Shown here: piece by piece, positions 1-64,000 of the stretch | How the letters are laid out: the number at the start of each line of letters is the position of its first letter | Numbering within the stretch: the first letter of the stretch is position 1 | Source: a phage | Sequence record: PV357171.2 | Strand: one strand, 5' to 3' | Length of the DNA stretch: 64,000 bases | Made by a program: the position numbers and the translations under genes | Notes under the pieces: generated by a model | Database searches by the model: none | What the model saw: the letters and a program-made list of their open reading frames with translations, nothing else | Told to the model about the DNA's origin: nothing

Positions 1-1
1 C

Positions 2-295
2 CTAACGACTGACCAATCTTTCAAGATTGCAGGTATTGAATGCGGCGTACACGGTCACAATGGCATTAACGGGAGCCGTGGCAATCCGAAACAATTTAAG
101 AAATTGGGCAAATTAAACACCGGACACACTCATACCGCCAGCATTTACGGCGGCGTTTATACCGCTGGCGTGGCTGGTAGTCTGGATATGGGTTACAACG
201 TTGGCGCGTCAAGCTGGACACAAACGCATTTAATTACCTATGCAAACGGTCAACGCACTTTGATTGACTTTAAAAACGGTAAATTCTTTGCGTAA
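2..295 (+). CDS. C-terminal part of a pre-early protein (A1-like, possible metallophosphoesterase); 5' end outside window
   Basis: Reading frame open from window edge to stop at 293-295; GHxH-like motif (GHTHT); lies upstream of dmp as in T5 pre-early region. Confidence 0.35.
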   Translation, partial: LTTDQSFKIAGIECGVHGHNGINGSRGNPKQFKKLGKLNTGHTHTASIYGGVYTAGVAGSLDMGYNVGASSWTQTHLITYANGQRTLIDFKNGKFFA

Positions 296-351
296 TTAAA
301 TTATTCCCCTAGCGGCTTGAAATATAGCCGCTATTATAGGAGCTAAATTAA

Positions 352-609
352 ATGAAAGTTACATTACCCAAAACATTGGACGAAAAAGTATTTATTTCAC
401 CGGATGAAATGGAATCTGATAAAGTTTACAGCTTCGGGCCTATCCTAGCCGCCAAAACTAATACGGATGGTATTATTTCCGTCGATTCCCGTGATAACGA
501 TATTGTTCCTTTTGATGATGATGGCGCTTTTTATGAGTGGCTAAGCGATAATAATTTACCCGTAAACGGTGAATTAACGCCATACCAGATGCAGATTATT
601 ATCAAATAA
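352..609 (+). CDS. hypothetical pre-early protein (85 aa)
   Basis: ORF track; compact spacing with neighbours. Confidence 0.4.
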   Translation: MKVTLPKTLDEKVFISPDEMESDKVYSFGPILAAKTNTDGIISVDSRDNDIVPFDDDGAFYEWLSDNNLPVNGELTPYQMQIIIK

Positions 610-647
610 ATTAAATCCATTATTAAACTAATTGGAGTTTTATAAAT

Positions 648-1040
648 ATGAAAAAGCAAAATATTCCCTTCGATCGCGCTCAGTCCTCAATTGTTCTGGT
701 TTATTCCAACGGCGAACGTTACCACGTCGAGGCTGGACACGTTATTGATGACCTATTAGATTTCAATGACGCTTTGCAGGTTACTACCTTTGCATATACG
801 CAGGGCAAACTAACCAGCCATATTAAAGCAAAAGGCGTTTATGTTGACACGGTGAAACAAGAAACGATTATCATCGACGCCGTAAAATCCGGCCTAGCCT
901 TTGCAGTTGTCGCGCCTTGCCTCGCTTGCCTTGATGATCAATTGATTAGTGCAAAGGTCTACACATGTGCGGGGATTCGTTCTAGCGTATCCGGTGAGGA
1001 TGTTAGTTTTATCGCTGATGCGTTGGCTTATGGTCTTTAA
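648..1040 (+). CDS. hypothetical pre-early protein (130 aa), possibly A2-like
   Basis: ORF track; size and position relative to A1-like and dmp; no motif recognised. Confidence 0.35.
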   Translation: MKKQNIPFDRAQSSIVLVYSNGERYHVEAGHVIDDLLDFNDALQVTTFAYTQGKLTSHIKAKGVYVDTVKQETIIIDAVKSGLAFAVVAPCLACLDDQLISAKVYTCAGIRSSVSGEDVSFIADALAYGL

Positions 1041-1120
1041 TAGTTGATTTATTATTGCCCGCTTATAAATAGCGGGTAATGCTGAATTAATCTAATCCCT
1101 TAAATGGAGAACGTAACAAA

Positions 1121-1855
1121 ATGAATCAAGTTAAAACGAATATTACCCGTAATTTCCCGCATATTTCCCGCGTCATGATTTGGGATCTTGATGGCACTAT
1201 CGTTAATTCATTCCATCGTGTCGCGCCTTGCTTTGATAGCGACGGGAATTTAAATTTAAATAAGTATAAAAATGAGGCTTGCAAACATGATTTAATAATG
1301 CAAGATACTTTATTGCCTTTGGTGGAATATATGCGCCAATGCATGAATGACGCAAATACTTTAAACATTATTTGCACCGCTCGACTGATGAGCAAATCAG
1401 ACTATTATTATTTGCGTAAACAAGGATTGCGCGGGCGTGGTGATAGTAATATCCGTGTATTTTCCCGCGATACACTGCATAAATATTTTGAGGCTGATAA
1501 GGTTAGCGAAATATACCACAGCAAAGACGCAGTTTATAAATCGTATTATTTTGAGCTATTCAAACAACTATATCCGAACGCTGATTTTACAATGATTGAT
1601 GATCATAAAGGTGTATTATCAGCGGCAGCGTCATACGGATTTAAAACGCTGGACGCGCAAGCCGTTAATGATATTCTATCAATCGGCGTGGCATTGATAG
1701 GCGGAACCTTTATTGATGAATCTCTCGATGATGATAATGATTATCAGTTCCTAGCGGACCGATTGAAATTATGTTGGGAAAGTATGACCGAGGAAGAACG
1801 CGCAGAATATAGTTGCAGCCCGCAACAATATATTGAGAAATTAAAAGTTGCGTAA
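1121..1855 (+). CDS. dmp: 5'-deoxynucleotidase, HAD superfamily (T5 Dmp-like)
   Basis: 244 aa; HAD motif I DxDGT in IWDLDGTIVNS near N-terminus; SD GGAG upstream. Confidence 0.65.
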   Translation: MNQVKTNITRNFPHISRVMIWDLDGTIVNSFHRVAPCFDSDGNLNLNKYKNEACKHDLIMQDTLLPLVEYMRQCMNDANTLNIICTARLMSKSDYYYLRKQGLRGRGDSNIRVFSRDTLHKYFEADKVSEIYHSKDAVYKSYYFELFKQLYPNADFTMIDDHKGVLSAAASYGFKTLDAQAVNDILSIGVALIGGTFIDESLDDDNDYQFLADRLKLCWESMTEEERAEYSCSPQQYIEKLKVA

Positions 1856-1870
1856 TAATTAAAGTTGAAA

Positions 1871-1905
1871 TAGTCACGGTGTGTAATGATAACATGCCGT
1901 GACTA
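1871..1905 (+). other. inverted repeat (9-bp stem TAGTCACGG/CCGTGACTA, ~17-nt loop) downstream of dmp
   Basis: Read directly from sequence; not followed by a clear U-tract. Confidence 0.5.
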
Positions 1906-2017
1906 TTAGCTTGCTAAGTACCGGGCGGTAATGAGACTCATTCTCATCTGGGGGGCCACTGCACCCACCCACGCGTACGTAATCCAAAGAATTTGGCAAA
2001 AGTCATTTTAGTGCTAA

Positions 2018-2557
2018 TTAACTGTTTAATTGGGCAACGTCTGGTATACTTCCTTTGAACATCTCCTGTATTGCAAAGTCACCATGAAATGTCCTTCTTA
2101 GTAAATTTGCATAATTTACGGCATCTTCTAATCCGCTATAGGGAAAGTACTTAGTAGTACCCCTTATCAGCCCCTGTTTATCATGTAATCTTACCATCCA
2201 CTTCTGAAGTTCTTTATGCCATGTAACATTTAGATAGCCTGATGATGCTCTTGAGATTCTGCCATTATGATTATTCTCTGTAATTGAAGCCTCTCTTAAA
2301 TTTGACCATCTATTATTTAGTTTATTCCTATCTATGTGGTCTACACATTCCTCTGGCCATCTATTCTCCATAATAACAAAAGCTACTTGATGTGCATAAG
2401 CTTTAAACCCTCGATACTTAAGCTGCCTATATCCCCTATTTAAAGTACCTGCTTCTTTACCCTTACGATTGCCTCTTTTCCAGGTAAAAACTCCGGTTTC
2501 GGGATCATAAGCAAATACTTCTTGTATTTCCTGTATGTTTAAATTATTCTTCATCAC
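2018..2557 (-). CDS. HNH homing endonuclease
   Basis: N-terminal YDPETGxFxW motif shared with three other ORFs in window; HxDxNxxNNRxxNL HNH core. Confidence 0.7.
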   Translation of the reverse strand: MMKNNLNIQEIQEVFAYDPETGVFTWKRGNRKGKEAGTLNRGYRQLKYRGFKAYAHQVAFVIMENRWPEECVDHIDRNKLNNRWSNLREASITENNHNGRISRASSGYLNVTWHKELQKWMVRLHDKQGLIRGTTKYFPYSGLEDAVNYANLLRRTFHGDFAIQEMFKGSIPDVAQLNS

Positions 2558-2789
2558 TCACCTTTGCCCGAAATCTCTTCCGCGACGCCCGAGATCCATC
2601 CGACCACTCCCGCTCAAACTCCGCACGTTTCTCGTCAAACTTCCGCTCCCTTTCCGCAATCTTCCGCTCCCTTTCCGCAATCTCCCGCGATACTTCCGCA
2701 GTATACTTACGATGCTTGTTAATAGCCGCAGTCATTCCGAAAACTCCCGCAAGTACCCCGATAATAAAAGCAATTATAATACTAAACAT
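2544..2789 (-). CDS. small membrane protein (81 aa), N-terminal TM helix then highly charged ER/K-rich tail
   Basis: Hydrophobic segment FSIIIAFIIGVLAGVFGMTAA; charged repeat REIAERERKIAERERK; overlaps neighbours (coupled chain). Confidence 0.5.
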   Translation of the reverse strand: MFSIIIAFIIGVLAGVFGMTAAINKHRKYTAEVSREIAERERKIAERERKFDEKRAEFEREWSDGSRASRKRFRAKVSDEE

Positions 2790-2976
2790 CTAATTCCCTC
2801 TCAATTTGCAGAATACGGGTACTATCACAACGTTGGAGTTCTACTAATTTTTCTAGAGCAAATTGTTGTTGTTTTACCTGAGCTTCTAGAGTTTTTAGGC
2901 GAACATACGCGTTATAAGAAACAATGAAAGTTGCCCAGACTAGTATTACTATTAGTGTAGCTACTACTTCCATCAT
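2782..2976 (-). CDS. small single-pass membrane protein (64 aa), paralog family MEW/MEV-TM-coiled coil
   Basis: TM segment VVATLIVILVWATFIV followed by coiled-coil-like tail; ATGA overlap with upstream ORF. Confidence 0.5.
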   Translation of the reverse strand: MMEVVATLIVILVWATFIVSYNAYVRLKTLEAQVKQQQFALEKLVELQRCDSTRILQIERELDV

Positions 2977-3080
2977 TTACGTTTCTCCGTTAGTAAAGTT
3001 TCAATTCTAGCTAAGTGATTATCTAAAATACATTGCCCAATAATCATAATTCCCAGTAATGAAATAATTACCCATTCCAT
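2973..3080 (-). CDS. small single-pass membrane protein (35 aa), paralog not in ORF track
   Basis: Hand translation: MEWVIISLLGIMIIGQCILDNHLARIETLLTEKRK; TAATG overlap at 5' end and ATGA overlap at 3' end; DNA-level repeat with the adjacent paralog. Confidence 0.4.
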   Translation of the reverse strand: MEWVIISLLGIMIIGQCILDNHLARIETLLTEKRK

Positions 3081-3235
3081 TATTTACGCTCCTCTAATAA
3101 AGTTTCAATTCTAGATAACCTATTACTCAACTGCATTAATTTAACCTCTACTTGGGTTACAGAGGTATCTATTACACGTAAGCCTACAAAGAGAAGTATC
3201 AGTAGGATGAATATGCCAATAATTACCCATTCCAT
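3080..3235 (-). CDS. small single-pass membrane protein (about 51 aa from internal ATG of track ORF 3080..3265)
   Basis: MEWVIIGIFILLILLFVG TM then ...RIETLLEERK tail; start ATG shares one base with upstream stop. Confidence 0.5.
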   Translation of the reverse strand: MEWVIIGIFILLILLFVGLRVIDTSVTQVEVKLMQLSNRLSRIETLLEERK

Positions 3236-3426
3236 TAAATCCACCCCGCCATAGCTGCTAACCAAAAACCTACGAAGATTAGGAATAATACAAAACCAAA
3301 TCCGTAAATATTAATCCACGCTTCGTACACTTCTCCGCGTCTGTTCTTTCTTTTGTTTGACATATCTTTCCTGCTCCTATAAATATAGTATTTGGAATAT
3401 TTTATAATTTGCGCATAGCCAACCAT
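3235..3426 (-). CDS. small membrane protein (63 aa) with basic N-terminus and C-terminal TM helix
   Basis: KRKNRRGE basic patch then GFGFVLFLIFVGFWLAAMAGWI hydrophobic C-terminus. Confidence 0.45.
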   Translation of the reverse strand: MVGYAQIIKYSKYYIYRSRKDMSNKRKNRRGEVYEAWINIYGFGFVLFLIFVGFWLAAMAGWI

Positions 3427-3539
3427 GCTCGTGATTTCCTAGAAGGGCTTTTCACTTTCTTGCATAGTGTTTTCTGCTAGTACACCATCCAAGAAATAAA
3501 AAATTTAGTTTACTTGGATGTCTTTTTGCTTTATACTAA

Positions 3540-3806
3540 TTACAAGTAATTAGATTGCTCTAGTTTAAATTTACAATCACCATATTTAAGGTCAAACTGA
3601 CTGAGATCCCACCATCCAAACTTAGTACGGAGCTGTACTACTGGAAAGCGATCTCCCTTAATACGAACTTTTTGAACCTTGAGACCGTAATGTTCTTCTC
3701 CCTCACCACCAAAAGATTTTACAAATCCAGTACAAAATGGTTTGGGAGCAGGTGCACAACCAGATAACATAACTGCGGCAACTAGTGTAATCACAAACTT
3801 TTTCAT
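3540..3806 (-). CDS. llp: lytic-conversion lipoprotein (Llp-like receptor-blocking lipoprotein)
   Basis: Signal peptide with lipobox LSGC; 88 aa; divergently transcribed from receptor-binding protein gene as in T5. Confidence 0.7.
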   Translation of the reverse strand: MKKFVITLVAAVMLSGCAPAPKPFCTGFVKSFGGEGEEHYGLKVQKVRIKGDRFPVVQLRTKFGWWDLSQFDLKYGDCKFKLEQSNYL

Positions 3807-3837
3807 ATTTATCTCTCCATTTCTAATTTATGAATAT

Positions 3838-3866
3838 ATTATAGCAAAATAGAGAGATGAAAGCAA
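3838..3866 (-). promoter_or_regulatory. sigma70-type early promoter for llp (TTGCTT-17-TATAAT on minus strand)
   Basis: Hexamers read from sequence; member of the T5 early promoter family. Confidence 0.6.
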
Positions 3867-3891
3867 ATACATTTTTATAATAGGAGATTAT

Positions 3892-5649
3892 ATGGGTTTT
3901 TTCGCTGGAAAATATAGCGATGGTAAGACCGTACTATCTTTAAATACTGAATCTGGTGGTGACATTAATCGTCACTATAGTCCAAATACCAATAGTATTT
4001 TTCATAGTGATATGCCATTTGTCCTAGTTGATGGTACTTATGAGTCTGGGTTAGGTGATGCCGGTAATGGGTTTTTTGTATGTCAGATGCCCTCTGACAT
4101 AATAAATATTAAATCCAATGACCCCGGTAGAGTTATATTAACTGCTATTGAGATTAATGGTACTCACAGAGCTTTTCTTAATGGTACTCAGAGTAAGGTG
4201 GGTCAAACTATAGTTGCCACTCAAGCAGATCCTTTTAGATCTTTTGCTAGTGTTTCCCAGACTAGTGGATTTGCATTTGGTAATAGCCTGGCATCTGGTA
4301 CATATAACTATAATCCATCTATAGGGCATGAAGAATCTATTTCTAGGAATGGTACAGGGGGTACTACCTTACATAGTACGTATCATGGTATAGTTAGGCC
4401 GGGTGCAGGAGCTCCAGTAGGTATTACTGTTGCAGAAGCTTTTGCACAGTTAGGATTCCCTACTAATAGTAGTACAGTACCTATAGATGGTAATAACCAA
4501 TATTACTGGGACCCAGGATGGATGTCTCCTTTAGGATCAGCACACAGAGGGCACGATTGGTTTTATGTTTGTAACTCTAACATACGTGGGTATGGTGGGG
4601 TAAGACAAGGTCTTCCTGGTAATGTAAATACTATGTATCATGATGGAGGTAACAGATTTGTTTGTAGGGGGTCTACAACTAATTTAGCTAACCAATCTGG
4701 TAACGCTACAATATTACAGGATTGGTATAACATAACCCCTACTAAAGTTATTTGGTATGTTCTGAATTTAAGATACTCAAATGGTGGTATGAGTATCTCT
4801 GGTAATCCTTTTACTGGTTCAGATATTCTTATATCTCCTTCTAATTTCATAATTAAAGGGGTTAGTCTTCCCAATACTGGATACAAGTTTATTAACCAGA
4901 ACGCTTTTGGTAACTTAGGTTATAGACCAGATATGGAGTATATAGGAAATAACGCAGCGTATACCGGGGTTTTTGGGGATACCACGGCAAGGTGTGAACT
5001 TGTAGGATCTAGTAATGGGGGTTTGTGGTCTCCTGTAGATTATGGAGGGGCTAAATCTCAAATTAGTATTTATAAATTCGGAGCTGGTAAGCAATGGTAT
5101 GTAAACTCTAGGGATAATACTATCGGTAATGAACACGGGGTTGTTTGGGGACCATCAGCAGTTCCATTACGACTTTTTGGTGGAAATGTAGGTAGCTCTT
5201 ACATGGGGGATGATATTACTCCCAGCTACCCGGGAACAGGGGATAGATACGTTGGTTTATCAACTATTGGGCTAGGTATACCGGGTGGCAATGCTACAGT
5301 AATTCTTACCACTGAAGTTATATCAGGTAACCTTAACTGTGCAGGTGTTCCTGCTAATACATGGAATAACGGTGTGTTTCAAGTGCAAGGAAGAAGAGCA
5401 TATAGCTATAGTAATGGAGATGCAATATTCCACCAGATTTTAACATTACCAGTAGGGTATTTAGTACCTTTTCATACTACATCTGCTTTTAGATACACAC
5501 CTAACAATGCCCTAAGTAGAAATAGTTTTATATACACTGCTAAAAATCTGGGGAATGGAAATGTAGAGTTAGGGGTAGTTATGCACGTAAGTTTAGGTAG
5601 TGCAGTTTTCCTACCGAGATTAAGAGTAACAGTTCAACGCCTTACCTAA
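3892..5649 (+). CDS. oad: receptor-binding tail protein (pb5/Oad-like)
   Basis: 585 aa; adjacent and divergent to llp; SD AGGAGA upstream; position before terminase as in T5. Confidence 0.6.
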
Positions 5650-5659
5650 AGGAGGAAAT

Positions 5660-6142
5660 ATGGCAAATGATGTATTAGTACCAGATCTTATGTCCCCTGA
5701 AGGGATGGATGTAATTGAAGCATATTTACAGTGTGGGAGTGATGTGCCTTCTGCCGCACGTAGTCTTGGAATGTCCGAAATTGCTTTTAGAGATATTATG
5801 AATCGTAGTGAAGTTAAGAACTACTTAAATGATATTTTTATGGAGAGTGGTTTCCGTAACAGAGATCGTTTATTTGGTGTTCTGGATGAAGTTATCAAGC
5901 GTAAACTAGAGGAACTAGAAGAAACTGGCATGGGTTCTGACCAAGATATTATGGATATTCTCTGGAAAGCACATAAAATGAAAATGGAAGAAATGAAAAT
6001 GATGGTAGAACTGGAGAAAGTTAAGGCAGCAGCCCGTACTCCAGCTAACCAGACCAACATCCAGAATAATATTATTGCTGGAGCTGGGGATCAAAACTAC
6101 ATGGACTTAATTACTTCCCTAGCTACTGGAGGTAAGAAGTAA
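5660..6142 (+). CDS. putative terminase small subunit
   Basis: 160 aa, HTH-like N-terminus, immediately upstream of and overlapping the large terminase start. Confidence 0.45.
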
Positions 6143-7458
6143 TGGAAGTATCAAGACCTTACGTTAATACAGTAGATGTTATTGATTTCGGAATAGATAA
6201 ACGTTTCTTTCGTCTACCTGTTTCGGGAATACTAGCACAAGAAGGTATTACACCTAATGGTCCTCAAATAGCGATTATTAATGCTCTAGAGGATCCTAGA
6301 CATCGTTTTGTAACGGCGTGTGTATCACGCCGTGTAGGTAAATCCTTCATCGCATATACTCTTGGGTTCCTAAAATTGCTGGAACCTAATGTGAAGGTGT
6401 TAGTAGTTGCTCCTAACTATTCACTGGCCAACATCGGATGGTCTCAGATTCGTGGTCTTATTAAAAAATATGGCCTACAAACTGAACGTGAGAACGCTAA
6501 AGATAAGGAAATTGAGTTAGCTAATGGTTCTCTGTTTAAACTAGCTTCCGCTGCTCAGGCTGACTCCGCAGTTGGACGTTCATATGATTTTATCATCTTT
6601 GACGAGGCGGCAATTTCCGATGTGGGTGGTGATGCCTTCAGGGTTCAGCTGCGTCCTACCCTAGATAAACCTAATTCTAAGGCTCTATTTATTTCCACCC
6701 CTCGTGGAGGTAACTGGTTTAAAGAGTTTTACGCCTACGGATTTGATGATACGTTGCCTAACTGGGTATCTATTCATGGTACATATCGTGATAACCCTCG
6801 TGCTGACCTGAATGATATAGAAGAAGCACGTCGTACGGTTAGTAAAAACTACTTCCGCCAGGAATATGAAGCTGACTTCTCTGTATTTGAAGGTCAGATT
6901 TTTGATACTTTCAATGCTATTGACCATGTTAAAGACCTTAAGGGTATGCGTCATTTCTTTAAAGATGATGAAGCATTCGAAACGTTGCTTGGTATCGACG
7001 TTGGTTATCGTGATCCTACAGCAGTTCTTACTATTAAGTATCATTACGATACGGATACTTACTATGTATTAGAAGAGTACCAGCAGGCGGAGAAAACTAC
7101 AGCTCAGCATGCTGCTTACATTCAGCACTGTATAGATCGTTATAAAGTTGATCGTATTTTTGTTGACTCCGCGGCAGCTCAGTTCCGTCAAGACTTAGCT
7201 TATGAGCATGAAATTGCATCAGCTCCAGCTAAAAAATCTGTCCTAGATGGCCTAGCATGCCTGCAAGCACTGTTCCAACAGGGTAAGATTATTGTAGATG
7301 CCTCATGCTCCTCCTTAATTCATGCACTGCAGAACTATAAGTGGGATTTCCAAGAAGGTGAAGAAAAATTATCCCGTGAAAAACCACGTCATGATGCTAA
7401 CTCTCACCTTTGTGATGCGCTGCGCTACGGAATTTACTCTATTTCCCGTGGTAAATAA
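6142..7458 (+). CDS. terminase large subunit
   Basis: 438 aa; Walker A-like VSRRVGKS, ATPase plus nuclease domain layout; length as I recall for T5 TerL. Confidence 0.85.
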   Translation: MEVSRPYVNTVDVIDFGIDKRFFRLPVSGILAQEGITPNGPQIAIINALEDPRHRFVTACVSRRVGKSFIAYTLGFLKLLEPNVKVLVVAPNYSLANIGWSQIRGLIKKYGLQTERENAKDKEIELANGSLFKLASAAQADSAVGRSYDFIIFDEAAISDVGGDAFRVQLRPTLDKPNSKALFISTPRGGNWFKEFYAYGFDDTLPNWVSIHGTYRDNPRADLNDIEEARRTVSKNYFRQEYEADFSVFEGQIFDTFNAIDHVKDLKGMRHFFKDDEAFETLLGIDVGYRDPTAVLTIKYHYDTDTYYVLEEYQQAEKTTAQHAAYIQHCIDRYKVDRIFVDSAAAQFRQDLAYEHEIASAPAKKSVLDGLACLQALFQQGKIIVDASCSSLIHALQNYKWDFQEGEEKLSREKPRHDANSHLCDALRYGIYSISRGK

Positions 7459-7467
7459 ATAAGTATA

Positions 7468-7506
7468 GGATGGGATACTACTCAGTTGGTATCCCATTCC
7501 TGCATT
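7468..7506 (+). terminator. stem-loop after terminase gene (GGGATAC...GTATCCC)
   Basis: Inverted repeat followed by T-rich tract. Confidence 0.5.
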
Positions 7507-7629
7507 TTAAAATCCCCTTTACAAATTCGATATGATTATGTATACTATATTCATTGATCGGGAGAACTTCTCCCATAATAGAACGTAAACAAGAAAAATT
7601 AATGCTCTACATGAGGTGTAGGAGATTCT

Positions 7630-8268
7630 ATGGGTCGACAAAAGCTAACAATAAAAGATATAAATACTAGATTAGCTGATCGTGGAATCCAAATTGTCGG
7701 TGAATATGTAAACCAGCGTACAAAAACAGTATTTAGATGCCAGAGAGCACACGTTTGGGAAGCAACACCACATTCTGTACTTCATATGAGGAGAGGTTGT
7801 CCACACTGCTCCAATAATACAATATCGTTAGATGAAGTTAGTAACAGAATATCTAATATAGGGTATACTCTGTTAAGCAGCTATACTAATGCTAAAACAA
7901 AACTACATCTACGTTGCAATAATGGGCATGACTGTTTCATTACCCTAGATGGATTGACTCAAGGTAAAAGATGTCCTTATTGTTCTCTTAAATGGGAAAA
8001 TGGCGGATTCCTCTATATCATGTCCTCCTGCAGAGGTACTAAAGTAGGCATAAGCTTATACCCTGAGAAGCGGCTGAACGAGGTTAAAAGAGAATCTGGA
8101 TTTTCTGACATATACTTGTTCACCGTGTATTATCTGCCGGATAGAGAGACTGCTTTAGATTTAGAGAAGGAAGTTCACAGAAAATATTATAATAAAAACT
8201 GTGGGTTTTCTAATTTTACAGGAAGTACGGAATTTTTTAATGTTGCTCCTGAAGATGCTTTCAAATAG
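7630..8268 (+). CDS. putative homing endonuclease, T5orf172/GIY-YIG-like domain with duplicated N-terminal zinc-ribbon modules
   Basis: Two repeats ending CPHC and CPYC; C-terminal GGFLYIM...GTKVGIS...R...E pattern; inserted between terminase and portal. Confidence 0.6.
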   Translation: MGRQKLTIKDINTRLADRGIQIVGEYVNQRTKTVFRCQRAHVWEATPHSVLHMRRGCPHCSNNTISLDEVSNRISNIGYTLLSSYTNAKTKLHLRCNNGHDCFITLDGLTQGKRCPYCSLKWENGGFLYIMSSCRGTKVGISLYPEKRLNEVKRESGFSDIYLFTVYYLPDRETALDLEKEVHRKYYNKNCGFSNFTGSTEFFNVAPEDAFK

Positions 8269-8494
8269 GGAAGCATTCTACAAGAAATATGAGCATGAGT
8301 TAGTTAGGGACGTGGTAACATTGTGCCAGCACCATCACCAATTATTACATAAGGTTTACACAAAAGAACCTCCTTTATTTTCTGCTAATAAGCAAAAAGT
8401 GTGGGTTCAAAAGCAGAAAGACAAATTACAGAATCCTCAAGAAAAGACACAAGTCAAGACTGAAACAAAATCAGGATTCGCAAGGTTCTTATAA
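8255..8494 (+). CDS. hypothetical small protein with His-rich HNH-like motif (LCQHHHQLLH)
   Basis: Track ORF 8201..8494, start trimmed to internal ATG; stop overlaps portal ATG (TAATG). Confidence 0.3.
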   Translation: MLSNREAFYKKYEHELVRDVVTLCQHHHQLLHKVYTKEPPLFSANKQKVWVQKQKDKLQNPQEKTQVKTETKSGFARFL

Positions 8495-9594
8495 TGGGTT
8501 TTAAAAGCTGGATTACTGAAAAGCTAAATCCGGGTCAACGTATTATAAGAGACATGGAACCAGTTAGTCATCGCACTAACCGTAAGCCTTTTACCACTGG
8601 ACAAGCCTACAGTAAAATTGAGATTCTCAATAGAACTGCTAATATGGTTATAGATAGTGCGGCGGAGTGTTCTTATACTACTCTCTTAAATGTACGACCT
8701 AATCCATTCATGGATATAAGCACATTCCGTAGACTTGTAGTCACTGACCTACTTTTTGAAGGTTGTGCATACATCTATTGGGATGGCACATCGCTTTACC
8801 ATGTCCCTGCTGCACTGATGCAAGTAGAGGCAGATGCCAATAAGTTTATCAAAAAATTTATATTTAATAACCAGATAGACTATCGCGTAGATGAGATTAT
8901 CTTTATAAAAGATAACAGTTACGTGTGTGGCACAAATTCTCAAATTTCTGGACAATCTCGCGTTGCTACTGTTATTGACTCTCTTGAGAAGCGTTCTAAG
9001 ATGCTTAACTTTAAAGAGAAATTCCTCGATAACGGAACTGTGATTGGTCTTATTCTTGAGACGGATGAAATCCTGAACAAGAAATTGCGTGAGCGTAAAC
9101 AAGAAGAATTACAACTAGATTATAATCCTAGTACTGGTCAGTCCTCTGTCCTGATAGACTTTAAGGAAGACATCGAAGGATTTAATAAATCCATCTGTCT
9201 AGCCTTTGGTGTTCCGCAAGTGCTACTTGATGGCGGTAATAATGCGAACATTCGACCAAACATCGAATTGTTCTACTATATGACTATCATTCCTATGCTG
9301 AACAAGCTGACTAGTTCTCTTACTTTCTTTTTTGGTTATAAGATTACTCCTAATACTAAGGAAGTAGCTGCATTAACACCAGATAAAGAAGCTGAGGCTA
9401 AACATTTAACCTCATTGGTTAATAATGGTATTATGACTGGTAACGAGGCTCGTTTAGAGCTGAACCTTGAACCTTTAGATGATGAGCAGATGAATAAGAT
9501 TCGTATTCCTGCTAACGTTGCTGGTTCTGCAACAGGTGTATCTGGTCAAGAAGGTGGTAGACCTCAAGGTTCCACCGAGGGAGATAAAGAATGA
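8494..9594 (+). CDS. portal protein
   Basis: 366 aa; position between terminase and prohead protease; translationally coupled to neighbours. Confidence 0.65.
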   Translation: MGFKSWITEKLNPGQRIIRDMEPVSHRTNRKPFTTGQAYSKIEILNRTANMVIDSAAECSYTTLLNVRPNPFMDISTFRRLVVTDLLFEGCAYIYWDGTSLYHVPAALMQVEADANKFIKKFIFNNQIDYRVDEIIFIKDNSYVCGTNSQISGQSRVATVIDSLEKRSKMLNFKEKFLDNGTVIGLILETDEILNKKLRERKQEELQLDYNPSTGQSSVLIDFKEDIEGFNKSICLAFGVPQVLLDGGNNANIRPNIELFYYMTIIPMLNKLTSSLTFFFGYKITPNTKEVAALTPDKEAEAKHLTSLVNNGIMTGNEARLELNLEPLDDEQMNKIRIPANVAGSATGVSGQEGGRPQGSTEGDKE

Positions 9595-10085
9595 TTGATT
9601 ATAATGGTCTAAAGACCATTTTTGGTGAAAAACTGCCAGAATCTCATATCTTCTTTGCTACGGTTGCTGCGCATAAATATGTTCCTAGCTATGCTTTTCT
9701 GCGTAGAGAACTAGGGCTTTCATCTGCGCATACTAACCGTAAAGTATGGAAGAAATTTGTAGAGGCTTATGGTGAAGCAGTTCCTCCGGCCCCACCGGCC
9801 CCACCATTAACTCTTTCTAAAGATTTAACTGCTAGCATGTCAGTTGAAGAGGGAGCAGCATTAACACTTTCTGTTACTGCAACTGGTGGTACTGGTCCAT
9901 ATACTTATGCATGGACTAAAGATGGTTCTCCTATTCCGGATGCTTCAGGAGCTACCTATACTAAACCTACAGCAGCAGCTGAGGATGCCGGCTCTTATAA
10001 AGTAACTGTAACAGATAGTAAGCAAGTAAGTAAGGATTCTACTGCATGTGCTGTGACAGTTAATCCTACTGTTCCTGGAGGCTAA
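9591..10085 (+). CDS. capsid decoration protein with C-terminal Ig-like domain (pb10-like)
   Basis: 164 aa; PPAPPAPP linker then Ig-like segment YTYAWTKDG...SYKVTVTD. Confidence 0.55.
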   Translation: MIDYNGLKTIFGEKLPESHIFFATVAAHKYVPSYAFLRRELGLSSAHTNRKVWKKFVEAYGEAVPPAPPAPPLTLSKDLTASMSVEEGAALTLSVTATGGTGPYTYAWTKDGSPIPDASGATYTKPTAAAEDAGSYKVTVTDSKQVSKDSTACAVTVNPTVPGG

Positions 10086-10088
10086 TAA

Positions 10089-10721
10089 ATGACACAAGCT
10101 GCTATTGACTATAACAAGTTAAAATCAGCACCCGTTCATTTAGATGCTTATATTAAATCTATTGATAGCGAATCCAAAGAGGGCGTTGTAAAAATCCGTG
10201 GATTCGCTAATACAATTAGTAAAGATCGCGCTGGTGATGTAATTCCTGCTTCTGCGTGGAAAACATCTAATGCACTTGCTAACTATATGAAAAACCCGAT
10301 TATTCTTTTCGGACACGATCATCGTCGTCCAATCGGCAAGTGTATTGATCTTAACCCTACTGAAATGGGTCTCGAAATCGAATGCGAGATCTATGAAAGT
10401 TCTGACCCGGCTATCTTTTCTCTAATTAAAAACGGTGTACTGAAAACTTTTAGTATCGGATTCCGCTGCCTAGATGCAGAGTGGGATGAAGCTACTGATA
10501 TATTTATTATTAAAGATTTAGAACTATACGAAGTTTCGGTAGTTTCTGTACCTTGTAATCAGGACTCAACGTTCAATCTCGCTAAGAGTATGAATGGTCA
10601 TGATTATACTGAATGGCGTAAATCTTTTACTGCAATAAGTTCTAAAGCTGTCCCAGCTCAAGAACGTAATCTTTCTGAACTAGAAAAACTTGCGATAGCT
10701 TTAGGCTACGTTAAAGAATAA
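10089..10721 (+). CDS. prohead maturation protease (HK97 family)
   Basis: 210 aa; position before major capsid gene; conserved His-containing segment FGHDHRRPIG. Confidence 0.7.
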   Translation: MTQAAIDYNKLKSAPVHLDAYIKSIDSESKEGVVKIRGFANTISKDRAGDVIPASAWKTSNALANYMKNPIILFGHDHRRPIGKCIDLNPTEMGLEIECEIYESSDPAIFSLIKNGVLKTFSIGFRCLDAEWDEATDIFIIKDLELYEVSVVSVPCNQDSTFNLAKSMNGHDYTEWRKSFTAISSKAVPAQERNLSELEKLAIALGYVKE

Positions 10722-10738
10722 CGGAGAATTATTTAAAA

Positions 10739-11296
10739 ATGACTATTGATATTAATAAGCTGAAAGAAGAACTTGGTCTGGGTGATCTGGCTAAATCTCT
10801 GGAAGGTCTGACCGCTGCTCAGAAAGCTCAGGAAGCTGAACGTATGCGTAAAGAGCAGGAAGAAAAAGAACTGGCTCGTATGAATGACTTGGTTTCTAAA
10901 GCAGTTGGCGAAGATCGTCAGAAACTGGAACAAGCTCTGGAACTGGTTAAGTCCCTGGATGAAAAATCTAAGAAGAGCGCAGAACTGTTTGCACAGACTG
11001 TAGAAAAGCAGCAGGAAACTATTGTTGGTCTCCAGGACGAAATCAAATCTCTGCTGGCAGCTCGTGAAGGGCGTTCCTTCGTCGGTGATAGTGTGGCTAA
11101 AGCACTGTACGGTACTCAAGAAAACTTTGAAGACGAAGTGGAGAAACTGGTTCTTCTGTCCTACGTGATGGAAAAAGGTGTATTTGATACCGAACATGGT
11201 CAGAGACACTTGAAAGCTGTAAACCAGTCTTCTTCTGTAGAAGTTTCTAGTGAAAGCTATGAAACTATTTTCTCCCAGCGTATCATCCGTGACTGA
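10739..11296 (+). CDS. major capsid protein, N-terminal scaffolding (delta) domain; frame terminates early
   Basis: Coiled-coil-rich 185 aa; followed in +1 frame by HK97-fold body. Confidence 0.7.
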   Translation: MTIDINKLKEELGLGDLAKSLEGLTAAQKAQEAERMRKEQEEKELARMNDLVSKAVGEDRQKLEQALELVKSLDEKSKKSAELFAQTVEKQQETIVGLQDEIKSLLAAREGRSFVGDSVAKALYGTQENFEDEVEKLVLLSYVMEKGVFDTEHGQRHLKAVNQSSSVEVSSESYETIFSQRIIRD

Positions 11297-11972
11297 GGTT
11301 AAAGGTGCTCTGACTGAAATCCACTTCAGTACTTACAAACTGGCTGCTAAGTCCTTCATTACTGATGAAACTGAAGAAGATGCAATCTTCTCCCTGCTGC
11401 CGCTGCTGCGTAAACGTCTGATTGAAGCACACGCTGTTTCTATCGAAGAAGCGTTTATGACTGGTGATGGTACTGGTAAACCTAAAGGTCTATTGACTCT
11501 TGCTAGCGAAGATGGTGCTAAAGTTACTACTGAAGCTAAAGCTGATGGTTCTGTTCTGGTAACTGCTAAGACTATCTCTAAACTGCGTCGTAAACTGGGC
11601 CGTCATGGTTTGAAACTGTCCAAACTGGTACTGATTGTATCTATGGATGCTTACTACGATCTGCTGGAAGATGAAGAATGGCAGGATGTTGCTCAAGTTG
11701 GTAATGATGCTGTTAAACTGCAGGGTCAGGTTGGTCGTATTTATGGTCTGCCGGTTGTAGTTTCTGAATACTTCCCAGCTAAAGCGGTTGATAAAGAGTT
11801 CGCAGTTATTGTTTATAAAGATAACTTCGTAATGCCACGTCAGCGTGCTGTTACTGTTGAACGTGAGCGTCAAGCTGGTAAACAGCGTGATGCATACTAC
11901 GTTACTCAGCGTGTTAACCTGCAACGTTACTTTAGTAATGGCGTTGTATCTGGTGCTTACGCTGCATCTTAA
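11250..11972 (+). CDS. major capsid protein, HK97-fold body (in +1 frame relative to delta domain)
   Basis: 240 aa; strong terminator downstream; continuation of capsid gene. Confidence 0.7.
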   Translation: MKAMKLFSPSVSSVTEVKGALTEIHFSTYKLAAKSFITDETEEDAIFSLLPLLRKRLIEAHAVSIEEAFMTGDGTGKPKGLLTLASEDGAKVTTEAKADGSVLVTAKTISKLRRKLGRHGLKLSKLVLIVSMDAYYDLLEDEEWQDVAQVGNDAVKLQGQVGRIYGLPVVVSEYFPAKAVDKEFAVIVYKDNFVMPRQRAVTVERERQAGKQRDAYYVTQRVNLQRYFSNGVVSGAYAAS

Positions 11973-11991
11973 TACAGGCTTTTCAGCCGAT

Positions 11992-12018
11992 AAGGAGAGC
12001 TTCGGCTCTCCTTTTTTA
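11992..12018 (+). terminator. rho-independent terminator after capsid gene (AAGGAGAGC-TTCG-GCTCTCCTT + T-tract)
   Basis: Perfect 9-bp stem, tetraloop, U-run. Confidence 0.8.
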
Positions 12019-12031
12019 TTGGGAAAAATAA

Positions 12032-12544
12032 ATGCAAATAATCACAGCTGAAGACTATAGATTATATGGCGGGTTAAAACGACCTGAACTAGAATCTGGA
12101 GTAGAGATGATGATTACTGCTGCCAATGCGCTGATTACTAGCCTTTTAGGTATGGATGATGCTGATGCGGTAGACCAGTTAATCAATACAAAACCTACTC
12201 GTAAAAAATACTTTTTAAGTTCTCCCTCGGCTACTTCAGTAACCAAAATGACTATTAACGACAAGGAGATAGATCCTGAACAGTATAAGTTGTATTCTGA
12301 TGGGGTTATACTTCTTAAATTTAACCCTCCAGAAGGTTATATGGACGTAGAATATACACAAGGTGGATTTAATCCAATTCCTGAAGATCTCAAACTTGCA
12401 GCATGTATGTTAGTAGATCATTGGCACAAACAGGATTATCGCCAAGCTAAAACAATTGGCGGAGAAACAGTTACTTTTAATAATACTAAGTCTGGTATTC
12501 CAGAGCATATTCGTACTATTATTGAAGTTTACAGGAGAGTATAA
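12032..12544 (+). CDS. head completion / head-tail adaptor protein (p144-like)
   Basis: 170 aa; synteny after capsid gene. Confidence 0.45.
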   Translation: MQIITAEDYRLYGGLKRPELESGVEMMITAANALITSLLGMDDADAVDQLINTKPTRKKYFLSSPSATSVTKMTINDKEIDPEQYKLYSDGVILLKFNPPEGYMDVEYTQGGFNPIPEDLKLAACMLVDHWHKQDYRQAKTIGGETVTFNNTKSGIPEHIRTIIEVYRRV

Positions 12545-13311
12545 TGTCTCTTTCTGATTTAGCTACACAAATTATTAAGGAGCAGCTAGATAATGTTGGG
12601 CGTTCCGAGAACAATAAGAATACTGTTGTATATTCTGTTGAAACAGGACTGAAAGATCCTACTAGAGATGGTACTGTTGCTCAGGTATCTTTTAAATTCT
12701 CAAAACCTGTATCCCAAGACCTCCTTAATGTTAGGACCGCTTCTATTCTAAAAGCAGTTTCTTCTAGCTTAGATCTAACAGGAGACTTAGGTGCTTTAGA
12801 AAGTCTTATTCAAGCAACCGCCGGTAAAAAATCCTCTGTAGGTAAAAAACGTTCTACTGGTAGAGTTCAAGTAAACTTTGGGGATCCTAGAGATGTAGAA
12901 GATGGATATTCTGGTGCAGTAACAGGTGCTTCTGGTCGTTTTGTATCTAATAGCAATATGAAGGTTATTCTGGAGTTGGTTGCTAAAGAATACTTAATAA
13001 AGGATATGAAAAAAGCAGGAGCTCCACTTAAATTTAGAACAGGTCGTTTTGCAAATTCTCTGAAAATTAAGGATGTTATGCTTAGAGATGCAGAGACTAG
13101 TAAAGGTGCTCCTGAACTAAACGTGACATATAAGTATATGGTACGTCCATATTCTGTATTTAATCCAGCAGTATCTACATATCGAAGATTATCTCTACGA
13201 CCTTACCCAGGCGCTAGAAACCCCCAAAAACTTATTGGTGAGGCTATAGCAAAAGCTGCAAGAGACCTGATTCACTCTAGATATAAAATCAAGGTTAATC
13301 AAGGAACCTAA
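12544..13311 (+). CDS. tail completion / neck protein (p143-like)
   Basis: 255 aa; synteny. Confidence 0.4.
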   Translation: MSLSDLATQIIKEQLDNVGRSENNKNTVVYSVETGLKDPTRDGTVAQVSFKFSKPVSQDLLNVRTASILKAVSSSLDLTGDLGALESLIQATAGKKSSVGKKRSTGRVQVNFGDPRDVEDGYSGAVTGASGRFVSNSNMKVILELVAKEYLIKDMKKAGAPLKFRTGRFANSLKIKDVMLRDAETSKGAPELNVTYKYMVRPYSVFNPAVSTYRRLSLRPYPGARNPQKLIGEAIAKAARDLIHSRYKIKVNQGT

Positions 13312-13314
13312 TAA

Positions 13315-13800
13315 ATGGATCATAGAACAAGTATTGCACAAGCTCTGGTTGACCGTATATCTAAACAGTTGGACGGTTCTCAACCCGACGAATATTTTAA
13401 TAACCTATATGGAAACGTTTCTCGTCAAACTTATAAATTTGAGGAAATACGAGAGTTTCCTTATGTGGCAGTTCATATCGGAACTGAAACTGGGCAGTAT
13501 CTTCCTTCGGGCCAACAGTGGATGTTTTTAGAACTTCCAATCCTGGTGTACGATAAAGAGAAAACAGACATTCAAGAGCAACTTGAAAAACTCGTAGCGG
13601 ATATAAAAACCGTTATTGACACAGGTGGAAATTTAGAATATACTGTTAGTAAACCTAATGGATCGACCTTCCCATGTGAGGCAACTGATATGATCATTAC
13701 ATCAGTTAGTACAGATGAGGGTCTACTGGCCCCATATGGTTTAGCAGAAATAAATGTAACAGTGAGGTATCAGCCTCCACGTAGGTCACTTCGCAGATAA
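13315..13800 (+). CDS. tail terminator protein (p142-like)
   Basis: 161 aa; immediately upstream of tail tube gene. Confidence 0.45.
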   Translation: MDHRTSIAQALVDRISKQLDGSQPDEYFNNLYGNVSRQTYKFEEIREFPYVAVHIGTETGQYLPSGQQWMFLELPILVYDKEKTDIQEQLEKLVADIKTVIDTGGNLEYTVSKPNGSTFPCEATDMIITSVSTDEGLLAPYGLAEINVTVRYQPPRRSLRR

Positions 13801-13826
13801 GTTACAGATTAGGAGAAAATAATTAA

Positions 13827-15224
13827 ATGTCTTTACAACTATTACGTAATACTCGAATCTTCGTGTCTACGGTTAAGACTGGTCATAATAAGACCAACAC
13901 GCAAGAGATTCTAGTTCAGGATGATATTTCTTGGGGTCAGGACAGTAACTCAACAGATATTACTGTTAATGAAGCTGGTCCGCGTCCAACTCGTGGTTCT
14001 AAACGTTTTAACGACTCTTTAAACGCGGCTGAGTGGAGTTTCTCTACTTATATCCTGCCATATAAAGATAAAACTACTAACAAACAGATTGTCCCTGACT
14101 ATATGTTATGGCATGCTCTTTCTAGTGGTAAAGCTCTTAACCTAGAAGGTGCTACAGGAGCACATAATAACGAAACCAATTTTATGGTTAACTTTAAAGA
14201 TAACGCGTACCACGAACTGGCAATGCTGCATATCTACATCCTGACTGACAAAGCATGGAGTTACATCGACTCTTGCCAGATCAACCAGGCAGAAGTTAAC
14301 GTTGATATTGAGGATATTGGTCGTGTAACTTGGTCAGGTAATGGTAACCAGCTTATTCCTTTGGATGAGCAACCATTTGACCCTGATACTGTAGGTATTG
14401 ATGATGAAACTTATATGACTATTCAGAGTTCTTATATCAAGAACAAGTTGACTATCCTGAAAATTAAGGATATGGATTCTGATAAGGCATATGATATCCC
14501 TATTACTGGGGGTACTTTCACCATTAATAACAATATTACGTACCTAACCCCGAATATTATGTCTCGTGTTAATATTCCAATTGGTTCTTTTACTGGTGCT
14601 TTTGAATTAACGGGTTCATTAACTGCTTATCTGAATGATAAATCTCTTGGTTCTATGGAGCTGTACAAAGATCTTATCAAGACTCTGAAGGTAGTTAACC
14701 GCTTCGAAATTGCTCTAGTACTTGGTGGTGAATACGATGAAGAACGTCCTGCTGCTATTCTGGTAGCTAAACAAGCACACGTTAATATTCCTACTATTGA
14801 AACTGATGATGTACTTGGTACTTCAGTAGAGTTTAAAGCTATTCCATCTGATCTGGATGCTGGTGATGAAGGTTACTTAGGCTTCTCTAGTAAATATACC
14901 AAAACAACTATTAATAACTTGATTGTTAATGGTGATGGTGCTACTAATGCTGTAACCGCAATTACTGTTAAATCTGCTGGTGATGCTACTACAGTAAACA
15001 ACTCGGCTACTCTTCAAATGAGTGTTGAAGTTACTCCTCCTTCCGCAAAGAATAAGGAAGTTACTTGGGCTATCACCGCCGGTGATGCAGCCACAATTGA
15101 TCCAGAATCTGGCCTATTAACTGCGGACACCACTAAAACTGGTGAAGTAACTGTAGAAGCTACTGCTAAAGATGGTTCTGGAGTTAAAGGTACTAAACAG
15201 ATTACTGTAGCAGCAGGTGGCTAA
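13827..15224 (+). CDS. tail tube protein with C-terminal Ig-like (Big_2-type) domain (pb6-like)
   Basis: 465 aa; C-terminal Ig-like segment; synteny. Confidence 0.7.
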   Translation: MSLQLLRNTRIFVSTVKTGHNKTNTQEILVQDDISWGQDSNSTDITVNEAGPRPTRGSKRFNDSLNAAEWSFSTYILPYKDKTTNKQIVPDYMLWHALSSGKALNLEGATGAHNNETNFMVNFKDNAYHELAMLHIYILTDKAWSYIDSCQINQAEVNVDIEDIGRVTWSGNGNQLIPLDEQPFDPDTVGIDDETYMTIQSSYIKNKLTILKIKDMDSDKAYDIPITGGTFTINNNITYLTPNIMSRVNIPIGSFTGAFELTGSLTAYLNDKSLGSMELYKDLIKTLKVVNRFEIALVLGGEYDEERPAAILVAKQAHVNIPTIETDDVLGTSVEFKAIPSDLDAGDEGYLGFSSKYTKTTINNLIVNGDGATNAVTAITVKSAGDATTVNNSATLQMSVEVTPPSAKNKEVTWAITAGDAATIDPESGLLTADTTKTGEVTVEATAKDGSGVKGTKQITVAAGG

Positions 15225-15228
15225 TTAA

Positions 15229-16128
15229 ATGTACTACTCTCTAATGAGAGAGTCAAAAGTTATAGTTGAGTATGATGGTAGGGCATTTCATTTTGATGCC
15301 CTATCAAACTATGATATACAGACTTCCTACGAGGAATTCAAGACTCTTCGTAGGACTGTTCATCGTAGAACTAACTATGCAGACTCTATTATAAATGCTC
15401 AAACCCCCTCTTCTATCTCTCTAGCAGTAAATTTCAGTAATACTCTTACTGAGGCTAACTTCTTTGAATGGTTAGGTTTTGATAGAAAAGGTAATACTTT
15501 CTTACTCCCGCTATATAGTAGTAATATTGAACCTATTATGTTCAATATCTATATAGTAAATAAAGATAATAACTGTGTATATTTTGAAAACTGTTATGTA
15601 TCTACAGTAGATTTTTCTTTAGATAAGAACATACCAATTCTTAATGTTGGTATTGAGTCTGGGAAATTCTCAGAAGTATCTACGTATAGAGAAGCAGCTT
15701 CTATTATACAGGGTGAAGTAATGTCTTACAGCCCAGTAATAGCTTCTACTAATGGCAGCATCTTACCCGGTCTTATTTCTGCCTCTTTATCTTTCCAGCA
15801 GCAGTGCTCCTGGAGAGAGGATAAGAGTGTTTTTGATATAAATAAAATTTATAATAATAAAAGAGCCTATGTAACTGAAATGAATGCTTCGGCAACCATT
15901 TCTCTGTACTACTTAAAACGTTTTGCAGGAGATATGGTTTATAATATAGAACCGGAGACAGATGTACCTTTAATGATAAGAAATAATAATATTTCTATAG
16001 ATTTTCCTTCAGCACGTATTACAAAACGCCTAGAGTTCTCAGATGTGTATAGAGTTGAGTGGGATATTATACCTATTGCTTCTTCAGACCCAGTGAGAAT
16101 AGATTTCTTTGGAGAAATTAAAAAATGA
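15229..16128 (+). CDS. tail tip collar protein (p140-like)
   Basis: 299 aa; synteny between tube and tape measure. Confidence 0.4.
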   Translation: MYYSLMRESKVIVEYDGRAFHFDALSNYDIQTSYEEFKTLRRTVHRRTNYADSIINAQTPSSISLAVNFSNTLTEANFFEWLGFDRKGNTFLLPLYSSNIEPIMFNIYIVNKDNNCVYFENCYVSTVDFSLDKNIPILNVGIESGKFSEVSTYREAASIIQGEVMSYSPVIASTNGSILPGLISASLSFQQQCSWREDKSVFDINKIYNNKRAYVTEMNASATISLYYLKRFAGDMVYNIEPETDVPLMIRNNNISIDFPSARITKRLEFSDVYRVEWDIIPIASSDPVRIDFFGEIKK

Positions 16129-16529
16129 TTAATTTAAAAGATATTACTCTTGATACTCGTACTATTACTCTTTCCTACCCAGGTATGCCGAACTTTAAAC
16201 TAGAACTTAACTATATGTCTCGTGCTACCTCTAAACGTGTTATTTCTTCTGCTAAACGCGATGAATGGGTTAATGGTACTTTGGTTCAGGTACAGGATGA
16301 TGATAAGTTCATTGAAGCCTTTGTTGACGCAGCTATTAAAGGTTGGACTGGTTTGACTGTAGGTGACGTTGAAAAACTGATGCTGATTGAAACAGACGCT
16401 GATCCTGCTACTGAAGTTCCATTTAGTCGTGATAATGCTGTAATGCTTATGCAGAACTCTGCTGCGTTTGATTCTTGGATCAACCAGACAGTGTTCCATT
16501 TAGACACTTTTCGTAGCTCAAAAGCGTAA
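16125..16529 (+). CDS. putative tail assembly chaperone (G-like)
   Basis: 134 aa immediately upstream of tape measure region; SD GGAG. Confidence 0.4.
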   Translation: MINLKDITLDTRTITLSYPGMPNFKLELNYMSRATSKRVISSAKRDEWVNGTLVQVQDDDKFIEAFVDAAIKGWTGLTVGDVEKLMLIETDADPATEVPFSRDNAVMLMQNSAAFDSWINQTVFHLDTFRSSKA

Positions 16530-16959
16530 AGAATTACTAGATGCTGTTGCTGACTTTGCTGATAAATGTATTAAAAGCTCAGCATCTAAAATGACTAAAC
16601 AACAATATTTAATACTTTGTGAATCAATGGGTATAGAACCTGATCCTAAGGCTATGCCTGTTGAACTTGAAGACTTTCCACCTATTGTAGCTATTAGTAT
16701 GAATATTTATAATAGTCTAGTTGACTGTTTCATACCTGGCGACTTTCCTATATTTATAGGTAAAGACAAGGCTGCTTTAGGTGTTTTATTCGATATTTAT
16801 GGGATTACTGATCCCATAGAAAAAGAATTTGTTCTACACATTATCAATATATTTGATTCTAAAGCTGTAGACGCTGCACGTAAACGTGCTGAGAAGCATA
16901 AGCCGCAAAACGGTAGAATACCTAACGTTAAGCCACATGCTAAATCTCGAGCACGGTAA
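16504..16959 (+). CDS. putative tail assembly chaperone extension (T-like), +1 frame; track ORF 16591..16959
   Basis: Frame open from 16504, overlaps end of upstream ORF by ~25 nt; no SD before ATG 16591. Confidence 0.35.
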   Translation, partial: TLFVAQKRKELLDAVADFADKCIKSSASKMTKQQYLILCESMGIEPDPKAMPVELEDFPPIVAISMNIYNSLVDCFIPGDFPIFIGKDKAALGVLFDIYGITDPIEKEFVLHIINIFDSKAVDAARKRAEKHKPQNGRIPNVKPHAKSRAR

Positions 16960-16994
16960 AAGTTTCCTCCAATGGGCGTTCCACGATGAGGCTT

Positions 16995-17027
16995 GGCTCT
17001 GGGTGATTTGCCCAGAGCCTTTTTTAT
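16995..17027 (+). terminator. stem-loop plus T-tract before tape measure gene
   Basis: GGCTCTGGG...CCCAGAGCC then TTTTTTATTGGGAAAAATAAA. Confidence 0.7.
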
Positions 17028-17042
17028 TGGGAAAAATAAAAT

Positions 17043-20000
17043 ATGACTGATAAGCTAATACGAGAATTACTAATAGACGTTAAACAGAAGGGGGCAACCC
17101 GTACTGCAAAGTCTATTGAAAACGTATCTGATGCATTAGAGAACGCTGCTGCTGCTTCTGAACTAACAAATGAACAGTTAGGTAAAATGCCCAAAACTCT
17201 ATACTCCATTGAGAGGGCAGCAGATAGAGCAGCGAAAAGTCTTACTAAAATGCAAGCTAGCAGAGGTATGCTTAGTATTACTAAATCTATTAATGATATA
17301 GGAGCTAAGTTAGATGATCTCGCTATTACAATGATTGAAGTAGCAGATAAATTAGAAATCGGATTTGATGGAGTTTCTAGATCTGTTAAAACAATGGGCA
17401 ATGATGTTGCAGCTGCAACAGAGAAAGTTCAAGATAGGCTGTATGATACTAATAGAGCCTTAGGTGGTACAGCTAGAGGTTTTAATGATACTACTGGTGC
17501 CGCTGGTAGAGCTTCTAGAGCTATCGGTAATACCTCTGGCTCAGCACGCGGTGCAACTCGTGATTTCGCGGCAATGGCTAAGATAGGGGGTGGTTTACCT
17601 ATCCTGTATGCTGCAATTGCATCTAATATATTTGTTCTTCAGTCCGCTTTTGAGGGCCTAAAAGTAGGTGATCAATTAAACAGACTGGAACATTTTGGCA
17701 CTATCGTTGGGACTATAACGGGTACACCAGTACAGACGTTAGCTCTGGCACTACAAAACGCTACTAACGGTGCTGTATCCTTTGAAGAAGCTATGAGACA
17801 AGCGTCTTCTGCTTCAGCTTATGGATTTGATAGTAAACAATTAGAACAGTTCGGACTAGTAGCCCGTCGTGCTGCTGCTGTTCTTGGTGTTGACATGACC
17901 GACGCACTTAACCGTGTAATTAAAGGCGTATCTAAGCAAGAAATAGAACTTCTAGACGAACTTGGTGTTACTATTCGCCTTAACGATGCGTATGCAAATT
18001 ATGTTAAACAGCTAAATGCTACCAGTACAGGCATTAAATATACTGTAGATAGCCTGACTACCTACCAGAGACAACAAGCATATGCAAATGAAGTTATAGC
18101 AGAATCTACTAGACGTTTCGGATACCTAGATGATGCTCTTAAGTCAACTTCTTGGGAGCTATTTGCTGCTAATGCTAACTCTGCCCTAAGAAGCCTACAA
18201 CAAAGCGCAGCAACATACTTAACCCCTGTTGTAGACACCATCAATGCTTTCTTATATCAAACTAAATCTTCTCAGATGAGGATTTCCGCAATGGCACGCA
18301 GTGCCTCTGCTAAAACCACTCCTACTGAAAATGTTACGGCTCTCATAGAAAACGCTGTAGGTGCACAAGAAGATCTAGATACTTACCTTAAAGAAAGTGA
18401 TGCTCGTGTTAAGAAAGCTCAAGAGATTAAACAGCAGTTAGATGATCTCAAGGCAAAACAAGCTGTTACTGCTCCAGTAGCTAACGCACTTACTGCTGTG
18501 GGCATTGGAGGCGATGAAAGTAATAAATTAGTAGTACAACTTACTAATGAACTGGCTCGTCAAAACCAAGAAATAGCAGAACGCGCTAAAACCGAAAAAG
18601 TTCTCAAACAAGCAGTGGAAGATACTGGGCAAGCCTTACTGCGTAATAGTAATCTAGCTAAGCAATTAGGAGCCAATATGCAGTATGCTGCCACTGCTAT
18701 TCCTGGAGAGACCGGGGTATTTAAGATTGATCCTAATAATCTTAAAGCGGCTGCAGAGGTACAGAAGAACTATGACCAGCTAAAGAAAAGCTCTAGTGAT
18801 ACTGCAAATAATATAAAAATGGCAGCTACTAACATTACCACTGCCAAAAAAGCATCAGGTGACTTAGTTAGCATTATAAAAGCAGTAGGAGATACTGCTA
18901 AGGTAACAGGGCAAAATACAGATACTCTAGTTAAAAATCTGAATCTAGGCTTTGAAAATCTAGATCAAATGAAGGCTGCGCAGAAAGGTCTATCAGAATA
19001 TGTAACTGCTATGGATAAGAATGAGCAGAATGCACTGGAAGTAGCTAAACGTAAAGACGAGGTTTATAACCAGACTAAAGACAAAGCTAAAGCGGAGGCA
19101 GCAGCTAGAGAGGTGCTACTACGTCAGCAACAGGAACAGCTCACAGCAGCAAAAGCACTACTGGCTGTTAATCCAAACGATCCAGAGGCTCTAAAGCAGG
19201 TAGCTAAGATAGAAACAGAGATTCTTAATACTAAAGCTCAGGGATTTGAGAACGCTAAGAAAACTAAAGATCTGACAGATAAAATTCTTGGTGTAGATCG
19301 TGAGATAGCTCTCCTGAATGACCGCACTATGACGAGTACTCAGTATCGTCTAGCACAATTAAGGCTAGAGCTACAATTAGAGCAGGAAAAAACGGAATTA
19401 TATTCTAAACAAGCGGATGGCCAAGCTAAAGCAGAACAGTCTAGACGTGCCCAAGCACAAATAAGTAGAGAACTGTGGGAAGCAGAGAAACAAGCTACTG
19501 CCTCGCATGTGTCAGCTCTCATGGATGCCTTAGAAGTTAACCAAACTCAGAGAAATGTCACTGGTCAATCCCAGATTCTTACTGAAAGGTTATCCATTCT
19601 GCAACAACAGCTGGAGTTGTCTAAAGGTAATACTGAAGAAGAAATTAAATATCGTAATGAGATTTATAAAACTTCAGCAGCCTTAGAACAGCTTAAAAAG
19701 CAAAGAGAGAGTCAGATGCAGCAACAGGTAGGATCTTCATTAGGTGCTGTGTACACTCCTACAACTGGTCTATCTGGGGCAGATAAAGATTTTGCTGATA
19801 TGCAGAATAAGATGGCTTCTTATGACCAGGCTATTTCTAAGCTGTCTGAGTTAAATTCCGAAGCAACAGCTGTAGGTCAAAGCCTTGGTAATTTAACTAA
19901 TGCTATGATTCATTTCTCACGGGGATCTCTAGATACTACGTCTATGATTGCGGCAGGTATGCAAGCTGTATCTTCCGTAATTCAGTATAGTACTAGCCAG

Positions 20001-20702
20001 CAGGTAAGTGCTATTGATGCAGCTATTGCAGCAGAGCAAAAACGTGATGGTAAATCCGAGGAGTCTAAAGCTAAACTCAAGAAACTGGAAGCGGAAAAGG
20101 TTAAGATCCAGCAGGATGCAGCTAAGAAGCAAATCATTATTCAGACGGCAGTAGCAGTAATGCAAGCGGCAACAGCTGTACCATACCCGTTCTCTATTCC
20201 TTTGATGGTGGCGGCAGGTTTGGCAGGTGCGTTGTCTCTTGCTCAAGCATCTTCTGCATCGAGTATGTCAAGTATTGCTGATTCTGGAGCGGATACAACA
20301 AGTTATTTAACCTTAGGAGAGCGTCAAAAGAATATAGATGTGTCCATGTCTGCTAATGCAGGTGAACTATCTTATATCCGAGGCGATAAAGGAATAGGCG
20401 GTGCTAACTCTTTCGTTCCTCGTGCTGAGGGTGGTAATATGTACCCAGGGGTTAGTTACCAAATGGGTGAACATGGTACAGAAGTAGTTACCCCTATGGT
20501 TCCTATGAAAGCTACACCTAATGATGAGCTAAAAACCTCATCTAACTCAACTTCAGGAAGACCTATCATCTTGAATATTAGTGCTATGGATGCTGCAAGT
20601 TTCAGAGAGTTTGCTTCTAGTAATAGTAGTGCTCTAAGAGACGCAGTAGAATTAGCTCTGAATGAGAACGGTGCTAGTCTGAAAACATTAGGAAATTCTT
20701 AA
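17043..20702 (+). CDS. tail tape measure protein (pb2-like)
   Basis: 1219 aa, long coiled-coil/Ala-rich, C-terminal hydrophobic segment and peptidase-like end. Confidence 0.85.
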   Translation: MTDKLIRELLIDVKQKGATRTAKSIENVSDALENAAAASELTNEQLGKMPKTLYSIERAADRAAKSLTKMQASRGMLSITKSINDIGAKLDDLAITMIEVADKLEIGFDGVSRSVKTMGNDVAAATEKVQDRLYDTNRALGGTARGFNDTTGAAGRASRAIGNTSGSARGATRDFAAMAKIGGGLPILYAAIASNIFVLQSAFEGLKVGDQLNRLEHFGTIVGTITGTPVQTLALALQNATNGAVSFEEAMRQASSASAYGFDSKQLEQFGLVARRAAAVLGVDMTDALNRVIKGVSKQEIELLDELGVTIRLNDAYANYVKQLNATSTGIKYTVDSLTTYQRQQAYANEVIAESTRRFGYLDDALKSTSWELFAANANSALRSLQQSAATYLTPVVDTINAFLYQTKSSQMRISAMARSASAKTTPTENVTALIENAVGAQEDLDTYLKESDARVKKAQEIKQQLDDLKAKQAVTAPVANALTAVGIGGDESNKLVVQLTNELARQNQEIAERAKTEKVLKQAVEDTGQALLRNSNLAKQLGANMQYAATAIPGETGVFKIDPNNLKAAAEVQKNYDQLKKSSSDTANNIKMAATNITTAKKASGDLVSIIKAVGDTAKVTGQNTDTLVKNLNLGFENLDQMKAAQKGLSEYVTAMDKNEQNALEVAKRKDEVYNQTKDKAKAEAAAREVLLRQQQEQLTAAKALLAVNPNDPEALKQVAKIETEILNTKAQGFENAKKTKDLTDKILGVDREIALLNDRTMTSTQYRLAQLRLELQLEQEKTELYSKQADGQAKAEQSRRAQAQISRELWEAEKQATASHVSALMDALEVNQTQRNVTGQSQILTERLSILQQQLELSKGNTEEEIKYRNEIYKTSAALEQLKKQRESQMQQQVGSSLGAVYTPTTGLSGADKDFADMQNKMASYDQAISKLSELNSEATAVGQSLGNLTNAMIHFSRGSLDTTSMIAAGMQAVSSVIQYSTSQQVSAIDAAIAAEQKRDGKSEESKAKLKKLEAEKVKIQQDAAKKQIIIQTAVAVMQAATAVPYPFSIPLMVAAGLAGALSLAQASSASSMSSIADSGADTTSYLTLGERQKNIDVSMSANAGELSYIRGDKGIGGANSFVPRAEGGNMYPGVSYQMGEHGTEVVTPMVPMKATPNDELKTSSNSTSGRPIILNISAMDAASFREFASSNSSALRDAVELALNENGASLKTLGNS

Positions 20703-20709
20703 AACTGGA

Positions 20710-20737
20710 GGAGGACTTTGAGTCCTCCTTTTCTTTA
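20710..20737 (+). terminator. rho-independent terminator after tape measure gene
   Basis: GGAGGACT-TTG-AGTCCTCC then T-tract. Confidence 0.75.
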
Positions 20738-20755
20738 TGGAAAAATAAAAATTTC

Positions 20756-20784
20756 TTGATAAAATTTTCTAATACTATTATAAT
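20756..20784 (+). promoter_or_regulatory. sigma70 consensus-like promoter (TTGATA-17-TATAAT) upstream of distal tail protein gene
   Basis: Hexamers and spacing read from sequence; followed by strong RBS AAAGAGGAGAAA. Confidence 0.55.
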
Positions 20785-20811
20785 ATTGTTATTAAAGAGG
20801 AGAAATTAACT

Positions 20812-21426
20812 ATGAGATTACCAGACCCATACACGAATCCAGAACTTTCAGGCTTAGGATTCGAAAGTGTTAACCTGATTGATAATGACCCAGTAATTCG
20901 TGATGAGTTACCAAATGGTAAAGTTAACGAAGTTAAGGTATCTGCTCAATACTGGGGTATAAATATTTCTTATCCAGAATTATTTCCAGATGAATATAGT
21001 GTTCTAGATGCTTTTATTCTAGAATACAAAAGGACTGGTGGTTATATAGATGTTATATTACCCCAATACGAAGCTTTTAGAGTTAGAGGTAATACTAGTC
21101 TAGTAAATATACCTGCTGGACAGAAGGGTTCTAATATAACTATGGATACAAAAGGGCTTCTTACAGGTACTCCAAAACCGGGGGATCTATTTAAGCTGTC
21201 TAGCCACCCAAAAGTATATAAAATAACATCATTTAACAAATCAGGTAATACATGGTCTATAAACTTATACCCTGATTTATTTATAACTACTACTGGAGCG
21301 GAGAAGCCAGTATTCAATGGAATACTATTTAGAACAAAACTCATGAATGGTGATGCTTTTGGATCTACACTAAATAATAACGGAACATACTCCAACATCT
21401 CATTAAATTTACGGGAAAGTCTATGA
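20812..21426 (+). CDS. distal tail protein (pb9-like)
   Basis: 204 aa between tape measure and baseplate hub. Confidence 0.6.
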   Translation: MRLPDPYTNPELSGLGFESVNLIDNDPVIRDELPNGKVNEVKVSAQYWGINISYPELFPDEYSVLDAFILEYKRTGGYIDVILPQYEAFRVRGNTSLVNIPAGQKGSNITMDTKGLLTGTPKPGDLFKLSSHPKVYKITSFNKSGNTWSINLYPDLFITTTGAEKPVFNGILFRTKLMNGDAFGSTLNNNGTYSNISLNLRESL

Positions 21427-24272
21427 AAAAAATATTAGATAGTGCTAGAAACTACTTAAAAAATAATAGCAGAATAAAAACTGCTAGTCTAATTTCTCTA
21501 GAATTACCCGGCTCTACTGGTACTAGTACTGCTTTTATTTACTTAACTGACTATTTTAGAGATGTACTATATAATGGTATTTTGTACCAGGCCGGTAAAG
21601 TTAAGTCTATTAGCACACATAAACAAAATAGAGATTTATCTATTGGCAGCCTATCTTTTACTATTACAGGTACAGCGCAGGATGAAGTACTGAAATTAGT
21701 GCAGAATGGTGTGTCTTTTTTAGATAGATTAGTATCAATTCACCAAGCAATTATTACAGAAGATGGTTCTATTTTACCTGTAGACCCAGACACAAATGGG
21801 CCTTTATTATACTTTAGAGGTAGAATTACTGGTGGAGGTATTAAGGATAATATTAGCACTTCGGGAGTTGGAACCTCCACAATTACTTGGAATTGTTCTA
21901 ACCAATTCTATGATTTTGATAGGGTTAATGGTAGATTTACTGATGATGCTTCTCATAGAGGGCTTGAAGTTGTAGCAGGGCAATTAGTTCCATCTAACGG
22001 GGCTAAAAGACTTGAGTATCAAGAAGATTATGGGTTCTTTCATGCCAATAAAAGTATCTCTATTCTAGCAAAATATCAGGTACAGGAAGAAAGATACAAG
22101 CTAAAGTCTAAGAAAAAGCTATTTGGCCTATCTAGAAGTTATAGTCTTAAAAAGTATTATGAGACTGTTACTAAAGAAGTAGATATAGATTTTAACCTTG
22201 CTGCTAAGTATCTACCAGTAGTTTATGGTGTACAGAAAATACCGGGAATACCTATTTTTGCGGATACGGAATTACACAATCCTAATATAGTTTACGTAGT
22301 ATATGCTTTTGCTGAAGGAGAGATAGACGGTTTTCTTGACTTTTCCTTTGGGGATAACCCTATGATTTGTATGGACTCTAATGATAGCTCTGCTAGAACC
22401 TGTTTCGGTGTTAAAAAAGTAGCCGGAGACACCATGCAAAGAATAGCATCAGGAACACCTTCTAGTAGTCCTTCCGTGCATGGGCAGGAGTATAAGTATA
22501 ATGATGGGAATGGTGACATAAGAATTTGGACGTATCATGGAAAACCTGACCAAACGGCTTCTGAAGTACTAGTAGATATAGCTAAAGAACGTGGGTTCTA
22601 CCTTCAGAATATGAATGGCAATGGACCGGAGTACTGGGATGCTAGGTATAAACTACTAGATACTGCATACGCAGTGGTGCGCTTCACTATTAATGAAAAT
22701 AGGACTGAGATTCCTGAAGTTAGTGCTGAAATTCAAGGTAAAAAAGTAAAAGTCTATCATTCTGATGGTAGAGTAACTGCTAATAGTACTAGTTTAAATG
22801 GTATTTGGCAAACACTTGATTACTTAACCTCTGATAGATATGGCGCTAATATTACCATTGATCAGTTCCCCCTTCAGCAATTAATACAGGAAGCAGATAT
22901 TTTAGATATTATAGATGAATCCTATCAGGTATCTTGGCAGCCATATTGGAGATACGTTGGGTGGACTGATCCACTAGCAGAAAATAGACAAATAGTACAA
23001 ATGAATACTATTCTGGATACATCTGAATCAGTATTTAAAAATGTGCAAGGTTTGTTAGAGTCCTATGGTGGGGCTATTAACAATTTATCTGGCCAGTATA
23101 GGGTTACTGTAGAAAAATACTCTAATACTCCATTAGAGATTAATTTTCTAGACACTTACGGTGATTTGGAGCTATCTGATACTACCGGTAGAAATAAATT
23201 CAACTCAGTTCAAGCATCTATTGTGGATCCCGCCCTTAGCTGGAAAACTAATTCCATTACCTTCTATAATTCCAAGTATAAGGAACAGGACAAAAACCTG
23301 GATAAAAAACTACAATTATCTTTTGCAAATATAACTAACTACTATACTGCTAGAAGTTTTGCAGACAGAGAACTTAAGAAATCTAGGTATTCTAGAACCC
23401 TCTCATTCTCTTTACCATATCAATTCATTGGTATTGAGCCTAACGATGCTATTGCATTTACATACGACCGTTACGGATGGGATAAGAAGTACTTTTTAGT
23501 AGATGAAGTAGAAAACTCTAGAGAAGGAAAGATAAATGTTACTCTACAGGAATATGGTGAAGATGTATTTATCAACTCTGATCAAGTAGATAATAGTGGT
23601 AATGATATACCAGATATTAGTAACAACGTTCTTCCTCCTAGGGATTTTAAATATACTCCTACACCCGGTGGTTTAGTTGGTTCTATAGGAAAAAATGGTG
23701 AGTTATCTTGGCTTCCAAGCTTAACTAATAACGTAGTTTATTATTCTATCGTACATTCCGGTCATGCTGAGCCTTATACTGTGCAGCAACTAGAAACAAA
23801 TCCCAATGAACGCATGATCCAAGAGATAATTGGAGAGCCTGCAGGCTTAGCGATATTTGAAATAAGAGCTGTGGATATAAACGGTAGAAGAAGTTCTCCA
23901 GTAACATTATCTATAGAACTTAACTCTGCTAAAAACCTAAGTGTAGTATCTAATTTTAGGGTAACTAATACGGCTTCCGGGGATGTAACTGAATTTGTAG
24001 GCCCAGATGTAAAACTAGCTTGGGATAGGATACCGGAAGAAGATATAATAGAAAGTATATTCTATACTCTGGAAATCTATGATTCCCAGAATAGAATGCT
24101 AAGAAGTGTACGTATTGAAAATCAGTATACTTATGACTATTTATTAATGTATAATAAGGCAGATTTTGCTCTTCATAACAGTGATGCTCTAGGAATCAAT
24201 AGAAAACTATATTTTCGTATTAGAGCAGAAGGAGATGATGGGGAACAGTCTGTGGAGTGGGCATCCATTTAA
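21423..24272 (+). CDS. baseplate hub protein (pb3-like)
   Basis: 949 aa; synteny. Confidence 0.7.
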   Translation: MKKILDSARNYLKNNSRIKTASLISLELPGSTGTSTAFIYLTDYFRDVLYNGILYQAGKVKSISTHKQNRDLSIGSLSFTITGTAQDEVLKLVQNGVSFLDRLVSIHQAIITEDGSILPVDPDTNGPLLYFRGRITGGGIKDNISTSGVGTSTITWNCSNQFYDFDRVNGRFTDDASHRGLEVVAGQLVPSNGAKRLEYQEDYGFFHANKSISILAKYQVQEERYKLKSKKKLFGLSRSYSLKKYYETVTKEVDIDFNLAAKYLPVVYGVQKIPGIPIFADTELHNPNIVYVVYAFAEGEIDGFLDFSFGDNPMICMDSNDSSARTCFGVKKVAGDTMQRIASGTPSSSPSVHGQEYKYNDGNGDIRIWTYHGKPDQTASEVLVDIAKERGFYLQNMNGNGPEYWDARYKLLDTAYAVVRFTINENRTEIPEVSAEIQGKKVKVYHSDGRVTANSTSLNGIWQTLDYLTSDRYGANITIDQFPLQQLIQEADILDIIDESYQVSWQPYWRYVGWTDPLAENRQIVQMNTILDTSESVFKNVQGLLESYGGAINNLSGQYRVTVEKYSNTPLEINFLDTYGDLELSDTTGRNKFNSVQASIVDPALSWKTNSITFYNSKYKEQDKNLDKKLQLSFANITNYYTARSFADRELKKSRYSRTLSFSLPYQFIGIEPNDAIAFTYDRYGWDKKYFLVDEVENSREGKINVTLQEYGEDVFINSDQVDNSGNDIPDISNNVLPPRDFKYTPTPGGLVGSIGKNGELSWLPSLTNNVVYYSIVHSGHAEPYTVQQLETNPNERMIQEIIGEPAGLAIFEIRAVDINGRRSSPVTLSIELNSAKNLSVVSNFRVTNTASGDVTEFVGPDVKLAWDRIPEEDIIESIFYTLEIYDSQNRMLRSVRIENQYTYDYLLMYNKADFALHNSDALGINRKLYFRIRAEGDDGEQSVEWASI

Positions 24273-26329
24273 TGATTTCGAATAATGCACCAGCCAAAAT
24301 GGTCTTAAATAGTATAATGACTGGATATACAATGGCATATGTCCAGCACTCTATATATACTGACTATGACGTTATTGGTAGATCTTTTTGGTTAAAAACA
24401 GGGGAAAGTATAGATAGACGTGATTATACTGGTATAGATACTTTCTTCGTAATGATTAATAACCTGACCCCTTCAACCTCTTACGAGATTCAAGGGGCTT
24501 TTTATGATTCTATTATAGACTCTGAGCTATTAGAGGCTAAGATCGGTATAAATTTATCTAATAAAACTACCTTTAGTACTAAGAGAAAACCTACTATTAC
24601 TGCTGCTCGATCAGAAGCAGATCCAGTAGATGTGGGTGTTGGTGCTCCAATAGTAGTTATAGAAACTACGGGAGAAGCTAGTTATTGTACTATTGAGCTA
24701 AAGAGTACTCAACCTTCAAATAGCCCGTGGGTAAAGCATTATATAGGTCCACTATCCCCCACTATTAGATTTGGTGGTGTTCCTGTTGGGGATTACAAAG
24801 TACGCATATCAGGGCAAGTTACTATGCCTGATGGTGTAACGGTAGACTCCTCTGGGTACTTTGAATTTTCCAAAGTTCTTACTGTAGAATATAACTTTGT
24901 ACCTCCTACTGCTCCTAATAACATTACCTTCAAAGCTGCAAGAATAGCGGATGGTAAAGAGAGATATGACCTTCGTGTACAGTGGGAGTGGAATAGGGGA
25001 TCTGGAGCCAATGTTCGAGAATTTGTCGTTTCTTATATAGATTCCACAGAATTTGCAAGAACTGGATGGACTAAAGCTCAAAAAATTAACGTAGGTGCTG
25101 CACAAGCGGCAACTATTATATCGTTCCCGTGGAAAATTGAGCATAAATTTAAAGTCTCCTCTATAGCGTGGGGGCCAGATGCTCAAGATGTAACAGATTC
25201 TGTAGTACAGACTTTTATACTAAATGAGGATACCCCTCTTGATAATAGTTTTGTTAATGAAACTGGTATAGAAGTAAACTATGCGTATATTAAAGGTAAG
25301 ATTAAAGATGGCTCCACGTGGAAGCAAACATTTTTAATCGATGCTACTACTGGTGCTATTAATATAGGTCTTCTAGATGCTGAAGGAAAAGCACCAATAT
25401 CTTTTGATCCGATTAAAAAGATAGTTAACGTTGATGGTAGTGTTATAACTAAAACTATCAATGCTGCTAACTTTGTAATGACCAATCTAACTGGCCAAGA
25501 TAACCCTGCAATCTATACTCAAGGTAAAACTTGGGGGGATACAAAATCTGGTATCTGGATGGGAATGGATAACACTTCTGCTAAGCCAAAGCTAGATATA
25601 GGTAATGCTACTCAGTGGATACGCTATGATGGCGATGTGCTACGTATTTCTAGTGGAGTTGTTATTGGAACTCCTAATGGTGATGTAGATATTGGTACTG
25701 GGATGCAGGGTAAGCAAACAGTATTTGTTTATAAGTTAGCAACATCTCTACCCGCTAAACCACTAGAACAAGATTATCCGCCTCCTGGTTGGTCAAAAAC
25801 TCCACCTAATCGTACAGATATGACACAAAATATCTATGCGACTACTGGTACACTTGATCCAGTTACTAACAAACTTCTTGAAGGTACTAGCTGGTCTGAT
25901 GTAGTTCAATGGAGCGGTACTGAAGGTACTATTGGTGCAGATGGTCAAAGGGGTCCTGGCATGTATTCCTTAGGTATTCCAGGTCTTGGTGGTTGGGATG
26001 ATGGGCAAGCTAATACCTTCTTCCAGAATAACTTTGGTAGTCCACCCGTTAGATATGATGTATTGACTGAGTTTAATAGTAATGCTCCGCAATCTGCATT
26101 TACTCGTCAATGGAATGGTTCCGGTTGGGTTAATCCAGCAATGGTACTGCATGGCGATATGATAGTTAACGGTACGGTAACCGCCAGTAAGATTGTAGCA
26201 AATAATGCCTTCTTATCTCAGATCGGTGTTAACGTTATTTATGATAGAAACGCTGCATTATCTGATAATCCGGAAGCCTATTACAGAATGAAGATAGACC
26301 TGCAAAACGGGTACATCCATATAAGGTAA
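24257..26329 (+). CDS. central straight fibre / tail tip protein (pb4-like)
   Basis: 690 aa; synteny. Confidence 0.6.
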   Translation: MGIHLMISNNAPAKMVLNSIMTGYTMAYVQHSIYTDYDVIGRSFWLKTGESIDRRDYTGIDTFFVMINNLTPSTSYEIQGAFYDSIIDSELLEAKIGINLSNKTTFSTKRKPTITAARSEADPVDVGVGAPIVVIETTGEASYCTIELKSTQPSNSPWVKHYIGPLSPTIRFGGVPVGDYKVRISGQVTMPDGVTVDSSGYFEFSKVLTVEYNFVPPTAPNNITFKAARIADGKERYDLRVQWEWNRGSGANVREFVVSYIDSTEFARTGWTKAQKINVGAAQAATIISFPWKIEHKFKVSSIAWGPDAQDVTDSVVQTFILNEDTPLDNSFVNETGIEVNYAYIKGKIKDGSTWKQTFLIDATTGAINIGLLDAEGKAPISFDPIKKIVNVDGSVITKTINAANFVMTNLTGQDNPAIYTQGKTWGDTKSGIWMGMDNTSAKPKLDIGNATQWIRYDGDVLRISSGVVIGTPNGDVDIGTGMQGKQTVFVYKLATSLPAKPLEQDYPPPGWSKTPPNRTDMTQNIYATTGTLDPVTNKLLEGTSWSDVVQWSGTEGTIGADGQRGPGMYSLGIPGLGGWDDGQANTFFQNNFGSPPVRYDVLTEFNSNAPQSAFTRQWNGSGWVNPAMVLHGDMIVNGTVTASKIVANNAFLSQIGVNVIYDRNAALSDNPEAYYRMKIDLQNGYIHIR

Positions 26330-26332
26330 ATA

Positions 26333-26755
26333 ATGAGTACTGAAAATAGAGTTATAGACTTAGTAATAGATGAGAAAGTACCATATGGTTTAATGATGCA
26401 GTTCTTAGATGTTGATGATAGTACTTATCCACCTACAAGTACCCCTGTTAACTTAACTGGGTATTCTCTAAGGGGTACTATAAAAAATAGCCTAGATGAG
26501 AATGCGGAGATATTGGCATCCTTTACTACTAATATTATTGATGCTGCTCAAGGGGCTGTAGCTATAAGTTTACCAGTAGAATCTGTGGAGAATATAGGAG
26601 CTAAAGCATCTAAAGATAGAGATAAATATAATCCTCGTCAGCGATTCGCAGGATACTATGATATAATTATGACTAGAGATGTTATAGGATCTGCAATTAG
26701 CTCCTTTCGTATAATGGAGGGTAAAGTATTTATCAGTGATGGGGTAACTAAATAA
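26333..26755 (+). CDS. collar protein (p132-like)
   Basis: 140 aa; synteny before L-shaped fibre gene. Confidence 0.5.
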
Positions 26756-29103
26756 TGGCAGTAACTACTAAGATTATTGTACAACAGATACTAAATATTG
26801 ATGATACTAAAGCTACTGCTAGTAAATTTCCTAGATATACAGTAACTCTTGGTAACTCTATTAGCTCTATTACTGCAAGTGAGTTAGTATCATCTATTGA
26901 GGCCGCAGCTAAGTCTGCTGCAGCTGCAAAAGACTCTGAAATAGCTGCTAAGACTTCAGAGCTTAATGCTAAGAACTCTGAACAGGAAGCTGCTATTTCT
27001 GCTGGAGCTTCTGAAGCCTCTGCCACTCAGTCCGCTACATCTGCTACTCAATCTGCAGAATCAGCGGATAGATCTGCAGAATCAGCCGCAGCAGCTAAAG
27101 TATCAGAGACTAATGCGAAAGCTAGTGAAACTAAAGCTAAAACATCCGAGACTAATGCAAAAGCCTCAGAAACTAATGCAAAGTCTAGTGAAACCAAAGC
27201 TAAAACCTCGGAAACTAATGCTAAAACTAGTGAAACCAACGCTGCTGCTTCCGCTGCTGCTGCAAAAATTAGTGAGACTAATGCTAAGACTAGTGAGACT
27301 AATGCTGCTGAGTCTGCTGCGTCTGCTGCCGATTCTAAAGGTTTTAGGGATGAAGCAGAAACATTTGCTGCACAAGCGGCTGCCTCTGCTGCGGCTGCTA
27401 AAGTATCCGAGACTAAGGCAAAAACATCAGAAACTAATGCAAAGTCTAGCGAAACTAAAGCTAAGGCTAGTGAAACAAATGCTGCTAGTTCTGCAACTTC
27501 AGCTAGTCAATCAGTAACCACTATTCAAGGTCTAAAATCTGACGTTGAGGAATTAAAATCTGATACTCAAACCATAAAGAATAGTGCTGTAACTGAGACA
27601 ACAGCTTTAAAAAATCAAGCGGCTACTTCTGCAACTAATGCTGCTGCATCTGCTACTGAAGCGGGAAAACAAGCTACTAATGCTGCTAATAGTGCTAATA
27701 GTGCTAAAACTGAGGCTGACCGTTCAAAAACTGAAGCTGATCGTGCTAAAGCTGAGGCAGATAGATCTGAAGCCGCTATTAATGATACTCCTGAGCTGCA
27801 GCCGTTACCTGATGTATGGATACCTTTTAATGACTCCTTAGATATGATTACCGGCTTCTCACCTAGCTATAAAAAGATTATAATTGGTGACGATGAAATT
27901 ACAATGCCTGGTGACAAGATTGTTAAGTTTAAACGTGCATCAACTGCGACATATATTAATAAATCCGGCGTTTTCACTGTTGCGGGAATTGATGAACCAC
28001 GTTTTGAACGTGATGGTCTGCTTATTGAGGGGCAAAGAACAAACTATATTCTTAACTCCCTTACTGTTTCTAAATGGGGTGCATCTTCGTGGTTGACAAT
28101 CTCATCAAGCGGAGTTGATAGCTTTGGTTTTACATATGGCCGATTTGATGTTCAGTCTAGTAATGTTGGAAGCACAACATCCGGTAATATTGCTGTGGCT
28201 CCTTCACCAAGAGCTTTTGACGTTACTGGTGATGAGAAGTATTGCACTATATCTTGCCGATGCAAATGTGAATCAGACATAGATATTCGATGCAGACTCC
28301 GATTTGAGAACTACGACGGGACTGCCACATCCTTCATTGGCGATGCGTACATGAATATGCAGACTTTAGATATAACAACTACAGGTGGAGCAGCAGGTAG
28401 AATTACAGCTAAAGCGGTCAAGGATAATGCTACAGGATGGATATTTTTTGAAGCGACAATAAAAGCACTAGATACCGAAAATATGATTGGTGGCCAAGTT
28501 CAGATAGCACCATCTCAAAGAGTTGGATCTTTTGCAGATGGCGATCATATTATTGTTGCAACGCCGCAATTTGAAGGTGGGGCGACTGCATCGTCATTCA
28601 TCATATCTGATACAGTTGCAGCGACAAGGGCTAGCGATATGGTGACAGTGCCAATTAAAAACAATCTTTATAGCTTACCTTTTACGGTTCTTTGTGAGGT
28701 ACATAAGAATTGGTACAAAACACCGAATGCAGCACCGCGAGTTTTTGATACTGCAGGTCATCAAACTGGAGCAGCAATCATTCTTGGATTTGGTTCTTCA
28801 ACAAATTACGATGGGTTTCCATATTGCGATATTGGTGGGTCTAACCGACGTGTTAACGAAAACGCATCGCTTGAAAAAATGGTTATGGGGATGCGTGTGA
28901 AAGAAGATCAGATGACATGTGCGATAAGTAATGGGCGTATATCTAGTGAGACAAAGACAACTTGGACTTATATTCAAAGCTCTGCAACCATTCGTATAGG
29001 TGGTCAGACAACAACAGGGCAGCGTCATTTATTCGGGCATGTCAGAAATTTTCGAGTATGGCATAAAGCATTGACTGACCGTGAATTGAAGGAGTCGGTA
29101 TGA
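26755..29103 (+). CDS. L-shaped tail fibre protein A (LtfA-like), heptad-repeat shaft and C-terminal ConA/LamG-like lectin domain
   Basis: N-terminus resembles T5 pb1; SETNAK-type repeats; C-terminal motif FGHVRNFRVWHKALTDRELKE. Confidence 0.65.
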   Translation: MAVTTKIIVQQILNIDDTKATASKFPRYTVTLGNSISSITASELVSSIEAAAKSAAAAKDSEIAAKTSELNAKNSEQEAAISAGASEASATQSATSATQSAESADRSAESAAAAKVSETNAKASETKAKTSETNAKASETNAKSSETKAKTSETNAKTSETNAAASAAAAKISETNAKTSETNAAESAASAADSKGFRDEAETFAAQAAASAAAAKVSETKAKTSETNAKSSETKAKASETNAASSATSASQSVTTIQGLKSDVEELKSDTQTIKNSAVTETTALKNQAATSATNAAASATEAGKQATNAANSANSAKTEADRSKTEADRAKAEADRSEAAINDTPELQPLPDVWIPFNDSLDMITGFSPSYKKIIIGDDEITMPGDKIVKFKRASTATYINKSGVFTVAGIDEPRFERDGLLIEGQRTNYILNSLTVSKWGASSWLTISSSGVDSFGFTYGRFDVQSSNVGSTTSGNIAVAPSPRAFDVTGDEKYCTISCRCKCESDIDIRCRLRFENYDGTATSFIGDAYMNMQTLDITTTGGAAGRITAKAVKDNATGWIFFEATIKALDTENMIGGQVQIAPSQRVGSFADGDHIIVATPQFEGGATASSFIISDTVAATRASDMVTVPIKNNLYSLPFTVLCEVHKNWYKTPNAAPRVFDTAGHQTGAAIILGFGSSTNYDGFPYCDIGGSNRRVNENASLEKMVMGMRVKEDQMTCAISNGRISSETKTTWTYIQSSATIRIGGQTTTGQRHLFGHVRNFRVWHKALTDRELKESV
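27040..27490 (+). repeat. in-frame tandem repeats (about 21 bp units, SETNAK/SETKAK) inside LtfA gene
   Basis: Visible periodicity in protein and DNA. Confidence 0.7.
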
Positions 29104-29375
29104 AAGACTTAACTATGAAATTTAAGGACAAGAAAGCATTTGAGGATTTTCTTGTGGTTATTGATTGGGAAGGTAATGAAACTTTGCAAAATCAAATAAT
29201 ACTTGATGTTATCGGATATACTTATACACAAACTGGTGGCTCAGAGGAAGAGCCCATATATACCCAGAATGGGGGATATTATGTGAACGTAAGGGTTATT
29301 GATGATTCAATTGACTTCACTCAATACAGTGATCATAGTGTTATTCTTGAACAGTCTCTTAGAGAGTGGGCATAA
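29100..29375 (+). CDS. hypothetical protein (91 aa) between the two fibre genes
   Basis: ATGA overlap with LtfA stop. Confidence 0.4.
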   Translation: MKDLTMKFKDKKAFEDFLVVIDWEGNETLQNQIILDVIGYTYTQTGGSEEEPIYTQNGGYYVNVRVIDDSIDFTQYSDHSVILEQSLREWA

Positions 29376-29493
29376 GGTTTTATAATGGTAACTAAAACAG
29401 TAATTCCTACGGATATTACAAAACTTAAAAATGAGTCACTTAATAAAAATAATAACCTGAGTGACTTAGCAGACCGTGCAGCAGCCTGGCTAA

Positions 29494-31128
29494 ATGTGCG
29501 TCCTATTGGGTCCACCCCTCTTGCGGGGGATCCTGTTGGGGGACTATGATGCCGCAACTAAACGTTGGGTAGAGAATAAGATTAACACTGGTACAGTTGG
29601 ACCCACTATGAATGGTGTTATGAACTACGGTGTTGGTGATTTCCACCTTCGAGATAGCCGTGCATACATTCAACCATACGAGGTGGTTTCTGATGGGCAG
29701 CTCCTTAATAGGGCTGACTGGCCGGAGCTTTGGTCTTACGCTCAAATGGTGGGGGCAATTAGTGATGCAAAATGGTTAGCAGATCCACATGAGAGAGGCA
29801 AATACTCAGTTGGTGATGGTCGAACAACCTTCCGTGTTCCTGATCGAAATGGTGTTCAATCTGGCTCCTTTAAAGGTCTTTTTGGACGTGGTGATAGTGG
29901 GGTAACTTCTAACCTCGGTAGAACGAATGAGTCTTCTGCTCCTAACTTAACTGCCTACTTCAGAACCGTAACTGATACGTCAATTATTGAAAATGATGCT
30001 GCAAGTGGTGCTGGATACCCATCCGAGGCATACCAAAAATATGCTCGGCTAAGCGCTATTAAAGAAGAGGCTGCACTAGAAATATACCCACGTAGATGGA
30101 ACTTTGATGCTTCTCGCCAATCTAGTGTATATGGGCGTTATGGTAATACAGATGAGATTACACCTAATAACTTCACCGGTGTATGGGTAATCCGGGCGTC
30201 TGGTGGTTTCGTTGCAGCAAATACATCTTGGAGTGTTATTAACGGCGATGCGACCAGACCAACAGACAGCACAAGAGTTGAATCAGGGAAAGTAAGCGTA
30301 GAATATAAGATTGGAACGGCTATTGAGGCGCAGGGTAAAGTCTATACTGCTGCAACAATGGGCGGGACATATTCTACCCAGCTCTCTGTTAAAAATGCCA
30401 CTACGGGTAAAGAGAAAGATATCAGCGTCACAGAAGATGGTGATCTGTGGTCTGACCGCTTTAAGGGTAGATTTGGCACCCGTATGGCTTGGAGTCAGAC
30501 CGGCTGGGTCTATGGCACATTTTCCCAAGCCAACCAAGCCATCGGTAACGACTACAGTTTCTACAGTATTCTTAGCGGCTCCCAAAGTTCAAGCTCGGGC
30601 TATAAAACTCATACCCATATTGGTCAAATCCATAATGACAATGGTTCATTTGCTGATAGCTGCTGGCATGTTGCAGGTGATGATGATAATAAATATGGTG
30701 TACGTTTAAAAATTCAGCCTAATAATAATAGTATTTATTTCTATTCTTGGTGGCCTAATGGTGCAGCAACCTATACTTTGCAATTAAATGCTATATCTGA
30801 TTCTCGCTTAAAGCATGATATTAAGGCTATAGATGCAACTAAATCCATCGAAATATTAAAAGGATTGGAATTCCAATCCTTTGTATATAATAACGATGAA
30901 AAATCTCGTATCCGACGTGGGGTTATTGCTCAGCAAGTAGAGACTATAGAACCACTTTATGTAAAAACTAGAAGATTTTATAATAATGATGGGGTAGAGC
31001 AAGAACAGAAGGAATTAGATACGACTCCAATGCTTCTTGACACTATGCATGTCGTGCAAGAACTTATAAAACGGATTGAATCTTTGGAAGAAGAACTCAA
31101 GCAATTAAGAGCAAACCTAGTGCAATAA
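29494..31128 (+). CDS. L-shaped tail fibre protein B (LtfB-like) with C-terminal intramolecular chaperone (peptidase S74-type) domain
   Basis: C-terminal SDSRLKHDIK...coiled-coil chaperone signature; start codon assignment uncertain. Confidence 0.6.
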   Translation: MCVLLGPPLLRGILLGDYDAATKRWVENKINTGTVGPTMNGVMNYGVGDFHLRDSRAYIQPYEVVSDGQLLNRADWPELWSYAQMVGAISDAKWLADPHERGKYSVGDGRTTFRVPDRNGVQSGSFKGLFGRGDSGVTSNLGRTNESSAPNLTAYFRTVTDTSIIENDAASGAGYPSEAYQKYARLSAIKEEAALEIYPRRWNFDASRQSSVYGRYGNTDEITPNNFTGVWVIRASGGFVAANTSWSVINGDATRPTDSTRVESGKVSVEYKIGTAIEAQGKVYTAATMGGTYSTQLSVKNATTGKEKDISVTEDGDLWSDRFKGRFGTRMAWSQTGWVYGTFSQANQAIGNDYSFYSILSGSQSSSSGYKTHTHIGQIHNDNGSFADSCWHVAGDDDNKYGVRLKIQPNNNSIYFYSWWPNGAATYTLQLNAISDSRLKHDIKAIDATKSIEILKGLEFQSFVYNNDEKSRIRRGVIAQQVETIEPLYVKTRRFYNNDGVEQEQKELDTTPMLLDTMHVVQELIKRIESLEEELKQLRANLVQ

Positions 31129-31136
31129 TGTAAGAA

Positions 31137-31165
31137 AACCCCAGTGGATTTTGTCCACTGGGGTT
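31137..31165. terminator. bidirectional terminator between convergent late and early modules
   Basis: AACCCCAGTGGA-TTTT-GTCCACTGGGGTT with T/A tracts on both sides. Confidence 0.75.
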
Positions 31166-31187
31166 TATTATTTATTTGATATGTAGA

Positions 31188-31634
31188 TTATTTATTTCCC
31201 GAACTTCCAAACCCGCCTTCACCACGATCAGTTTCCCCTAGTTCATCAACAATTTCAAAATTATGTGTTGAGTAGTGTGGTACTACTACCAACTGACAAA
31301 GTCTTTCAAAATTCTCCAGAGTTTGCATTTCAGAACCGTAATTATAGAGGTTCATCTTAATAGTACCACGATAGTCTGAGTCGATCACCCCTGCGGTGTT
31401 TGCGATCATCAGATGACGCTTACCTAAAGAGCTGCGAGGAACTACCAAACCGAACCAACCTCGCGGAATTTCTACCGCGACACCGGTGTCAATCATTAAG
31501 GATTTGCCTGGTGCAATAGCACGTAAATCTGCAGCAGGGTTAGTACCAAAGAATGCTCGCAGATCCATACCTGCGGCATCTTCGGAACCAATCTTAGGCA
31601 TACAATCTGGATGAGTTAATTTAATTTTAATCAT
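31188..31634 (-). CDS. dut: dUTPase
   Basis: 148 aa; motifs RSSLG and GVIDSDYRG. Confidence 0.85.
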   Translation of the reverse strand: MIKIKLTHPDCMPKIGSEDAAGMDLRAFFGTNPAADLRAIAPGKSLMIDTGVAVEIPRGWFGLVVPRSSLGKRHLMIANTAGVIDSDYRGTIKMNLYNYGSEMQTLENFERLCQLVVVPHYSTHNFEIVDELGETDRGEGGFGSSGNK

Positions 31635-32506
31635 TGTTCTGCAATCTCCAAAATATCTTTTGTAAACTTATCTAATACATCTTGACCTACAGCAGCAATA
31701 GCGTCCACACAGTAGGTAGGTAAATCAACTAAAATTAGGTTTCGATAAAGCAATTCTTCCGAAGCATTTAAATTCTGTATATATTTCTGTTTTCCAGGTA
31801 GTGGAAGCTGATCAATAATATCCAGAACGTTACCAAATTCACGAATAATATTATATCCGCGTTTTGCCCCAATACCTTCAACACCTCGGATATTATCCCC
31901 TAAATCACCCATAATTGCTTTCAGAGAGATAAACTGCTCTACATCGTCAACATTATGATGCTCGTACATATCACGAAGATGATATTCACGATGTGTTGTG
32001 AAAGAGAAGCGAGAAACTTTATCAGTTAATAAAGTATCCCAGTCACCATCGGTAGAAATTAGCCAAACATGATCATATAGATGCCCAATCAACTTAACAA
32101 TATAAGCTGCCATATCATCTGCTTCTACGCCACGAATAGTGAAGGTTGGGAATGTAGTTTCACATAGTTCGAAAGCATCTTTCAAATACTCGAAGAACTG
32201 CTCATCTAACGCTTTCTCCTCTTCCGTACGCTGAGAGTATTTCTCATCTCGATTCCCTTTATACTCAGGGAGATGCTCTAAGCGGAATGCAGACTTCCCT
32301 TTATCTCCTAAAACTATTGTAGTTCTAGCGGAATAAGATTTTGCTAGAGACTGAATAGTGGAAACATAACTTGAGGCAAATGGTTTTTTACTATTGTTAT
32401 GTTTGAAGCGAAAGCCTAAGTTAGTTCCATCGACAATCATTAGGTTACGACGGGAAGCCATTTCAGCTTCCTCTTCTTCAATAAATTTTCCCCAGGATTT
32501 ACTCAT
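31631..32506 (-). CDS. flap endonuclease / 5'-3' exonuclease (D15-like)
   Basis: 291 aa; FEN-type acidic clusters; length as for T5 D15. Confidence 0.8.
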   Translation of the reverse strand: MSKSWGKFIEEEEAEMASRRNLMIVDGTNLGFRFKHNNSKKPFASSYVSTIQSLAKSYSARTTIVLGDKGKSAFRLEHLPEYKGNRDEKYSQRTEEEKALDEQFFEYLKDAFELCETTFPTFTIRGVEADDMAAYIVKLIGHLYDHVWLISTDGDWDTLLTDKVSRFSFTTHREYHLRDMYEHHNVDDVEQFISLKAIMGDLGDNIRGVEGIGAKRGYNIIREFGNVLDIIDQLPLPGKQKYIQNLNASEELLYRNLILVDLPTYCVDAIAAVGQDVLDKFTKDILEIAEQ

Positions 32507-32988
32507 TATTTAATTAAGTCCTCAACAGATGCATGATGTAGCCACGGCTCAAATAAACCAATTACGATTTCCATGTCTTTCTTATTTAACACCATATGGG
32601 TACGACTCATTAAGTTGTCAACCATCGGGTCTGAGCTATCCAAAGCTATTAACCACTGTCCTCTGTCTTTTTTGAATATTAATGCAGGTTTGGAGTTCAT
32701 CTGCTCACCTTCACGTGAGCACTGCTGCCACCACTTCTCTAGGGTGGATTCACCAACATTAAATAAATTACTTGATAATGCGTCGTCTTTATAATGTTTT
32801 ACTTCAAAACAGTACTTACTGATTTTGCCTGTTTGTGGTGGAAGGTAGATGTCACCTTTCAGTCCGTGGCTCTGGCCAAAAGCACCAGAGCCAGGCACTC
32901 TCTCCCACTCTAGCTTTGTTCGCTCTCTAAGAATATCTCTTACTTGATACTCAGCTCTTTTTCCTTTTTCTCTACTATCTACAGCCAT
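32506..32988 (-). CDS. hypothetical protein, possible PD-(D/E)xK nuclease (D14-like)
   Basis: 160 aa; D...EVK pattern (GDIYL...FEVKH). Confidence 0.35.
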   Translation of the reverse strand: MAVDSREKGKRAEYQVRDILRERTKLEWERVPGSGAFGQSHGLKGDIYLPPQTGKISKYCFEVKHYKDDALSSNLFNVGESTLEKWWQQCSREGEQMNSKPALIFKKDRGQWLIALDSSDPMVDNLMSRTHMVLNKKDMEIVIGLFEPWLHHASVEDLIK

Positions 32989-33479
32989 TATTCCTCTGGG
33001 AAATTTAATACTGCGAAATCTCCGAAGTATTCTTTTGCTTTAATATCATAGGCTTTTGCCGCAATTTCTTCAGTTGGGTAGCTACCAATATACTCAGTTT
33101 TTCTGCTGAAAGGATTGCCAATTCTAGCGATATAGCTCCTACCATTAAAATGGACTCCTCTAACTGTATTTGGGCTAGACCTATTAGCCATATTCTGGGA
33201 TCTAGAACAGTCTCTCAGATTTTCTATTCTATTATTACTAACATCTCTATCTATATGGTCTATTTCCTTTGGCCAATAATTATTGAACATAAAAAATATC
33301 AGTCTATGAACATACTCTTGCCTCTGGAACAAAGTAACCCTTAGATACCCGGCCTTATTAGGAGTACCTGCAGGTACTCCTGCCTTCATCCTACCCCTAG
33401 TCTGCTTATTTATTAGCAGTCCATCCCTATAATTATATCTATTCCAAAGGTATTCTACAGTAACTCTTGGATCAGCCAT
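32988..33479 (-). CDS. HNH homing endonuclease with C-terminal AP2-like DNA-binding domain
   Basis: HIDRDVSNNRIENL HNH core; C-terminal ...EEIAAKAYD... AP2-like. Confidence 0.7.
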   Translation of the reverse strand: MADPRVTVEYLWNRYNYRDGLLINKQTRGRMKAGVPAGTPNKAGYLRVTLFQRQEYVHRLIFFMFNNYWPKEIDHIDRDVSNNRIENLRDCSRSQNMANRSSPNTVRGVHFNGRSYIARIGNPFSRKTEYIGSYPTEEIAAKAYDIKAKEYFGDFAVLNFPEE

Positions 33480-33482
33480 GTT

Positions 33483-35321
33483 TTATTCTAAGTAGGAAAA
33501 TCCTTCTGCATCTTTTTTGACAGTAATCTTATGGGCTAATGGATGCGTATGCCCATGAGAAACAATGATAGAATTCAGACTATCTTCCTCATTTAATAAT
33601 TCAACGAGAGTATCAAGTCCTTTCGTATCAATAAAGCTAATAACTTCGTCAAGGAACAGAAGATTAATATTAACTTTACTAATAGATGTTAACAGCATTC
33701 TAATAGCTAACAGAGTTGCTAGGTTAATTCTACTCTGCTGACCAGTAGAGCAGTTCTCCATGCTGGTACGGTTTCCGTCATTGAAGATTACTACTTGTAA
33801 TTTAGTTTCATCAAGTTCAAATCCAAGTGCGAACTTACCACCAGTCATAATAGAAAGATATTTATTAATCAATTCCTCAAATACTTTCACACTATGTTCT
33901 AGTTTATATCCTACCAGATTTTTCAATGCAGCGATCAGAATATCAAGATCAGCAACAGCTTCTGATACTCCATCCAGTTTGGACGTTATCTCAGACATTT
34001 CTGCCTCAGCTTTCTCAATCTGTTCTAATTTCGCTTTATATTTTGCATTGGCTAATTCGACATTTGCATTATGCTCTTTGGCAATTGCAACTTTAGAACG
34101 TCCATCAGCGATTTCCTGTTCTAATTGTCGGATTTGCACCTGTAGGATTTGCACATTGAGTTCTTCAAAAGAAGCGTCACTCATTGAATTTTTGAACTCG
34201 TCTCTAGCTGCTACTGCCTTATCTAAAGCATCTTTAGCTCTAGTATACACAGTGTACTCGACTTGTTCTTTCTTCAACTGCTCCAATGTAGCTTCAAGAG
34301 ATTGTTTCTCTTTAAACATAGGATCATATTCTGTTCTAGCCATATCCATTGCTTTTTGAGCAGCAGTTGTATCAAGATGCGTACCACAAGTAGGACATTC
34401 AGTATTTGAAGCCTCTTGCTTAAACTTCTGATAACGTTTCTTGACTTCTCCCGCACGTGAGGTAACAATCGTTAAGTCACGCGTAACACTTGAGATCTCT
34501 TCAGATTGGTCAGTGGGCGCAGGCAAATTTTTGAAAGGCTCGAAAGATTGTTCGGCAACTTGTACAGCTTTGTCCAAATTACGCAATTTAGTAATATTAG
34601 CCTCTTGAGACTTGGCTAATGCCGCCTTAATTTTCGATTCAGTAAGTTCTTGCGCTAATGGTTCTTCATCAAACTCGGGCACTTCTACTGGTTCTTGCAA
34701 AGTTCCCAAGTTATTCTTTCCATTAAGGATTTTCGTAATTACAGCCATTTGGCCCTGCAAATTATTTAAGGTATTTGCTATTTCTTTACGGTCAGCCTTA
34801 ATAGTTTCCGACATTTCTTTGTACTGTTCTTGGTTGAACAAGTTAACAAGAAAAGCCTTACGTGTTGCATCTGTTGCTTTTAGAAAGTCTAGATTGGAAC
34901 CCACTGATTGATAAATTAGTTTGGTGAATGTTTGGAAGTCACCGCCCATAATCTCCTCAATCCTCTTGTATGTTTGGGTTGCCGTGTGCCCACTAATATC
35001 TTCCCCATTCTTAATAAGAGTTACTTTAGCAGTTGACTTAACTACTTTATGCAATTCATACTCATCTTCATCTTTTGAGAAGTAAGCGTGCATATCATAC
35101 TCTTTTTTCGGAGAAGACCAAGAGAACAGAGCATCTTTCTTAATACCACGTGAGTTCTTATTATAGAACAGCTCTTCTATAACCGTGGCGATGGTAGATT
35201 TCCCTAGCCCATTGCCACCAATTAGTTGAGTAACTGGATTCTTATCGAAATGAATTACGATGTCCTTACCGTAAGACATAACGTTACTAAATTTTAGTGT
35301 CTTAATTGTAATCTTTGACAT
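33483..35321 (-). CDS. SbcC/Rad50-like ATPase (D13-like); start trimmed to ATG at 35321
   Basis: Walker A GGNGLGKST, long coiled coil, CxxC zinc hook, C-terminal signature/Walker B. Confidence 0.7.
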   Translation of the reverse strand: MSKITIKTLKFSNVMSYGKDIVIHFDKNPVTQLIGGNGLGKSTIATVIEELFYNKNSRGIKKDALFSWSSPKKEYDMHAYFSKDEDEYELHKVVKSTAKVTLIKNGEDISGHTATQTYKRIEEIMGGDFQTFTKLIYQSVGSNLDFLKATDATRKAFLVNLFNQEQYKEMSETIKADRKEIANTLNNLQGQMAVITKILNGKNNLGTLQEPVEVPEFDEEPLAQELTESKIKAALAKSQEANITKLRNLDKAVQVAEQSFEPFKNLPAPTDQSEEISSVTRDLTIVTSRAGEVKKRYQKFKQEASNTECPTCGTHLDTTAAQKAMDMARTEYDPMFKEKQSLEATLEQLKKEQVEYTVYTRAKDALDKAVAARDEFKNSMSDASFEELNVQILQVQIRQLEQEIADGRSKVAIAKEHNANVELANAKYKAKLEQIEKAEAEMSEITSKLDGVSEAVADLDILIAALKNLVGYKLEHSVKVFEELINKYLSIMTGGKFALGFELDETKLQVVIFNDGNRTSMENCSTGQQSRINLATLLAIRMLLTSISKVNINLLFLDEVISFIDTKGLDTLVELLNEEDSLNSIIVSHGHTHPLAHKITVKKDAEGFSYLE

Positions 35322-36279
35322 ATTTCGCAGCTCTAGCCAAGATTCTATCAATGTCGCCTTGAGATAGCTTCTCGACTTCACGAAAGTAAAGTTCAAGTTC
35401 ACCTAGCATATCAAGATCAACAAGATTTAACTTAGCATCTTTAGTAACTCGATGGTTAATCTTCTTATCTAATAAATCAGAGTCTTTGATAGACTTTAAT
35501 TGAACAACGTCACCAGTAACTTCATAGACTACACGATCATAATCACTAGGTTCCATCTCTTCACCAGCTCCGATTGTTTTACGAATCAGTTGTGGCAAAT
35601 CACCAAGTTCAATCCACTCTACTTTTAATGTATCGGTATCAATGATAAAGCAACCATTTGTACCTTTTGTGCGTTCTCTATGGAACGATGTAGTTAATGG
35701 AGACCCTGGGTAGAGGAGTCTAGTAGATCCGATAGTCTGGCTATTAGTATAAGAATGTAAATCGCCAGCAATTACAGTATCATAACAGTTGTACTTAGTT
35801 AGATCAATTTCTGGTTTTACATGTGGAGGGATTTCACCACGAACATGCGTGAAACATAGTTTTGATTCAGATGGTTTCCACTTAGACTTATGGATTTCAT
35901 CATATGGAACAATATCAAATTCAGGGGAACGATATGGTTTGGTAATTACTTCCCACTTACCACTCGTTACTTTATTAATAACTCCTGCATAATGATATAA
36001 ACATGAAATGGTTTTAGTTAACATTTCATGATTTCCAGTAAAGATTTTGCCTGGGTGGTCAAGTCTTGACATGAACTGTTCAAGCAGTTCTATTTCTTCT
36101 GACGACGGGTCGGCAACATCAAGTATATCACCACCAGCAATATGAAGATCACAGTTATGATTATGGAATATATCATTTAACCGTTCTCCTAGCATTAGGA
36201 AGCGACGCTTCTGCCATTCCTTTGGAACTTTATCTTGTCCTAGTTTGATATGATGATCAGCACTAAATAATATTCTCAT
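35302..36279 (-). CDS. SbcD/Mre11-like nuclease (D12-like)
   Basis: Metallophosphatase motifs (SADHH, GDILD, GNHE-like). Confidence 0.75.
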   Translation of the reverse strand: MRILFSADHHIKLGQDKVPKEWQKRRFLMLGERLNDIFHNHNCDLHIAGGDILDVADPSSEEIELLEQFMSRLDHPGKIFTGNHEMLTKTISCLYHYAGVINKVTSGKWEVITKPYRSPEFDIVPYDEIHKSKWKPSESKLCFTHVRGEIPPHVKPEIDLTKYNCYDTVIAGDLHSYTNSQTIGSTRLLYPGSPLTTSFHRERTKGTNGCFIIDTDTLKVEWIELGDLPQLIRKTIGAGEEMEPSDYDRVVYEVTGDVVQLKSIKDSDLLDKKINHRVTKDAKLNLVDLDMLGELELYFREVEKLSQGDIDRILARAAKYVKDYN

Positions 36280-36282
36280 TGG

Positions 36283-36306
36283 TTAAAAAGAAAGGGGCCG
36301 AAGCCC
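36283..36306 (-). terminator. stem-loop GGGGC-CGAA-GCCCC with U-tract on minus strand
   Basis: Read from sequence. Confidence 0.6.
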
Positions 36307-36315
36307 CTCTATTTA

Positions 36316-37089
36316 TTAGTCGTCCAGATCGCTTGCAGCTTCTGTGTCAATACCTTTCTGGGAGCCTGCATTGCTATTACCAGATTTGGCATCATCATCT
36401 TTATTCTCACGACCCTCCATGAAGGCTAGAATTGCTTCTTTCTGCTCTTCATAGGTAGGGACCGGATAGGTTTGTTCCAGAGAAGGAACTTTTTCGAACT
36501 TAATGATGTCGCCATCTTCGTCACACATAGCTTCACCGATCAGATCTACATCCGCAGCATATTGCTTAGATTCCGCACTGTTAGGATCTTGCAACTTAAT
36601 CTGGAACTGCATAGCAGCAATCTGCTGTACATCATACTCAGTATCGAAACCTTTACCTTTTTTCTCGATAGAAATATCAATATCAAACGGAGTTGCCAGG
36701 CTCAACTGCTTCATGATAGACTGGATGCCTTTCAGAATAGTAGCCTTGACTTCCATTACTTTCAGTTTGTTATCAGAACGGTCAATAACAAAAGCGATAT
36801 AGTTTTTCTTCGGTTTCAGCGGAACACGATTACCATCTTTATCCAGCTCTTTCTCGAAGAAGCCCATCTCATGAACCGGATCAGCTTTACCACGAACAAA
36901 GCTCTCTTTGTCACGGTTAAAACGGAGACATTCGAAAGGAGCTACGCTACCCTCTTTATTAGTCAGCCAATAGACATAACGTGGAAGAACACCAGAAACG
37001 ATACGAACACGAGTGATACCGTTGTTGAACTTCAGGAATTCGATTTTATCGTTAGAACCGCCAGTAGTTTCGCCCCAAGACTTAGCCAT
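36316..37089 (-). CDS. putative ssDNA-binding protein (acidic C-terminal tail)
   Basis: 257 aa; C-terminus ...DTEAASDLDD typical of SSB tails; position in replication module. Confidence 0.35.
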   Translation of the reverse strand: MAKSWGETTGGSNDKIEFLKFNNGITRVRIVSGVLPRYVYWLTNKEGSVAPFECLRFNRDKESFVRGKADPVHEMGFFEKELDKDGNRVPLKPKKNYIAFVIDRSDNKLKVMEVKATILKGIQSIMKQLSLATPFDIDISIEKKGKGFDTEYDVQQIAAMQFQIKLQDPNSAESKQYAADVDLIGEAMCDEDGDIIKFEKVPSLEQTYPVPTYEEQKEAILAFMEGRENKDDDAKSGNSNAGSQKGIDTEAASDLDD

Positions 37090-37366
37090 ATTTTATTTCC
37101 TCTTTAAAGATTAATTTCGATTTGTTAATTGCGATTAGTGGGTTAGTGTCGATTACTAAACGTGGTATCCATACTGGAACATATTGCATGTCCAAGCTAG
37201 GATCGTTTGTAAACTTGTATTCGGCATAATTTCGTAGACTTAAAATTCCTAGATATTCTGCCAGTTGTCTATTAGACAATTTATTTGGATTATCAACTAT
37301 CGTTGATTCATTCAAAATGAATGAGGAACCTACCAATAATTGGTGAGCATCAGGCTCTGTAAGCAT
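37082..37366 (-). CDS. hypothetical protein (94 aa)
   Basis: ORF track; no SD recognised. Confidence 0.3.
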   Translation of the reverse strand: MLTEPDAHQLLVGSSFILNESTIVDNPNKLSNRQLAEYLGILSLRNYAEYKFTNDPSLDMQYVPVWIPRLVIDTNPLIAINKSKLIFKEEIKYG

Positions 37367-37473
37367 TCTTTTGAATAGCTTAATAATTAGGTCGGAATTT
37401 CCTCTAGCTAGTAAGTATAGCTTTTCATAATCGAAGAATTTAATTTTTGTTTTCTCCTCGAATTTATGTATAT

Positions 37474-37503
37474 ATTATACTAGATTTCGAGAGAATTTAG
37501 CAA
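37474..37503 (-). promoter_or_regulatory. T5-type early promoter copy (minus strand)
   Basis: TATAAT and TTGCTA-like hexamers; conserved downstream AAATTCGAGGAGA. Confidence 0.5.
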
Positions 37504-37574
37504 CTAAAATTTTTATTTTTCTGCTTCGGACTTTCTTATCAATCCGAAACTTTCTCTCTCAAATTTATGTATAT

Positions 37575-37603
37575 ATTATACATCATTTATGAGCTGTTGC
37601 CAA
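37575..37603 (-). promoter_or_regulatory. second T5-type early promoter copy overlapping 3' end of helicase gene
   Basis: Near-duplicate of the downstream copy; followed by stem-loop at ~37517..37545. Confidence 0.4.
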
Positions 37604-38939
37604 ATGCAATTTTAGCTAATTGAACTGCTTTCTCCGGAGTCATGGTAATAGTTTTCCACCCGTTGTTACGATATACTGCCATACGTCCAGAAGCCTGTCT
37701 TAGTCCAGTACCACCTTTCATAATTAGATCTACAACAATAGGGTCGAGTTTACCCTCGACAATACGTTGAACACGTCCTGCAAGCTGTTCAATAAGAGAT
37801 TCATTATTAATAAGACTTCCCATTATTAAACAAGATAGCTCATTAAGGGAAATACCTTCAGAGAAGATACTCTGAGCTGCTGCAAGTACACAAGGTCCAC
37901 CTTTTGCTATATCTTCCTGGATTTTTAATCGGTCATCCAAGTGGGTTGCCCCTATAATTTCATATGTTGTAACACCACGCTGTGTAAGAGCTTCTAGTAC
38001 TGTTTGGATTAACTCTGTTCTATCACTTACAATGAGTACTTTATGTCCCATATTCACGTATAAATGTGCCAGGTTTATAATGGTCTCTCGATATTCAGGA
38101 TGGTTGTACACATCATTAGCACGTAACGCCCATGGTACGTTTTGGTTTCCTGATAATTCAACAGGCACGGAGTACCTATGGATTGTAGGTGCAACAGTAT
38201 TATTAACCGGCGGACTAAATATCTTATATCCAAAGAAATCTTTGAACATAACTTGTAGACCATCTTTACGTTTTAATGTTCCAGATAGTCCAATCTTATA
38301 GCGAGCACATGATATTTCTAGGAAGTTAGTGAAAGTTGTAGCCACACAATGGTGAACTTCATCAACTATAACAGTACCGAATACTTTAGAAAGATTATTC
38401 GCATGTTTATTCACTGTTTGAATATTACTGACCACAATTGGTGGATCAATATTGTATTTCCCAGAACCTATGATACCCGGTTCAAACCCAAACCATTTAC
38501 GAACTTCTGCCGCCCACATTTCACGAATAGATGTGTTAGTACAAATTACTAAAGTTTTCTGGCCAAATTTATACGCAAGTGCAAGGGCTAGGATAGTTTT
38601 ACCAAATCCAGGTTTACCATTAATAATACAGGTATCATCGCATTCTTCGTATATTGGAAGCTGATCTTCTTCACGCAGTTTGAACTTAGGTTTTGGTATA
38701 TCTACCGGAGCTAGTGTGCGTTTATCAACTAATTCGTATTTTACTCCTTTAGCATCTAGTAAGTCTAGACGTGTAATAGGAATCCACTTAATCTCTTTGG
38801 CAACAACACCACTATTCTTATACATAATAGGGTATTTACTAGTCATTGTCTCAATGTGATAAGTAGTTTGCTTACTACAATAATCCCAAAGTTCATCATC
38901 GGGCTTGAAATAGGCTTTATTAGATATAACAACCTTCAT
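37587..38939 (-). CDS. SF2 DNA helicase (D10-like)
   Basis: Walker A GKPGFGKT; DEVH box VIVDEVHH. Confidence 0.75.
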   Translation of the reverse strand: MKVVISNKAYFKPDDELWDYCSKQTTYHIETMTSKYPIMYKNSGVVAKEIKWIPITRLDLLDAKGVKYELVDKRTLAPVDIPKPKFKLREEDQLPIYEECDDTCIINGKPGFGKTILALALAYKFGQKTLVICTNTSIREMWAAEVRKWFGFEPGIIGSGKYNIDPPIVVSNIQTVNKHANNLSKVFGTVIVDEVHHCVATTFTNFLEISCARYKIGLSGTLKRKDGLQVMFKDFFGYKIFSPPVNNTVAPTIHRYSVPVELSGNQNVPWALRANDVYNHPEYRETIINLAHLYVNMGHKVLIVSDRTELIQTVLEALTQRGVTTYEIIGATHLDDRLKIQEDIAKGGPCVLAAAQSIFSEGISLNELSCLIMGSLINNESLIEQLAGRVQRIVEGKLDPIVVDLIMKGGTGLRQASGRMAVYRNNGWKTITMTPEKAVQLAKIAFGNSS

Positions 38940-39433
38940 AATTTTATTCTAAGTCTAGGAATTTCAGGCTCCTCTTGATGGACTTGATAAATAACAGGGC
39001 TATTATTTACCAGAATATAGCTTATATAAGCTGGAACATAGGATAATACAAATGGATAAGGGACTTTAGCCACATAGCATTGGTATTTTCCGTTATAAAT
39101 TCTAGCTGAATGCAAAACTTTAGAGGTGACAACATCATAGAACGTAGTTTTCTTCCAGTTAATAAGATTTCCATCAGAATCTATAAATTGGCTACGCTTT
39201 GACCCAACTAATTGAGACAACATTGATATTCTGCCCCTAATAGGATAGAGCTTGTAGGGTAATTCCTTCCGTTTCTCAAATAGAATAAGCCTACGTTGAG
39301 AAAACGTGCCAGGCAACTTCCTGTTATCTAGCACATATTTATTATACCTTGTTGTAATTACGGAATAATCACCTTCTTGCTCAATTGATACAAACGCCCG
39401 TAAAGCATATACGGGCAATTTGAAATCAAGCAC
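38936..39433 (-). CDS. hypothetical protein (165 aa)
   Basis: ORF track; coupled to polymerase gene. Confidence 0.35.
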   Translation of the reverse strand: MLDFKLPVYALRAFVSIEQEGDYSVITTRYNKYVLDNRKLPGTFSQRRLILFEKRKELPYKLYPIRGRISMLSQLVGSKRSQFIDSDGNLINWKKTTFYDVVTSKVLHSARIYNGKYQCYVAKVPYPFVLSYVPAYISYILVNNSPVIYQVHQEEPEIPRLRIKL

Positions 39434-41993
39434 CGAGAATCCTTCTCACGTTATCCAAATCTTTACATACAGCAATAAACTTATCATCCTTGTATTTGCT
39501 ATGATCTGGATGCTCTTTATCCATTGCAGCTAGTTTCTTATACTCGAATTCTGCATCAAGTAATACACCCTTGACATAACGAGTATATTCATCATCATCA
39601 ATACAAGCGATTGATGGATGCTGCTTCTTCATCTTACCACAGGAGTAGTCACGAGAACCTCCAGCCTCAGAATCAGAATCAATACCAATCGGACAGCCAG
39701 GAATACTGATACCACGGTCTTTCTGAATATTACGAATCAGGATTTCATTGTATTGGTCGATCAAATCCTCACGAACAATAGCAACTACGGAGTCATGAAC
39801 CAGCATAACAATCTTCATCTCGTGTTCTAAGCCAAGAGAAATGATCTCATTATCTGCATCTACAGCACCTAAAAGGAGACTATCAGAAGAAGCAGACTGA
39901 ATGATTGCGTTAAATCCAGAACGAATTTCTTCACCCTGAACGCCACGGTCTTCGGAGTGGATATTATGCAGACGACGTTTACGACCAAAGTGACTATAGA
40001 TAAATCCATGATTCTTGATCTGATCGTGGCACTTATCAATCCAACGCTTAAGCTGTGGGAATTGACCAAAGTAAGTCTCAATGTACTCTTTAGCATCTGC
40101 AACAGTACATTCAACAAACGGTTCCCCCGTTTTGGCTGCTTGTTCGAGCAATGCTTCGTTAACAGAATGTGCTACTTTAGCCGGGCCAGAACCGTACAAA
40201 ATACCAAAGGTAATTGCCTTAGCTGCCTGACGCAGAGCTGGGAACAGCTTCTTAACATCACGAGGTTCACATTGCAATTTAAATACCATGTGGGCGATGT
40301 TAGAGTGGAAGTCAGGGTATTTATCAGGTTCATTTCTCATGTTGATAAATACTTGTTGCATATTTCTATCACCAGATAGAACAGCAGCATAATAAACTTC
40401 CGCAGTTGTTAAGTCCCATGCGATTACACGGTATCCAGGTGGTGCAACTACACAACCCTTAATGATAGATTCATCACGAGGTAACTGTTGCAGGTTCAGT
40501 TTACCAGAAGAACTCAGACGACCAGAAGTAGTCATATGCTCATGGAAGCCAGTACGAATGCAACCATCAGCATCAATGCTCAGAAGAATCTTCTCAACGT
40601 AAGTAGAGATCAGCTTAGTCAGCTTACGAATCTCTAGTAGGGTCTTAGCAATTGGATGCTGCGTAGACAATTCGTTCAGAGCTTCTGCATCTGTAGAGTC
40701 CGCTCCAGTATCTGTCAATTTACCTGTTGGAGTTAACCCAACATAATCAAACAGAAGAACACGTAGCTGCTTAACAGAGTTTGGGTTAAACGCTTCGTTC
40801 TGGTCTTTCTCTAGCTGAACGACTTCTGGATAAGTATACAGTTTCTCACGAGCTTTATTCAGATTATGGGTTAACTGGTACTGAGCTTCTTTTAAACGAT
40901 CAATAGAAATAGGTACACCACGATCCTCAACACGTTGCAGGAACACGCAACCAGGCATTAGAACATCATAATACAGACTGCAAAGTTTTTCATTCTTCTC
41001 AATTTTTGGTAAGAAGAAGTTGTGCAAACGTATGGTGGCATCGGTATCTTTTGCAGCGTAAGGCCACATAATATCAAACGGAATTAAATCATAGGTGAAA
41101 TCTTCTTTCTTGATTTTATGTGCTTTGCAATAATCCTCCTTGAACTTATCTAGTTCAAAATCATAGTCACCCATATCGGTATACTTCATTGCTAGAGATT
41201 TCAAGCCATGAGTACCACGACGCTCATCTAGAACATAATGCTGCAACATTGTATCATGGAGCCTGCGTTCTTTATGTGCTTTATCAAAAGTAAGTCCCAG
41301 ATGGTACTTATAAAAGTGCATATCAAACTTCAGGTTGTGAAAAACAATAGTGTGGTTTTCACTATCCAGAATTTTCTGGAGATAATATACTGCAACCTCT
41401 GTGAGACAATCAGAATCGATATATACACCCTGATATTCTTGGTGAGACATAGAAACACCAAGCAGATAACCATCTCGACAGTATAGTGCTGAGGTTTCGG
41501 AGTCAAATGCTACAGGTCCGATAACCATATTATACACCATCTTGATATATTCTTCCGCCTCGTCAGGGTCAGTAATAGGACGGTAATCACCAGCTTTTGC
41601 AATCTTCTCACGACCATTGATAATATCGTGGATATTCTCTACTGTTGCATCGAAAACTGGTTTCATTTCAGGTTTAAAGTGTAACTGGGCTGGGCTGATG
41701 CTCGCAATCCAGTTAGCATATCCATTATGCTCTACACGTTTACCAGTATAGTCACCAATGCCTTTCTTACCAGCAAAGTACAGGAAAGGTTCGGCACCTA
41801 CCAGTATAACAAAATCATAATCATTCGGATCAAATGGGTTTTCCGGAGTCCCGATAGTAATATGCTTTTTGAGCAAACGACCGGATAACTTCTCATTACA
41901 CATATGGAATACATCAACTTCCTCGCCGTATAGCTGGAAATGTTTATCGTAACGAGTGTTATTTAGAGCTTTATCAACTACTGCGATTTTCAA
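39426..41993 (-). CDS. DNA polymerase, family A with 3'-5' exonuclease domain
   Basis: 855 aa; motif B-like AKAITFGILYGSG; motif C VHDS; length matches T5 polymerase as I recall. Confidence 0.9.
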   Translation of the reverse strand: MKIAVVDKALNNTRYDKHFQLYGEEVDVFHMCNEKLSGRLLKKHITIGTPENPFDPNDYDFVILVGAEPFLYFAGKKGIGDYTGKRVEHNGYANWIASISPAQLHFKPEMKPVFDATVENIHDIINGREKIAKAGDYRPITDPDEAEEYIKMVYNMVIGPVAFDSETSALYCRDGYLLGVSMSHQEYQGVYIDSDCLTEVAVYYLQKILDSENHTIVFHNLKFDMHFYKYHLGLTFDKAHKERRLHDTMLQHYVLDERRGTHGLKSLAMKYTDMGDYDFELDKFKEDYCKAHKIKKEDFTYDLIPFDIMWPYAAKDTDATIRLHNFFLPKIEKNEKLCSLYYDVLMPGCVFLQRVEDRGVPISIDRLKEAQYQLTHNLNKAREKLYTYPEVVQLEKDQNEAFNPNSVKQLRVLLFDYVGLTPTGKLTDTGADSTDAEALNELSTQHPIAKTLLEIRKLTKLISTYVEKILLSIDADGCIRTGFHEHMTTSGRLSSSGKLNLQQLPRDESIIKGCVVAPPGYRVIAWDLTTAEVYYAAVLSGDRNMQQVFINMRNEPDKYPDFHSNIAHMVFKLQCEPRDVKKLFPALRQAAKAITFGILYGSGPAKVAHSVNEALLEQAAKTGEPFVECTVADAKEYIETYFGQFPQLKRWIDKCHDQIKNHGFIYSHFGRKRRLHNIHSEDRGVQGEEIRSGFNAIIQSASSDSLLLGAVDADNEIISLGLEHEMKIVMLVHDSVVAIVREDLIDQYNEILIRNIQKDRGISIPGCPIGIDSDSEAGGSRDYSCGKMKKQHPSIACIDDDEYTRYVKGVLLDAEFEYKKLAAMDKEHPDHSKYKDDKFIAVCKDLDNVRRILGA

Positions 41994-42055
41994 ATTTAAT
42001 CTCCTCTTGGTAAGTAAGTATAACTTCAGTGTTTCTTCTCTAACTTACCAATATA

Positions 42056-42946
42056 TTATACCAAATCTTTAAGCGATTCAGCAACTAAAATTTCAATACG
42101 TTTTGCTAACATATCAATTTCATCTTTGTTTAAATCACCCGGATCTTTGCCTTCGGGCAGAAGAAAGTTAGCAACTACAGGTGTTAAACGCGTTTTTGTA
42201 CGAATTAACTTGGCCAATGCTTGTGCAGCTTTATTACCAGAAGCATCATTATCTAGTAAGATAACAACAACTTTTACACCGGCAATAATATAAGGACTGA
42301 ACTTATCTGCAATGTTATCCGAAGTAAACTGATGTGTACCAAAGCAGCAAGAAGCATAGTCTATACCATTATCCTCTAGGTTCAGCATATCAAAGATACC
42401 TTCAACTAGAATAAGAACTGGAGTATTATATCGTACAGGGAAAATCGGTGGTGAAACTTGTTTTGGTTTTACTAAGTATTTAGGAGGGGCAGAACTGTTT
42501 ATAGAACGACCCAAAAATAGGATATTGCGTCCAACAGCATCTGTGATTGGGAATACAATTCTGCCTTCCCAGTCTGCTTGATGTTGGAAAGCAAAATATT
42601 TCTTCAAGGTCTTAGAACTTATACCTCGGAAATCACCTTCGAAAAGGCAAGCAGATTCAGGAATTGCAAGATTCGTTGATCCATTCCTAATCTCTGAAAT
42701 CTTTTTACGTACTTGCGATAGTCTTGGGGACTGTCGGTACTGAGTCTCATTAAAATAATGGTAAATGCTCGGTATACCTTTACCGAAGCCACAACTCAAG
42801 CAGTGCATAATACCTGTTTCAGGATCAATACGCAAACTTGGGTGTTTATCGTCATGATCTGGATTGAGACAACAGATGAGGATGTCCCCACCTGTGTCTT
42901 TATATTCAATGCCTTTCAGATCAAGTAGTTCTGTTATTCTACTCAT
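42056..42946 (-). CDS. DNA primase (zinc-binding plus Toprim)
   Basis: CxxC...HCLSCG zinc motif; Toprim-like LVEGIFDM. Confidence 0.8.
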   Translation of the reverse strand: MSRITELLDLKGIEYKDTGGDILICCLNPDHDDKHPSLRIDPETGIMHCLSCGFGKGIPSIYHYFNETQYRQSPRLSQVRKKISEIRNGSTNLAIPESACLFEGDFRGISSKTLKKYFAFQHQADWEGRIVFPITDAVGRNILFLGRSINSSAPPKYLVKPKQVSPPIFPVRYNTPVLILVEGIFDMLNLEDNGIDYASCCFGTHQFTSDNIADKFSPYIIAGVKVVVILLDNDASGNKAAQALAKLIRTKTRLTPVVANFLLPEGKDPGDLNKDEIDMLAKRIEILVAESLKDLV

Positions 42947-44415
42947 ATATCGCTGGCCTGTTCACCTGTTGAATTTTCAGCTTTGTCTTTCTTAGCACGT
43001 TTAGGTTGAGCCGGCTTATCCTTCTCAATAGGGATAACGAACTCAGCTTCCATTTGAGATATATCTTCCATTGCTAGGTTGGTAGTGTTATCCATCTGCA
43101 GGGTTTCCCAGTTCATCTTAGGCATAAACTTCACGCTATCAGAAGAACGGGTCTTAACGAAGTCAAACATAATAGCACCTTGACCATTATCAGCTTTTGC
43201 AGCATTAAGATTAGCAGCCATGTCTGCGGAATCAAGAATCCCCTTTGACATACGTGTTCTACCATCTTGATCGATCTGGTAAGGAGCTACTCCAGCCACG
43301 TTATGTTTCTGGCAGATGGATTTGAAAGATGAACTAACAACCATCTGTTCTTTCCAGTCATACATATCAATGGTCTTTGAATCTGGAAGTCTTGTTTGGT
43401 TAATATAGTCTAGAAGAGCTACAGTAACCTTATCACCATATTTAGCAACTAGTTTATTTAATTCTACGTCAACCGTCGTAATAGACAGTTCAGGATCGTA
43501 AACGATGATCATAGGAGTGTGAAGCTCATAGCCTTCAAGGAGTTTACTTTCCATATCATAGAAGTCACTCATTTTAGCCATAGTGTATTGCTTAACGAAG
43601 TTATCGAAAAGCTCTTCACCACCATTAAACATTCTAGCCCTAGTTCTGGCTAATCTCAACAGAGCAGCACCTTCAAGAGTGTTATTACGCATTGCTAATG
43701 CAGATACTCCAGCTAACATAGCCAGATTACGTCTAAACACTTCGTGCTCTTTCATCTCAATTGAGAAATATGGAGCAATGTCTCCATTCAAATATTGCTG
43801 AACCTGTATGTTTGAACAGATAATGGATTTACCAGTACCACGCCAACCACCAAGCAGTAACGTTTCTGTGCGAGCTAAACCAATTTGAGCGTCGAACTCA
43901 TTACAAATACCAAGAGCGATTAAGTTCAGTTTGGTATCTTCTTCTCTCTGGAAAATACGCATTGTGTCTGCGTTGAATACCTTTCCAGTATTCGTTACTT
44001 TCTCTTCTAATTTTAAGTGAAGGGAGGCAACTCGGTTGAGAATTTCTCCCTGATCCAGCATTGTTAAATCTTGAAGCACGTCTGTTTCTAGAAGCTTCAG
44101 GAATAAATCCTGTGTATATTCGGCCTCTAGGACTTCAAGTGCCTGTTCCATGCTAACTTCTGGAATTTGAGTGTTAGCTAAAACGACTAGAGCTTGAGAA
44201 AGGCGGGCGTTCCTATTAGCCTCAAGCATCAGTGCGTCAATGGATGGCATTGTGTTATATTTTTTATAATAATTCTGGACGGCTTGGTAAATTGAGGAGA
44301 AAGCGTCATTAAAATGATCTTTATGCAGTTTTGAGAATGTTTCCAATGCTATTTGCTTCTGTTCGGAAGCTAGAAGCATCTTCAACACTACAGCTTGCAC
44401 GTTAAACAAGGTCAT
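42943..44415 (-). CDS. DnaB-like replicative helicase; start ambiguous (44415 ATG or 44466)
   Basis: Walker A GGWRGTGKS; RecA-like core. Confidence 0.65.
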   Translation of the reverse strand: MTLFNVQAVVLKMLLASEQKQIALETFSKLHKDHFNDAFSSIYQAVQNYYKKYNTMPSIDALMLEANRNARLSQALVVLANTQIPEVSMEQALEVLEAEYTQDLFLKLLETDVLQDLTMLDQGEILNRVASLHLKLEEKVTNTGKVFNADTMRIFQREEDTKLNLIALGICNEFDAQIGLARTETLLLGGWRGTGKSIICSNIQVQQYLNGDIAPYFSIEMKEHEVFRRNLAMLAGVSALAMRNNTLEGAALLRLARTRARMFNGGEELFDNFVKQYTMAKMSDFYDMESKLLEGYELHTPMIIVYDPELSITTVDVELNKLVAKYGDKVTVALLDYINQTRLPDSKTIDMYDWKEQMVVSSSFKSICQKHNVAGVAPYQIDQDGRTRMSKGILDSADMAANLNAAKADNGQGAIMFDFVKTRSSDSVKFMPKMNWETLQMDNTTNLAMEDISQMEAEFVIPIEKDKPAQPKRAKKDKAENSTGEQASDI

Positions 44416-44497
44416 TCTCCTTTGCACGCTTTCGTGCCTTCTAAATGCAAAAAGGGGAAGGAGCATAGCCCCCTCCCCTTAGGTTTAATTTACCAGA

Positions 44498-45265
44498 TTA
44501 TTCAGCAGCCGCAGCTTTTGCATCCAGTTTAGCACGCTTAGCGGCACCATCATAGTCCTTAGCAACCAGACCACGACGAGACAGCATAGATTTAACACCG
44601 CGCTCAGATTTACCAGTTTTCTCAGCGATCTCAGCAACAGTCATGTTAACCAGATCCAGACCTTCTAACAGATCTTCACGAGTTTTAGCACTCGAGGTTT
44701 CCTGTACCGGCATAGCGGCGATACGACCTTCACGAAGCAGACTCAGAGCTTTACCACGGATCTGCTTGATATTACGACCGAAGTGAGCAGCGATAGCTTC
44801 AATAGTAGCACCAGCAACAACCTGATTAACAAAATCAGTTTCTTCATCCGGAGTGAAGGAACGAACAGCAGCAGCTTTTTCAGTTGGTTTAACAGAAGCG
44901 GTCATTTCCAGACTCAGGATCTTACCCTGTACCTGCTTAGCACCGAACTGACCACCAGCTACAGCAGCAGCGATTTCAGCATAGGTATACTGACCAGCAT
45001 GAGCGTTCAGGAAATCAACCAGTTCAGCTTCCTGCTCAGGAGTCCACGGAGATTTCTGCACTTCGTTAGCTTTCTGTACTTCAAAACCTTCTTTACGCAG
45101 TTTAGAGCCAACAGAGCGGGCAGTAACATCTTTGCCAGTTTCAGCAGCCAGTTCAGCAGCAATAGCAGCTACTTGTTCTTGAGAGATTACAGCAACACCC
45201 AGAGCAGTGGCTTTTGCTTTCAGAGACTCGGTTACACCTTCTACGTTCCAGTTCAGTTTAGACAT
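44498..45265 (-). CDS. hypothetical DNA-binding protein (D5-like?)
   Basis: 255 aa, Ala/Lys-rich; position between helicase and ligase. Confidence 0.3.
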   Translation of the reverse strand: MSKLNWNVEGVTESLKAKATALGVAVISQEQVAAIAAELAAETGKDVTARSVGSKLRKEGFEVQKANEVQKSPWTPEQEAELVDFLNAHAGQYTYAEIAAAVAGGQFGAKQVQGKILSLEMTASVKPTEKAAAVRSFTPDEETDFVNQVVAGATIEAIAAHFGRNIKQIRGKALSLLREGRIAAMPVQETSSAKTREDLLEGLDLVNMTVAEIAEKTGKSERGVKSMLSRRGLVAKDYDGAAKRAKLDAKAAAAE

Positions 45266-46037
45266 TATTATTTTTCTCCAATAGTTCTTTAATCGACAGG
45301 ATTTCTATCCCATTCGTTTCGGCTTTCTTATAAGATGAGGAAGAACGTTTTGATTCATCCTCACAGATCAGGTATTTGACGTCTTTGGTAACGGATTTCT
45401 TAACCGTATATCCTAGACCTTCTAAATAGTTTGTTGCATCCGTTCTATTTGCAAAATCTTGCAAAGATCCGGTAATACATACCGTTATTCCGTTTGGTTG
45501 GGCTACTAGACCATCAGTGATGATGACCTCAGCTTTAGCACCTTTAATACCAGTTGTGAATTTCCACGGTAATTCGATAACATCCTTGCCTTGTGGGGAA
45601 TTTAGCCAGGCTTTATAATTTTCTCCAGCCTTGCCGTCAGCCTTCACATCATGGAAGCTAGTGCAATTTTGGGATAATTTCTTTGCTGCAACCTCTCCGA
45701 TTAGAGGGATTCCTAAAGAACCGAGAACTGAACCAAAGTCAATGTCTCCGCGAACTTTAGTATTTAATTCGCTAATTAACTTAGCGGCAACCTTGCTACC
45801 CACGGCTCTAACCAAATCTTCTTCGGTTAGGTAAAATAGTTCTGAAATCTTCGTCAGCTCCAGCTTCTCAATAGTTTTTGGACCAAAGCCCTTTAACTTC
45901 ATTTTTGAACAGAAGTTCTCAATTAACTTACTTGATTGCGCTGGACAGTTGGACTTATTCCGACAAAATAATTGTCCGTTGACAAGATCTAGCTTAGAAC
46001 CACAAGAGGGACATTGTGTTGGAATTTCGATTTTCAT
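45258..46037 (-). CDS. NAD-dependent DNA ligase, C-terminal subunit (Zn finger, HhH, BRCT)
   Basis: C4 zinc finger CPSCGS...C..NKSNC; SD AAGGAAG before ATG 46037. Confidence 0.75.
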   Translation of the reverse strand: MKIEIPTQCPSCGSKLDLVNGQLFCRNKSNCPAQSSKLIENFCSKMKLKGFGPKTIEKLELTKISELFYLTEEDLVRAVGSKVAAKLISELNTKVRGDIDFGSVLGSLGIPLIGEVAAKKLSQNCTSFHDVKADGKAGENYKAWLNSPQGKDVIELPWKFTTGIKGAKAEVIITDGLVAQPNGITVCITGSLQDFANRTDATNYLEGLGYTVKKSVTKDVKYLICEDESKRSSSSYKKAETNGIEILSIKELLEKNNNV

Positions 46038-46067
46038 CAAATTTCTTCCTTATCAATTTATATAAAT

Positions 46068-46096
46068 ATTATAGCAAGTATTTAAGCATTTAGCAA
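46068..46096 (-). promoter_or_regulatory. T5-type early promoter inside the ligase A/B spacer
   Basis: TTGCTA-17-TATAAT on minus strand. Confidence 0.55.
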
Positions 46097-46241
46097 CTAC
46101 AATTTTAACTAACTTTGCTTACCCTCGCCATAACTTTCTATCCCTCAACTGAATGATAATAGTATATACCTAAGCGGCGAAAATGTCAATAACCACTTTA
46201 TAATTCCGATATGGTAGATGGGTAGCAAAGGGTTACATATA

Positions 46242-47216
46242 TTAATCGTATACTCGCTCTACTATGCACGGGATTACACCACCAGCACGAATCACTCGAA
46301 TCTGGCAACCGATCTCTAGATCAAGAGAGTTAATATAATCAACGTTATTAAGAGTCGCTTTAACAATTGTAGCGTCATCAATAATTACCGGTTCGAAATA
46401 TCCAACAGGAGTTACTTTACCAGAAGCCCCTACCTGCCACTCAACTTTGAGAAGAGTTGTAATTTCGCCTTCTTCATCTTGTTTAATTGCATAAGCACCG
46501 CGAGGATGTTTATTCGTCCAACCTTCACGGAAGAATTTATTGTTGTCATTAATACGAACAACTTTACCATCCGTTGGATACCAGTTGAAGTAGTTTTTAA
46601 TGTTCATTACAGTGATGAAATCTTCGTTAGCCAACCAAGACATATCATCTAAATAAGAACCTGTAATACCTACAGAATCTTCTGAACACTGAATACCATA
46701 AGCTACAAAGATTAATCCACCTTCCGCAATACGTTCGATGAAATCATCTTCTTCTTTTAAGTTAATAGCACCTGAAGCGTAGTTACGTTTGTTTTCTACT
46801 TCTTTAGTGATAAGAACTTCACCCGTGATTTGAGTTGGTACTTTTTGGGAAATCTTTTTCGGGATGTTCAGCAATCTAACGTTGCTTGTGACATCATTCC
46901 CTAGAATACCATTACCACGAGTTAACGCTTGAACAAACGTTCCGTCGATGTACAACAGAGAAATTGCGCAACCGTCTAGCTTATCAGTTTCTACGTCTTC
47001 AAGAGTAGTGAAGGGGGCTTTATCACCACGATCGAAGTAAACTTTTTGTAAAGAATACATACGATACAGATGTGGGATATCACCTTTCGGGCCGATAGCA
47101 TCTTCCGCCGTTGGGAAACGTTTTAACAGACGGTCATATTCTTCATCAGATATTAAAGACATACCCTGATAATATGCTTCTTGACAGCGTTTAATAAAGT
47201 CTTTTACATTAGTCAT
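46242..47216 (-). CDS. NAD-dependent DNA ligase, N-terminal subunit (adenylation plus OB)
   Basis: KxDG adenylation motif KLDGCAISLLY; 324 aa. Confidence 0.8.
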   Translation of the reverse strand: MTNVKDFIKRCQEAYYQGMSLISDEEYDRLLKRFPTAEDAIGPKGDIPHLYRMYSLQKVYFDRGDKAPFTTLEDVETDKLDGCAISLLYIDGTFVQALTRGNGILGNDVTSNVRLLNIPKKISQKVPTQITGEVLITKEVENKRNYASGAINLKEEDDFIERIAEGGLIFVAYGIQCSEDSVGITGSYLDDMSWLANEDFITVMNIKNYFNWYPTDGKVVRINDNNKFFREGWTNKHPRGAYAIKQDEEGEITTLLKVEWQVGASGKVTPVGYFEPVIIDDATIVKATLNNVDYINSLDLEIGCQIRVIRAGGVIPCIVERVYD

Positions 47217-47489
47217 TTATTCTGCCTCATAGTACGTGGGCTGTCTAGTGGACCCGTGCCATGTATAATTTTTGCAAAGATGCAAATATGTAGTTTTTAC
47301 TAGCCTATCTGACAACGGAGAGTATATTTCAGCTGTTAATACTTCTTTTTCGTAATGAAGTGAAATCAGCTTATACCCACTTCTAGTTTTAGTATACTTT
47401 TCTCCATTAATCTTCTCCTCCCACATAAGTATAAGAGGCTGTCCGATACATGGGAAAGGTTTAAGTGTACTTATATTTATCTTTTTCAC
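47217..47489 (-). CDS. hypothetical early protein (90 aa)
   Basis: ORF track; promoter upstream. Confidence 0.4.
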   Translation of the reverse strand: MKKINISTLKPFPCIGQPLILMWEEKINGEKYTKTRSGYKLISLHYEKEVLTAEIYSPLSDRLVKTTYLHLCKNYTWHGSTRQPTYYEAE

Positions 47490-47519
47490 TTTGCAACCCT
47501 CTCATTAATTTATATAAAT

Positions 47520-47548
47520 ATTATATAACAAAACTGAGTTGAAAGCAA
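47520..47548 (-). promoter_or_regulatory. T5-type early promoter (TTGCTT-17-TATAAT)
   Basis: Read from sequence. Confidence 0.6.
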
Positions 47549-47575
47549 ATACATTTATAAAGAAAAAGCCAAGAA

Positions 47576-47884
47576 CTAGGCATTCTTGGCTTTGAGTTCT
47601 TCAGCTCGTTTCTGTACTTCATGTAAAACCTCAGATTCGCTAAGAATCTGTGTAAACGCATAGAAAAGCTGTGATGTTGTTTCTAGAGTGTAAGGAAAAG
47701 AGAAGCCAGATTTCGTTGGAAACCATTCATCATTAATATCAAGAAGCCAGTAACGAATACCCATGTATAGATTCCCACGAAATTCAGATACTGTTAATCT
47801 TACTTGTTCTCCCTCCTTCTCCCAAAGTATGATGGACTGGTCATCAACGTGTCCTTCATAGTTTTGATTTACCTGTTCGCTCAT
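47576..47884 (-). CDS. hypothetical early protein (102 aa)
   Basis: ORF track. Confidence 0.4.
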   Translation of the reverse strand: MSEQVNQNYEGHVDDQSIILWEKEGEQVRLTVSEFRGNLYMGIRYWLLDINDEWFPTKSGFSFPYTLETTSQLFYAFTQILSESEVLHEVQKRAEELKAKNA

Positions 47885-47905
47885 TTACATATCCCAAATA
47901 CACAA

Positions 47906-47926
47906 AAAGCCCCATATAGGGGCTAA
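47906..47926 (-). terminator. stem-loop GCCCC-ATATA-GGGGC plus U-tract on minus strand
   Basis: Read from sequence. Confidence 0.55.
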
Positions 47927-47934
47927 TTGGTTTC

Positions 47935-48231
47935 TTATCGGCCTACTGGAGAAGCACGATCTAACTCTGATTGGAGGCTAGTCACACGACGGACTTTCTC
48001 GACAGGAATAAAACGGAAGCTATCATTAGTGCGAGAGAAGACAAGGATTTCATCATCTTTCGCTTTACGAATACGTTCACGTTTAATACGCTCAGCTAGA
48101 TATTTATCTTGGGCTGGGTCAAATTCCATCGTACCCTGAAGGTACGTGGTTCCTTTCTGACGAAGTTTCTCGTAATGAAGATAAAACTCACCAAATTTTT
48201 CACATTGTGCGATAATTTCAGCTTTGGTCAT
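47935..48231 (-). CDS. hypothetical early protein (98 aa)
   Basis: ORF track. Confidence 0.4.
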   Translation of the reverse strand: MTKAEIIAQCEKFGEFYLHYEKLRQKGTTYLQGTMEFDPAQDKYLAERIKRERIRKAKDDEILVFSRTNDSFRFIPVEKVRRVTSLQSELDRASPVGR

Positions 48232-48267
48232 AACTGTGTTCCTTTTGTTGGTGGATTTATCTAAAAA

Positions 48268-48678
48268 TTACTTAGTGATAGCTCGGATTGCTTCTGCCAG
48301 ATGAGCAGCCGCTTTACCGGTCAGTTTGTCGATAATTGCATCATCCAGAAAATCTGGTGCTAAGCCAGCGTCAGAGAATGCTGCGCGAAGGTCGGCATGG
48401 GCTTGAGCTTTGGAGGTACGAGAACCACCGGAAGCTTTTTCTCCAGTAGATGCGCTAGATTTAGAAGTAGAACCAGCAGCTTTCTTGATATACAAACCTG
48501 CTTTAGTCAGCTTCATACGAAAACCGTTCGGAGTTACACCATTTTCCTGGGCAATTTCGCTAACAATTTCCATGCTAACACCCGGACGTTCATCCTCTGG
48601 GAATTGCTCCATACGAGCAACATATTCGGAAGACATTTTTTCAAACAGTTCATCAGTCCACTGAGTTGGAGTAGTCAT
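48268..48678 (-). CDS. hypothetical early protein (136 aa)
   Basis: ORF track; promoter at 48736..48764. Confidence 0.4.
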   Translation of the reverse strand: MTTPTQWTDELFEKMSSEYVARMEQFPEDERPGVSMEIVSEIAQENGVTPNGFRMKLTKAGLYIKKAAGSTSKSSASTGEKASGGSRTSKAQAHADLRAAFSDAGLAPDFLDDAIIDKLTGKAAAHLAEAIRAITK

Positions 48679-48735
48679 ATTTTATATTTCCTTAATTAAG
48701 AATTAAACAGAATAGTTCTTTCAAACTATGAGAAT

Positions 48736-48764
48736 ATTATATCAAGAATTATAGGATTAAGCAA
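48736..48764 (-). promoter_or_regulatory. T5-type early promoter (TTGCTT-17-TATAAT)
   Basis: Read from sequence. Confidence 0.55.
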
Positions 48765-48784
48765 CTGAAATTTTTCGGTAACTG

Positions 48785-49045
48785 CTACACATCTAGCTCA
48801 ACAATCTCCCAATCATCCGCTAGAGCTTCGTCTAGAGTTAATTCAACCTCTTCATCACTAGGCAGCAGCGTAGTATCTGAAGGCATCCACACATATTGGC
48901 GTACAGTATTGCTGTCTACATCAAATTTCAATAGTACAGTATACTCTTTATTATTTTCCCAGCTATCCCGCTGGAGATACTTTACATCTCCATCTTTAAG
49001 CAAGTCTGTTAGCTTACTCACGGCGTTTTCCTTTTTCTTTATCAA
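48785..49045 (-). CDS. hypothetical early protein (86 aa)
   Basis: ORF track. Confidence 0.35.
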   Translation of the reverse strand: MIKKKENAVSKLTDLLKDGDVKYLQRDSWENNKEYTVLLKFDVDSNTVRQYVWMPSDTTLLPSDEEVELTLDEALADDWEIVELDV

Positions 49046-49718
49046 GTTTCAGGGCAGCCTTAACAGCTTCGTTAATCAACGAAATTACTTCTTCCCGGGT
49101 CCATTTATACCCTAGAGATTTTACATCAACCCCCAGCTTTTCCAGATGTTTAACAGAGGCCAACTCGTAATTCATATAATGGACGTTCTGTTGTTTGCCT
49201 TCTGATAGGAGCCATACACGGTAACAACCAACAGGATTATCCATTGCTTTTTTGATTTCACCGATACACTGGTATCCAGGAACCCAAACAAGTTCACCAA
49301 CTGCAAATTCTTCTGCTACAGCATCATCAGGAATAATTGGAGGATTCAATGGATCTACAATATCGTTCAAACGAAGCAGAGCACCATATCGTTCCAGAAC
49401 AGATTTAACCATTGCTACAGAGCGGTAATTACGATCGGCAATTTCTTCAAAAGAATCACCAGATAAATACTGCTCAATAACGTTAGCTAACTCAATACCT
49501 TCAATGAGTGTGCCACGTTTCTTTTTCTTCATTTCGGCAACTTGAATCTGGCGGTCTTGCCATTCTTCAATCATCCTTTCCATAGTTGGATTGGATGATA
49601 CGCCGAGCATTTCACATGCTGCTTTCTTAGTACCACCGTTCTCCAGATGCTCTATAACTTTTTTAAAGACTTCATCCGGGATTTCATGGATATGTTTCTT
49701 TCTGCGAGAACCAGCCAT
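49014..49718 (-). CDS. early protein with N-terminal HTH-like region, transcribed from PN25-type promoter
   Basis: 234 aa; SD GAGAGAGGAG; first gene after promoter. Confidence 0.45.
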   Translation of the reverse strand: MAGSRRKKHIHEIPDEVFKKVIEHLENGGTKKAACEMLGVSSNPTMERMIEEWQDRQIQVAEMKKKKRGTLIEGIELANVIEQYLSGDSFEEIADRNYRSVAMVKSVLERYGALLRLNDIVDPLNPPIIPDDAVAEEFAVGELVWVPGYQCIGEIKKAMDNPVGCYRVWLLSEGKQQNVHYMNYELASVKHLEKLGVDVKSLGYKWTREEVISLINEAVKAALKLDKEKGKRRE

Positions 49719-49749
49719 ATTTAAACTCCTCTCTCAAATTTATGAATCT

Positions 49750-49778
49750 ATTATACAGAAAAATTTTCCTGAAAGCAA
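49750..49778 (-). promoter_or_regulatory. T5 PN25-type strong early promoter (TTGCTT-17-TATAAT, AT-rich UP region)
   Basis: Minus-strand sequence AAAAATTTATTTGCTTTCAGGAAAATTTTTCTGTATAATAGATTCATAAATTTGAGAGAGGAG matches the published PN25 promoter as I recall it. Confidence 0.8.
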
Positions 49779-49786
49779 ATAAATTT

Positions 49787-50245
49787 TTAATTTGGATAGA
49801 GTTCGGACTTAAAATTAGCCCTAACTTTTTTAGCCTCTTCTATAGTATTGCACTGCTGGTACTTACGAATAGATCCTTTCTGCATTAGCACACAATATTT
49901 ATCGCCCCTCATGTAGATATTAGGCTCGCCCAACTTATTGTCTTTACGCACATTAATATTGTGCATTTGCTTAGATCTATTGGAGTCTTCTAAATTCTCT
50001 ATAAAGTTGCAATCTTTAATCCTGTTTTTGTGGTCTATCTCTTCTGGTATGTACCCCTTATGATATAAGAATACCAGCTGATGCTCTCCCCAGTGCCTAC
50101 GCTTAAACCCTATTCTTATATACCCTTTATGTTTACCCCCGGCAAACTTACCTACTAGACTCTTCTGTCTTGTTTTCTTCCATTTAAGATGGCCTGTTTC
50201 AGGATCATACTCAAAAGCCTCTCTAACCTCTTCCTGTGTTATCAT
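49787..50245 (-). CDS. HNH homing endonuclease
   Basis: YDPETGHLKW N-terminal motif; EIDHKNRIKDCNFIENL HNH core. Confidence 0.7.
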   Translation of the reverse strand: MITQEEVREAFEYDPETGHLKWKKTRQKSLVGKFAGGKHKGYIRIGFKRRHWGEHQLVFLYHKGYIPEEIDHKNRIKDCNFIENLEDSNRSKQMHNINVRKDNKLGEPNIYMRGDKYCVLMQKGSIRKYQQCNTIEEAKKVRANFKSELYPN

Positions 50246-50457
50246 TTTCTTTAATCAATTCTCCTAATTCTCTATAGATTTGATCTAACTCAAAAGATAT
50301 ACGTAGTGATATGCTTTGCTTTCTCTGCTTTAGCAACCATGCGCCTATGCCATTTATGGATGCTAGTCTAGCAGGAACCACCCTACATAGCTTCTCCGAA
50401 GTATCATAAACAGGAACTTTGCGTTCTTTTACTGGAAACTTCCTTGTTTCCCATTTT

Positions 50458-53244
50458 TTATTCTTCACTGTCATTTCTAGCACCTAGCTCTGACATTGCT
50501 TCCTCGTGCATCTGACGTTCTTCCTCTGTCATGAATTTGAAAGGAATTGGCATACACTCGATTTTACAATAGGTTCTGTACCAGTCTACGATATTCTCCG
50601 TGTTCATATCTTTACCAATACCCATCATACCAAGATACATTCTAGCATATTTTGGGTTAGCACTCTGACCTGTTTTAAGGAAGAAATCTTTCTTCTTACC
50701 TTTCAGAGCTTCTATGAAAGGTTTGATAGTGACATTTGAACACTTCTTAATATCTTCCCAGAACATCTCATGCATCTTATGGAAGAATGCAGCTCGATCA
50801 TTCGGCTTATCTTTGATATATTGTTCAACATGCTCAACGGTTACATCTTTAATAGACTCCAGATGATAATAGCGAACAAGAAGTAGTTTAGCTTCATACG
50901 CATCCGCATGACGTGGAGCACAATAATCAGGAGTTGAGTGCAGAATAGCTTTGATTCGCTCTTCTGTATACTCTTTACCAGCACCTTCAATAGTTCCCCA
51001 GCTTTCACTGAAAATATCAATAGTTGCACCCTGATCAAGTAAGTAATAACGTAAAGTACTAGTATAGTTCCTAGATTCCAGCTCCCTGCGACGTGCGTAT
51101 AATTGCTGTGCTAACTCCAGCCAACCCTCATCAATATTATATTGTTCAGAACCTGCGGAGAATCCACTAGTGGATTTATCAATAAAATAATAGATATTCT
51201 GAGCACCACGGTCGCGCCTGATTGCTTGGAAACGCATGTTTGGCGCTTGATTACTGGTTCTAGTAATAACAAATACGTTATCAAAATAGTTGAAGTCAAC
51301 TCCACTCGTTACGGATGGACTACATAATAAGCAATCAATTTGTTGATCAATTAGCTCATTAGTTGTATAATCCAGAATACGTCGAATATCCACATCTGAG
51401 GTAGAGTTTGAATGGATTTCCTTAACTAACGCACCCGTATTACGACGCAGTGCCATACCCTTCTCATTCAGTTCATCCGGTCCACAGTCAGATACTAGGA
51501 TAGATTTTTCACCCATCTCTAGAGATGTCTGAAGTGCAACCCAAATACTGGATTCATCCGGGAACTCATAAGCATGAGCTTTTGATAGCATTTTACGGTG
51601 ATGATTATAGAATGCAACTGGTTTATCGAACTCAATCAAAGAACCATATGCTTCAATTGTTTCAGCACTAATATCACCATCTGATAGTATAATGATTTTT
51701 GCAGTTGCAAGAATATCACGAAGAACCTGAATACACTCACGACGTTGTTTAACAACCGGGGCGAATAATAGGTCATTCATTACTGCATCACATTCATCGA
51801 TAAAGATTGCATCAATTTGACCAATAAAACTCTTGAACTTATGCAAAGAGTGAATAGTTGTGGACATACGGTCAATAGCACCACGCTTAAAATTAAGCAT
51901 ATCTACAGACTTATCATATTGTCCTGCACTAAATTTCTTGGCATTTGAAGACACCAGTGCTCTAGTATTGGTAATTGCTAAGAAATTACCTTTAATAACT
52001 CCTGAATCCAGCCAACGAACAACAGCCGTTGTTTTACCTGTGCCTAGACTTGCTTTTACAAAAGTCATATAGCCTTCTGGTGGTACAGTATTTAATTTCA
52101 AGAAGTTGTCGGTCTCTAGTGAATTAGTTTCTAGCTTTTTAAGTGGAATACCTTTTAAAATATCCGGTATATCACGTTTAGAATTATTAACAAACGCTTT
52201 CAGAGCCTGCTTACGACCGTTGTTAAAGTAATCTTGAATATTACGACTATTATCTTTAGTTGCAATATATTCTGATAAGGCTGGACGGATTTCTTTTTCT
52301 AGCCATGCGAAGTCAACACCATCCTCTAAAGCTCTGTGATAGAGTTTAGGTATGATACGTAGGTACACTCCATCCTCAGCTTCTTCTAGTTCGCTGATAG
52401 TTTCCTCTACTTTATCAGAGGCAGCTTTTTTACCTTTAATTTGATCGAGTAAAGAGTAAAACTCCTCTTTAAACTCACCTCTAGTTGTTTCATAATCAAC
52501 TAGATTATTGGGTAAGTTTACCTTAGAACCCTTAACAAATACCAGACGTGAAGCACCCTCCGCTTTAAACGGATCTACTATACCATCATTAAATAACGGA
52601 TCTGCAAAATAATGGAGCTGTACGGAAGAGTAATAAGCTAAGTCGGCAATATCAAAGCCATACTTTTGTCTACTACTTTCGTTGATAGATGTAAATAAGA
52701 ATTTGATTTGACCCTGAGTCACTTTAATATTAGATTCTAGTATTAAGTGCATTCGGATACCTGGTTTTAGCCCGGCCGAAGACGATGCATGAGCGATAAA
52801 CCCTGCATCAAGAGGAAACATATCCTCACTAATACTATTTAACATTCTAATAATATGTCGAGCCATGCCAACAAGATCAAACTTGTTACAACCACCTGTA
52901 TCTACAATACCATCCACGTCCATTGCGATTATATGACTTGGGTTAGATACATTAAAGTTGCCCTTCTTACGTCGCACATTATTTTTAGGTGCAAGACATC
53001 GACCTCGTACCGCAACGATATGAGGGTCAGACGTTAAACGTCTCATAAGAGGAAGCATTTCTACTAGGGTTTGAGGATCAACTTCATCAATTACATCAAA
53101 CTTGAAGGGCATTGAAGCTGGTTTACCTTCAGGATGCTTTGAGGAAAATCTTTTAGCAAAAAGATAATCTTCTGCTTTAACTTCTCGCCAATTACCTGTG
53201 GCTAAATCGCGATGAAATCCTGCATGACCTTGTAGGATTGAGAA
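50458..53244 (-). CDS. putative replication initiation / origin-binding helicase-like protein; start trimmed to GTG with SD AGGAG
   Basis: Walker A GTGKT and Walker B IFIDECD in central region; ~930 aa; track ORF start (TTG 53325) lacks RBS. Confidence 0.5.
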   Translation of the reverse strand, partial: FSILQGHAGFHRDLATGNWREVKAEDYLFAKRFSSKHPEGKPASMPFKFDVIDEVDPQTLVEMLPLMRRLTSDPHIVAVRGRCLAPKNNVRRKKGNFNVSNPSHIIAMDVDGIVDTGGCNKFDLVGMARHIIRMLNSISEDMFPLDAGFIAHASSSAGLKPGIRMHLILESNIKVTQGQIKFLFTSINESSRQKYGFDIADLAYYSSVQLHYFADPLFNDGIVDPFKAEGASRLVFVKGSKVNLPNNLVDYETTRGEFKEEFYSLLDQIKGKKAASDKVEETISELEEAEDGVYLRIIPKLYHRALEDGVDFAWLEKEIRPALSEYIATKDNSRNIQDYFNNGRKQALKAFVNNSKRDIPDILKGIPLKKLETNSLETDNFLKLNTVPPEGYMTFVKASLGTGKTTAVVRWLDSGVIKGNFLAITNTRALVSSNAKKFSAGQYDKSVDMLNFKRGAIDRMSTTIHSLHKFKSFIGQIDAIFIDECDAVMNDLLFAPVVKQRRECIQVLRDILATAKIIILSDGDISAETIEAYGSLIEFDKPVAFYNHHRKMLSKAHAYEFPDESSIWVALQTSLEMGEKSILVSDCGPDELNEKGMALRRNTGALVKEIHSNSTSDVDIRRILDYTTNELIDQQIDCLLCSPSVTSGVDFNYFDNVFVITRTSNQAPNMRFQAIRRDRGAQNIYYFIDKSTSGFSAGSEQYNIDEGWLELAQQLYARRRELESRNYTSTLRYYLLDQGATIDIFSESWGTIEGAGKEYTEERIKAILHSTPDYCAPRHADAYEAKLLLVRYYHLESIKDVTVEHVEQYIKDKPNDRAAFFHKMHEMFWEDIKKCSNVTIKPFIEALKGKKKDFFLKTGQSANPKYARMYLGMMGIGKDMNTENIVDWYRTYCKIECMPIPFKFMTEEERQMHEEAMSELGARNDSEE

Positions 53245-53782
53245 CACAACAATACTCCTGTGTTGGAAATGAAATAAGTTTTCTTTAGGACTATTCAGAA
53301 AGAATAGAACAACTGTTACTGTCAATTTCTCAACAAATTAATCGCAAATACTGAAGTGGGGTGGCAACTTCCACTTTCACGCTACACTGCCGCTTCACTA
53401 TACCGCACAAATCCTTGAGGATGGCCGCTAAGCCAGATTTGCTCACCTAATGCTTCATGTACTAGCTCATACTAGATGCAGTATACCTTACGTCATCACT
53501 TCTCAGAGTTTTTCACTCTTCCCGTCTCACTTCACAACCACCTCACACTAGGTTGCTTCGAGGCCTTACCAGGGTTCCTACGGGGTGTAGATCGCTAAGT
53601 ATTCTATTAACTATTTGTTTAAAAACTAACACGTAACAGTTAAAACAACCCTTAATGGGGCAGCCTAACTGTTCCGTATCGCGGATTGTAAACAAGAAAA
53701 ATTAGCAAAATCAGTTTTTACTAATGTCTCTCAATTATGGGAATATTATACTATAAAATAATACTCCCTTGCAAATGAAATT

Positions 53783-54238
53783 TTACTGGATTGATTCCCT
53801 ACCGTATAATTGACCTCTAAACATCTTGGCCATAGAACATGCAACCTCATAGTTATCATATGTTCCTTTAACTATACGTTTACGGTTAATAGTAAATACT
53901 ACTTGCCAGTTCTTACTACCAGAAGGGTAAACATGCATTCCTTTCTTATACTTGATATTTCTTAGATTACCGGATACTGTCTGCTCTCTAAGATTTTCAA
54001 TACGATCATCACCTTTTACAGTATTCACATGATCTACTAAATCAGGTAAGTATCCGTGATGCATTAAGAAGATAGCTCTGTGTCGGAGCATAGTTCTACT
54101 CCCTAGAGAAATACGGTAATAACCATTTCCCGTTGAAACACAACATTCCTTGCCTGCATTTCTTCCTGTAGTTCTAAATAATTTTCCATCTTCATATCGG
54201 AAATTATCTAAAAGTTCCTGTTGTGTGAGCGACATCTT
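53783..54238 (-). CDS. HNH homing endonuclease; start trimmed to ATG with SD GGAGG
   Basis: DLVDHVNTVKGDDRIENL HNH core. Confidence 0.65.
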   Translation of the reverse strand, partial: KMSLTQQELLDNFRYEDGKLFRTTGRNAGKECCVSTGNGYYRISLGSRTMLRHRAIFLMHHGYLPDLVDHVNTVKGDDRIENLREQTVSGNLRNIKYKKGMHVYPSGSKNWQVVFTINRKRIVKGTYDNYEVACSMAKMFRGQLYGRESIQ

Positions 54239-54374
54239 TACCTCCAATACATATATTATTACATAATCCACCCAATTTGTCAATGACAATTTATTCATAC
54301 TGTCAATTAACTGGAAAGATTATATAATAATCCGAGCCAAAATGACTCGGTAGTCAGAGTTCAGCTAATAAAAA

Positions 54375-54767
54375 TCATTCATCATTCAGACCTGGAACAT
54401 AGATCCCAACATGGTTTAACTGTTCTTTAGCTTCTTTGAGAATATCTGGAGTGTACTCCCAAATATCATCTTCCACCTGTAAAAGATGGGGCGAACAACC
54501 ATCATCAGGCATACGACATATAGCCAAACCACGTGGATGGAACAAAGAGAAATTTAGGGCAACAATTAAACCCATAGCAGACAACTCATTCCAATCCAAT
54601 TCCCATTCCCTAGCGTAGCCTGATAGGAAAACACCAATACAGGGATCGTCTATTTGCTGCTCCGGAAAAGTGAAGGAGGCTTGTCTTACCCCCAACCAAC
54701 GTTGTAGCAGCTTCTCCGCACGCTTCACCAAACTAGGATCAATCTGACGCCAATATACTTGTTCCAT
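54375..54767 (-). CDS. hypothetical protein, member 2 of tandem paralog pair
   Basis: Shares PCIG...MGL.(V/F)ALN...LF.P motif block with 54777..55205. Confidence 0.45.
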   Translation of the reverse strand: MEQVYWRQIDPSLVKRAEKLLQRWLGVRQASFTFPEQQIDDPCIGVFLSGYAREWELDWNELSAMGLIVALNFSLFHPRGLAICRMPDDGCSPHLLQVEDDIWEYTPDILKEAKEQLNHVGIYVPGLNDE

Positions 54768-54776
54768 TCTGCCTCC

Positions 54777-55205
54777 TTAAGCAGTTAAATCTGGGATCAT
54801 ATACCCGAAACGTCGAAGTTTCTGAATCCCCTCATTTACTTCTTCCGGTGAATAAGACCAACCATAACGTTCATTAACCTGAAAACCAGGAGATTCACTA
54901 GTTTTATAGTTAACAACTAGGCGATGCTTAGCAGGCATAAACAGCTTATAATTTAACGCAAAAACTAAGCCCATTTCATCTAACTCTTTCCAGCCTACAA
55001 TCTCTTCAAGACCCTCCTCTACCTGAACAATTAAACCAATACAGGGGGCCTCATCAATATCATCTTTAAAAGCAAAGGAGATTTCATTATTCTCACACCA
55101 TATTTTCAAGGAGTTAATAGCCTCATTATACAGGCTAGCTGGGAGAGTACGCCAAAAGTTAATCAAAATTGGATTAGCTTCTTTAGAGAATACATTATTG
55201 AACAT
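54777..55205 (-). CDS. hypothetical protein, member 1 of tandem paralog pair
   Basis: See above. Confidence 0.45.
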   Translation of the reverse strand: MFNNVFSKEANPILINFWRTLPASLYNEAINSLKIWCENNEISFAFKDDIDEAPCIGLIVQVEEGLEEIVGWKELDEMGLVFALNYKLFMPAKHRLVVNYKTSESPGFQVNERYGWSYSPEEVNEGIQKLRRFGYMIPDLTA

Positions 55206-55207
55206 AT

Positions 55208-55714
55208 TTACACCTTAAATTGTTGTAAGGATTTACACATTTCAAGATCTGGGCTAAATTCTAGCATATAGCTAACAGCTTTTAAATCTTGAAGATTTAT
55301 CCCAGTCCTACCGTTGACTATAACCGTTGGATACTGATACATCATAGCACCCGCATCATCAAGCACACACCAATGTTTGAGCTTATGCTTTTCAACGAAA
55401 CGAAGAACAGAATTACCCCTAGATAATCCACCCCCCGTAAAATCCGTTGTACCAAGAAAACGATCGATAAGACCTAATCCGGTCATAATCTGAACGTTCT
55501 CCATCTCATTTCTAACAGAGAACCAAGATGATACCCCAACAATCATTATCGGAGAAGGACGAATAAAATCCTGAAAAGCCTTGAGAAGCGGTTTGAAAAC
55601 CCAGTCACTTCCAAAGAAAATCTTTTCATTATCAGGTGCATGATGGTGGGAGATGCTCGAATTGAGCACCCCATCAATATCTAGAAAAATAATTGGAGTA
55701 TTACTTATTTCCAT
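55208..55714 (-). CDS. HAD-superfamily phosphatase-like protein
   Basis: Motif I FLDIDGVLN near N-terminus; 168 aa. Confidence 0.5.
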   Translation of the reverse strand: MEISNTPIIFLDIDGVLNSSISHHHAPDNEKIFFGSDWVFKPLLKAFQDFIRPSPIMIVGVSSWFSVRNEMENVQIMTGLGLIDRFLGTTDFTGGGLSRGNSVLRFVEKHKLKHWCVLDDAGAMMYQYPTVIVNGRTGINLQDLKAVSYMLEFSPDLEMCKSLQQFKV

Positions 55715-55883
55715 TTTTGTTCCTTTCTAAGAACGTATCATACTCAACCGTATCAACATATATGACGCCATAGTCATCGGATTTATAGTCCATTTCCCAT
55801 AACTCACATCGATAGCACCAACTACCATCTGCCCATACAAATATATCATCGGGATGTGTATATACAGATTTAACTATGGACAT
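55701..55883 (-). CDS. hypothetical small protein (60 aa)
   Basis: ORF track; coupled in operon. Confidence 0.3.
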   Translation of the reverse strand: MSIVKSVYTHPDDIFVWADGSWCYRCELWEMDYKSDDYGVIYVDTVEYDTFLERNKNGNK

Positions 55884-56706
55884 ATCTGTTTACCTTGCTT
55901 CTCGACACATAAGGTCTACCCTCTAAATGAGCTTCTACACGAGCAATAAAATCAGGATCACTGAAAGCATCTACCGCACCTTTACTCCAGTAAGGGATAC
56001 CACGTTCTTCCAGCTGGTACATCTCACTACGAGTCATACCTTGATAGCCCGGTTCTGCCGCTAGGCCACTATCATAGTAGTTAACAACCATAAGTTTCGC
56101 AGCAGTCAAATTAAGAACAGGAAATAATTCCCAGTAGAAGTTAATTACTTGGTTAGAGCAACCAACCACAATGATCATATCTTGACTGGTAATACCATCA
56201 AAAACATTATACATTTCTGCGTATGCAGGAGCATGTTCTCCAAAGAAGATTACATTAGGTTTAACCCATTTATAATCATCTGGATCAATAGAATTATACC
56301 CTACATCAATAATCCGTTTATTGCTACTATTGTAGCTATCAGCTACAACAACCTCTTTTAAATATCCGTGAATGTGCAGAATGTCACTATGTGGAACACC
56401 AGCACGCTCAATAAGGTCATCAACGTTGGTAGTCAAGTTTACTACTTGACCTGGGTATTGTTTATACCATTCACCAATACGCAAATGCGCAAGATTGGGT
56501 TCAACAGTTTTTAGCTCTTCACGACGCTTGTTGTAAAACATATGGGTTTTATGATAAAAATTACCACGAAAGGCATGAATATTACATACTTCTTCTAGAT
56601 CATAATCATCCCACAATGCTTTACCACTAGCAGTATCAGTACGGAAGGCTCGTACACCACTTTCAACGCTCAAACCTGCACCGCTAATAATAATTAATCT
56701 ACGCAC
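55870..56706 (-). CDS. Sir2-family (sirtuin-like) NAD-binding protein
   Basis: GAGLSVESG...FR, TTNVDDLIERAG and HIHG motifs in sirtuin order; no zinc CxxC pairs seen. Confidence 0.6.
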   Translation of the reverse strand: MRRLIIISGAGLSVESGVRAFRTDTASGKALWDDYDLEEVCNIHAFRGNFYHKTHMFYNKRREELKTVEPNLAHLRIGEWYKQYPGQVVNLTTNVDDLIERAGVPHSDILHIHGYLKEVVVADSYNSSNKRIIDVGYNSIDPDDYKWVKPNVIFFGEHAPAYAEMYNVFDGITSQDMIIVVGCSNQVINFYWELFPVLNLTAAKLMVVNYYDSGLAAEPGYQGMTRSEMYQLEERGIPYWSKGAVDAFSDPDFIARVEAHLEGRPYVSRSKVNRYVHS

Positions 56707-56900
56707 TATACGATTCCTCGCTTAAATCCTTCGATAATATTTCGGAGTAAAATTGCTTCCTCCGGGCGTACCTTTTCTTGCTTAATAAGCATATCCAATC
56801 CAGCAATACAACTAGTTACACCAGCATTATAACCAGAGTTCCATTGCTCAATGAGCATGTTTTCTAGATTACTTTTTAGATTCTGATTCAAGAAGTCCAT
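56706..56900 (-). CDS. hypothetical small protein (64 aa)
   Basis: ORF track. Confidence 0.3.
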   Translation of the reverse strand: MDFLNQNLKSNLENMLIEQWNSGYNAGVTSCIAGLDMLIKQEKVRPEEAILLRNIIEGFKRGIV

Positions 56901-57072
56901 AAAGTCTCTCCTCTAATTCCATAATACGATTTTCATAAGAGGCACGCAACTTTTCAATTGCCAGCGCACGCACTGTAACCTCATTAGAGTTAATAGCTAA
57001 TTGGGCCAGATCTTCTGTTTCCATACGTCCGTTGTAAATTAAGCGATATTTAAGATGTTTTACGTTTTTCAT
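56869..57072 (-). CDS. hypothetical small protein (67 aa)
   Basis: ORF track. Confidence 0.3.
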   Translation of the reverse strand: MKNVKHLKYRLIYNGRMETEDLAQLAINSNEVTVRALAIEKLRASYENRIMELEERLYGLLESESKK

Positions 57073-57081
57073 TCTTGTTCC

Positions 57082-57363
57082 TTAGTTCTGTACTGTAAAT
57101 TCATTCTTATCACAGTGAGCGTAATAATACCCATACATGCGATAAATTTTCACAGCCTTAGTAGACCCCTTCGATTCTTCATAATCAATCCAGAGCCACT
57201 TGTCTTTACCTACATAATGTACCCGAAACTTCTTAACTTTCTTATCATTCCATGTTGCAACAACACGACGATAATCAAATCCACCCAACCAATCTAGAGC
57301 CTTACGTTCTTCACTAGGCCCTCCAAGATGGGAGACATCTACTTTAGGAAGCAACTCGCTCAT
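57082..57363 (-). CDS. hypothetical early protein (93 aa)
   Basis: First gene after early promoter; SD GAGAGGAG. Confidence 0.4.
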   Translation of the reverse strand: MSELLPKVDVSHLGGPSEERKALDWLGGFDYRRVVATWNDKKVKKFRVHYVGKDKWLWIDYEESKGSTKAVKIYRMYGYYYAHCDKNEFTVQN

Positions 57364-57391
57364 AGCTTTCTCCTCTCAAATTTATAAATCA

Positions 57392-57420
57392 ATTATACAT
57401 AAATTTTTGGCTGAAAGCAA
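57392..57420 (-). promoter_or_regulatory. T5-type early promoter (TTGCTT-17-TATAAT)
   Basis: Read from sequence; conserved downstream AAATTTGAGAGGAG. Confidence 0.6.
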
Positions 57421-57462
57421 ATAAAATAAAAGCCAGGTCGACTAGCAACCTGGCTGATTAGC

Positions 57463-59289
57463 TTACTTAAGATTTAAGTGTTTTACTCTACCAAGTACTT
57501 CTTTTTGTTTCCCAGAATTGAAAGGCCTACTGCCCGGGGATCCCAGGTACCCGCAAACCCTACGTGTAACCTCTATTTCTTCAGATCCACAACTCGGACA
57601 TACAAACCCACGTTCAGAGGCAACAGATTCACCCATATACCCACAGTTGAAGCACTCATCAATTGGTATATTAACACCAATATAATGACTACATTCTAGT
57701 CCCTTATCTACTACGTATTCAAGAGCTTTATGGAACTTTTTCATTTGTGGTAGTTCCACAAACGATATATTACCACCATTAGCTATTTTGGTGAAATGAG
57801 CTTCATACTCAAATTTAGTATCCGGAGCTACCTTCTCCCTTACGTCCAAATGATGACTATTAGTGAGATAGCCTTTATCTGTTAGCCAAGAATACTCAGG
57901 GAACCTACGTTCCAGTAGTTTATTAAAGCGATTACATAGAGACTCACTAGGAGTAGCATACAAGCTAAACCCAAGATTAGTCTCATTAGCTTTAACTTCG
58001 CAACGATTTTTTAGGTGAGTAAGAACTTCCTCTGTAAATTCAATACAGTCCCTATGAGTCTGCGGTAAACTAAACATTATTTGGCACATCTCATAGACCC
58101 CAATATACCCAAGAGATACAGAAGATCTACCCTCAAAAATTGGCCATACATACTCTTCCCTATCTAAACGCACACCAAAACCACCGTGCATATAAAGAAT
58201 AGGGGCTTGTTTAGCCTTCACTTTCTTAAGTCTATCCAAGAAAAAATCATGAGCTTCAAAAGCCTCATCCACATATTTGTCCAGAATATCCCAGAAATCT
58301 TCAAAAACCCCATCTGCCTCAGCAGCAACCATAGGTAGATTAATAGACACTACACCTAAATTATTGCGCCCTGCAATTTCTCCGGAGGGGATAGCAGATA
58401 AAAAGCTACGACAACCCATAGGGGCTTTAAAATCACCAGTAACAGCTATAACTTTCTCATAGCTTAAATAGTCTGGGTACATACGGGTAGCAGAACACTC
58501 AAGTGCTAGCTGTTTTATATCATAGTTAGGATCGCCTGGATTTTTATTTAACCCTTCTTTAACTGAGAATACTAGTTTAGGGAAGATAGGGGTTGACTCG
58601 GCAGCACCTAAACCTTTAATACGATTTTGGAGGATGGCTTTCTGAATCATCCTTTCCTCCCACTCCTGACCTAATCCAAAGCCAAGCGTAACAAAAGGGG
58701 TCTGCCCGTTAGAGTTAAATAATGAATTAGTTTCATACTCTAGAGCTTGGAATGCATCATAACACTCTTTTTCAGTAAGCTCAGTAGCATACACAGCAGC
58801 TTTTCTTTCATCCTTGAGCCAACGTAGCCCACGACCCAGATGTTTATTGTAAGACTTTCTGACATACGGGGCTAGAACCTCGTCGATACGATCAATAGAG
58901 GTACCACCATACTGAGCACCAGATACTTGGGCAATAATCTGAGCAGTGATTGCACATGCAGTAGTTATGGATTTAGGAGTTTCAATATTTGCATTACCGA
59001 TTTTAGTACCATTCTTCAGCATGCCCCCCAGATCTACTAAACAACAGTTGGTGTACCCTTGTGCTCTGTAGTCCATGTCATGAATGTGTATTTTACCTAG
59101 ATTATGCGCGTCTAACAGGTGTTTAGGTAATTCTTGCGATACTAAATACTTGTTAATTTCCCCAGCTAATAAGTCCCTTTGAGTATGGAACATCTCACTA
59201 GGCTTATTAGCATTATTATGTTGTAAGTCTTTATCCGCAGTTAGAGTGAGCAGACCTTTGCAATTTTCAATTAATTCATTCTCTGTCAT
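57463..59289 (-). CDS. nrdD: anaerobic ribonucleoside-triphosphate reductase (class III)
   Basis: 608 aa; C-terminal glycyl-radical motif RVCGYLG; zinc-binding Cys cluster CFNCGY...CPSCG. Confidence 0.85.
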   Translation of the reverse strand: MTENELIENCKGLLTLTADKDLQHNNANKPSEMFHTQRDLLAGEINKYLVSQELPKHLLDAHNLGKIHIHDMDYRAQGYTNCCLVDLGGMLKNGTKIGNANIETPKSITTACAITAQIIAQVSGAQYGGTSIDRIDEVLAPYVRKSYNKHLGRGLRWLKDERKAAVYATELTEKECYDAFQALEYETNSLFNSNGQTPFVTLGFGLGQEWEERMIQKAILQNRIKGLGAAESTPIFPKLVFSVKEGLNKNPGDPNYDIKQLALECSATRMYPDYLSYEKVIAVTGDFKAPMGCRSFLSAIPSGEIAGRNNLGVVSINLPMVAAEADGVFEDFWDILDKYVDEAFEAHDFFLDRLKKVKAKQAPILYMHGGFGVRLDREEYVWPIFEGRSSVSLGYIGVYEMCQIMFSLPQTHRDCIEFTEEVLTHLKNRCEVKANETNLGFSLYATPSESLCNRFNKLLERRFPEYSWLTDKGYLTNSHHLDVREKVAPDTKFEYEAHFTKIANGGNISFVELPQMKKFHKALEYVVDKGLECSHYIGVNIPIDECFNCGYMGESVASERGFVCPSCGSEEIEVTRRVCGYLGSPGSRPFNSGKQKEVLGRVKHLNLK

Positions 59290-59947
59290 TGATTATTTCC
59301 TCGATAAACCTTGCTACTATTTCTGGCTCAATACTAAAAAATTCTGTAGCACCATCAAAATCTTTGTACTGACAATTATATTCCTTAAACTGTAAATGGG
59401 CCTCTCTTTCAATACGCATAGCTTTTGATCTATCTGAAAAGCTATATTCCTTAAATATTTTTAAATCATGTATGTTAGAAGAAGTTTTAATATCTCTGAG
59501 TCTATCTTTAGTTCTGCTAGACACCCCTATTTTGGTTCCCACACTACTTATTAAAATATATACGTTAGTAGGATAATTATCCTTCTCTAATAAACATATA
59601 GGACAACCAGAATTATGATTTCTAACACTATCAAGTGTAGACTCCCATCTATGATTATTCTCACAGCTGAACATAATTTTACTCTTAGAATTGATGTATT
59701 TACCTTCCATCTTTATTCCACGAGCAGCTAAGGATTCATTTACCTCTTTAAGATCTAAAGTACGACTAGCACAATAAGGGCAACCTCTCCCACCTTTTAC
59801 ATTATCTACTCTAGCCTCCCAGATATGTCCATTAGAGCACTTAAATACAGCATTGGATTTAGCTGATATATACGTGCTTAGCATAATTATTCCTCTGGGA
59901 GCAAGTGTTAAGTTCACATCTTCTGTAGTTATTTTCTTTCTTACCAT
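59276..59947 (-). CDS. putative homing endonuclease, T5orf172/GIY-YIG-like with N-terminal zinc-ribbon repeats (paralog of 7630..8268)
   Basis: CPYC and CPIC modules; YILISSVGTKIGVS...R...E; own promoter and SD. Confidence 0.6.
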   Translation of the reverse strand: MVRKKITTEDVNLTLAPRGIIMLSTYISAKSNAVFKCSNGHIWEARVDNVKGGRGCPYCASRTLDLKEVNESLAARGIKMEGKYINSKSKIMFSCENNHRWESTLDSVRNHNSGCPICLLEKDNYPTNVYILISSVGTKIGVSSRTKDRLRDIKTSSNIHDLKIFKEYSFSDRSKAMRIEREAHLQFKEYNCQYKDFDGATEFFSIEPEIVARFIEEIINDRE

Positions 59948-59968
59948 TAAATTCTCCTTAATTCACAT

Positions 59969-59997
59969 ATTATACACAATTCCACCCCATAAGTCAA
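59969..59997 (-). promoter_or_regulatory. sigma70 promoter TTGACT-17-TATAAT for T5orf172-like gene
   Basis: Read from sequence. Confidence 0.6.
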
Positions 59998-60169
59998 CTA
60001 CATTTTTCTAATACTATTTGACTTTTGATTTTTATCAATTTTTATTGATGCTATACAGCATAATATCTTTACATATAAATAAATGATTATCTAGTATCAT
60101 ATTTTTACCTTTATAAGCAAGTAAATTTTTTACTTAAAAGCAATATCATAGGTTTATTTAAAATTATAC

Positions 60170-60198
60170 TTGCTTTTTGCTGTAAACCTTGTTATAAT
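60170..60198 (+). promoter_or_regulatory. sigma70 promoter TTGCTT-17-TATAAT upstream of phoH
   Basis: Read from sequence. Confidence 0.6.
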
Positions 60199-60265
60199 AT
60201 ATTTGTAAGTTGATAAACAAGATCTCTTTGTTGATCCTCTGTTAGAAGCGAAGTACACTATAGGA

Positions 60266-61027
60266 GTGTTATTTATGGGAAAAGCACGTCAAAAAAGAGA
60301 GAACCGCAATGGTTCAAGAAAGCGTGGCAACAAATATGAGAATAACGTAATTCAGGCTGATTTTTCTAATGATTACGCTAACCCAGTTGCTAAATCCCTA
60401 GTAGGTAAAAACCGCGAGCAAAAATCATATATCAATATGATCAAGAACAACACAGTGACTGTGGGTATCGGTGAGCCAGGTACTGGTAAAACCTTTATTC
60501 CGTCCGTTCTTGCAGCTCAGGAACTCGTAGACATTCACTCAGATATTGAGCAAGTGATTCTCGTACGTCCTAATGAACCTCTAGGTAAGTCTCTTGGTAT
60601 GCTTCCTGGTGATCTGGCGGAAAAGCTAGAGCCTTGGTTAGAGCCAATAGCTGATGGTATGAAATGGGCCATCGGCGATCATGCCTATAAGGGATATGTC
60701 GAACGTCAGAAAATTAAATTTTTGGCTGTCGAACATGCTCGTGGCAGAACTTTCAACAACTCCTATGTAATTGTCGATGAAGCTCAGAATATTTCCGTTG
60801 AGGCAATGATTTGTCTCCTAACTCGTGTAGGGCAAGACTGCCGTTTAATTATCTGCGGAGATATAGCTCAGAAAGACATTAAAGGTGACTCAGGTCTAGC
60901 ACTCCTTATGGAAGTCTATGAGAAATATGAAAATGCCCCATTCTCAATGATCGAATTGATTGATAACGTTCGTTCTGTTGAGTCTAAAGCATTCTATGAT
61001 ATTTTTAAAGATATGGGAAAGGTGTAA
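60266..61027 (+). CDS. phoH: PhoH-like ATPase
   Basis: Walker A GEPGTGKT; Walker B VIVDEAQN; 253 aa. Confidence 0.8.
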   Translation: MLFMGKARQKRENRNGSRKRGNKYENNVIQADFSNDYANPVAKSLVGKNREQKSYINMIKNNTVTVGIGEPGTGKTFIPSVLAAQELVDIHSDIEQVILVRPNEPLGKSLGMLPGDLAEKLEPWLEPIADGMKWAIGDHAYKGYVERQKIKFLAVEHARGRTFNNSYVIVDEAQNISVEAMICLLTRVGQDCRLIICGDIAQKDIKGDSGLALLMEVYEKYENAPFSMIELIDNVRSVESKAFYDIFKDMGKV

Positions 61028-61028
61028 T

Positions 61029-61271
61029 ATGGGAAACGTCGTTCATCTGAGCCGTAAAACTAAAATACATCGTACTTCACTGAGTGCTGCTAATATGATT
61101 ACACGTAAGGAAGGGGAAGAAAGTCCTAAGACAGCCCTAGCGTGGAAAATTGTAACCTCAAATCCAAATAAACCATTCAATTATAACGAGCTGAGCACCT
61201 CTATAGATATTCTATTAAAAGAAGTAGCTAGAGCTAAAGTAATTGAACAAGCTAAAAAGCTAGACTGGTAA
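61029..61271 (+). CDS. hypothetical protein (80 aa; trimmed from track ORF 60960..61271)
   Basis: ATG immediately after phoH stop. Confidence 0.3.
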   Translation: MGNVVHLSRKTKIHRTSLSAANMITRKEGEESPKTALAWKIVTSNPNKPFNYNELSTSIDILLKEVARAKVIEQAKKLDW

Positions 61272-61392
61272 TATACAGGGCCTGGGTATGAAAATACTCG
61301 GGCCTTTTCTATCAGAAAATTTTATTTGCCTAATGACAGATAATAAAGTAGAATATTCCTTAAATCCTGATAACTATAAAAAGGAAAGCCAA

Positions 61393-63723
61393 ATGAGCCA
61401 TCGCATTGAAAAAGTAATTAAACGTGACGGTACTGTAGAAGACTTTGCTCCTGAAAAACTCAATGGTTGGGCAGAGTATGGTTGCAAAACAGTTGATGTA
61501 AGTTGGTCAGCCATTACTATGGCTGCTCAAAAAACTCTGCCTAAGGGGGTTGTAGATTCCGACACTCTGATGGACGCATTAATTAAAGCTGCTGAAAGTC
61601 TTATCAAAGATAACCCAGCATACGATGTGCCAGCAAAGGAATTACGTCTTGCGCAAATGCGTAAACGCCTTTACGACTCTTTCGAACCACCTTCTCTACG
61701 CTTCTTCCATGACCATATGGTTAGCGTAGGTGCATGGGAAGACATGAGTGCATGGATTACCGATGAGCAGTTCGAAGCTCTGAATCAGGTTATCGACCAT
61801 GATCGTGACCGTCTTTTTACTAGTGGTGGACTGAAACAGTTCTTTGATAAGTATTCCCGTCGTAACATAGCCACTGGTGAAATTTATGAAACTCCGCAGT
61901 TTGCCTACATGGGTATGGCAATGGCGATGTTATCTCAACCTAACTGGACAATTCTAGATGCAATCGACCTCTACAACGCAATGTCACTCCACAAAATCAA
62001 CGTTCCTACGCCGCCACTGGTTGGTCTGCGCTCTAGTGACCGTGGATTTGCTAGTTGCTGCCTCGTGGATTCCACTGACACGTTGGATTCAATCGACACC
62101 GCCGAGCACATCGTCTTCAAAATGGTCGCAGCCAGAGCGGGAATCGGGTATCATCTTGAAAGCCGATCAATTGCTGATCCGGTGCGAAATGGGGCATTCC
62201 CGCATTCCGGAAAACTGCCATATTATCGACACATTGACCGCTCAGTAAAGGCCAATACTCAGCAAACTCGTGGTGGTTCTGCCACAGTGTCTTATCCGTA
62301 CTTCGACCCTGAAATCATTCAATTGATGCAGGTTAAGCAACAACGTGCTACAGATGAGAATAAAATCGATAAGATGGATTATTCTCTGAGCTTCAACAAT
62401 CTTTTGTTAAAACGTTATCTGAAAAATGAAGATATTACGCTAATGTCATACTTCTATGCTCCAGAAGTTCATGAAGCGTTTTATAGTGATGACGAGGCTA
62501 AATTTGAAGAAATCTATGTGGCAGCGGAGAAACGTGTGGCATCTCTTACAAAGATCGACCATGAAGGAAAAACAGTTCCAGCAGCTCCTAAAGTCTCTGC
62601 AAAAGAAATCCTAGATACTTGGCTACGTATCCGAATGGAAACAGGACGTATGTATGCCCACCACATCGGGGAATCTAATCGTCACGGTAACTTCCTTGAT
62701 CCGATCCGTATGACAAACCTTTGTGTTGAAATTACTCAGCCTACGCGCCCGTTCCACCACATTACAGAGTTGTATAAGACAAAAGAACAACTTGATCAAA
62801 TGAAGCCGGAGGATATTGGTGAAGTATCTCTGTGTAACTTAGGTGGTGTTGTACTTGGACGCATGGAATCTCTGGCTGAGTGGGAAAAAACTTGCTACAT
62901 CCTCCTGAAATTCGTTGATACAATTATTGAAATTCAGGATTACCCATTCCCAACTATGGAATATACGGCTAAGAAACGTCGTAATGTTGGTATTGGTCTG
63001 ATGAACGCAGCAGGTGCAATGGCAGCAGAAGGTCTGGCTTACGAAGGTATTGAAGCACGTAACTGGATTCATCGTGAAGCTGAAAAATTGTCCTACTTCC
63101 TGCATAAAGCCTCTGTACGTCTAGCCAAAGAGCAAGGTGCATGTGAGTGGTTTGATCGTACTAAACCATCTAAAGGAATTCTGGTAATCGACACGTACAA
63201 GAAAACTGTTGATGAACTGGTATCCGTAGGTCTAGAAATGGATTGGGAGTCTCTGCGTGCAGATATTCTGAAATACGGTATGCGTAACTCTGTTCTGACT
63301 GCGCAGATGCCGGGAGAAAGTTCTTCCGTTCTATTAGGGGTTACTAACTCTATTGAACCACCTCGTAAGATTGTATCTATCAAGGGTAGTGCAGTGAATA
63401 AAGTAATTGCAATTGCTCCAGGTGCAACCGACTGGGAAACGTTAATGAGCTATAAACTGGCTTATGATATTGATCGCACTGAGTGGATCAAGTGGAATGC
63501 CGTTTACCAAAAATTCTTGAGTCAGTCATCAAGTTTCCAGATGTATTATGATTACTCTAAATTCGAGAATGAAATCATCCCTGGCCCAGTAGTAATTCGT
63601 GATTTTATGACTGCGGTTAAGTATGGCATAAAAACCTGGTATTATGCTAACTTTAACACTGCGAATGGTGGAGGAGCTGGTGAGGAAGCAGCGGGTTGTG
63701 CTTCTGGTGGTTGCCAGTTATAA
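61393..63723 (+). CDS. nrdA: ribonucleoside-diphosphate reductase large subunit (class Ia); start trimmed to ATG with SD AAGGAAAG
   Basis: ATP-cone VIKRDGTVEDF at N-terminus; C-terminal CxxGGC-like tail GCASGGCQL; catalytic-site region NLCVEI. Confidence 0.85.
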   Translation: MSHRIEKVIKRDGTVEDFAPEKLNGWAEYGCKTVDVSWSAITMAAQKTLPKGVVDSDTLMDALIKAAESLIKDNPAYDVPAKELRLAQMRKRLYDSFEPPSLRFFHDHMVSVGAWEDMSAWITDEQFEALNQVIDHDRDRLFTSGGLKQFFDKYSRRNIATGEIYETPQFAYMGMAMAMLSQPNWTILDAIDLYNAMSLHKINVPTPPLVGLRSSDRGFASCCLVDSTDTLDSIDTAEHIVFKMVAARAGIGYHLESRSIADPVRNGAFPHSGKLPYYRHIDRSVKANTQQTRGGSATVSYPYFDPEIIQLMQVKQQRATDENKIDKMDYSLSFNNLLLKRYLKNEDITLMSYFYAPEVHEAFYSDDEAKFEEIYVAAEKRVASLTKIDHEGKTVPAAPKVSAKEILDTWLRIRMETGRMYAHHIGESNRHGNFLDPIRMTNLCVEITQPTRPFHHITELYKTKEQLDQMKPEDIGEVSLCNLGGVVLGRMESLAEWEKTCYILLKFVDTIIEIQDYPFPTMEYTAKKRRNVGIGLMNAAGAMAAEGLAYEGIEARNWIHREAEKLSYFLHKASVRLAKEQGACEWFDRTKPSKGILVIDTYKKTVDELVSVGLEMDWESLRADILKYGMRNSVLTAQMPGESSSVLLGVTNSIEPPRKIVSIKGSAVNKVIAIAPGATDWETLMSYKLAYDIDRTEWIKWNAVYQKFLSQSSSFQMYYDYSKFENEIIPGPVVIRDFMTAVKYGIKTWYYANFNTANGGGAGEEAAGCASGGCQL

Positions 63724-63732
63724 TAAAAACAA

Positions 63733-63757
63733 GGAGATCTTCGGGTCTCCTTTTTCT
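63733..63757 (+). terminator. terminator after nrdA (GGAGATC-TTCG-GGTCTCC + T-tract)
   Basis: Read from sequence. Confidence 0.7.
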
Positions 63758-63769
63758 TTGAAATTTTAC

Positions 63770-63798
63770 TTGCTAATCGCTACCTGATTTGCTATAAT
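63770..63798 (+). promoter_or_regulatory. sigma70 promoter TTGCTA-17-TATAAT
   Basis: Read from sequence. Confidence 0.6.
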
Positions 63799-63804
63799 AT
63801 CTAT

Positions 63805-64000
63805 ATGAAATTAACACAGAGTAGATTAAAAGAGCTAATCTCCTATGACCCTGAAACTGGCGAATTTACCTGGCTCCCAAGAAAAACTTTAGCAAAGCAT
63901 TTATGGAATGCTAAAGCAGGAACCTACGATAAATTAGGGTATCTTCGTATAAAAGTTGAAGGAGTTCAATATTTAGCTCATCGCCTAGCCTTCTTGTATA
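63805..64000 (+). CDS. HNH homing endonuclease, 5' part (continues beyond window)
   Basis: N-terminal SYDPETGEFTW motif shared with other HNH genes here. Confidence 0.6.
   Translation, partial: MKLTQSRLKELISYDPETGEFTWLPRKTLAKHLWNAKAGTYDKLGYLRIKVEGVQYLAHRLAFLY

What the first reader, a model, noticed from the sequence alone, without database searches (positions are those of the whole stretch)
1856..2017. GC-rich ORF-free segment with a long-loop inverted repeat downstream of dmp
Between the dmp stop and the HNH gene there is a 9-bp-stem inverted repeat (1871..1905) followed by an unusually GC-rich stretch (…CTGGGGGGCCACTGCACCCACCCACGCGTACG…). In T5 dmp lies at the edge of the long terminal repeat, so this segment could coincide with the terminal-repeat boundary. 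This is inference from synteny only.
Basis: inference. Interest (0 to 1): 0.4.

Follow-up and report, generated by a model that had tools for sequence, protein, structure and literature searches.

The report
T5-type terminal repeat boundary element
The segment is where the long terminal repeat of a T5-like phage genome ends; it holds a terminator-like hairpin and a 23-base motif, conserved across the whole phage family, that probably tells the packaging enzyme where to cut.

Summary
An inverted repeat lies at 1869-1907 (11 perfect pairs, 15 with G·U, loop 9, so not "long-loop"). A 63% GC stretch follows at 1921-1980, in the top 0.02% of 60-nt windows. No conserved ORF is present.

The window is a Tequintavirus read in reverse T5 orientation. 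dmp is the outermost gene of the T5 terminal repeat. The deposited left ends of T5, BF23 and Stitch align to window 1964|1965 or 1965|1966, inside the GC-rich run. No read data exist for this phage.

- **Hairpin:** it is kept through compensatory changes and replaced by unrelated hairpins in other genera. One T5 record already annotates it as a putative rho-independent terminator.
- **New here:** the box GGCGGTAATGAGACTCATTCTCA (1924-1946) is exactly conserved in 61 further IMG/VR stretches whose flanks (±75 nt) show no resemblance to T5. It always lies between dmp and terS and always points toward terS. The mapped ends fall 26-27 nt beyond its GACT core, and a second conserved block lies on the unique side.
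- **Best reading:** a cis-acting end-forming (terminase) site. This is inferred, not shown.
- **Against:** T5 has an identical TerS over the 139 of 160 residues compared but a different box allele.

The parts
1121..1855 (+). dmp (deoxynucleoside-5'-monophosphatase), the outermost gene of the terminal repeat, transcribed toward the repeat end.
   Evidence: ORF. The protein is 95-96% identical to the copy in T5 and its close relatives. Annotated as dmp in relatives.
1869..1907 (+). Hairpin 1. Arms 1869-1883 and 1893-1907 (11 perfect pairs plus 4 more, two of them G·U on the + strand), loop 1884-1892. Terminator-like 3'-end hairpin of the dmp transcript.
   Evidence: Covariation: 100% of cells paired and 3 pairs with changes on both sides in 10 type-A sequences. 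The T5-type allele at the same place has 96.5% paired and 3 pairs with double changes. Unrelated hairpins occupy the same spot in Sugarland, DU_PP_V and Vibrio phi3. T5 record AY587007 annotates the homologous position (69..105) as a putative rho-independent terminator.
1924..1946 (+). Conserved box GGCGGTAATGAGACTCATTCTCA (GACT core at 1935-1938; internal palindrome AATGAG-A-CTCATT). Candidate recognition site for the end-forming enzyme.
   Evidence: Exact matches in 82 IMG/VR stretches. After setting aside close T5 relatives (19 of the 80 loci analysed), 61 remain, and their flanks within 75 nt show no resemblance to T5. It occurs once in the 64-kb window and in 1 contig among 185,579 species' genomes. 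It is more conserved than dmp third-codon positions.
1947..1969 (.). GC-rich spacer TCTGGGGGGCCACTGCACCCACC. It holds the inferred left physical end, which is also the inner edge of the right repeat copy.
   Evidence: The spacer varies in sequence but is GC-rich in all relatives and often palindromic in the environmental contigs.
1964..1966 (.). Inferred terminal-repeat boundary: 1964|1965 (BF23, Stitch, MM-1, NBEco type) or 1965|1966 (T5 type), 26-27 nt 3' of the GACT core.
   Evidence: Alignment of deposited genome ends. Coordinates were checked.
1970..1985 (+). Second semi-conserved block CACGCGTACGTAATCC on the unique side of the boundary. T5 has CATGTGTAATCTT and the environmental contigs have CACGTACAACTT.
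   Evidence: conserved columns 57-70 of alignment A3.
1986..2017 (.). Unique-side flank. TTAGTGCTAA at 2008-2017 is a relic of the 3' end of the T5.162-like gene, as it stands in relatives that lack the HNH insert.
   Evidence: Compare TTAGCGCATAG in T5, K37 and chee24.
2018..2557 (-). HNH homing-endonuclease gene inserted just outside the repeat boundary. It is not part of the boundary element.
   Evidence: Pfam HNH_3, E = 7.5e-12. Absent at this spot from T5, K37, chee24 and MM-1. Present in L008 and L010, with other inserts at the same spot in L007, L011, L012, L017, L032 and L036.
5660..6142 (+). terS (small terminase subunit), followed by terL. These are the genes that accompany the box throughout the family.
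   Evidence: Annotated as terminase small subunit in relatives. A terS homologue lies downstream of the box on the same strand in 48 of 48 more distant loci where one was found.

Best explanation
Window 1856-2017 is the junction between the roughly 10-kb direct terminal repeat of a T5-like phage and its unique late region. The repeat is the pre-early, first-step-transfer DNA, and dmp is its last gene. The segment has three functional layers.

1. Hairpin (1869-1907). It starts 14 nt after the dmp stop and is held by selection for pairing. It most likely forms in the dmp-sense RNA as the 3'-end, terminator-like hairpin of the pre-early transcript. It may also stop convergent transcripts arriving from the unique side.
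2. Conserved box (1924-1946). This invariant 23-nt sequence is the likely protein-recognition part of the site.
3. GC-rich spacer and second block. The double-strand end is made in the spacer 26-27 nt beyond the GACT core (window 1964-1966). A second conserved block (1970-1985) lies on the far side of the cut.

Because conserved sequence lies on both sides of the cut, the site must be read on concatemeric DNA or on the right-repeat junction. The terminase, or a nuclease working with it, then cuts at a fixed distance to create the left genome end, the end that enters the host first.

What is shown: the anatomy, the conservation, the synteny and the position of ends deposited for relatives. What is inferred: which protein binds, that the cut is measured from the box, and where the boundary lies in this particular phage.

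The confidence of 0.6 is a blend: about 0.9 that the repeat boundary lies in this segment, and about 0.5 that the box is the recognition site of the end-forming enzyme.
For: Boundary
- T5, BF23, Stitch, MM-1 and about eight other deposited genomes end within 2 nt of the same homologous position.
- Methods for BF23 and Stitch were read-based.
- The distance from GACT to the end is 26-27 nt in T5, BF23, Stitch, Sugarland and DU_PP_V, and the same in the window by alignment.

Hairpin
- Covariation is shown, and hairpins of unrelated sequence sit at the same place in other genera.
- Every single-sided change gives G·U on the + strand. There are 18 such cells in type A and 14 in type B, from about 7 independent events. 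None gives A·C.
- The + strand folds better than the - strand (-39.9 against -32.9 kcal/mol).
- T5 record AY587007 annotates the homologous position as a putative terminator.

Box
- The exact 23-mer occurs in 82 IMG/VR stretches. In 61 loci that are not close T5 relatives, TerL is 39-61% and dmp 28-53% identical to the window's proteins.
- terS lies downstream on the same strand in 48 of 48 loci, within 1 kb in 23. dmp lies upstream in 42 of 42, in either orientation. The box therefore tracks terS and the boundary, not dmp transcription.
- No RNA structure is supported, only an invariant mini-palindrome, and there is no Rfam or tRNA match.
- The box is absent from bacterial genomes except one MAG contig.
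- Non-coding identity exceeds that of dmp third-codon positions.
- The right-end junction 20-mer occurs only in T5-like isolate genomes. The left element is the conserved one.
Against: - There are no reads, coverage or end-mapping data for this phage. The boundary is placed by homology alone.
- Some deposited ends were set by synteny with T5 rather than measured. Sugarland says so, DU_PP_V is deposited as circular, and several others are undocumented.
- Other annotations differ: K37 by PhageTerm is 15 nt further in, phiR2-01 by coverage is 39 nt past the dmp stop, chee24 is 16 nt past it, and the Vibrio phi3 end is about 12 nt further out relative to the second block.
- T5 carries a diverged box allele (GGCGGTTAGCAGACTAAGTATTT, 13 of 23 positions shared), yet its TerS is 139/139 identical to the window's over the part compared.
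- The hairpin has no U-tract on the + strand, and the consensus terminator scan listed it on neither strand.
- The 82 exact hits were found by searching for the exact motif. How many family members lack it is unknown.
Confidence: 0.6

Rival explanations
1. The conserved box is a binding site for some other protein rather than the terminase. Candidates are a factor that protects or anchors the leading DNA end, the factor that acts at the injection-stop signal (iss), or a host Fur-like repressor.
For: - The box lies inside the repeat, 18-19 nt from the mature left end, which is the first DNA to enter the cell.
- The 13-mer AATGAGAMTCATT (at most 1 mismatch) occurs in the K37 repeat only at the box and as 4 copies at 9265-9370. 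T5 has 4 copies at record 9587-9709, inside the annotated iss region. Chance expectation is 0.09 per 10 kb.
- Many environmental contigs carry AATGATAATCATT-type palindromes 5-10 nt upstream of the box.
- The box matches the Fur consensus GATAATGATAATCATTATC, recalled from my own knowledge, at 15 of 19 positions.
- The box allele does not covary with TerS.
Against: - Conserved sequence continues across the cut into the unique side, which a protein bound to the mature end does not need.
- Orientation toward terS is strict, 48 of 48.
- The non-Fur positions are invariant.
- T5 keeps the iss copies yet has the other box allele at its left end.
Confidence: 0.2
2. The segment is only a transcription-termination region for convergent transcripts: dmp from one side, T5.162/HNH from the other. 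On this view the GC-rich stretch has no function of its own.
For: Hairpin covariation. The AY587007 terminator annotation. A T-rich tail on the minus strand (ATTTCAACTTTAATTATT).
Against: - The box and second block are conserved far beyond the hairpin and beyond coding sequence.
- They are kept where dmp is inverted or up to about 1.7 kb away.
- There is no U-tract on the + strand, and the scan reports no terminator here.
- Genome ends map in the GC stretch.
Confidence: 0.08
3. The region encodes a small structured RNA or a short protein.
For: The fold is significantly stable on both strands (z = -3.8 and -3.4). A 41-aa minus-strand ORF is present.
Against: - No Rfam match better than E = 0.33 in 1600-2300, and all matches are far below gathering scores. 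No tRNA.
- RNAalifold on 38 diverse elements finds only 6 invariant pairs and no covariation.
- The ORF is broken in relatives.
- The mapped genome end would cut any such gene in the left repeat copy.
Confidence: 0.03
4. The GC-rich stretch is the recognition or insertion site, or a scar, of the adjacent HNH homing endonuclease.
For: The HNH gene starts 52 nt away. This spot is an insertion hot spot holding different inserts in different relatives.
Against: The same GC-rich sequence, box and boundary are present in T5, K37, chee24, MM-1 and the environmental contigs, all of which lack this HNH gene.
Confidence: 0.02

Closest known systems
Left end of the terminal repeat of phage T5 (NC_005859 / AY543070 / AY587007, bases 1-123), including the 'putative rho-independent terminator' annotated at 69..105 in AY587007.
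   Same: The gene order is the same (A1, two small genes, dmp, end). A hairpin follows about 14 nt after the dmp stop. The layout is the same: hairpin, TTAGC, box, GC-rich run, end. The unique-side flank (CAYGTGTAATC...) is homologous. TerS is identical over the 139 of 160 residues compared.
   Different: The window carries the other allele of both the hairpin (TAGTCACGG... against TTGTTTCACCC...) and the box (GGCGGTAATGAGACT... against GGCGGTTAGCAGACT...). It also has an HNH gene inserted 52 nt beyond the boundary.
Phage lambda cos (cosQ-cosN-cosB), from my own knowledge: a composite terminase site with a binding part and a separate nicking part.
   Same: It is a composite cis site near the terminase genes. 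A conserved recognition block stands beside the place where the end is made, and sequence is needed on both sides of the cut. These points are inferred from conservation.
   Different: Here the product is a long direct terminal repeat, not a cohesive end. The same site must be passed once without cutting, or the repeat must be duplicated. No binding or cleavage data exist. In coliphage T5 relatives the site is 3.7 kb from terS.
T7/T3 concatemer-junction processing of direct terminal repeats, from my own knowledge.
   Same: Both have unique genome ends with direct terminal repeats, and the left end enters the cell first. An inverted repeat lies close to the repeat boundary.
   Different: The repeat is about 10 kb rather than about 0.16-0.23 kb. 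No sequence similarity was seen. A role for the hairpin in repeat duplication is not supported here, because its wobble pattern points to RNA.
Repeats of the T5 injection-stop-signal (iss) region (misc_feature 9140..10149 in NC_005859; Davison, bioRxiv 10.1101/866236).
   Same: The iss region holds four copies of AATGAGAATCATT, one mismatch from the box palindrome AATGAGACTCATT.
   Different: The iss copies lie 500-600 bp from the other end of the repeat and lack the GGCGG and TCTCA flanks. T5 keeps them while carrying the variant box at its left end.

Membership tests
T5-type long direct terminal repeat boundary (left end of LTR, inner edge of RTR) | dmp is the outermost gene of the repeat and is transcribed toward the end. 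Unique late genes (T5.159-162, llp, oad, terS, terL) lie on the other side. | tested here: met
   paper 10.1101/866236.
T5-type long direct terminal repeat boundary (left end of LTR, inner edge of RTR) | The sequence is homologous to mapped physical ends of relatives. | tested here: met
   The ends of T5, BF23, Stitch, MM-1 and NBEco-type records align to window 1964-1966.
T5-type long direct terminal repeat boundary (left end of LTR, inner edge of RTR) | In this genome, the dmp side is present twice and the other side once. This would show as a two-fold coverage step and a pile-up of read starts. | not testable with these tools
   The window is 64 kb of assembled sequence and the other repeat copy lies outside it. 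No reads are available.
Intrinsic (rho-independent) terminator | A stable stem-loop at the 3' end of a transcription unit, maintained by selection. | tested here: met
   The hairpin starts 14 nt after the dmp stop. It has 15 pairs and shows compensatory changes.
Intrinsic (rho-independent) terminator | A U-tract directly 3' of the stem. | tested here: not met
   The + strand tail is TAGCTTGC and the - strand tail is TTCAACTTTAATT, with 4 T in the best window of 8. The consensus scan lists the hairpin on neither strand.
Terminase recognition/cleavage site (pac/cos-like) | A genome end is formed at or next to the site. | tested here: met
   Met by homology only. Ends lie 26-27 nt from the GACT core in five relatives.
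Terminase recognition/cleavage site (pac/cos-like) | Linkage to the terminase genes. | tested here: met
   terS lies downstream on the same strand in 48 of 48 distant loci, and 121-927 nt away in 23 of them. In the window the distance is 3.7 kb.
Terminase recognition/cleavage site (pac/cos-like) | The site covaries with the DNA-recognition subunit (TerS). | tested here: not met
   T5 TerS is 139/139 identical to the window's over the part compared, yet the box alleles differ at 10 of 23 positions.
Terminase recognition/cleavage site (pac/cos-like) | Terminase binds and cuts the site, and the site is needed in cis for packaging. | not testable with these tools
   This needs biochemistry or genetics.
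Described structured RNA family (Rfam) or tRNA | A match to a covariance model, or a conserved covarying structure in the box region. | tested here: not met
Fur box | A match to the 19-bp consensus GATAATGATAATCATTATC (recalled from my own knowledge) and binding by Fur. | tested here: inconclusive
   GGTAATGAGACTCATTCTC matches 15 of 19 positions by eye. The non-consensus positions are invariant across the family. The exact 23-mer is absent from bacterial genomes. Binding was not tested.

The most novel reading that the evidence does not exclude
The box is one member of a family of AATGAGAMTCATT-type sites that mark both extremities of the terminal repeat. One copy lies 18-19 nt from the left end and a cluster lies in the injection-stop region near the right end. 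On this reading a single DNA-binding factor, phage or host (possibly Fur-like), would couple end formation during packaging with the two-step DNA injection that defines T5-like phages.
Probability: 0.12. Interest if true: 0.75.

Novelty: new member of a known kind. Interest (0 to 1): 0.42.

Why it matters
- **Practical use.** T5-like genomes are routinely mis-assembled or opened at arbitrary points because their ~10-kb repeats collapse. Deposited repeat boundaries for close relatives differ by up to about 95 nt here. A sequence landmark, the 23-nt box with the end 26-27 nt beyond GACT, would let annotators place the left end without read data.
- **Biology.** I found no description of this motif: literal searches for the sequence returned nothing in the held library. 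I know of no defined terminase recognition signal for T5. A conserved, oriented, terS-linked element that straddles the cut is a concrete candidate for one.
- **What it makes testable.** The candidate opens two questions to experiment: how the terminal repeat ends are cut, and whether the cut is measured from a recognition site.

Tried and rejected
- **Known RNA.** An Rfam scan of 1600-2300 at E up to 10 returned only chance-level matches, and ARAGORN found no tRNA.
- **Terminator scan.** The hairpin was not listed on either strand.
- **Structured RNA in the box region.** RNAalifold on 38 diverse elements gave no covariation.
- **Coding potential.** The minus-strand 41-aa ORF is not conserved.
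- **Shared motif at both repeat ends.** The T5, BF23 and MM-1 right ends (...TGTGGMTC|TAAAAACTCAGGC) show no convincing similarity to the left element. The right-end 20-mer occurs only in T5-like isolate genomes.
- **TerS covariation with the box allele.** Not found.
- **Host copies of the box.** There is one MAG contig only, so no evidence for a host regulatory site or for satellites carrying the signal.
- **Spacer palindromes as the cut site.** Enrichment is modest (mean best arm 4.2 against 3.1 in shuffles). The centres lie about 8-12 nt after the box, not at the mapped end 18-19 nt after it.
- **Literature.** The Davison 2015 review could not be retrieved. Searches for work on T5 termini or a packaging signal found nothing specific.
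- **Correction.** My first coordinate estimate of the boundary (1966|1967, notebook entry 1) was wrong by 1-2 nt and was corrected.

Full report
**1. What the window is**

The first 6 kb match 473 phage records, nearly all T5-like (Tequintavirus and relatives), at 87-94% identity. The gene order on the + strand is:
- the 3' end of A1;
- two small genes;
- dmp (1121-1855);
- the intergenic segment 1856-2017;
- on the minus strand, an HNH gene (2018-2557; Pfam HNH_3, E = 7.5e-12), a T5.162-like membrane protein, small membrane proteins and the llp lipoprotein;
- on the + strand, oad/pb5, terS and terL.

This is the T5 map read in reverse, across the junction between the terminal repeat and the unique late region.

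**2. The observation**

The inverted repeat and the GC-rich run are both real.
- The perfect arms are 11 bp (1869-1879 / 1897-1907), not 9.
- On the + strand the stem extends to 15 pairs with two G·U, leaving a 9-nt loop rather than a long one.
- A perfect stem of at least 11 bp occurs in 0.8% of 162-nt windows of this genome.
- 1921-1980 is 63% GC against a 39% background, in the top 0.02% of 60-nt windows.
- The only ORF, 41 aa on the minus strand, is broken in relatives.

**3. The terminal-repeat boundary**

In all four T5 records dmp is the first gene (124..858, minus strand). The left repeat begins at base 1, 123 nt beyond the dmp stop. In window orientation T5 reads ...GGAGGCAGTGGACA| at the physical end. 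At the right-repeat junction it reads ...GTGGACA|CACCTTCATGTGTAATC....

| Phage | Method | End as deposited | Window equivalent |
|---|---|---|---|
| T5 | not retrieved | ...GTGGACA\| | 1965\|1966 |
| BF23 | PhageTerm on a ligation library (PMC10644984) | ...GCAGTGAGC\| | 1964\|1965 |
| Stitch | PAUSE on raw reads (PMC4319617) | ...CCTCTGGGC\| | 1964\|1965 |
| MM-1 | not documented | ...CCACTGGAC\| | 1964\|1965 |
| Four NBEco/NBSal-type records | not documented | ...CCACTGGAC\| | 1964\|1965 |
| K37 | PhageTerm | CATCT\|GGGGGG | 1949\|1950 |
| phiR2-01 | read coverage | 39 nt after the dmp stop | about 1894 |
| chee24 | not stated | 16 nt after the dmp stop | 1871\|1872 |

The window reads GGGGGGCCACTGCAC|C|CACC at this place (coordinates checked).

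**4. The hairpin**

Relatives carry one of two unrelated hairpin sequences at the same place. Type A is the window's; type B is T5's.
- Type A: all 150 cells pair, and 3 of 15 pairs show changes on both sides (A-U to C-G, G-C to A-U, G-C to C-G).
- Type B: 96.5% of cells pair, again with 3 pairs changed on both sides.
- Slid controls fall to 20-50% pairing in both types.
- Sugarland, Pectobacterium phage DU_PP_V and Vibrio phage phi3 have yet other perfect hairpins between the dmp stop and the end.

All single-sided changes give G·U on the dmp-sense strand and none gives A·C. The + strand also folds better than the - strand. This points to the dmp-sense RNA as the selected molecule, although it rests on only about seven independent events.

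There is no U-tract on that strand. The minus strand has a T-rich tail, and AY587007 annotates the T5 hairpin as a putative rho-independent terminator on that strand. I read it as a terminator-like or 3'-protective hairpin, possibly working in both directions.

The loop is flipped in MM-1 relative to T5 (TTAAAATGG against CCATTTTAA) and nearly so in L038 relative to the window. Loop sequence therefore does not matter.

**5. The conserved box**

Between the hairpin and the end lies GGCGGTAATGAGACTCATTCTCA (1924-1946). The same sequence is present in Stitch, DU_PP_V (dmp protein 53% identical) and Vibrio phi3 (45% identical).

An exact-pattern scan of IMG/VR returned 82 stretches. Of the 80 loci analysed, 19 are close T5 relatives. 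Most of the remaining 61 are metagenome contigs, and their flanks within 75 nt show no resemblance to T5. All share one layout:
- a G-run;
- the box;
- T(T/C)T;
- a 14-18-nt very GC-rich spacer, often palindromic;
- a C-run;
- a second block, CACGTAC(A/T)ACTT. T5 has CATGTGTAATCTT and the window has CACGCGTACGTAATCC.

In the distant loci TerL is 39-61% and dmp 28-53% identical to the window's proteins. terS lies downstream on the same strand in 48 of 48 cases, 121-927 nt away in 23 of them. dmp lies upstream in all 42 cases where it was found, but on either strand (30 minus, 12 plus). The box therefore tracks the dmp|terS junction and the orientation of terS, not dmp transcription.

Other properties of the box:
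- It occurs once in the 64-kb window and in a single MAG contig among 185,579 species' genomes.
- RNAalifold finds no covarying structure in it.
- Among type-A relatives the non-coding repeat end is 71-93% identical to the window, against 67-82% at dmp third-codon positions. It exceeds the third-position figure in all six comparisons.
- The GACT core lies 26-27 nt from the deposited end in T5, BF23, Stitch, Sugarland and DU_PP_V. Only the first three ends are documented as measured or independently sequenced.
- By contrast, the right-end junction sequence is conserved only among T5-like isolate genomes.

**6. Mechanism**

Conserved blocks on both sides of the mapped cut imply that the unit is read where the sequence is continuous, on concatemers or at the right-repeat junction. 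Linkage and fixed orientation relative to terS-terL are what one expects of a terminase recognition site. The fixed GACT-to-end distance suggests a cut measured from the box into a sequence-tolerant GC-rich spacer.

I therefore propose that 1924-1985 is the left-end-forming (terminase) site of this phage family, with the hairpin as a separate transcriptional element.

The weak points are these:
- No binding data exist.
- T5 carries a diverged box allele (13 of 23 positions shared) with an identical TerS over the part compared.
- Deposited ends disagree, and some are not independent measurements.

**7. Rivals**

- A different binding protein remains possible. Box-like 13-mers (AATGAGAMTCATT) cluster only at the box and in the injection-stop region at the other end of the repeat. 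Fur-box-like palindromes sit just upstream of the box in many environmental contigs.
- A pure terminator reading does not explain conservation of the box where dmp is inverted.
- The ncRNA, ORF and HNH-target readings each failed their tests.

**8. Novelty**

The boundary and the hairpin are known features of T5, so the window's copy is a new member of a known kind. I found no description of the family-wide box: literal sequence searches of the held library returned nothing. That library is incomplete, and the key 2005 and 2015 T5 papers were not readable.

Noticed in passing
window 2018-2557 (minus strand); compare L007, L008, L010, L011, L012, L017, L024, L032, L036 downstream of position 3233: The spot just outside the repeat boundary, at the 3' end of the T5.162-like gene, is an insertion hot spot. 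The window, L008 and L010 carry this HNH_3 gene. Other relatives carry different inserts at the same point, and T5, K37, chee24 and MM-1 carry none. The insert overlaps and rewrites the C-terminus of the T5.162-like ORF (2544-2789).
   Followed up: partly
L001 (MM-1) about 2870-2910 against L025 (T5); L038 against window 1884-1892: The hairpin loop is inverted between close relatives (TTAAAATGG in T5, CCATTTTAA in MM-1; TAATGATAA in the window, TTATCATCA in L038). The stem is kept, as if the palindrome flips by recombination or template switching.
   Followed up: partly
L006 1088-1210 (T5 record 9587-9709); L050 9265-9370 (K37): Four copies of AATGAGAATCATT, one mismatch from the box palindrome, cluster in the injection-stop (iss) region near the other end of the repeat. 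That is close to the estimated first-step-transfer shear point of about 9618 bp (bioRxiv 10.1101/866236). Chance expectation is 0.09 per 10 kb.
   Followed up: partly
L059, L060, L070, L073, L082, L096, L108, L136: 5-40 nt upstream of the box: Many environmental contigs have Fur-box-like palindromes (AATGATAATCATT, GCGAATGATTCGC) directly upstream of the box. The box itself matches the Fur consensus at 15 of 19 positions.
   Followed up: no
window 2636-2688: A 21-nt tandem duplication (2.5 copies, 93% match) inside the T5.162-like gene repeats the peptide motif AERERKI. K37 and chee24 have a single copy.
   Followed up: partly
L021 / L117 (Phage NBEco002, right-repeat junction): This record has an extra C exactly at the boundary (CCACTGGAC-C-ACACC against CCACTGGACACACC in relatives). 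It could be an artefact of joining the duplicated repeat by hand, or a real end-related variant.
   Followed up: no
Records MF431730 (chee24), HE956708 (phiR2-01), OQ291034 (K37), NC_042093 (Sugarland): Deposited repeat boundaries of close relatives differ by up to about 95 nt (16, 39, 94 and 109-123 nt after the dmp stop). K37's right boundary is also 29 nt inside that of T5, BF23 and MM-1. Sugarland's start was set by synteny, not measured.
   Followed up: yes
L142 (JBMYRF010000105.1, Rubripirellula sp. MAG, 3047 nt) 2804-2826: This is the only bacterial-genome hit to the box. It is a 3-kb contig in a planctomycete MAG and is probably a mis-binned phage contig.
   Followed up: no
window 1856-2017 and homologues in the 'phages' collection: The whole segment occurs in 214 phage records. 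Most leave it unannotated, and several annotate a 'hypothetical protein' or 'membrane protein' over it, which is probably spurious.
   Followed up: partly

Follow-up and report, generated by a model that had tools for sequence, protein, structure and literature searches.

Five overlapping genes for small membrane proteins behind llp in a T5-like phage: very probable identity with T5.159–T5.162 and a tandem duplicate of T5.160

Between llp and the long terminal repeat of a T5-like phage lies a row of very short reading frames, and the question that they raise is whether they are genes, which genes they are and what they might do at the membrane. We examined this row in a 64,000 nt stretch of Tequintavirus (T5-like phage) DNA from record PV357171.2, referred to here as the window. 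Five minus-strand frames, g1 to g5, run head to tail in the final unique DNA ahead of the terminal repeat, flanked by llp and an HNH gene (Table 1). The HNH gene, which only some relatives carry, sits between the chain and the repeat. The g1/g2 and g2/g3 junctions are both TAATG. The g3/g4 junction is ATGA, or TGATG if the second ATG of g4 (2973) is the start, in which case g4 encodes 63 amino acids. The g4/g5 overlap is 8 nt and the g5/HNH overlap 11–14 nt. A Shine–Dalgarno-like motif precedes every start (in order, AGGAG, GGGGTGGA, GAGGAG, GGAG and GAGGG). No further copies of the chain genes were found elsewhere in the window.

Table 1. Positions of the chain genes and associated features in the window.
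Feature	Positions	Strand	Description
g1	3363-3235	minus	42 aa; T5.159 orthologue, PHROG 8596
g2	3235-3080	minus	51 aa; tandem paralogue of g3/T5.160, lineage-restricted, PHROG 6369
g3	3080-2973	minus	35 aa; T5.160 orthologue, PHROG 6369
g4	2976-2782	minus	64 aa; T5.161 orthologue, PHROG 5851
g5	2789-2544	minus	81 aa; T5.162 orthologue, PHROG 6447 "membrane protein"
llp	3806-3540	minus	Cor/Llp-type receptor-blocking outer-membrane lipoprotein; upstream neighbour of the chain
HNH homing-endonuclease gene	2557-2018	minus	start overlaps the end of g5
Conserved leader block 5' of g1	3364-3411	minus	conserved across both llp module types
-10-like hexamer TATAAA/TAAAAT in the g1 leader	3406-3399	minus	
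Shine–Dalgarno AGGAG of g1	3378-3374	minus	
Terminator-like hairpin	1812-1826	minus	inside the 3' end of dmp, downstream of HNH; conserved in four phages
Repeat block D3	3063-3082 / 3218-3237		20 nt, 100%; TAATG junction and first six codons (MEWVII) of g3, g2
Repeat block D1	2985-3021 / 3089-3125		37 nt, 81%; N(H/R)L(A/S)RIETLL tails of g3, g2

An initial annotation of this DNA had described five frames with overlapping stop and start codons, and that arrangement is borne out, with the same junctions recurring in 22 related loci. The translational coupling that it proposed is supported by the overlaps together with the Shine–Dalgarno motifs. Its outer limit has to be moved, since it had extended the chain to 3426 and conservation places the start of the first gene at the ATG at 3363 (MSNKRK). 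A 63-codon g1 starting at 3426 was considered and rejected: many relatives have ACG in place of that upstream ATG, and T5-type loci lack it. Conservation 5' of the start at 3363 reaches only about 50 nt upstream.

The frames behave as selected genes. Reading frames and junctions are maintained across 22–23 related loci (the g1 frame in 23 of 23), variation is concentrated at third codon positions, and the indels are in frame. The dN/dS ratios are 0.11 for g1, 0.13 for g3, 0.29 for g4 and 0.30 for g5. Conservation in related phages was one of the points on which the initial annotation had staked its reading, and the frames have indeed been kept. Because the junctions and frames recur and dN/dS stays within 0.11–0.30, we judge the chain genes to be far beyond chance.

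It is very probable, judging from sequence and gene order, that the five genes are the T5.159–T5.162 chain of the T5-like phages (Markadamsvirinae) together with g2, a lineage-specific tandem duplicate of T5.160. The chain genes are thus already catalogued and are no new kind of object. In the T5 record (NC_005859), T5.159–162 measure 129, 108, 195 and 246 nt, are each noted as "contains single transmembrane domain" and stop 42 nt short of the right terminal repeat. Their frames align with g1, g3, g4 and g5, which they match in length, order and overlaps, and the proteins are 78–91% identical. The position is also the same: on the llp strand, directly downstream of llp, as the last genes before the terminal repeat. 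The PHROG profiles recover every member, at E-values of 6e-31 for g1, 1.4e-14 for g2, 1e-24 for g3, 2.8e-35 for g4 and 1.6e-39 for g5. The window differs from T5 in the extra 51-codon g2 between the counterparts of T5.159 and T5.160, in an in-frame 7-codon duplication and another C-terminal tail in g5, and in the HNH endonuclease gene after g5. The same five genes, g2 included, are all annotated as CDS in HildyBeyeler (Bas33, bas33_0187-0191), ECOP18 and Salmonella phage MET_P1_100_107. Over 85% of the region, the DNA of the last is 97.8% identical to that of the window, and its g4 is shortened to 45 aa; these five-gene phages vary among themselves in the g5 tail and in whether they carry HNH.

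The chain is present in essentially every Escherichia/Salmonella T5-like phage, and no relatives were found elsewhere. It is also annotated in Epseptimavirus. Among phage records, g5 is found in 444, dmp at an identity of at least 80% in 442, and g2 in 38. Word-based homologue searches with g4 and g5 returned T5-like phage proteins only, and the g4 relatives fall into 255 clusters, all T5-like. Sequence searches of Pfam, NCBIfam, PADLOC and PDB gave nothing above threshold for the chain proteins. The main text of the literature searched held no mention of T5.159–162. T5-like phages lie outside the range of the HIDEN-SEQ and transposon papers, and the BF23 and T5 pre-early papers deal with other genes. 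The Klebsiella phages of the Sugarland type have two genes, of 74 and 151 aa, between the pb5 homologue and dmp (in L027, 5812-6036 and 5353-5808). They resemble the chain in position and in the logic of their strand. The 74-aa protein starts with MEVV, followed by a TM helix, KRLE and then a coiled coil, and in the 151-aa protein a charged helix comes after a TM helix. The locus differs in having these two genes only and no lipoprotein, and homology to g4 is no more than possible (BLASTP E 0.016; hhalign 34%).

How did the extra gene arise? The initial annotation had proposed a tandem duplication, and one pair of genes, g2 and g3, supports it: they share MEWVII and RIETLL(E/T)E, belong to the same PHROG, are matched by hhalign at a probability of 95%, and carry direct repeats. 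The single repeat of about 55 bp that had been described resolves into two separate blocks (D3 and D1 in Table 1). Their spacings differ, 155 as against 104 nt, because g2 has 16 extra codons. Three genes had been credited with a common start and an RIETLL tail; this stands for g2 and g3, but the tail does not extend to g4, which has an ME-V start, a TM helix and an R-L-K-T-L-E motif. Against g2/g3, hhalign gives g4 10% with window-clade profiles and 27–49% (E 2e-4 to 7e-4) with enriched profiles, as compared with 1.4% for a reversed control, and so we regard g4 as not demonstrably homologous to them by sequence. The 35-codon frame at 2973-3080 had been called an unlisted paralog. It is a real ORF, but it was unlisted solely in that annotation's own ORF track, g3 being annotated in T5 (T5.160) and in close relatives. 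Nor is it the extra copy. The conserved T5.160 orthologue is g3, and the variable duplicate is g2, present in 6 of 23 loci. Across phages, the g3 family occurs in 0, 1 or 2 copies.

Transcription can be followed in Bas33, one of the five-gene phages, from RNA-seq at 20 min in two replicates (PMC13250531 Dataset S1). The TPM values are 219/127 for llp, 162/137 for g2, 462/408 for g4, 22/13 for g5 and 525/444 for HNH; the counts per feature are erratic, with 1–2 reads each for g1 and g3 (PMC13250531). The most likely reason for these low counts is that the two features, at 129 and 108 nt, do not reach the read length of 150 nt. When only the first-step DNA is expressed, llp, g2, g4, g5 and HNH fall to about 0 TPM and dmp is unchanged (PMC13250531). 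The chain is therefore not pre-early and comes on after second-step DNA transfer. We infer that it is co-transcribed with llp. There is no canonical terminator between llp and g1, and the sole minus-strand one in 1800-4000 is the hairpin inside dmp, which is the likely end of an llp–chain–HNH transcription unit. A consensus promoter scan upstream of g1 called none, no conserved -35 was found for the -10-like hexamer in the g1 leader, and RNA folding of the llp–g1 intergenic region is unremarkable (z = -1.86).

The near-zero g1 and g3 counts could be read to mean that the ORFs are untranslated, and that what is conserved is the antisense ORF at 2535-2927 or else a DNA or RNA element by the terminal repeat. 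On the antisense strand, 77–138 codons in a row are free of stops in 23 of 23 loci. We find this scarcely credible, however, given the sense-frame dN/dS, the in-frame indels, and a Shine–Dalgarno motif and TM helix in every gene; the low counts fit features below the read length, and the flanking genes have hundreds. The antisense ORF itself was rejected, as variability in g5 peaks (35 sites) at the third codon position of the sense frame, corresponding to the first of the antisense frame.

The initial annotation took the products for small single-pass membrane proteins, and prediction agrees, finding one TM helix in each of the five. Each protein has one 17-residue segment with a mean Kyte–Doolittle hydropathy of 2.4–3.2. 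In g1, a basic N-terminus (MSNKRKNRRGE) is followed by a C-terminal TM helix, and the protein is predicted to be tail-anchored with that N-terminus in the cytoplasm. In g2, an N-terminal TM helix is followed by a 4.5-heptad coiled coil to RIETLLEERK. In g3, a TM helix with a conserved GQC is followed by DNHLARIETLL, and in g4 the TM helix is followed by a heptad-patterned helix. Shuffled sequences reached the heptad pattern in 0 of 2000 trials for g2 and in 93 of 2000 for g4. In g5, the TM helix leads into a helix that is 59% charged, with an invariant motif FERxWxDGSRxSRxxF. AF2 models g4 as a single helix over residues 2–62 (pLDDT 89) and g5 as a single helix over 2–80 (pLDDT 80.7), and the prediction for each product of the chain is one TM helix continuing as a single long helix. 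In g2–g5, 0–2 residues precede the TM helix and Lys/Arg stand just after it. The positive-inside rule, the sole basis for topology here and one that leaves g3 ambiguous, predicts the N-terminus outside and the tails, coiled-coil in g2 and g4 and highly charged in g5, in the cytoplasm. The soluble tails have 16–58 residues.

Proteins of this build invite several readings. One is that they regulate lysis timing at the cytoplasmic membrane late in infection, as holin, antiholin or spanin-like accessory proteins. They are, after all, small single-pass phage membrane proteins, transcribed at 20 min when the late genes are on too, and g4 is weakly like DivIC (E 0.07) and g5 like FtsL (E 0.04), which are divisome proteins with a TM helix and coiled coil. 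Those matches lie far below cut-offs, though, and the neighbours (llp, pb5, HNH and dmp) include no endolysin gene, so that the chain does not form the lysis cassette beside an endolysin in which a holin or antiholin is expected. For spanins, the tails are too short and predicted to be on the wrong side, and g1–g5 show neither a lipobox nor a predicted long periplasmic coiled coil. The T5-like phages have a full cassette of holin, endolysin and spanin elsewhere in the genome (PMC4342426), which makes lysis control by the chain very unlikely.

A second reading is that the cytoplasmic helices, anchored in the membrane, serve host takeover or anti-defence by binding, inhibiting or mimicking a host inner-membrane protein; candidate targets would be an envelope regulator of the LapA/YhcB type, FtsH or a membrane-bound abortive-infection effector. 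PHROG 6447 is in the category "moron, auxiliary metabolic gene and host takeover", the genes, which vary in copy number, are accessory, and the invariant cytoplasmic motifs suggest a specific partner. LapA domain (PF06305) and YhcB/ZapG-like bitopic proteins resemble g5 in having a TM helix and then a charged cytoplasmic helix, a likeness of architecture only. Against Pfam LapA_dom, where the gathering cut-off is 28 bits, g5 scores 23.5 bits (E 5e-5). Of 17 family members, 12 match at E <= 0.01, but like g5 none of them gets to the cut-off. Among 1.84 billion representatives, a full HMMER search with a g5-family profile found just five sequences, all from that family, with no bacterial relatives and none beyond the T5-like family. 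LapA-domain membership of g5 was therefore rejected. There is also no PADLOC, NCBIfam or PDB match, and the pattern, a TM helix and then a charged helix, is generic and of low complexity. We consider host takeover, with these targets, unlikely.

The chain appears to be accessory, and we infer that plaque formation in the laboratory does not need it. In the T5 CRISPRi-ART screen, T5.159–162 all scored "Not Fit" (PMC11879866, supplementary file 16). These negatives are weak evidence because the portal gene, T5.152, scored "Not Fit" as well (PMC11879866). Natural truncations or deletions in the chain occur in loci L003, L013, L017 and L019. Chain alleles and the type of the llp/pb5 receptor module assort independently: in L010 a T5-type llp is accompanied by a g4 98% identical to that of the window, and in L020 a window-type llp by a g4 just 81% identical. 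Therefore, any role of the chain is not receptor-specific.

These observations also bear on the labels "tail assembly protein" for g4 and "tail fiber protein" for g3 in GenBank/UniRef, by which the chain would encode morphogenesis helpers acting on pb5, the receptor-binding protein encoded nearby, or on the tail tip at the membrane. The chain does adjoin pb5 and the late region, and the Klebsiella relatives retain TM/coiled-coil genes beside the pb5 homologue. On the other side, there is no match to a Pfam, PHROG, NCBIfam or PDB tail family, the chain runs on the other strand from pb5 and the late operon, its alleles show no covariation with pb5 type, and knockdown was "Not Fit" (PMC11879866). 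A part in morphogenesis is highly improbable, and the labels look like propagated automatic annotation.

What, then, might the chain do beside llp? Most likely, the five proteins are made in fixed proportions and come together, by way of their TM and juxtamembrane helices, as a small hetero-oligomeric inner-membrane complex, an idea based only on translational coupling and helix propensity. Llp itself works in the periplasm, against the outer-membrane receptor. Like it, Imm and Sp of T4 are small envelope proteins that a lytic phage expresses and can do without in the laboratory. The chain is like Imm/Sp and Llp/Cor in encoding small envelope proteins, and lies directly behind llp; it differs in lacking sequence similarity and a lipobox. 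In the window, llp alone matches PHROG 1119 (E 2.2e-26) and has an LPAM_1 lipobox, with neither found in g1–g5. Llp and Sp act in the periplasm, whereas the soluble parts of the chain proteins are predicted to be cytoplasmic, on the opposite face from the site of Llp action. As a tentative guess at the specific role, the complex may be a receptor-independent partner of Llp that conditions the cytoplasmic membrane against a second DNA entry or envelope damage, which would parallel the pairing of Imm and Sp in T4. The functional tie to Llp is weakened because Klebsiella T5-like phages have two genes of similar architecture there without the lipoprotein. Taking the identity, the complex and the receptor-independent partnership with Llp together, we lean slightly towards this account. 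A stronger form, in which the complex would give receptor-independent superinfection immunity to any T5-like phage by blocking DNA entry or channel formation from the cytoplasmic face, with specificity tuned by the copy number of the T5.160 type (0, 1 or 2), we regard as quite unlikely. If this is true, T5 "lytic conversion" would have, in addition to Llp, a second layer that has so far gone unrecognised.

Useful in themselves are the corrected start of g1, the recognition of g2 as the variable paralogue and the finding that the tail labels are unsupported. The chain is under purifying selection and adjoins the sole characterised T5 exclusion gene. Should it encode a complex for exclusion or host conditioning at the membrane, a classic model phage would gain a component, and the choice of T5-like phages for cocktails could be affected.

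The five short minus-strand genes behind llp (g1 to g5) are an already known T5-like gene chain, annotated but uncharacterised, together with a lineage-specific tandem duplicate. A sequence search with 2400-3550 matched 306 phage records, nearly all Escherichia or Salmonella Tequintavirus (T5-like). The best matches are Salmonella phage MET_P1_100_107 (97.8% across 85% of the query) and, at 90-91% over the full length, two Escherichia phages, ECOP18 and HildyBeyeler. The T5 reference record holds the orthologues of g1, g3, g4 and g5 as T5.159 (129 nt), T5.160 (108 nt), T5.161 (195 nt) and T5.162 (246 nt). These overlap as the window genes do, end 42 nt short of the right terminal repeat, and each is noted as 'contains single transmembrane domain'. 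The PHROG matches are 8596 for g1, 6369 for g2 and g3, and 5851 for g4, none with an assigned function, and 6447 for g5, labelled just 'membrane protein'. The 35-codon gene g3, which the initial annotation described as unlisted, is the canonical, conserved member, annotated in T5, ECOP18, HildyBeyeler and MET_P1_100_107. In several GenBank records and in UniRef, homologues of g3 carry the name 'tail fiber protein' and those of g4 the name 'tail assembly protein' (L001 2969-3267; L003 2971-3078). No family match supports either label, and both appear to be propagated automatic annotation.

Gene map of the region around llp and the chain
Feature	Coordinates	Strand	Product
3' end of A1, two small ORFs, dmp (1121-1855)	to 1855	+	
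HNH endonuclease	2557-2018	-	
Five small genes g1-g5	3363-2544	-	
g1	3363-3235	-	42 aa
g2	3235-3080	-	51 aa
g3	3080-2973	-	35 aa
g4	2976-2782	-	64 aa
g5	2789-2544	-	81 aa
llp lipoprotein	3806-3540	-	
Receptor-binding protein pb5	3892-5649	+	

For comparison, 22 related loci were gathered and homologues located in each, giving 23 loci with the window. T5 has four genes here; the fifth gene of the window is g2, a 51-codon T5.160 paralogue inserted between T5.159 and T5.160. Sequence comparison shows g2 and g3 to be clear paralogues (hhalign 95%), in keeping with the tandem duplication first proposed. Of the three paralogues then claimed, g4 is not clearly one: it has an ME-V start, a TM helix and an R-L-K-T-L-E motif in common with g2/g3, and its profile comparison to them gives 10% with narrow profiles and 27-49% with enriched ones (reversed control, 1.4%). 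The reported ~55-bp direct repeat exists but is split into a 20-nt block (100%) spanning the junction and MEWVII and a 37-nt block (81%) spanning the RIETLL tail, unequally spaced because g2 carries 16 extra codons. The g2-type paralogue occurs in 6 of the 23 loci and in 38 phage records; g5 occurs in 444, about equal to the 442 with dmp at at least 80% identity. One Epseptimavirus locus (L026 2289-2849) has g1, g4 and g5 only, so the copy number of the T5.160 family is 0, 1 or 2. In Epseptimaviruses (L023 1823-2746) an additional acidic ORF of 104 aa separates llp from g1 and overlaps the g1 start.

Reading the minus strand bears out five ORFs with overlapping stop and start codons: TAATG at g1/g2 and g2/g3, ATGA at g3/g4, and an 8-nt overlap at g4/g5; g5 and the HNH gene overlap by 11-14 nt. 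The Shine-Dalgarno-like motif ahead of each g2 to g5 start sits within the preceding gene, and the g1 start also has one. Translation of g4 may begin at either of two adjacent ATGs; two loci have ATA in place of the first, and BF23 has ATA in place of the second. The annotated beginning of the chain at 3426 is not supported: the ATG there is ACG in many relatives and absent from T5-type loci, and conservation reaches only ~50 nt upstream of the ATG at 3363. That block (3364-3411) is kept in phages whose llp modules are unrelated. It has a -10-like hexamer (TATAAA/TAAAAT in the window, TAGAGT or TAGAAT in other phages) with no -35 conserved across phages, and could act as an internal promoter that is weak or depends on a factor.

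Loss of these frames in related phages had been named as a result that would count against them; across the loci they are preserved, save in a few isolates disrupted in g4 or g5. Pooled pairwise dN/dS is 0.11, 0.24, 0.13, 0.29 and 0.30 for g1 to g5. The third codon position is the most variable in all but g2, for which the loci supplied just four distinct sequences. An antisense stop-free stretch (2535-2927) is found in all loci; its first codon position varies most, so we regard it as a consequence of the purine richness of the sense strand and not as a gene. Premature stops in single isolates (L003 3075-3212; L013, L017, L019) cut g4 to 45 or 56 aa and g5 to 35 aa, and a 17-codon in-frame deletion of g5 occurs among them. 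By sequence these fit dispensability, with sequencing errors as the alternative.

Indels within g5 are in-frame repeats. The window has a 21-nt tandem duplication (2636-2677, IAERERK twice), found in none of the other 22 loci, that preserves the 7-residue spacing of hydrophobic residues; elsewhere in the family g5 has different repeats that stay in frame, an AEKR duplication among them. After ...SRKRF the g5 tail has four alternative versions (2544-2570). AKVSDEE (window) and the KI(N/D)GKS type each occur only beside one type of HNH gene, and the remaining two occur both with and without HNH downstream. Together with the overlap of the HNH start (2018-2557) and the g5 stop, this indicates a homing or recombination breakpoint within the g5 3' end.

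As predicted, every protein of the chain has one strongly hydrophobic segment, of 17 residues. In g1 it is a TM helix at the C-terminal end behind a basic N-terminus (+5/-2), which makes g1 a predicted tail-anchored protein. The others run ME or MFS, TM helix, Lys/Arg; by the positive-inside rule we infer cytoplasmic tails, ambiguously for g3. AlphaFold2 models g5 and g4 each as one continuous helix (pLDDT 80.7 and 89). The tail of g2 follows a nearly perfect heptad pattern (a/d = L I V V L L L I L), matched by 0 of 2000 shuffles; the g4 pattern is weaker, reached by 93 of 2000. Charged residues make up 59% of the g5 tail. The motif conserved in g3 is IIGQCILDNHLARIE; those of g4 are RLKTLEAxVKQQQ and RILQIERELDV, and that of g5 is FERxWxDGSRxSRxxF.

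Bas33 (HildyBeyeler) carries the same five genes, and RNA-seq is available at 20 min post-infection in two replicates (PMC13250531, Dataset S1). Counts/TPM in replicates 1 and 2 are 1108/219 and 531/127 for llp, 2/0.8 and 2/1.0 for g1, 479/162 and 334/137 for g2, 1/0.5 and 2/1.2 for g3, 1704/462 and 1243/408 for g4, 104/22 and 51/13 for g5, and 5363/525 and 3739/444 for HNH (PMC13250531). The near-zero g1 and g3 counts are most likely due to the length of these features, which is below that of the 150-nt reads, given that the genes flanking them have reads in the hundreds. When daunorubicin limits expression to first-step DNA, llp, g1 to g5 and HNH fall to ~0 and dmp is unaffected (PMC13250531). 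Therefore, the chain does not belong to the pre-early class, and HNH and dmp lie on either side of the terminal-repeat boundary. Alignment to the T5 repeat start agrees: the 162 nt between the HNH and dmp stops (1856-2017) align with the opening bases of that repeat, which places the boundary here and makes HNH and the chain the last unique genes. In Bas33, correspondingly, dmp is pre-early and HNH is not.

A sequence scan found no terminator-like site between llp and g1; the sole one on the minus strand within 1800-4000 follows HNH. A conserved GC-rich hairpin (1812-1826, GTTGCGGGCTGCAAC) within the dmp 3' end, where dmp meets the convergent llp-HNH unit, may be a bidirectional terminator. 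Directly past the llp stop is another hairpin (3486-3529; CATCCAAG, 19-nt loop, CTTGGATG). On the plus strand TCTTTTTGC comes next, which suggests a terminator serving opposite-direction transcription and not llp.

In T5 CRISPRi-ART, T5.159 to T5.162 score -3.86, -3.55, -4.11 and -3.60 (PMC11879866, supplementary file 16), and all are called 'Not Fit' (PMC11879866). The portal gene is likewise 'Not Fit', so the knockdown is weak evidence for dispensability; the natural g4/g5 truncations also favour it.

Homologue searches with g4 and g5 and a profile search with g5 detected no relatives outside T5-like phages. The main rival reading is that the chain encodes host-takeover or anti-defence factors; sequence searches of Pfam, NCBIfam, PADLOC and PDB gave no match above threshold. 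The g5 match to LapA_dom is consistent but sub-threshold, and we take it for a resemblance of architecture alone. In T5-like genomes, genes elsewhere already fill the canonical lysis roles (PMC4342426). At the corresponding position, Klebsiella T5-like phages have a pair of genes of similar architecture and no lipoprotein. In the Sugarland type (L027 5353-6036, vB_Kpn_K7_rec10), just these two lie between the pb5 homologue and dmp: a 74-aa protein beginning MEVV with a TM helix and coiled coil, and a 151-aa protein with a TM helix, charged helix and Ser/Gly-rich tail. g4 and g5 may have distant positional analogues in these two.

Chain alleles do not track the llp/pb5 receptor module, and any role would therefore be receptor-independent. 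Our preferred guess, a tentative one held at low confidence, is receptor-independent exclusion or membrane conditioning. The best reading of the chain is that its products would form an accessory hetero-oligomeric inner-membrane complex, produced together with Llp.

Follow-up and report, generated by a model that had tools for sequence, protein, structure and literature searches.

A divergent pair of genes in a T5-like phage, one encoding a small lipoprotein and the other a tail protein resembling the receptor-binding protein pb5 of T5, raises the question of which outer-membrane transporter this phage recognizes, and whether the lipoprotein blocks that same transporter. The pair lies in a 64,000-nt stretch of phage DNA (PV357171.2; hereafter the window) belonging to a T5-like Tequintavirus that shows approximately 92–93% DNA identity to the closest relatives in GenBank. 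As the rest of the genome is only about 92–93% identical to any record, the phage may represent a separate species. With high confidence, we read the locus as a T5-like host-recognition and lytic-conversion module in the version found in BF23, whose receptor is BtuB.

The two genes are divergently oriented and 85 bp apart in the list of open reading frames (ORFs), as an initial annotation of this DNA had described. The llp gene (3540..3806, minus strand) encodes a lipoprotein precursor of 88 aa (starting MKKFVITLVAAVMLSGC), and the gene on the opposite strand (3892..5649, plus strand) encodes a 585-aa receptor-binding protein (RBP), which we place in the BtuB clade of the pb5/Hrs family. Homologues of the RBP are encoded in 541 phage records and those of Llp in 402, on which basis we regard both ORFs as real genes. 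Directly after the RBP gene come terS (5660..6142, plus strand; PHROG 3802, E = 6.5e-91) and terL (6142..7458, plus strand; Pfam Terminase_6N and Terminase_6C), which puts the RBP gene in its canonical position; a place upstream of the terminase genes has been described for RBP genes of T5-like phages in the BASEL paper. The arrangement is thus that of T5 llp/oad, as had been recognized from the outset. Downstream of llp, four small ORFs (63, 61, 64 and 81 aa; 2544..3426, minus strand; PHROGs 8596, 6369, 5851 and 6447) match T5.159-162 and BF23_00172-175 in position, and in the T5 record the small T5.159-162 ORFs are annotated as single-transmembrane-domain proteins. The 81-aa ORF also gave a below-threshold match to LapA_dom.

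The 585-aa protein matches PHROG 4815 ('receptor binding tail protein') over residues 1–585 (E = 2.8e-274), and a phmmer search against the PDB with the same protein found T5 pb5 (E = 1.9e-50) over the stretches 1–141 and 270–531. PF26860 is present on 31/31 of its database relatives, and the search of the local Pfam copy, which perhaps does not hold the PF26860 model, returned no family match for the RBP. An AlphaFold model of the protein (pLDDT 89.3, pTM 0.89) was matched by Foldseek to 8b14_B (E = 6.5e-31, TM 0.65/0.69) and 8a8c_B (E = 3.9e-27), the best match beyond pb5 chains having an E-value of 1.3e-3 and a TM of 0.11. Homology, fold and gene position, together with the presence of a pb4-type fibre (encoded by a pb4-like straight-fibre gene at 24257..26329; PHROG 3890), all place the protein in the pb5/Hrs family, and we consider it to be a true pb5 homologue. 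T5 pb5 itself (T5.157 in NC_005859; 1923 nt) has 640 aa, in agreement with the length given in the initial annotation, where the shorter binding protein had been taken to indicate a receptor other than FhuA.

The identities of the RBP to its relatives agree with that proposal. The protein is 99.1% identical to the RBP of IME178 and 97.9% to that of DaisyDussoix (Bas31), followed by DT571/2 (73.8%), SPC35 (72.8%), BF23 (67–68.2%) and phiR2-01 (55.6%), compared with 30–33% for the FhuA-binding pb5 of T5; close identity to an FhuA-binding pb5, the finding named beforehand as speaking against a different receptor, was not seen in these alignments. The RBP is therefore nearer to the RBPs of phages shown experimentally to depend on BtuB, which besides Bas31 are DT57C/DT571-2, SPC35, BF23 and phiR2-01, than to the FhuA or FepA types, and these clade identities, together with the match of the neighboring Llp to that of BF23, support a non-FhuA, BtuB-type reading. 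In a genome-wide screen, Bas31 had a very strong btuB score of approximately 15 in both replicates and was assigned to BtuB, and T5_ev212, which over the module has 94.8% DNA identity to the window, appears as BtuB in the supplementary table of the same study (bioRxiv 10.64898/2026.04.02.716166). Bas31 is likewise given as BtuB in the BASEL table, the use of BtuB by DT57C and DT571/2 was shown with btuB mutants (PMC4728585), and in 23 BtuB-binding Demerecviridae the RBP is approximately 30% identical to pb5 (bioRxiv 10.64898/2026.04.02.716166). The window RBP differs from that of Bas31 at 12 residues, and from its 97.9% identity to this protein and its membership of the clade we infer that its receptor is almost certainly BtuB, the vitamin B12 transporter.

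A published reading of the same allele points elsewhere, as a 2026 study (PMC12980165) reported the RBP of Citrobacter phage Cit2 to be 96.9% identical to the T5 RBP and to cluster with T5, and concluded that its receptor is FhuA. By BLASTP, however, the Cit2 RBP is 97% identical to the window RBP and 30% identical to T5.157 (NC_005859), so that the published figure cannot refer to T5 pb5; moreover, the Llp beside the Cit2 RBP is of the BF23/BtuB type, as noted in PMC12980165 itself, and Bas31 and T5_ev212, which carry the same allele, are btuB-dependent. In our assessment the FhuA assignment of Cit2 rests on a wrong identity figure, and we give practically no credence to FhuA as the receptor of the 585-aa allele. 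The same holds for recognition of FepA or another TonB-dependent transporter, FepA having been left open beside BtuB in the initial annotation: T5-like phages that bind FepA are known (H8, S124) and the RBP is shorter than T5 pb5, but the FepA-type RBP of S124 is only 28% identical to that of the window, and the 'receptor-blocking protein' encoded beside it has 103 aa, is unrelated to the window Llp and is without a lipobox. Identity of the window RBP to each BtuB-proven RBP compared is 55.6–73.8%, against at most 33% to the FhuA and FepA types. Specificity for FhuA and for FepA was accordingly rejected on grounds of low identity and of experimental data on relatives, leaving BtuB as the part of the original proposal that stands.

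Block identities and mapping onto pb5 delimit two variable segments in the BtuB-type RBP. The first (residues ~91–270; 4162..4701, plus strand) is 42–60% identical to BF23 and SPC35, compared with 78–98% in the flanking blocks, and aligns with the pb5 loops L1 (tip Gln115) and L2 (tip Phe170). The end of the second (residues ~451–540; 5242..5511, plus strand) aligns with pb5 loop L4 (570–590), which is much shorter in the window RBP; the short form of this segment (TSAFRYT...PNNALSRN) is common to the window, DaisyDussoix and DT571/2, and BF23 and SPC35 have a longer one. The pb5 loops are those defined in PMC9586334, L1 and L2 being loops that insert into the receptor, and variable segment 1 of the window RBP would have a role in contacting BtuB. 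There may be two sets of receptor-contact loops, one in the window, Bas31 and DT57C and the other in BF23 and SPC35, which would differ in residues ~91–270 and in the L4-equivalent loop.

The Llp of the window and that of BF23 (DQ097178), a lipoprotein published as blocking BtuB, are alike at 86 of 88 residues (97.7%), differing by A7T, within the signal peptide, and by A35E; identity is 96.6% to DT57C Llp and 98.9% to ECOP18 Llp. The N-terminus (MKKFVITLVAAVM-LSGC) consists of a predicted signal peptide (residues 1–16; 3759..3806, minus strand), with MKK followed by a hydrophobic core, that leads into the lipobox L14-S15-G16-C17 (codons TTA TCT GGT TGT; 3756..3767, minus strand), which was read by hand. 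Pfam LPAM_1 (lipoprotein lipid attachment site) matches residues 1–18 with 23.7 bits against a cut-off of 20, bearing out the lipobox lipoprotein of the initial annotation. The mature protein would start at Cys17 and have 72 aa. Under the Lol sorting rule, Asp at +2 decides against outer-membrane sorting; as the +2 residue of Llp is Ala and not Asp, the protein is expected to be sorted to the outer membrane. Among 12 aligned members of the Llp family G16 and C17 never vary, and the family alignment likewise shows no change at C17, C25 or C78; its column at position 35 holds A, E, S, V, W, T and P. When DT57C Llp was supplied from a plasmid, plating of BF23 and of DT57C fell more than 100-fold and T5 was unaffected, and expression of BF23 llp has also been reported to give resistance to BtuB-dependent phages (both PMC4728585). 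Based on its 97.7% identity to BF23 Llp, the window Llp would likewise block the receptor.

Two readings depart from this picture of an active Llp that binds and jams BtuB. The 88-aa ORF could be a decayed copy whose protective activity was lost through A35E, a substitution that alters the charge of the mature protein and does not occur in BF23, DT571/2, SPC35 or DaisyDussoix. We hold this to be very improbable: the frame, the lipobox, the invariant family residues, the promoter and the Shine-Dalgarno sequence are all intact, position 35 is variable across the family, and ECOP18 has a near-identical Llp (98.9%). A somewhat larger, though still small, probability attaches to the reading in which BtuB serves as receptor but is blocked by Llp in another way, for example from the cell surface or via the insertion or stability of BtuB. 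In its favor are an older in vitro study, cited in PMC9586334, that put T5 Llp outside the cell, and the outcomes of comparing Llp with known structures and its mature part with T5 Llp. Foldseek returned no significant match for Llp, and a PDB sequence search with it gave chance matches only (E of 0.45 or worse), with no BtuB-Llp structure among its results. When the mature BF23-type and T5-type profiles were compared with hhalign, the alignment was not significant (E = 0.17 local, 0.74 global), and the global alignment had the three cysteines, a C-x-A-Y motif and a G-x-W motif in register. The comparison of full-length profiles aligned residues 1–29 alone, and its probability of 91% is confined to the signal peptide and first Cys. 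When 1.84 billion representatives (50% identity) were searched with phmmer, Llp had no relative beyond a tight T5-like cluster, and as only its own cluster was returned, a deeper profile could not be built. Since the mature-only comparison was not significant, we claim for the mature BF23-type and T5-type Llp only a common architecture, not homology.

At the level of remote families, the window Llp matches PHROG 1119 ('Cor superinfection exclusion protein'; E = 2.2e-26, residues 1–82 on profile positions 1–78), as do the Llp of T5 (E = 1.1e-19) and that of phiR2-01 (E = 1.2e-19), the window and T5 proteins both belonging to it over their full lengths. Because PHROGs are built by remote-homology clustering, joint membership carries less weight than it would in a curated family. 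The window Llp is also 33.8% identical to a Cor-annotated gene of phage grams.

The spacer between the two genes (3807..3891; 85 bp, 79% A+T) holds both ribosome-binding sites and the llp promoter, and is 97–98% identical to that of BF23, DT571/2, SPC35 and DaisyDussoix. A hexamer scan, together with conservation, located a putative early-type sigma-70 promoter of llp (3838..3866, minus strand), with a -35 element TTGCTT (3866..3861), a 17-nt spacer and an extended -10 element TGcTATAAT (3846..3838), from which transcription would start near 3831; the Shine-Dalgarno sequence GGAGAG of llp follows at 3818..3813 (minus strand). In an alignment, both hexamers and the TG are invariant in BF23, DT571/2, SPC35, DaisyDussoix and phiR2-01, although the phiR2-01 spacer has diverged elsewhere, and an AAAAAT...TTGCTT block is also found upstream of T5 llp. 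The RBP gene has its Shine-Dalgarno sequence AGGAG at 3882..3886 (plus strand), 5 nt before the ATG at 3892, and neither generic nor hexamer scans of 3807..3891 gave a convincing promoter for it; a perfect TATAAT (3876..3881) adjoins the Shine-Dalgarno sequence, but it lies too near to the ATG to serve it. A generic promoter and terminator scan called nothing in the spacer (overall 3 sites, compared with 9.1 in shuffled sequence), and missed the llp promoter because its -35 element matches the consensus at only 3/6 positions. A search for an intrinsic terminator after llp gave only a moderate hairpin without a T-run (~3456..3496, minus strand; z = -2.26). Hence, of the shared promoter region noted initially, the llp promoter is visible and a convincing RBP counterpart is not. 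In view of published work on T5 and of record annotations, the two genes are probably expressed as members of different temporal classes, with no one common promoter.

Taken together, the module most likely operates as follows. The RBP, presumably monomeric and borne on the tip of the tail's straight central fibre, would bind BtuB, probably through variable loops that enter the barrel at its extracellular mouth, and this binding would commit the phage to DNA ejection. Llp, made from its own early-type promoter, would be exported and receive its lipid at Cys17 before being sorted to the outer membrane, in whose inner leaflet it could bind BtuB and render it unusable as a receptor after infection; superinfection would thereby be prevented, and progeny would not be lost on cell debris. 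In T5, Llp binds to FhuA at its plug and periplasmic face, folding loops EL7 and EL8 inward (PMC9586334). The window and T5 proteins both have a lipid Cys, a second one 8–10 residues further on and a third close to the C-terminus, the second and third forming the Cys11-Cys58 disulphide in T5 Llp (PMC9586334). A periplasmic, allosteric 'plug-jamming' by the window Llp is proposed as an analogy only, as homology of mature Llp to T5 Llp is without statistical support.

The module is already known: its description in BF23 dates from 2006, it is carried by hundreds of genomes, and its annotation is routine. It is textbook material, to which the copy in the window adds no new biology. Assigning the receptor does allow prediction of host range, of the route to resistance (loss of btuB) and of cross-exclusion among T5-like phages in biocontrol cocktails, and the FhuA assignment published for the Cit2 copy of this allele is shown to rest on a mistaken identity figure.

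Among known systems, the closest counterpart is hrs/llp of BF23 (Mondigler, Ayoub & Heller 2006, J Basic Microbiol 46:116), which has the same gene order, divergence and place upstream of terS/terL, the same BtuB receptor class, and llp and intergenic DNA that are 97–98% identical; it differs in its RBP, which has 595 aa rather than 585, with divergence concentrated in the two variable segments. DNA identity between window and BF23 is ~97% up to the start codon of the RBP gene, drops there to ~75% and rises again at its stop codon, which marks the gene as a sharply bordered recombination cassette. A cassette-like replacement of the RBP gene relative to BF23 is also seen in DT57C and DT571/2 (Golomidova et al. 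2016, PMC4728585), which share with the window a BF23-type Llp and the short C-terminal variable loop, and the window RBP allele itself is carried by DaisyDussoix (Bas31), IME178, ECOP18, SP01, Cit2, T5_ev212 and about 100 other records, with RBPs of 585 aa that are 95–99% identical, the same Llp and module DNA that is 94–97% identical. An Llp at least 95% identical adjoins RBP alleles only 67–74% identical, so that Llp goes with the receptor and not with the RBP allele; the co-evolved Llp of the initial annotation is of the BF23/BtuB type as expected, but its link to the binding protein was overstated. It is a tentative idea, which we think rather less probable than its negation, that BtuB-binding T5-like phages have at least two distinct loop sets and swap them by recombination at or inside the RBP gene while keeping one near-invariant Llp. 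If this were true, and if the loop sets dock on different surface loops of BtuB, their exchange would offer escape from BtuB loop variants or mutants, an Llp acting from the periplasm would still exclude phages with either loop set, and this would count as direct evidence from genetics that Llp of the BF23 type acts allosterically from the inside, like T5 Llp.

With T5 pb5 (oad)/Llp (PDB 8A8C, 8B14, 8A60; PMC9586334) the window has in common the architecture of the module and the fold of the RBP, with conservation of its central core and N-terminal ~100 residues, as well as similar promoter blocks of llp and the lipoprotein and disulphide layout of Llp, for which a small beta-barrel fold like that of T5 Llp may be proposed; T5 pb5 differs in its receptor, FhuA, in being 55 aa longer, and in its longer L2 and L4 loops. 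The Cor lipoproteins of T1/phi80-like phages are, as is Llp, small outer-membrane lipoproteins that inactivate the TonB-dependent transporter serving as phage receptor, but they belong to another phage family and their receptor is mostly FhuA.

The two host-recognition genes are arranged as the initial annotation had described them. In the ORF list, llp (88 aa, beginning MKKFVITLVAAVMLSGC) occupies 3540..3806 on the minus strand and the gene for the receptor-binding protein (RBP, 585 aa) occupies 3892..5649 on the plus strand, the two being divergent and separated by an 85-bp spacer with 79% A+T. The lipobox L-S-G-C of the llp product is read at 3756..3767 (minus), and LPAM_1, the Pfam lipoprotein lipid-attachment site, scores 23.7 bits in the 88-aa protein against a curated threshold of 20. 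The genes for the terminase small (5660..6142) and large (6142..7458) subunits lie 3' of the RBP gene, the position that, according to the BASEL paper, RBP genes invariably have in T5-like phages. In megablast, T5-like phages (Demerecviridae, Tequintavirus) are the sole matches of the first 25 kb, the closest at 91.7-93.2% identity over 90-96% of the query, and judging from this ~92-93% nucleotide identity the whole phage may be a new species-level Tequintavirus. The 2.3-kb module DNA itself is 97.2% identical to Salmonella phage SP01 and Escherichia phage ECOP18, with 117 records having one match that spans at least 80%.

The 585-aa protein is a genuine pb5 homologue. T5 pb5 was its sole match in the PDB sequence search (E 1.9e-50), PHROG 4815 ('receptor binding tail protein') matches it from end to end (E 2.8e-274), and a structure search with its AlphaFold model (pLDDT 89.3) returned two pb5 chains and nothing else noteworthy (8b14_B, E 6.5e-31, TM 0.65-0.69). 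It is only 30-33% identical to T5.157 (NC_005859, 640 aa), which rules it out as the T5 allele and upholds, on alignment, its separation from the FhuA-specific protein. Of the other receptors that had been suggested, BtuB or FepA, the comparisons support BtuB. RBPs of phiR2-01 (55.6% identity; BtuB reported), BF23 (68.2%; BtuB classical), SPC35 (72.8%; BtuB reported) and DT571/2 (73.8%; BtuB genetically shown) fall in a band of 56-74% identity in which all relatives are published as BtuB-dependent (PMC4728585, PMC10644984, PMC8594841), and the RBP of S124, for which a FepA type is proposed, is 28% identical. The decisive comparator is DaisyDussoix (Bas31), with an RBP 97.9% identical to ours; a genome-wide screen with this phage gave btuB scores of ~15 in each of the two replicates, and the phage was assigned to BtuB (bioRxiv 10.64898/2026.04.02.716166, supplementary table), as it also is in the BASEL table. 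For T5_ev212, too, with 94.8% identity in the module DNA, BtuB is given, and 23 BtuB-binding Demerecviridae have a common RBP ~30% identical to pb5 (bioRxiv 10.64898/2026.04.02.716166), a relationship that holds here too. For the closest RBP, that of IME178 (99.1%), we found no receptor evidence.

This assignment bears on a recent report (PMC12980165, 2026), in which the Cit2 RBP was given as 96.9% identical to the T5 RBP (NC_005859) and use of FhuA was inferred. In direct BLASTP, the Cit2 RBP (L008:601-2358) is 30% identical to T5.157/oad (L001:4428-6350) and 97% identical to the BtuB-type RBP of the window, and on this comparison the FhuA inference for Cit2 and the present allele looks unsound. 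The clustering of Cit2 Llp with those of BtuB phages, puzzling in that report, is expected for a BtuB module.

Mosaic structure was assessed by comparing 3500..5700 with BF23 (L003), DT571/2 (L004) and SPC35 (L007). Against BF23 and DT571/2, identity is 95-98% over llp and the spacer, ~75% in the first 100 nt from the RBP start codon and 46-82% throughout the rest of the gene, recovering to 93-95% once the RBP stop and terS are reached; in SPC35, identity of 92-99% extends over the first ~300 nt of the RBP gene before breaking. The recombination borders are sharp. Protein divergence is concentrated in residues ~91-270 and ~451-540, which, aligned to T5 pb5, hold the counterparts of loops L1 (Gln115), L2 (Phe170) and L4 (570-590), the loops that insert into FhuA (PMC9586334). 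The L2 and L4 counterparts are much shorter than in pb5, accounting for most of the 55-residue length gap. Together, the identity borders and the mapped divergence show the RBP to be an exchangeable cassette, with variable parts that are likely the receptor-contact loops.

Of its 88 residues, Llp shares 86 with BF23 Llp (GenBank DQ097178, Mondigler 2006 record), from which it differs by A7T, within the signal peptide, and by A35E; the family alignment varies at position 35 but not at the lipid Cys17, at Cys25 or at Cys78. The Llp of DT57C is 96.6% identical, and its expression from a plasmid lowered plating of BF23 and DT phages >100-fold, leaving T5 unaffected (PMC4728585). The initial annotation called Llp co-evolved, which goes too far: Llp occurs at ≥95% identity in 176 records and the RBP in only 102, and Llp is therefore matched to the receptor and not to any particular RBP allele, as already described for DT57C (Golomidova et al., PMC4728585). 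In S124, the gene at L006:1067-1378, next to that of the FepA-type RBP, is labelled 'receptor blocking protein, T5 Llp-like'; its 103-aa product lacks a signal peptide and a lipobox and resembles neither Llp type, and the annotation or gene call may be wrong.

Within the spacer, a hexamer scan located a putative llp promoter on the minus strand, with a -35 TTGCTT (3866..3861) and, at a 17-nt spacing, an extended -10 TGcTATAAT (3846..3838); the Shine-Dalgarno sequences are GGAGAG for llp (3818..3813, minus) and AGGAG for the RBP gene (3882..3886, plus). The llp elements, including the Shine-Dalgarno, are invariant in BF23, DT571/2, SPC35 and DaisyDussoix, and are kept in phiR2-01 despite its otherwise diverged spacer. 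T5 llp (L001 6360..6400) has an AAAAAT..TTGCTT block upstream and then TATAAT, as in BF23-type phages, whereas neither llp nor the RBP coding sequence can be aligned as DNA between the two types. The blocks resemble classical strong T5 early promoters, e.g. PN25, and T5 llp was reportedly described as an early gene by Decker et al. in 1994. In the BF23 record, llp has a predicted early promoter. The same scan of the spacer showed no credible promoter for the RBP gene, and a perfect TATAAT at 3876..3881 directly abuts its ribosome-binding site. The proposed shared promoter region is therefore better stated as back-to-back genes with the llp promoter alone recognisable, and the two genes are probably of different temporal classes. 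A moderate RNA hairpin lies 3' of llp (3456..3496, minus; whole 116-nt stretch -22 kcal/mol, z = -2.26 vs shuffles); lacking a U-run after it, the hairpin does not qualify as a canonical intrinsic terminator. In the BF23 record, the corresponding region carries an annotated promoter 'absent in T5'.

Elsewhere in the window, a 179-aa HNH_3 homing-endonuclease gene (2018..2557, minus; Pfam E 7.6e-12) is located between a dmp-like 5'-deoxynucleotidase gene (1121..1855) and small ORFs 3' of llp, at a place equivalent to the start of the right terminal repeat of BF23. It appears, from its patchy coverage (≥80% in 27 of 219 matching phage records) and a 99% identical best match annotated as a homing endonuclease in SHSML-45, to be a mobile insertion. 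Another endonuclease-like gene (7630..8268, plus, 212 aa; PHROG 681 endonuclease, PHROG 559 HNH), between terL and an ORF (8494..9594) at the place of the T5 portal gene, looks ordinary, since T5 has its T5.154 endonuclease gene at the same place. There are two lateral tail-fibre genes (26755..29103 and 29494..31128, plus; 782 and 544 aa; PHROGs 1419/5481 and 6921), not one long pb1-type gene, which suggests a branched LtfA/LtfB arrangement as in DT57C and Bas31; if so, O-antigen specificity would be set independently of the BtuB module.

Compared with T5 Llp, the architecture is the same: both types have a lipid Cys, a second Cys 8-10 residues on and a third near the C-terminus, the latter two forming the Cys11-Cys58 disulphide in T5 Llp (PMC9586334), and PHROG 1119 matches both at full length. 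Their homology is unproven; Foldseek gave no significant match with Llp, hhalign of mature-only profiles of the two types was not significant (E 0.17-0.74), and the 91% probability of the full-length hhalign came from the signal peptide only. In its complex with T5 Llp, FhuA has its plug in a non-native conformation and its loops EL7 and EL8 turned inward, covering the site of pb5 (PMC9586334), and by analogy the mechanism of the present Llp is probably the same. The RBP allele is common to Bas31, IME178, ECOP18, SP01, Cit2 and ~100 other sequenced phages, and the pair, which does not depart from published descriptions, is the hrs/llp module of BF23.

Follow-up and report, generated by a model that had tools for sequence, protein, structure and literature searches.

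A T5.154-type endonuclease gene linked to one haplotype of the nicking-endonuclease gene in a T5-like phage: the probable footprint of free-standing homing

The seven endonuclease genes carried by the stretch of phage DNA analysed here (64,000 nucleotides, sequence record PV357171.2; hereafter, "the window") are very likely free-standing homing endonuclease genes. One of them, the T5.154 ortholog located between the large terminase gene and the nicking-endonuclease gene T5.153 (also known as sciA), is hereafter called the focal gene and very likely homes together with a linked tract of sciA. Actually, a single exchange cassette, which exists in two haplotypes, unites the T5.154-type gene with two-thirds (the 5' part) of the nickase gene. 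This is only a modestly new point, as the homing-endonuclease finding is real and already known for T5-like phages: homing endonuclease genes are the main source of differences among T5-like genomes (PMC10644984, PMC12639943, PMC8594841), and a variable "endonuclease between terminase and nicking endonuclease" was noted earlier (PMC10194208).

The window comes from the genome of a T5-like phage (Tequintavirus). By megablast, its positions 6000-10000 match 450 phage records, nearly all of them T5-like phages of Escherichia and Salmonella, the best match being KS_S14 (97.9% identical), with T5 at 95.6%; across the focal locus, T5-like phages are 94-98% identical to the window. T5 and the window are colinear, in reverse orientation, and the window starts where the pre-early region ends (dmp), continues with the late structural genes and then the replication genes, and reaches nrdA. 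The original prediction, made from the sequence, had listed seven endonuclease genes of two types, and all seven open reading frames are present where it had placed them, with one end shifted by one codon (their strands are added here, in Table 1). The two types are also confirmed: (i) of the five HNH genes, the four complete ones match Pfam HNH_3 and the truncated fifth matches PHROG 99; and (ii) both zinc-ribbon/T5orf172-type genes match DUF4379, CapR, T5orf172 and MUG113, with every Pfam match above its cut-off. The shifted end belongs to the HNH gene that had been given as 53783..54238, which does exist but whose ATG lies one codon inside that end. Likewise, the focal gene does follow the large terminase gene, as had been described, but it is not the immediate neighbour of the portal gene, since a truncated T5.153-type gene intervenes before the latter.

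Table 1. Coordinates in the window of the endonuclease genes and of the features of the focal locus.
Feature	Position	Strand	Evidence or remarks
Inserted HNH_3+AP2 endonuclease gene, 179 aa	2018..2557	-	Pfam HNH_3 45 bits; carried by 13/372 records
Terminator-like hairpin	7468..7499	+	Consensus scan; just past the large-terminase stop codon (7458)
Promoter-like site, TTTACA-17-TATACT	7518..7546	+	Consensus scan, 10/12 matches
Inserted cassette, left part	7555..8256	+	Alignment of the window with two contigs carrying the focal gene and four without it
Focal ORF, T5.154 ortholog	7630..8268	+	212 aa
T5.153/sciA remnant, codons 67-145	8255..8494	+	96% identity to T5.153 aa 67-145; PHROG 3497
238-bp deletion junction	8257	.	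BLAST and alignments against T5, IrisVonRoten, SPLA5b and KS_S14
HNH_3+AP2 endonuclease gene, 163 aa	32988..33479	-	Pfam HNH_3 53 bits; carried by 14/443 records
HNH_3+AP2 endonuclease gene, 152 aa	49787..50245	-	Pfam HNH_3 40 bits; carried by 36/492 records
HNH_3+AP2 endonuclease gene, 150 aa	53783..54235	-	Pfam HNH_3 43.5 bits; carried by 23/438 records
Second zinc-ribbon/T5orf172 endonuclease gene, 223 aa	59276..59947	-	Pfam; carried by 10/438 records
HNH endonuclease gene, first 65 codons	63805..64000	+	PHROG 99, E 7e-18; carried by 29/435 records

Seven endonuclease genes in 64 kb is a normal density for the T5-like family. This number is not unusual because nine HNH enzymes are reported for T5 itself (bioRxiv 10.64898/2026.04.02.716235), in addition to T5.154 and T5.141, both of which it carries. 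The repertoire differs from phage to phage: five of the window's seven genes are missing from T5 and six from KS_S14, and T5 hegI, hegJ and T5.141 are in turn missing from the window, where their sites are clean and empty. When the window ORFs of 50 aa or more were searched with phmmer, no further paralogue of six of these proteins appeared. All seven genes are minority presence/absence alleles among several hundred related phage genomes. The two observations that the original prediction had named as speaking against it, namely, inactive catalytic motifs and presence at the same positions in all relatives, were therefore not made: on alignment, the motifs are intact where they are present in the window, and each gene occurs in a minority of the relatives only. 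Thus, as regards domains, motifs and distribution at each site, these are free-standing genes of the homing type.

The focal protein shows 95% amino acid identity to T5.154, which is annotated as "endonuclease" in the T5 RefSeq record (YP_006982, YomD-like). Its ortholog in the BASEL phage IrisVonRoten (bas32_0003) is annotated as "putative homing endonuclease". Both T5.154 and bas32_0003 share with the focal gene its position (from the large terminase to T5.153) and its domains. The version present in the relatives has 224 aa instead of the 212 aa of the window. The ATG of the window, with its AGGAG site, corresponds to the start of this 224-aa version, which is the start used in most other records; the T5 RefSeq start is longer (277 aa) and runs over the terminator/promoter region.

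The following domains are matched above the Pfam cut-offs by the focal protein: (i) T5orf172 (PF10544; 29.7 bits for a cut-off of 20; aa 126-211); (ii) MUG113 (PF13455; 36.4 bits for a cut-off of 22.3; aa 126-211); and (iii) DUF4379, a treble-clef zinc finger, together with CapR. Two treble-clef zinc ribbons (C37/H41/C57/C60 and C96/H100/C115/C118) can be distinguished, as well as a C-terminal T5orf172 (GIY-YIG-like) nuclease domain which occupies about aa 124-210. The zinc ligands of both ribbons are invariant across orthologs and paralogues down to 36% identity, and the same is true of Y129, G136-T-K-x-G-x-S142, R148, E179, H183 and E201-F-F, all of them residues of the T5orf172/GIY-YIG type. 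In other words, the protein retains the core residues of this class, i.e., the aromatic residue, K-x-G-x-S/T, the Arg and the Glu near E-F-F; by analogy, E201 (or E179) would be the catalytic Glu. Since a sequence search of the focal family against the PDB gave chance matches only, a comparison of folds was used. The AlphaFold2 model (mean pLDDT 80) comprises two small beta-hairpin/helix modules and then a beta-beta-alpha-beta-alpha domain, and the closest solved structures are those of the GIY-YIG nucleases SLX1, I-TevI, UvrC and Eco29kI, so that the predicted model has the GIY-YIG alpha/beta fold. NCBIfam gave nothing informative, and no published assay of the cleavage activity or the target site of T5.154 or its orthologs was found in the literature searched. 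From its domains, the zinc-ribbon modules would be expected to bind a specific DNA site and the T5orf172 domain to cut it.

T5orf172 homing endonucleases combine repeated zinc fingers of the CapR/DUF723/DUF4379 type with a T5orf172 nuclease (a GIY-YIG subfamily), and they mark boundaries of genetic exchange (PMC10448857). The T5orf172 enzymes of ICP1-like vibriophages (Barth, Dunham & Seed 2023, PMC10448857) share with the focal protein the architecture of zinc fingers plus C-terminal T5orf172 domain, and their genes, like the focal gene, sit where the identity between related phages changes abruptly. However, they belong to another phage family and have another target locus, and their sequence resemblance to the focal protein is at the domain level only. 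Compared to I-TevI, the domain order is reversed, as the nuclease of the focal protein is C-terminal. In relation to the I-TevI/seg-type GIY-YIG enzymes of T4 and to I-HmuI, the focal zinc ribbons are presumed to be DNA-binding modules, and no intron is involved here.

Regarding the locus, several of the listed genes had been credited with their own promoter and terminator. For the focal gene such an attribution does not hold: both the promoter-like site and the terminator-like hairpin are nearly identical in genomes with and without the gene (the hairpin is conserved in contigs L008, L009, L012 and L013, which lack it) and, because they are conserved in carriers and non-carriers, they must be assigned to the locus and not to the insertion. 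The matching stretch of T5 is annotated as "putative promoter" in AY692264. In phages without the gene, the promoter-like site lies directly 5' of the nicking-endonuclease and portal genes, while in the window it lies 5' of the inserted gene. The focal gene, then, was inserted downstream of a late promoter and ahead of the next gene.

The boundary of this insertion was aligned in contigs that encode a TerL protein 100% identical to that of the window (six contigs, of which two have the focal gene and four do not). On the left side, the boundary is exact at 7554/7555, immediately after the hairpin and the promoter-like site. In its left part, the cassette comprises the endonuclease gene, as far as the deletion junction (see below), and, 5' of it, a leader containing a hairpin (GGGAG..CTCCC), together with an AGGAG ribosome-binding site. 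In general terms, the focal gene is carried by 74 of about 440 T5-like records, a carrier being defined as a record that covers at least 80% of a query formed by the 3' end of TerL, the gene and the 5' end of the portal gene. In most T5-like records, among them BF23, oldekolle, TrudiGerster and many Salmonella phages, only the flanks are matched (the Bas phage SelmaRatti is likewise without the gene), and the span from TerL through the nicking endonuclease to the portal measures 1,295 bp in non-carriers versus 2,016 bp in carriers. A 54%-identical gene is found at the same site in Klebsiella T5-like phages, again in some genomes and not in others. Presence and absence at a precise site are hence observed among near-identical genomes. 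The gene family as a whole was found in 224 phage records, at up to four places per genome and with paralogues at unrelated loci.

The right boundary of the cassette is not the end of the focal gene but a point inside the downstream sciA gene. Carriers and non-carriers show 71% nucleotide identity over the first 279 nt of sciA versus 98.7% beyond them, and the upstream terminase gene is 95-100% identical between both groups. Within each class, the 279-nt tract is 98-100% identical. Between the two haplotypes, the tract encodes 75% identical protein, with 29 synonymous and 23 non-synonymous codon differences. The carrier-type tract is present in 83 records, 70 of which have the 3' end of the focal gene, and the other allele in 339 records. 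A diverged flanking allele is, in short, linked to the gene, which is the pattern that co-conversion of flanking markers leaves. In addition, degenerate copies such as those of a homing cycle are found in the focal gene family: (i) 13 records with the carrier-type sciA tract have no intact gene but only its last ~55 nt; (ii) genomes of the Gostya9 type have a decayed copy whose start codon has changed from ATG to ACG and from which roughly 470 bp have been lost or have diverged beyond recognition; and (iii) DT571/2 keeps codons 2-48 only.

Taken together, an insertion at a precise point, the diverged flank linked to it, the decaying copies and the recurrence at a single site are what a free-standing homing endonuclease gene classically leaves behind. 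The cycle proposed for the focal gene would begin with the co-infection of one cell by a carrier and a non-carrier phage. The enzyme would then cut the "empty" allele, probably near the promoter or in the 5' region of sciA, and the break would be repaired by recombination with the genome that carries the gene. This repair would copy in the endonuclease gene and, along with it, about 280 nt of diverged 5' sciA sequence, which would presumably make the carrier immune to its own enzyme. That the enzyme cuts, where its target site lies and that the linked allele is immune are all inferred from the above pattern. In any case, about 70 records (88-96% identity) form a clade in which the focal gene is fixed and, in consequence, the pattern is explained in part by vertical descent and occasional loss; moreover, the two sciA haplotypes could be the result of an old recombination event unrelated to nuclease targeting.

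A decidedly unlikely alternative is that the focal protein acts mainly as a weapon, which would cut competing phages or satellites, or as a regulator, whose zinc fingers would repress the late promoter in the manner of I-TevI and CapR. T5orf172 and CapR domains have indeed been co-opted for phage-satellite conflict and transcriptional repression (PMC10448857, PMC8096241), and the gene is located right behind a promoter. Nevertheless, a cassette with exact boundaries, a linked diverged flank and a series of decaying copies is the classic signature of the homing cycle, and the exclusion of non-carrier relatives is, after all, the same biochemical act as homing.

As for the other six genes, to which the homing interpretation also applies, each of them was used as a query with about 400 bp of flank per side, a carrier being a record with at least 80% query coverage; the denominators shown in Table 1 are the records with any match to the query. 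The four complete HNH ORFs reach 40-53 bits against HNH_3 (cut-off 24.8) and also match PHROG 99, "HNH endonuclease". The C-terminal halves of the HNH proteins are AP2-type DNA-binding domains (PDB 7WQ5, E 1e-16), and there is a weak match to I-HmuI, an HNH_3 nicking homing endonuclease. When aligned with T5 hegE, hegJ, hegH and hegI, all four complete genes keep the DH and the terminal Asn of the D-H...N...N motif, the middle Asn being replaced by Asp in the 53783 gene and by Tyr in T5 hegH. Both the profile and the motif consequently place the four complete genes in HNH_3.

The insertion sites of the HNH genes are the following: (i) the gene at 2018..2557 lies at T5's inner terminal-repeat boundary, adjoining dmp, where it replaces T5 111444-111636, and its protein is 41-45% identical to T5 hegJ and hegE; (ii) the gene at 32988..33479 is a clean insertion of ~485 bp between D13 (SbcC-like) and D14 (RusA-like), at T5 79611/79617, and its protein matches PDB 7WQ5 in the AP2 domain and, weakly, I-HmuI (1U3E); (iii) the gene at 49787..50245 is flanked by the D2 helicase gene and by the homolog of T5.110, with the nearby T5 hegI site being empty in the window; (iv) the gene at 53783 is an insertion relative to T5 58973-59042, and the inserted segment (about 53751-54328) includes, according to the promoter scan, a strong promoter-like site at 54283-54255; and (v) the gene at 63805 follows nrdA and is cut by the end of the window before its catalytic motif. 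The empty sites of the HNH genes include D13/D14, D2/T5.110, T5.107/T5.108 and nrdA/nrdB.

T5 hegE (annotated as "H-N-H-endonuclease F-TflV"), hegH, hegI and hegJ share with the HNH genes of the window the HNH_3+AP2 composition and the DH...N...N motif, at 24-48% identity. Of these, hegH, hegI and hegJ are annotated as HNH endonucleases or putative P-Tfl enzymes. None of the four T5 genes is an ortholog of the window genes and the insertion sites differ; the gene at 63805 occupies the intergenic site of hegH although it is another member of the family (32% identity to hegH, 48% to hegJ/hegE). The HNH genes of the window gave no significant match to T5 hegA and hegD, and one marginal match only to hegC. 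The experimentally characterised F-TflI, II and IV are enzymes of the tRNA region, as the work of Akulenko et al. (2004) is reported in PMC5714182.

The second T5orf172 gene is located between nrdD and phoH, just as the original prediction had it. Its protein is 36% identical to the focal one and reaches 41.6 bits for T5orf172 and 39.8 bits for MUG113. The gene is absent from T5 and KS_S14, and next to it there is a promoter-like site (59997-59969) with 11/12 matches. The 5' stretch of nrdD beside the gene is 66-69% identical to T5/KS_S14 versus about 93% elsewhere and, with such a diverged flank, this second T5orf172 gene shows the same cassette pattern as the focal gene.

The HNH genes had also been brought into connection with the site-specific nicks of T5 virion DNA, a suggestion that finds no support: the T5 nickase is a separate core protein, T5.153, and none of the seven listed genes resembles it. 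T5.153 (145 aa) is encoded directly downstream of the focal gene in all relatives. It is annotated as "nicking endonuclease" in many records (sciA in Gostya9) and bears the precomputed Pfam label PF26848, Phage_T5_Nicking_endo. It matches the PDB entries 9QGV/9QGX, "Nicking endonuclease", over its full length (E 7e-96), with His42 as the only difference (Gln or Ala in the crystallised proteins). As a core gene, it is present in 83 + 339 records, which amounts to practically every T5-like genome. It does not belong to the homing genes, and its zinc-HNH core (CxxC...HH...CxxHH) is unlike the HNH_3 domain of the HNH genes of the window. Since the virion nickase is a separate and structurally solved core gene, it would be wrong to put forward the HNH homing genes as nickases. 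No paper on the structure of the T5 nickase was found in the literature searched. The "sciB" label of the old AY692264 record sits on the small terminase gene and not on the nickase.

The T5.153/sciA gene was absent from the earlier list of seven genes. In the window, homology to PF26848/T5.153 is found only in the unlisted remnant at 8255-8494, and in none of the seven listed genes. This remnant is devoid of start codon, CxxC motif and H42, and its 5' stretch, to about 8335, still belongs to the haplotype linked to the homing endonuclease gene. The ORF at 8201-8494 is a GTG-started chimera in which residues 19-97 alone match T5.153 (residues 67-145).

The position of the focal gene inside the terminase/nicking-endonuclease/portal block, where it would be driven by the same late promoter-like site, together with its constant linkage to one allele of the catalytic half of the nickase, could evoke a domesticated factor, accessory to DNA packaging or nicking, that works with the terminase or the nicking endonuclease. 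This reading is very improbable: roughly 80% of T5-like genomes are without the gene and yet keep terminase, nickase and portal (a packaging role suggested by position was rejected on this same ground); BF23 lacks the gene, yet its DNA is nicked like that of T5 (PMC10644984); and decayed copies are tolerated and paralogues reside at unrelated loci, up to four per genome.

The remnant of sciA is due to a 238-bp deletion at 8257, which was found in the window alone and in none of the relatives compared. Through this deletion, the focal gene loses its last 48 nt and T5.153 its first 201 nt (codons 1-66). In consequence, the last three codons and the stop of the focal ORF are read from out-of-frame nickase sequence past the junction, and the protein ends 12 residues early, with its ~15 C-terminal residues replaced by three unrelated ones, which is what distinguishes it from T5.154. 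The true C-terminus is probably that of the relatives, ...APEDIVIFL(S/N)SFGLEEYGH. Neither the catalytic core nor either zinc ribbon is affected, the change being limited to the residues after 209.

Three further deletions are specific to the window: (i) two, of 60 bp and 57 bp and located at 8680 and 9155, whereby 20 and 19 aa are lost from a portal protein that is otherwise 99% identical; and (ii) one of about 144 bp, at 11293-11294, which introduces a TGA into the major capsid gene and breaks its frame. The four deletions are all within 8257-11294, and a comparison of all ORFs with KS_S14 revealed no other disrupted conserved gene in the 64 kb. The junction sequences are absent from IMG/VR, JGI metagenomes and GTDB genomes, and the exact 212-aa focal and 366-aa portal proteins are in none of the public collections searched, where three of the other endonucleases had no exact counterpart either. 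Since no phage is viable with a broken capsid gene, the deletions are most economically read as either a sequence artefact (e.g., poorly covered stretches dropped from the consensus) or the mark of a defective molecule; the 238-bp deletion that truncates the focal gene is probably an artefact. Loss of restriction fragments and microhomology were discarded as the origin of the deletions, since the homology at the junctions is 5 nt at most and XbaI-like sites do not fit the deleted lengths. As the deletions affect the nickase, portal and capsid genes, this sequence must be treated with caution, and, if the 238-bp deletion is real, the focal copy of the window may be impaired. It is nonetheless most improbable that the focal copy is simply a dead gene or a sequence artefact in a locus that, as written, is not a functional phage: the four clustered deletions, with none elsewhere, the broken capsid gene, the shortened portal and altered proteins and junctions seen in no public collection do point in that direction, but the catalytic core and the zinc ribbons of the focal protein are untouched, and the other six endonuclease genes and all the other conserved genes are intact.

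Beyond correct annotation, the finding that the seven genes are homing endonuclease genes matters little. An unlikely extension of it is that the homing of the T5.154-type gene drags along the catalytic N-terminal two-thirds of sciA and thereby swaps nickase alleles between T5-like phages; in a weaker variant, which applies if the 238-bp deletion is real, the phage would be a natural nick-less relative of T5. If the swapping of alleles were true, and the alleles differed in site preference, a selfish gene would be redistributing the nick patterns of virion DNA across the family. In any case, the cassette with its two haplotypes offers a concrete, testable candidate for the region that a T5orf172 enzyme targets, and it does so in a coliphage that is tractable.

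The 5' leader of the T5.154 ortholog (window 7555-7629) opens with the inverted repeat GGGAG AACTT CTCCC, which lies directly 3' of a promoter-like site common to the locus. This repeat is kept in all carriers of the gene. Decayed copies of the gene are also found: in the relative Gostya9, ACG stands in place of the start codon, and the copy keeps only ~145 nt at its 5' end and ~55 nt at its 3' end, the middle being lost or diverged. Such decayed copies occur in 13 database records.

Directly downstream, the gene for the T5.153/sciA nicking endonuclease, whose structure has been solved (PDB 9QGV/9QGX), survives in the window as a remnant without codons 1-66, a loss that includes the CxxC motif and His42. 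This truncation belongs to a set of four deletions (238, 60, 57 and about 144 bp), seen against every close relative and clustered in 3 kb, the rest of the window being free of such deletions. Their effects are as follows: (i) the nickase gene is truncated; (ii) the portal is shortened by 20 + 19 aa; and (iii) the frame of the major capsid gene is broken, giving ORFs 10739-11296 and 11250-11972. The cluster is probably a sequence artefact or the mark of a defective genome.

Positions of deletions, remnants, empty sites and an additional ORF
Feature	Position	Strand or comparison
Deletion junctions	8257; 8679/8680; 9155; 11293-11294	vs close relatives
T5.153/sciA virion-DNA nicking endonuclease remnant	8255-8494	+
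Clean empty site of T5.141 (zinc-ribbon endonuclease, adjoins tape-measure gene)	17022-17028	
Clean empty site of T5 hegJ (between D6 helicase and primase)	42943-42946	
90-aa ORF between ligA gene and T5.115 homolog	47217-47489	-
Clean empty site of T5 hegI (after origin-binding protein gene)	50471-50478	
Decayed T5.154-type copy, between terL and sciA	437-956 of L015 (Gostya9, NC_047979)	

Elsewhere in the window, the 90-aa ORF is housed in a 277-bp insertion; T5 and KS_S14 lack the ORF, and its product bears no likeness to the endonucleases described for the window. In window 1874-2569, the HNH gene 2018-2557 stands in for T5 111444-111636, the segment in which the terminal repeat of T5 has its inner boundary (T5 111532); a homing gene thus lies right at this boundary next to dmp, or replaces it.

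Where nrdD (window 57375-59218, - strand) adjoins the second T5orf172 gene, it shares only 66-69% identity with T5 and KS_S14, and the regions around this part are about 93% identical. At the phoH-nrdD junction, most database records match the phoH side alone. Together, the diverged part of nrdD and the T5orf172 gene look like a second endonuclease-linked exchange cassette.
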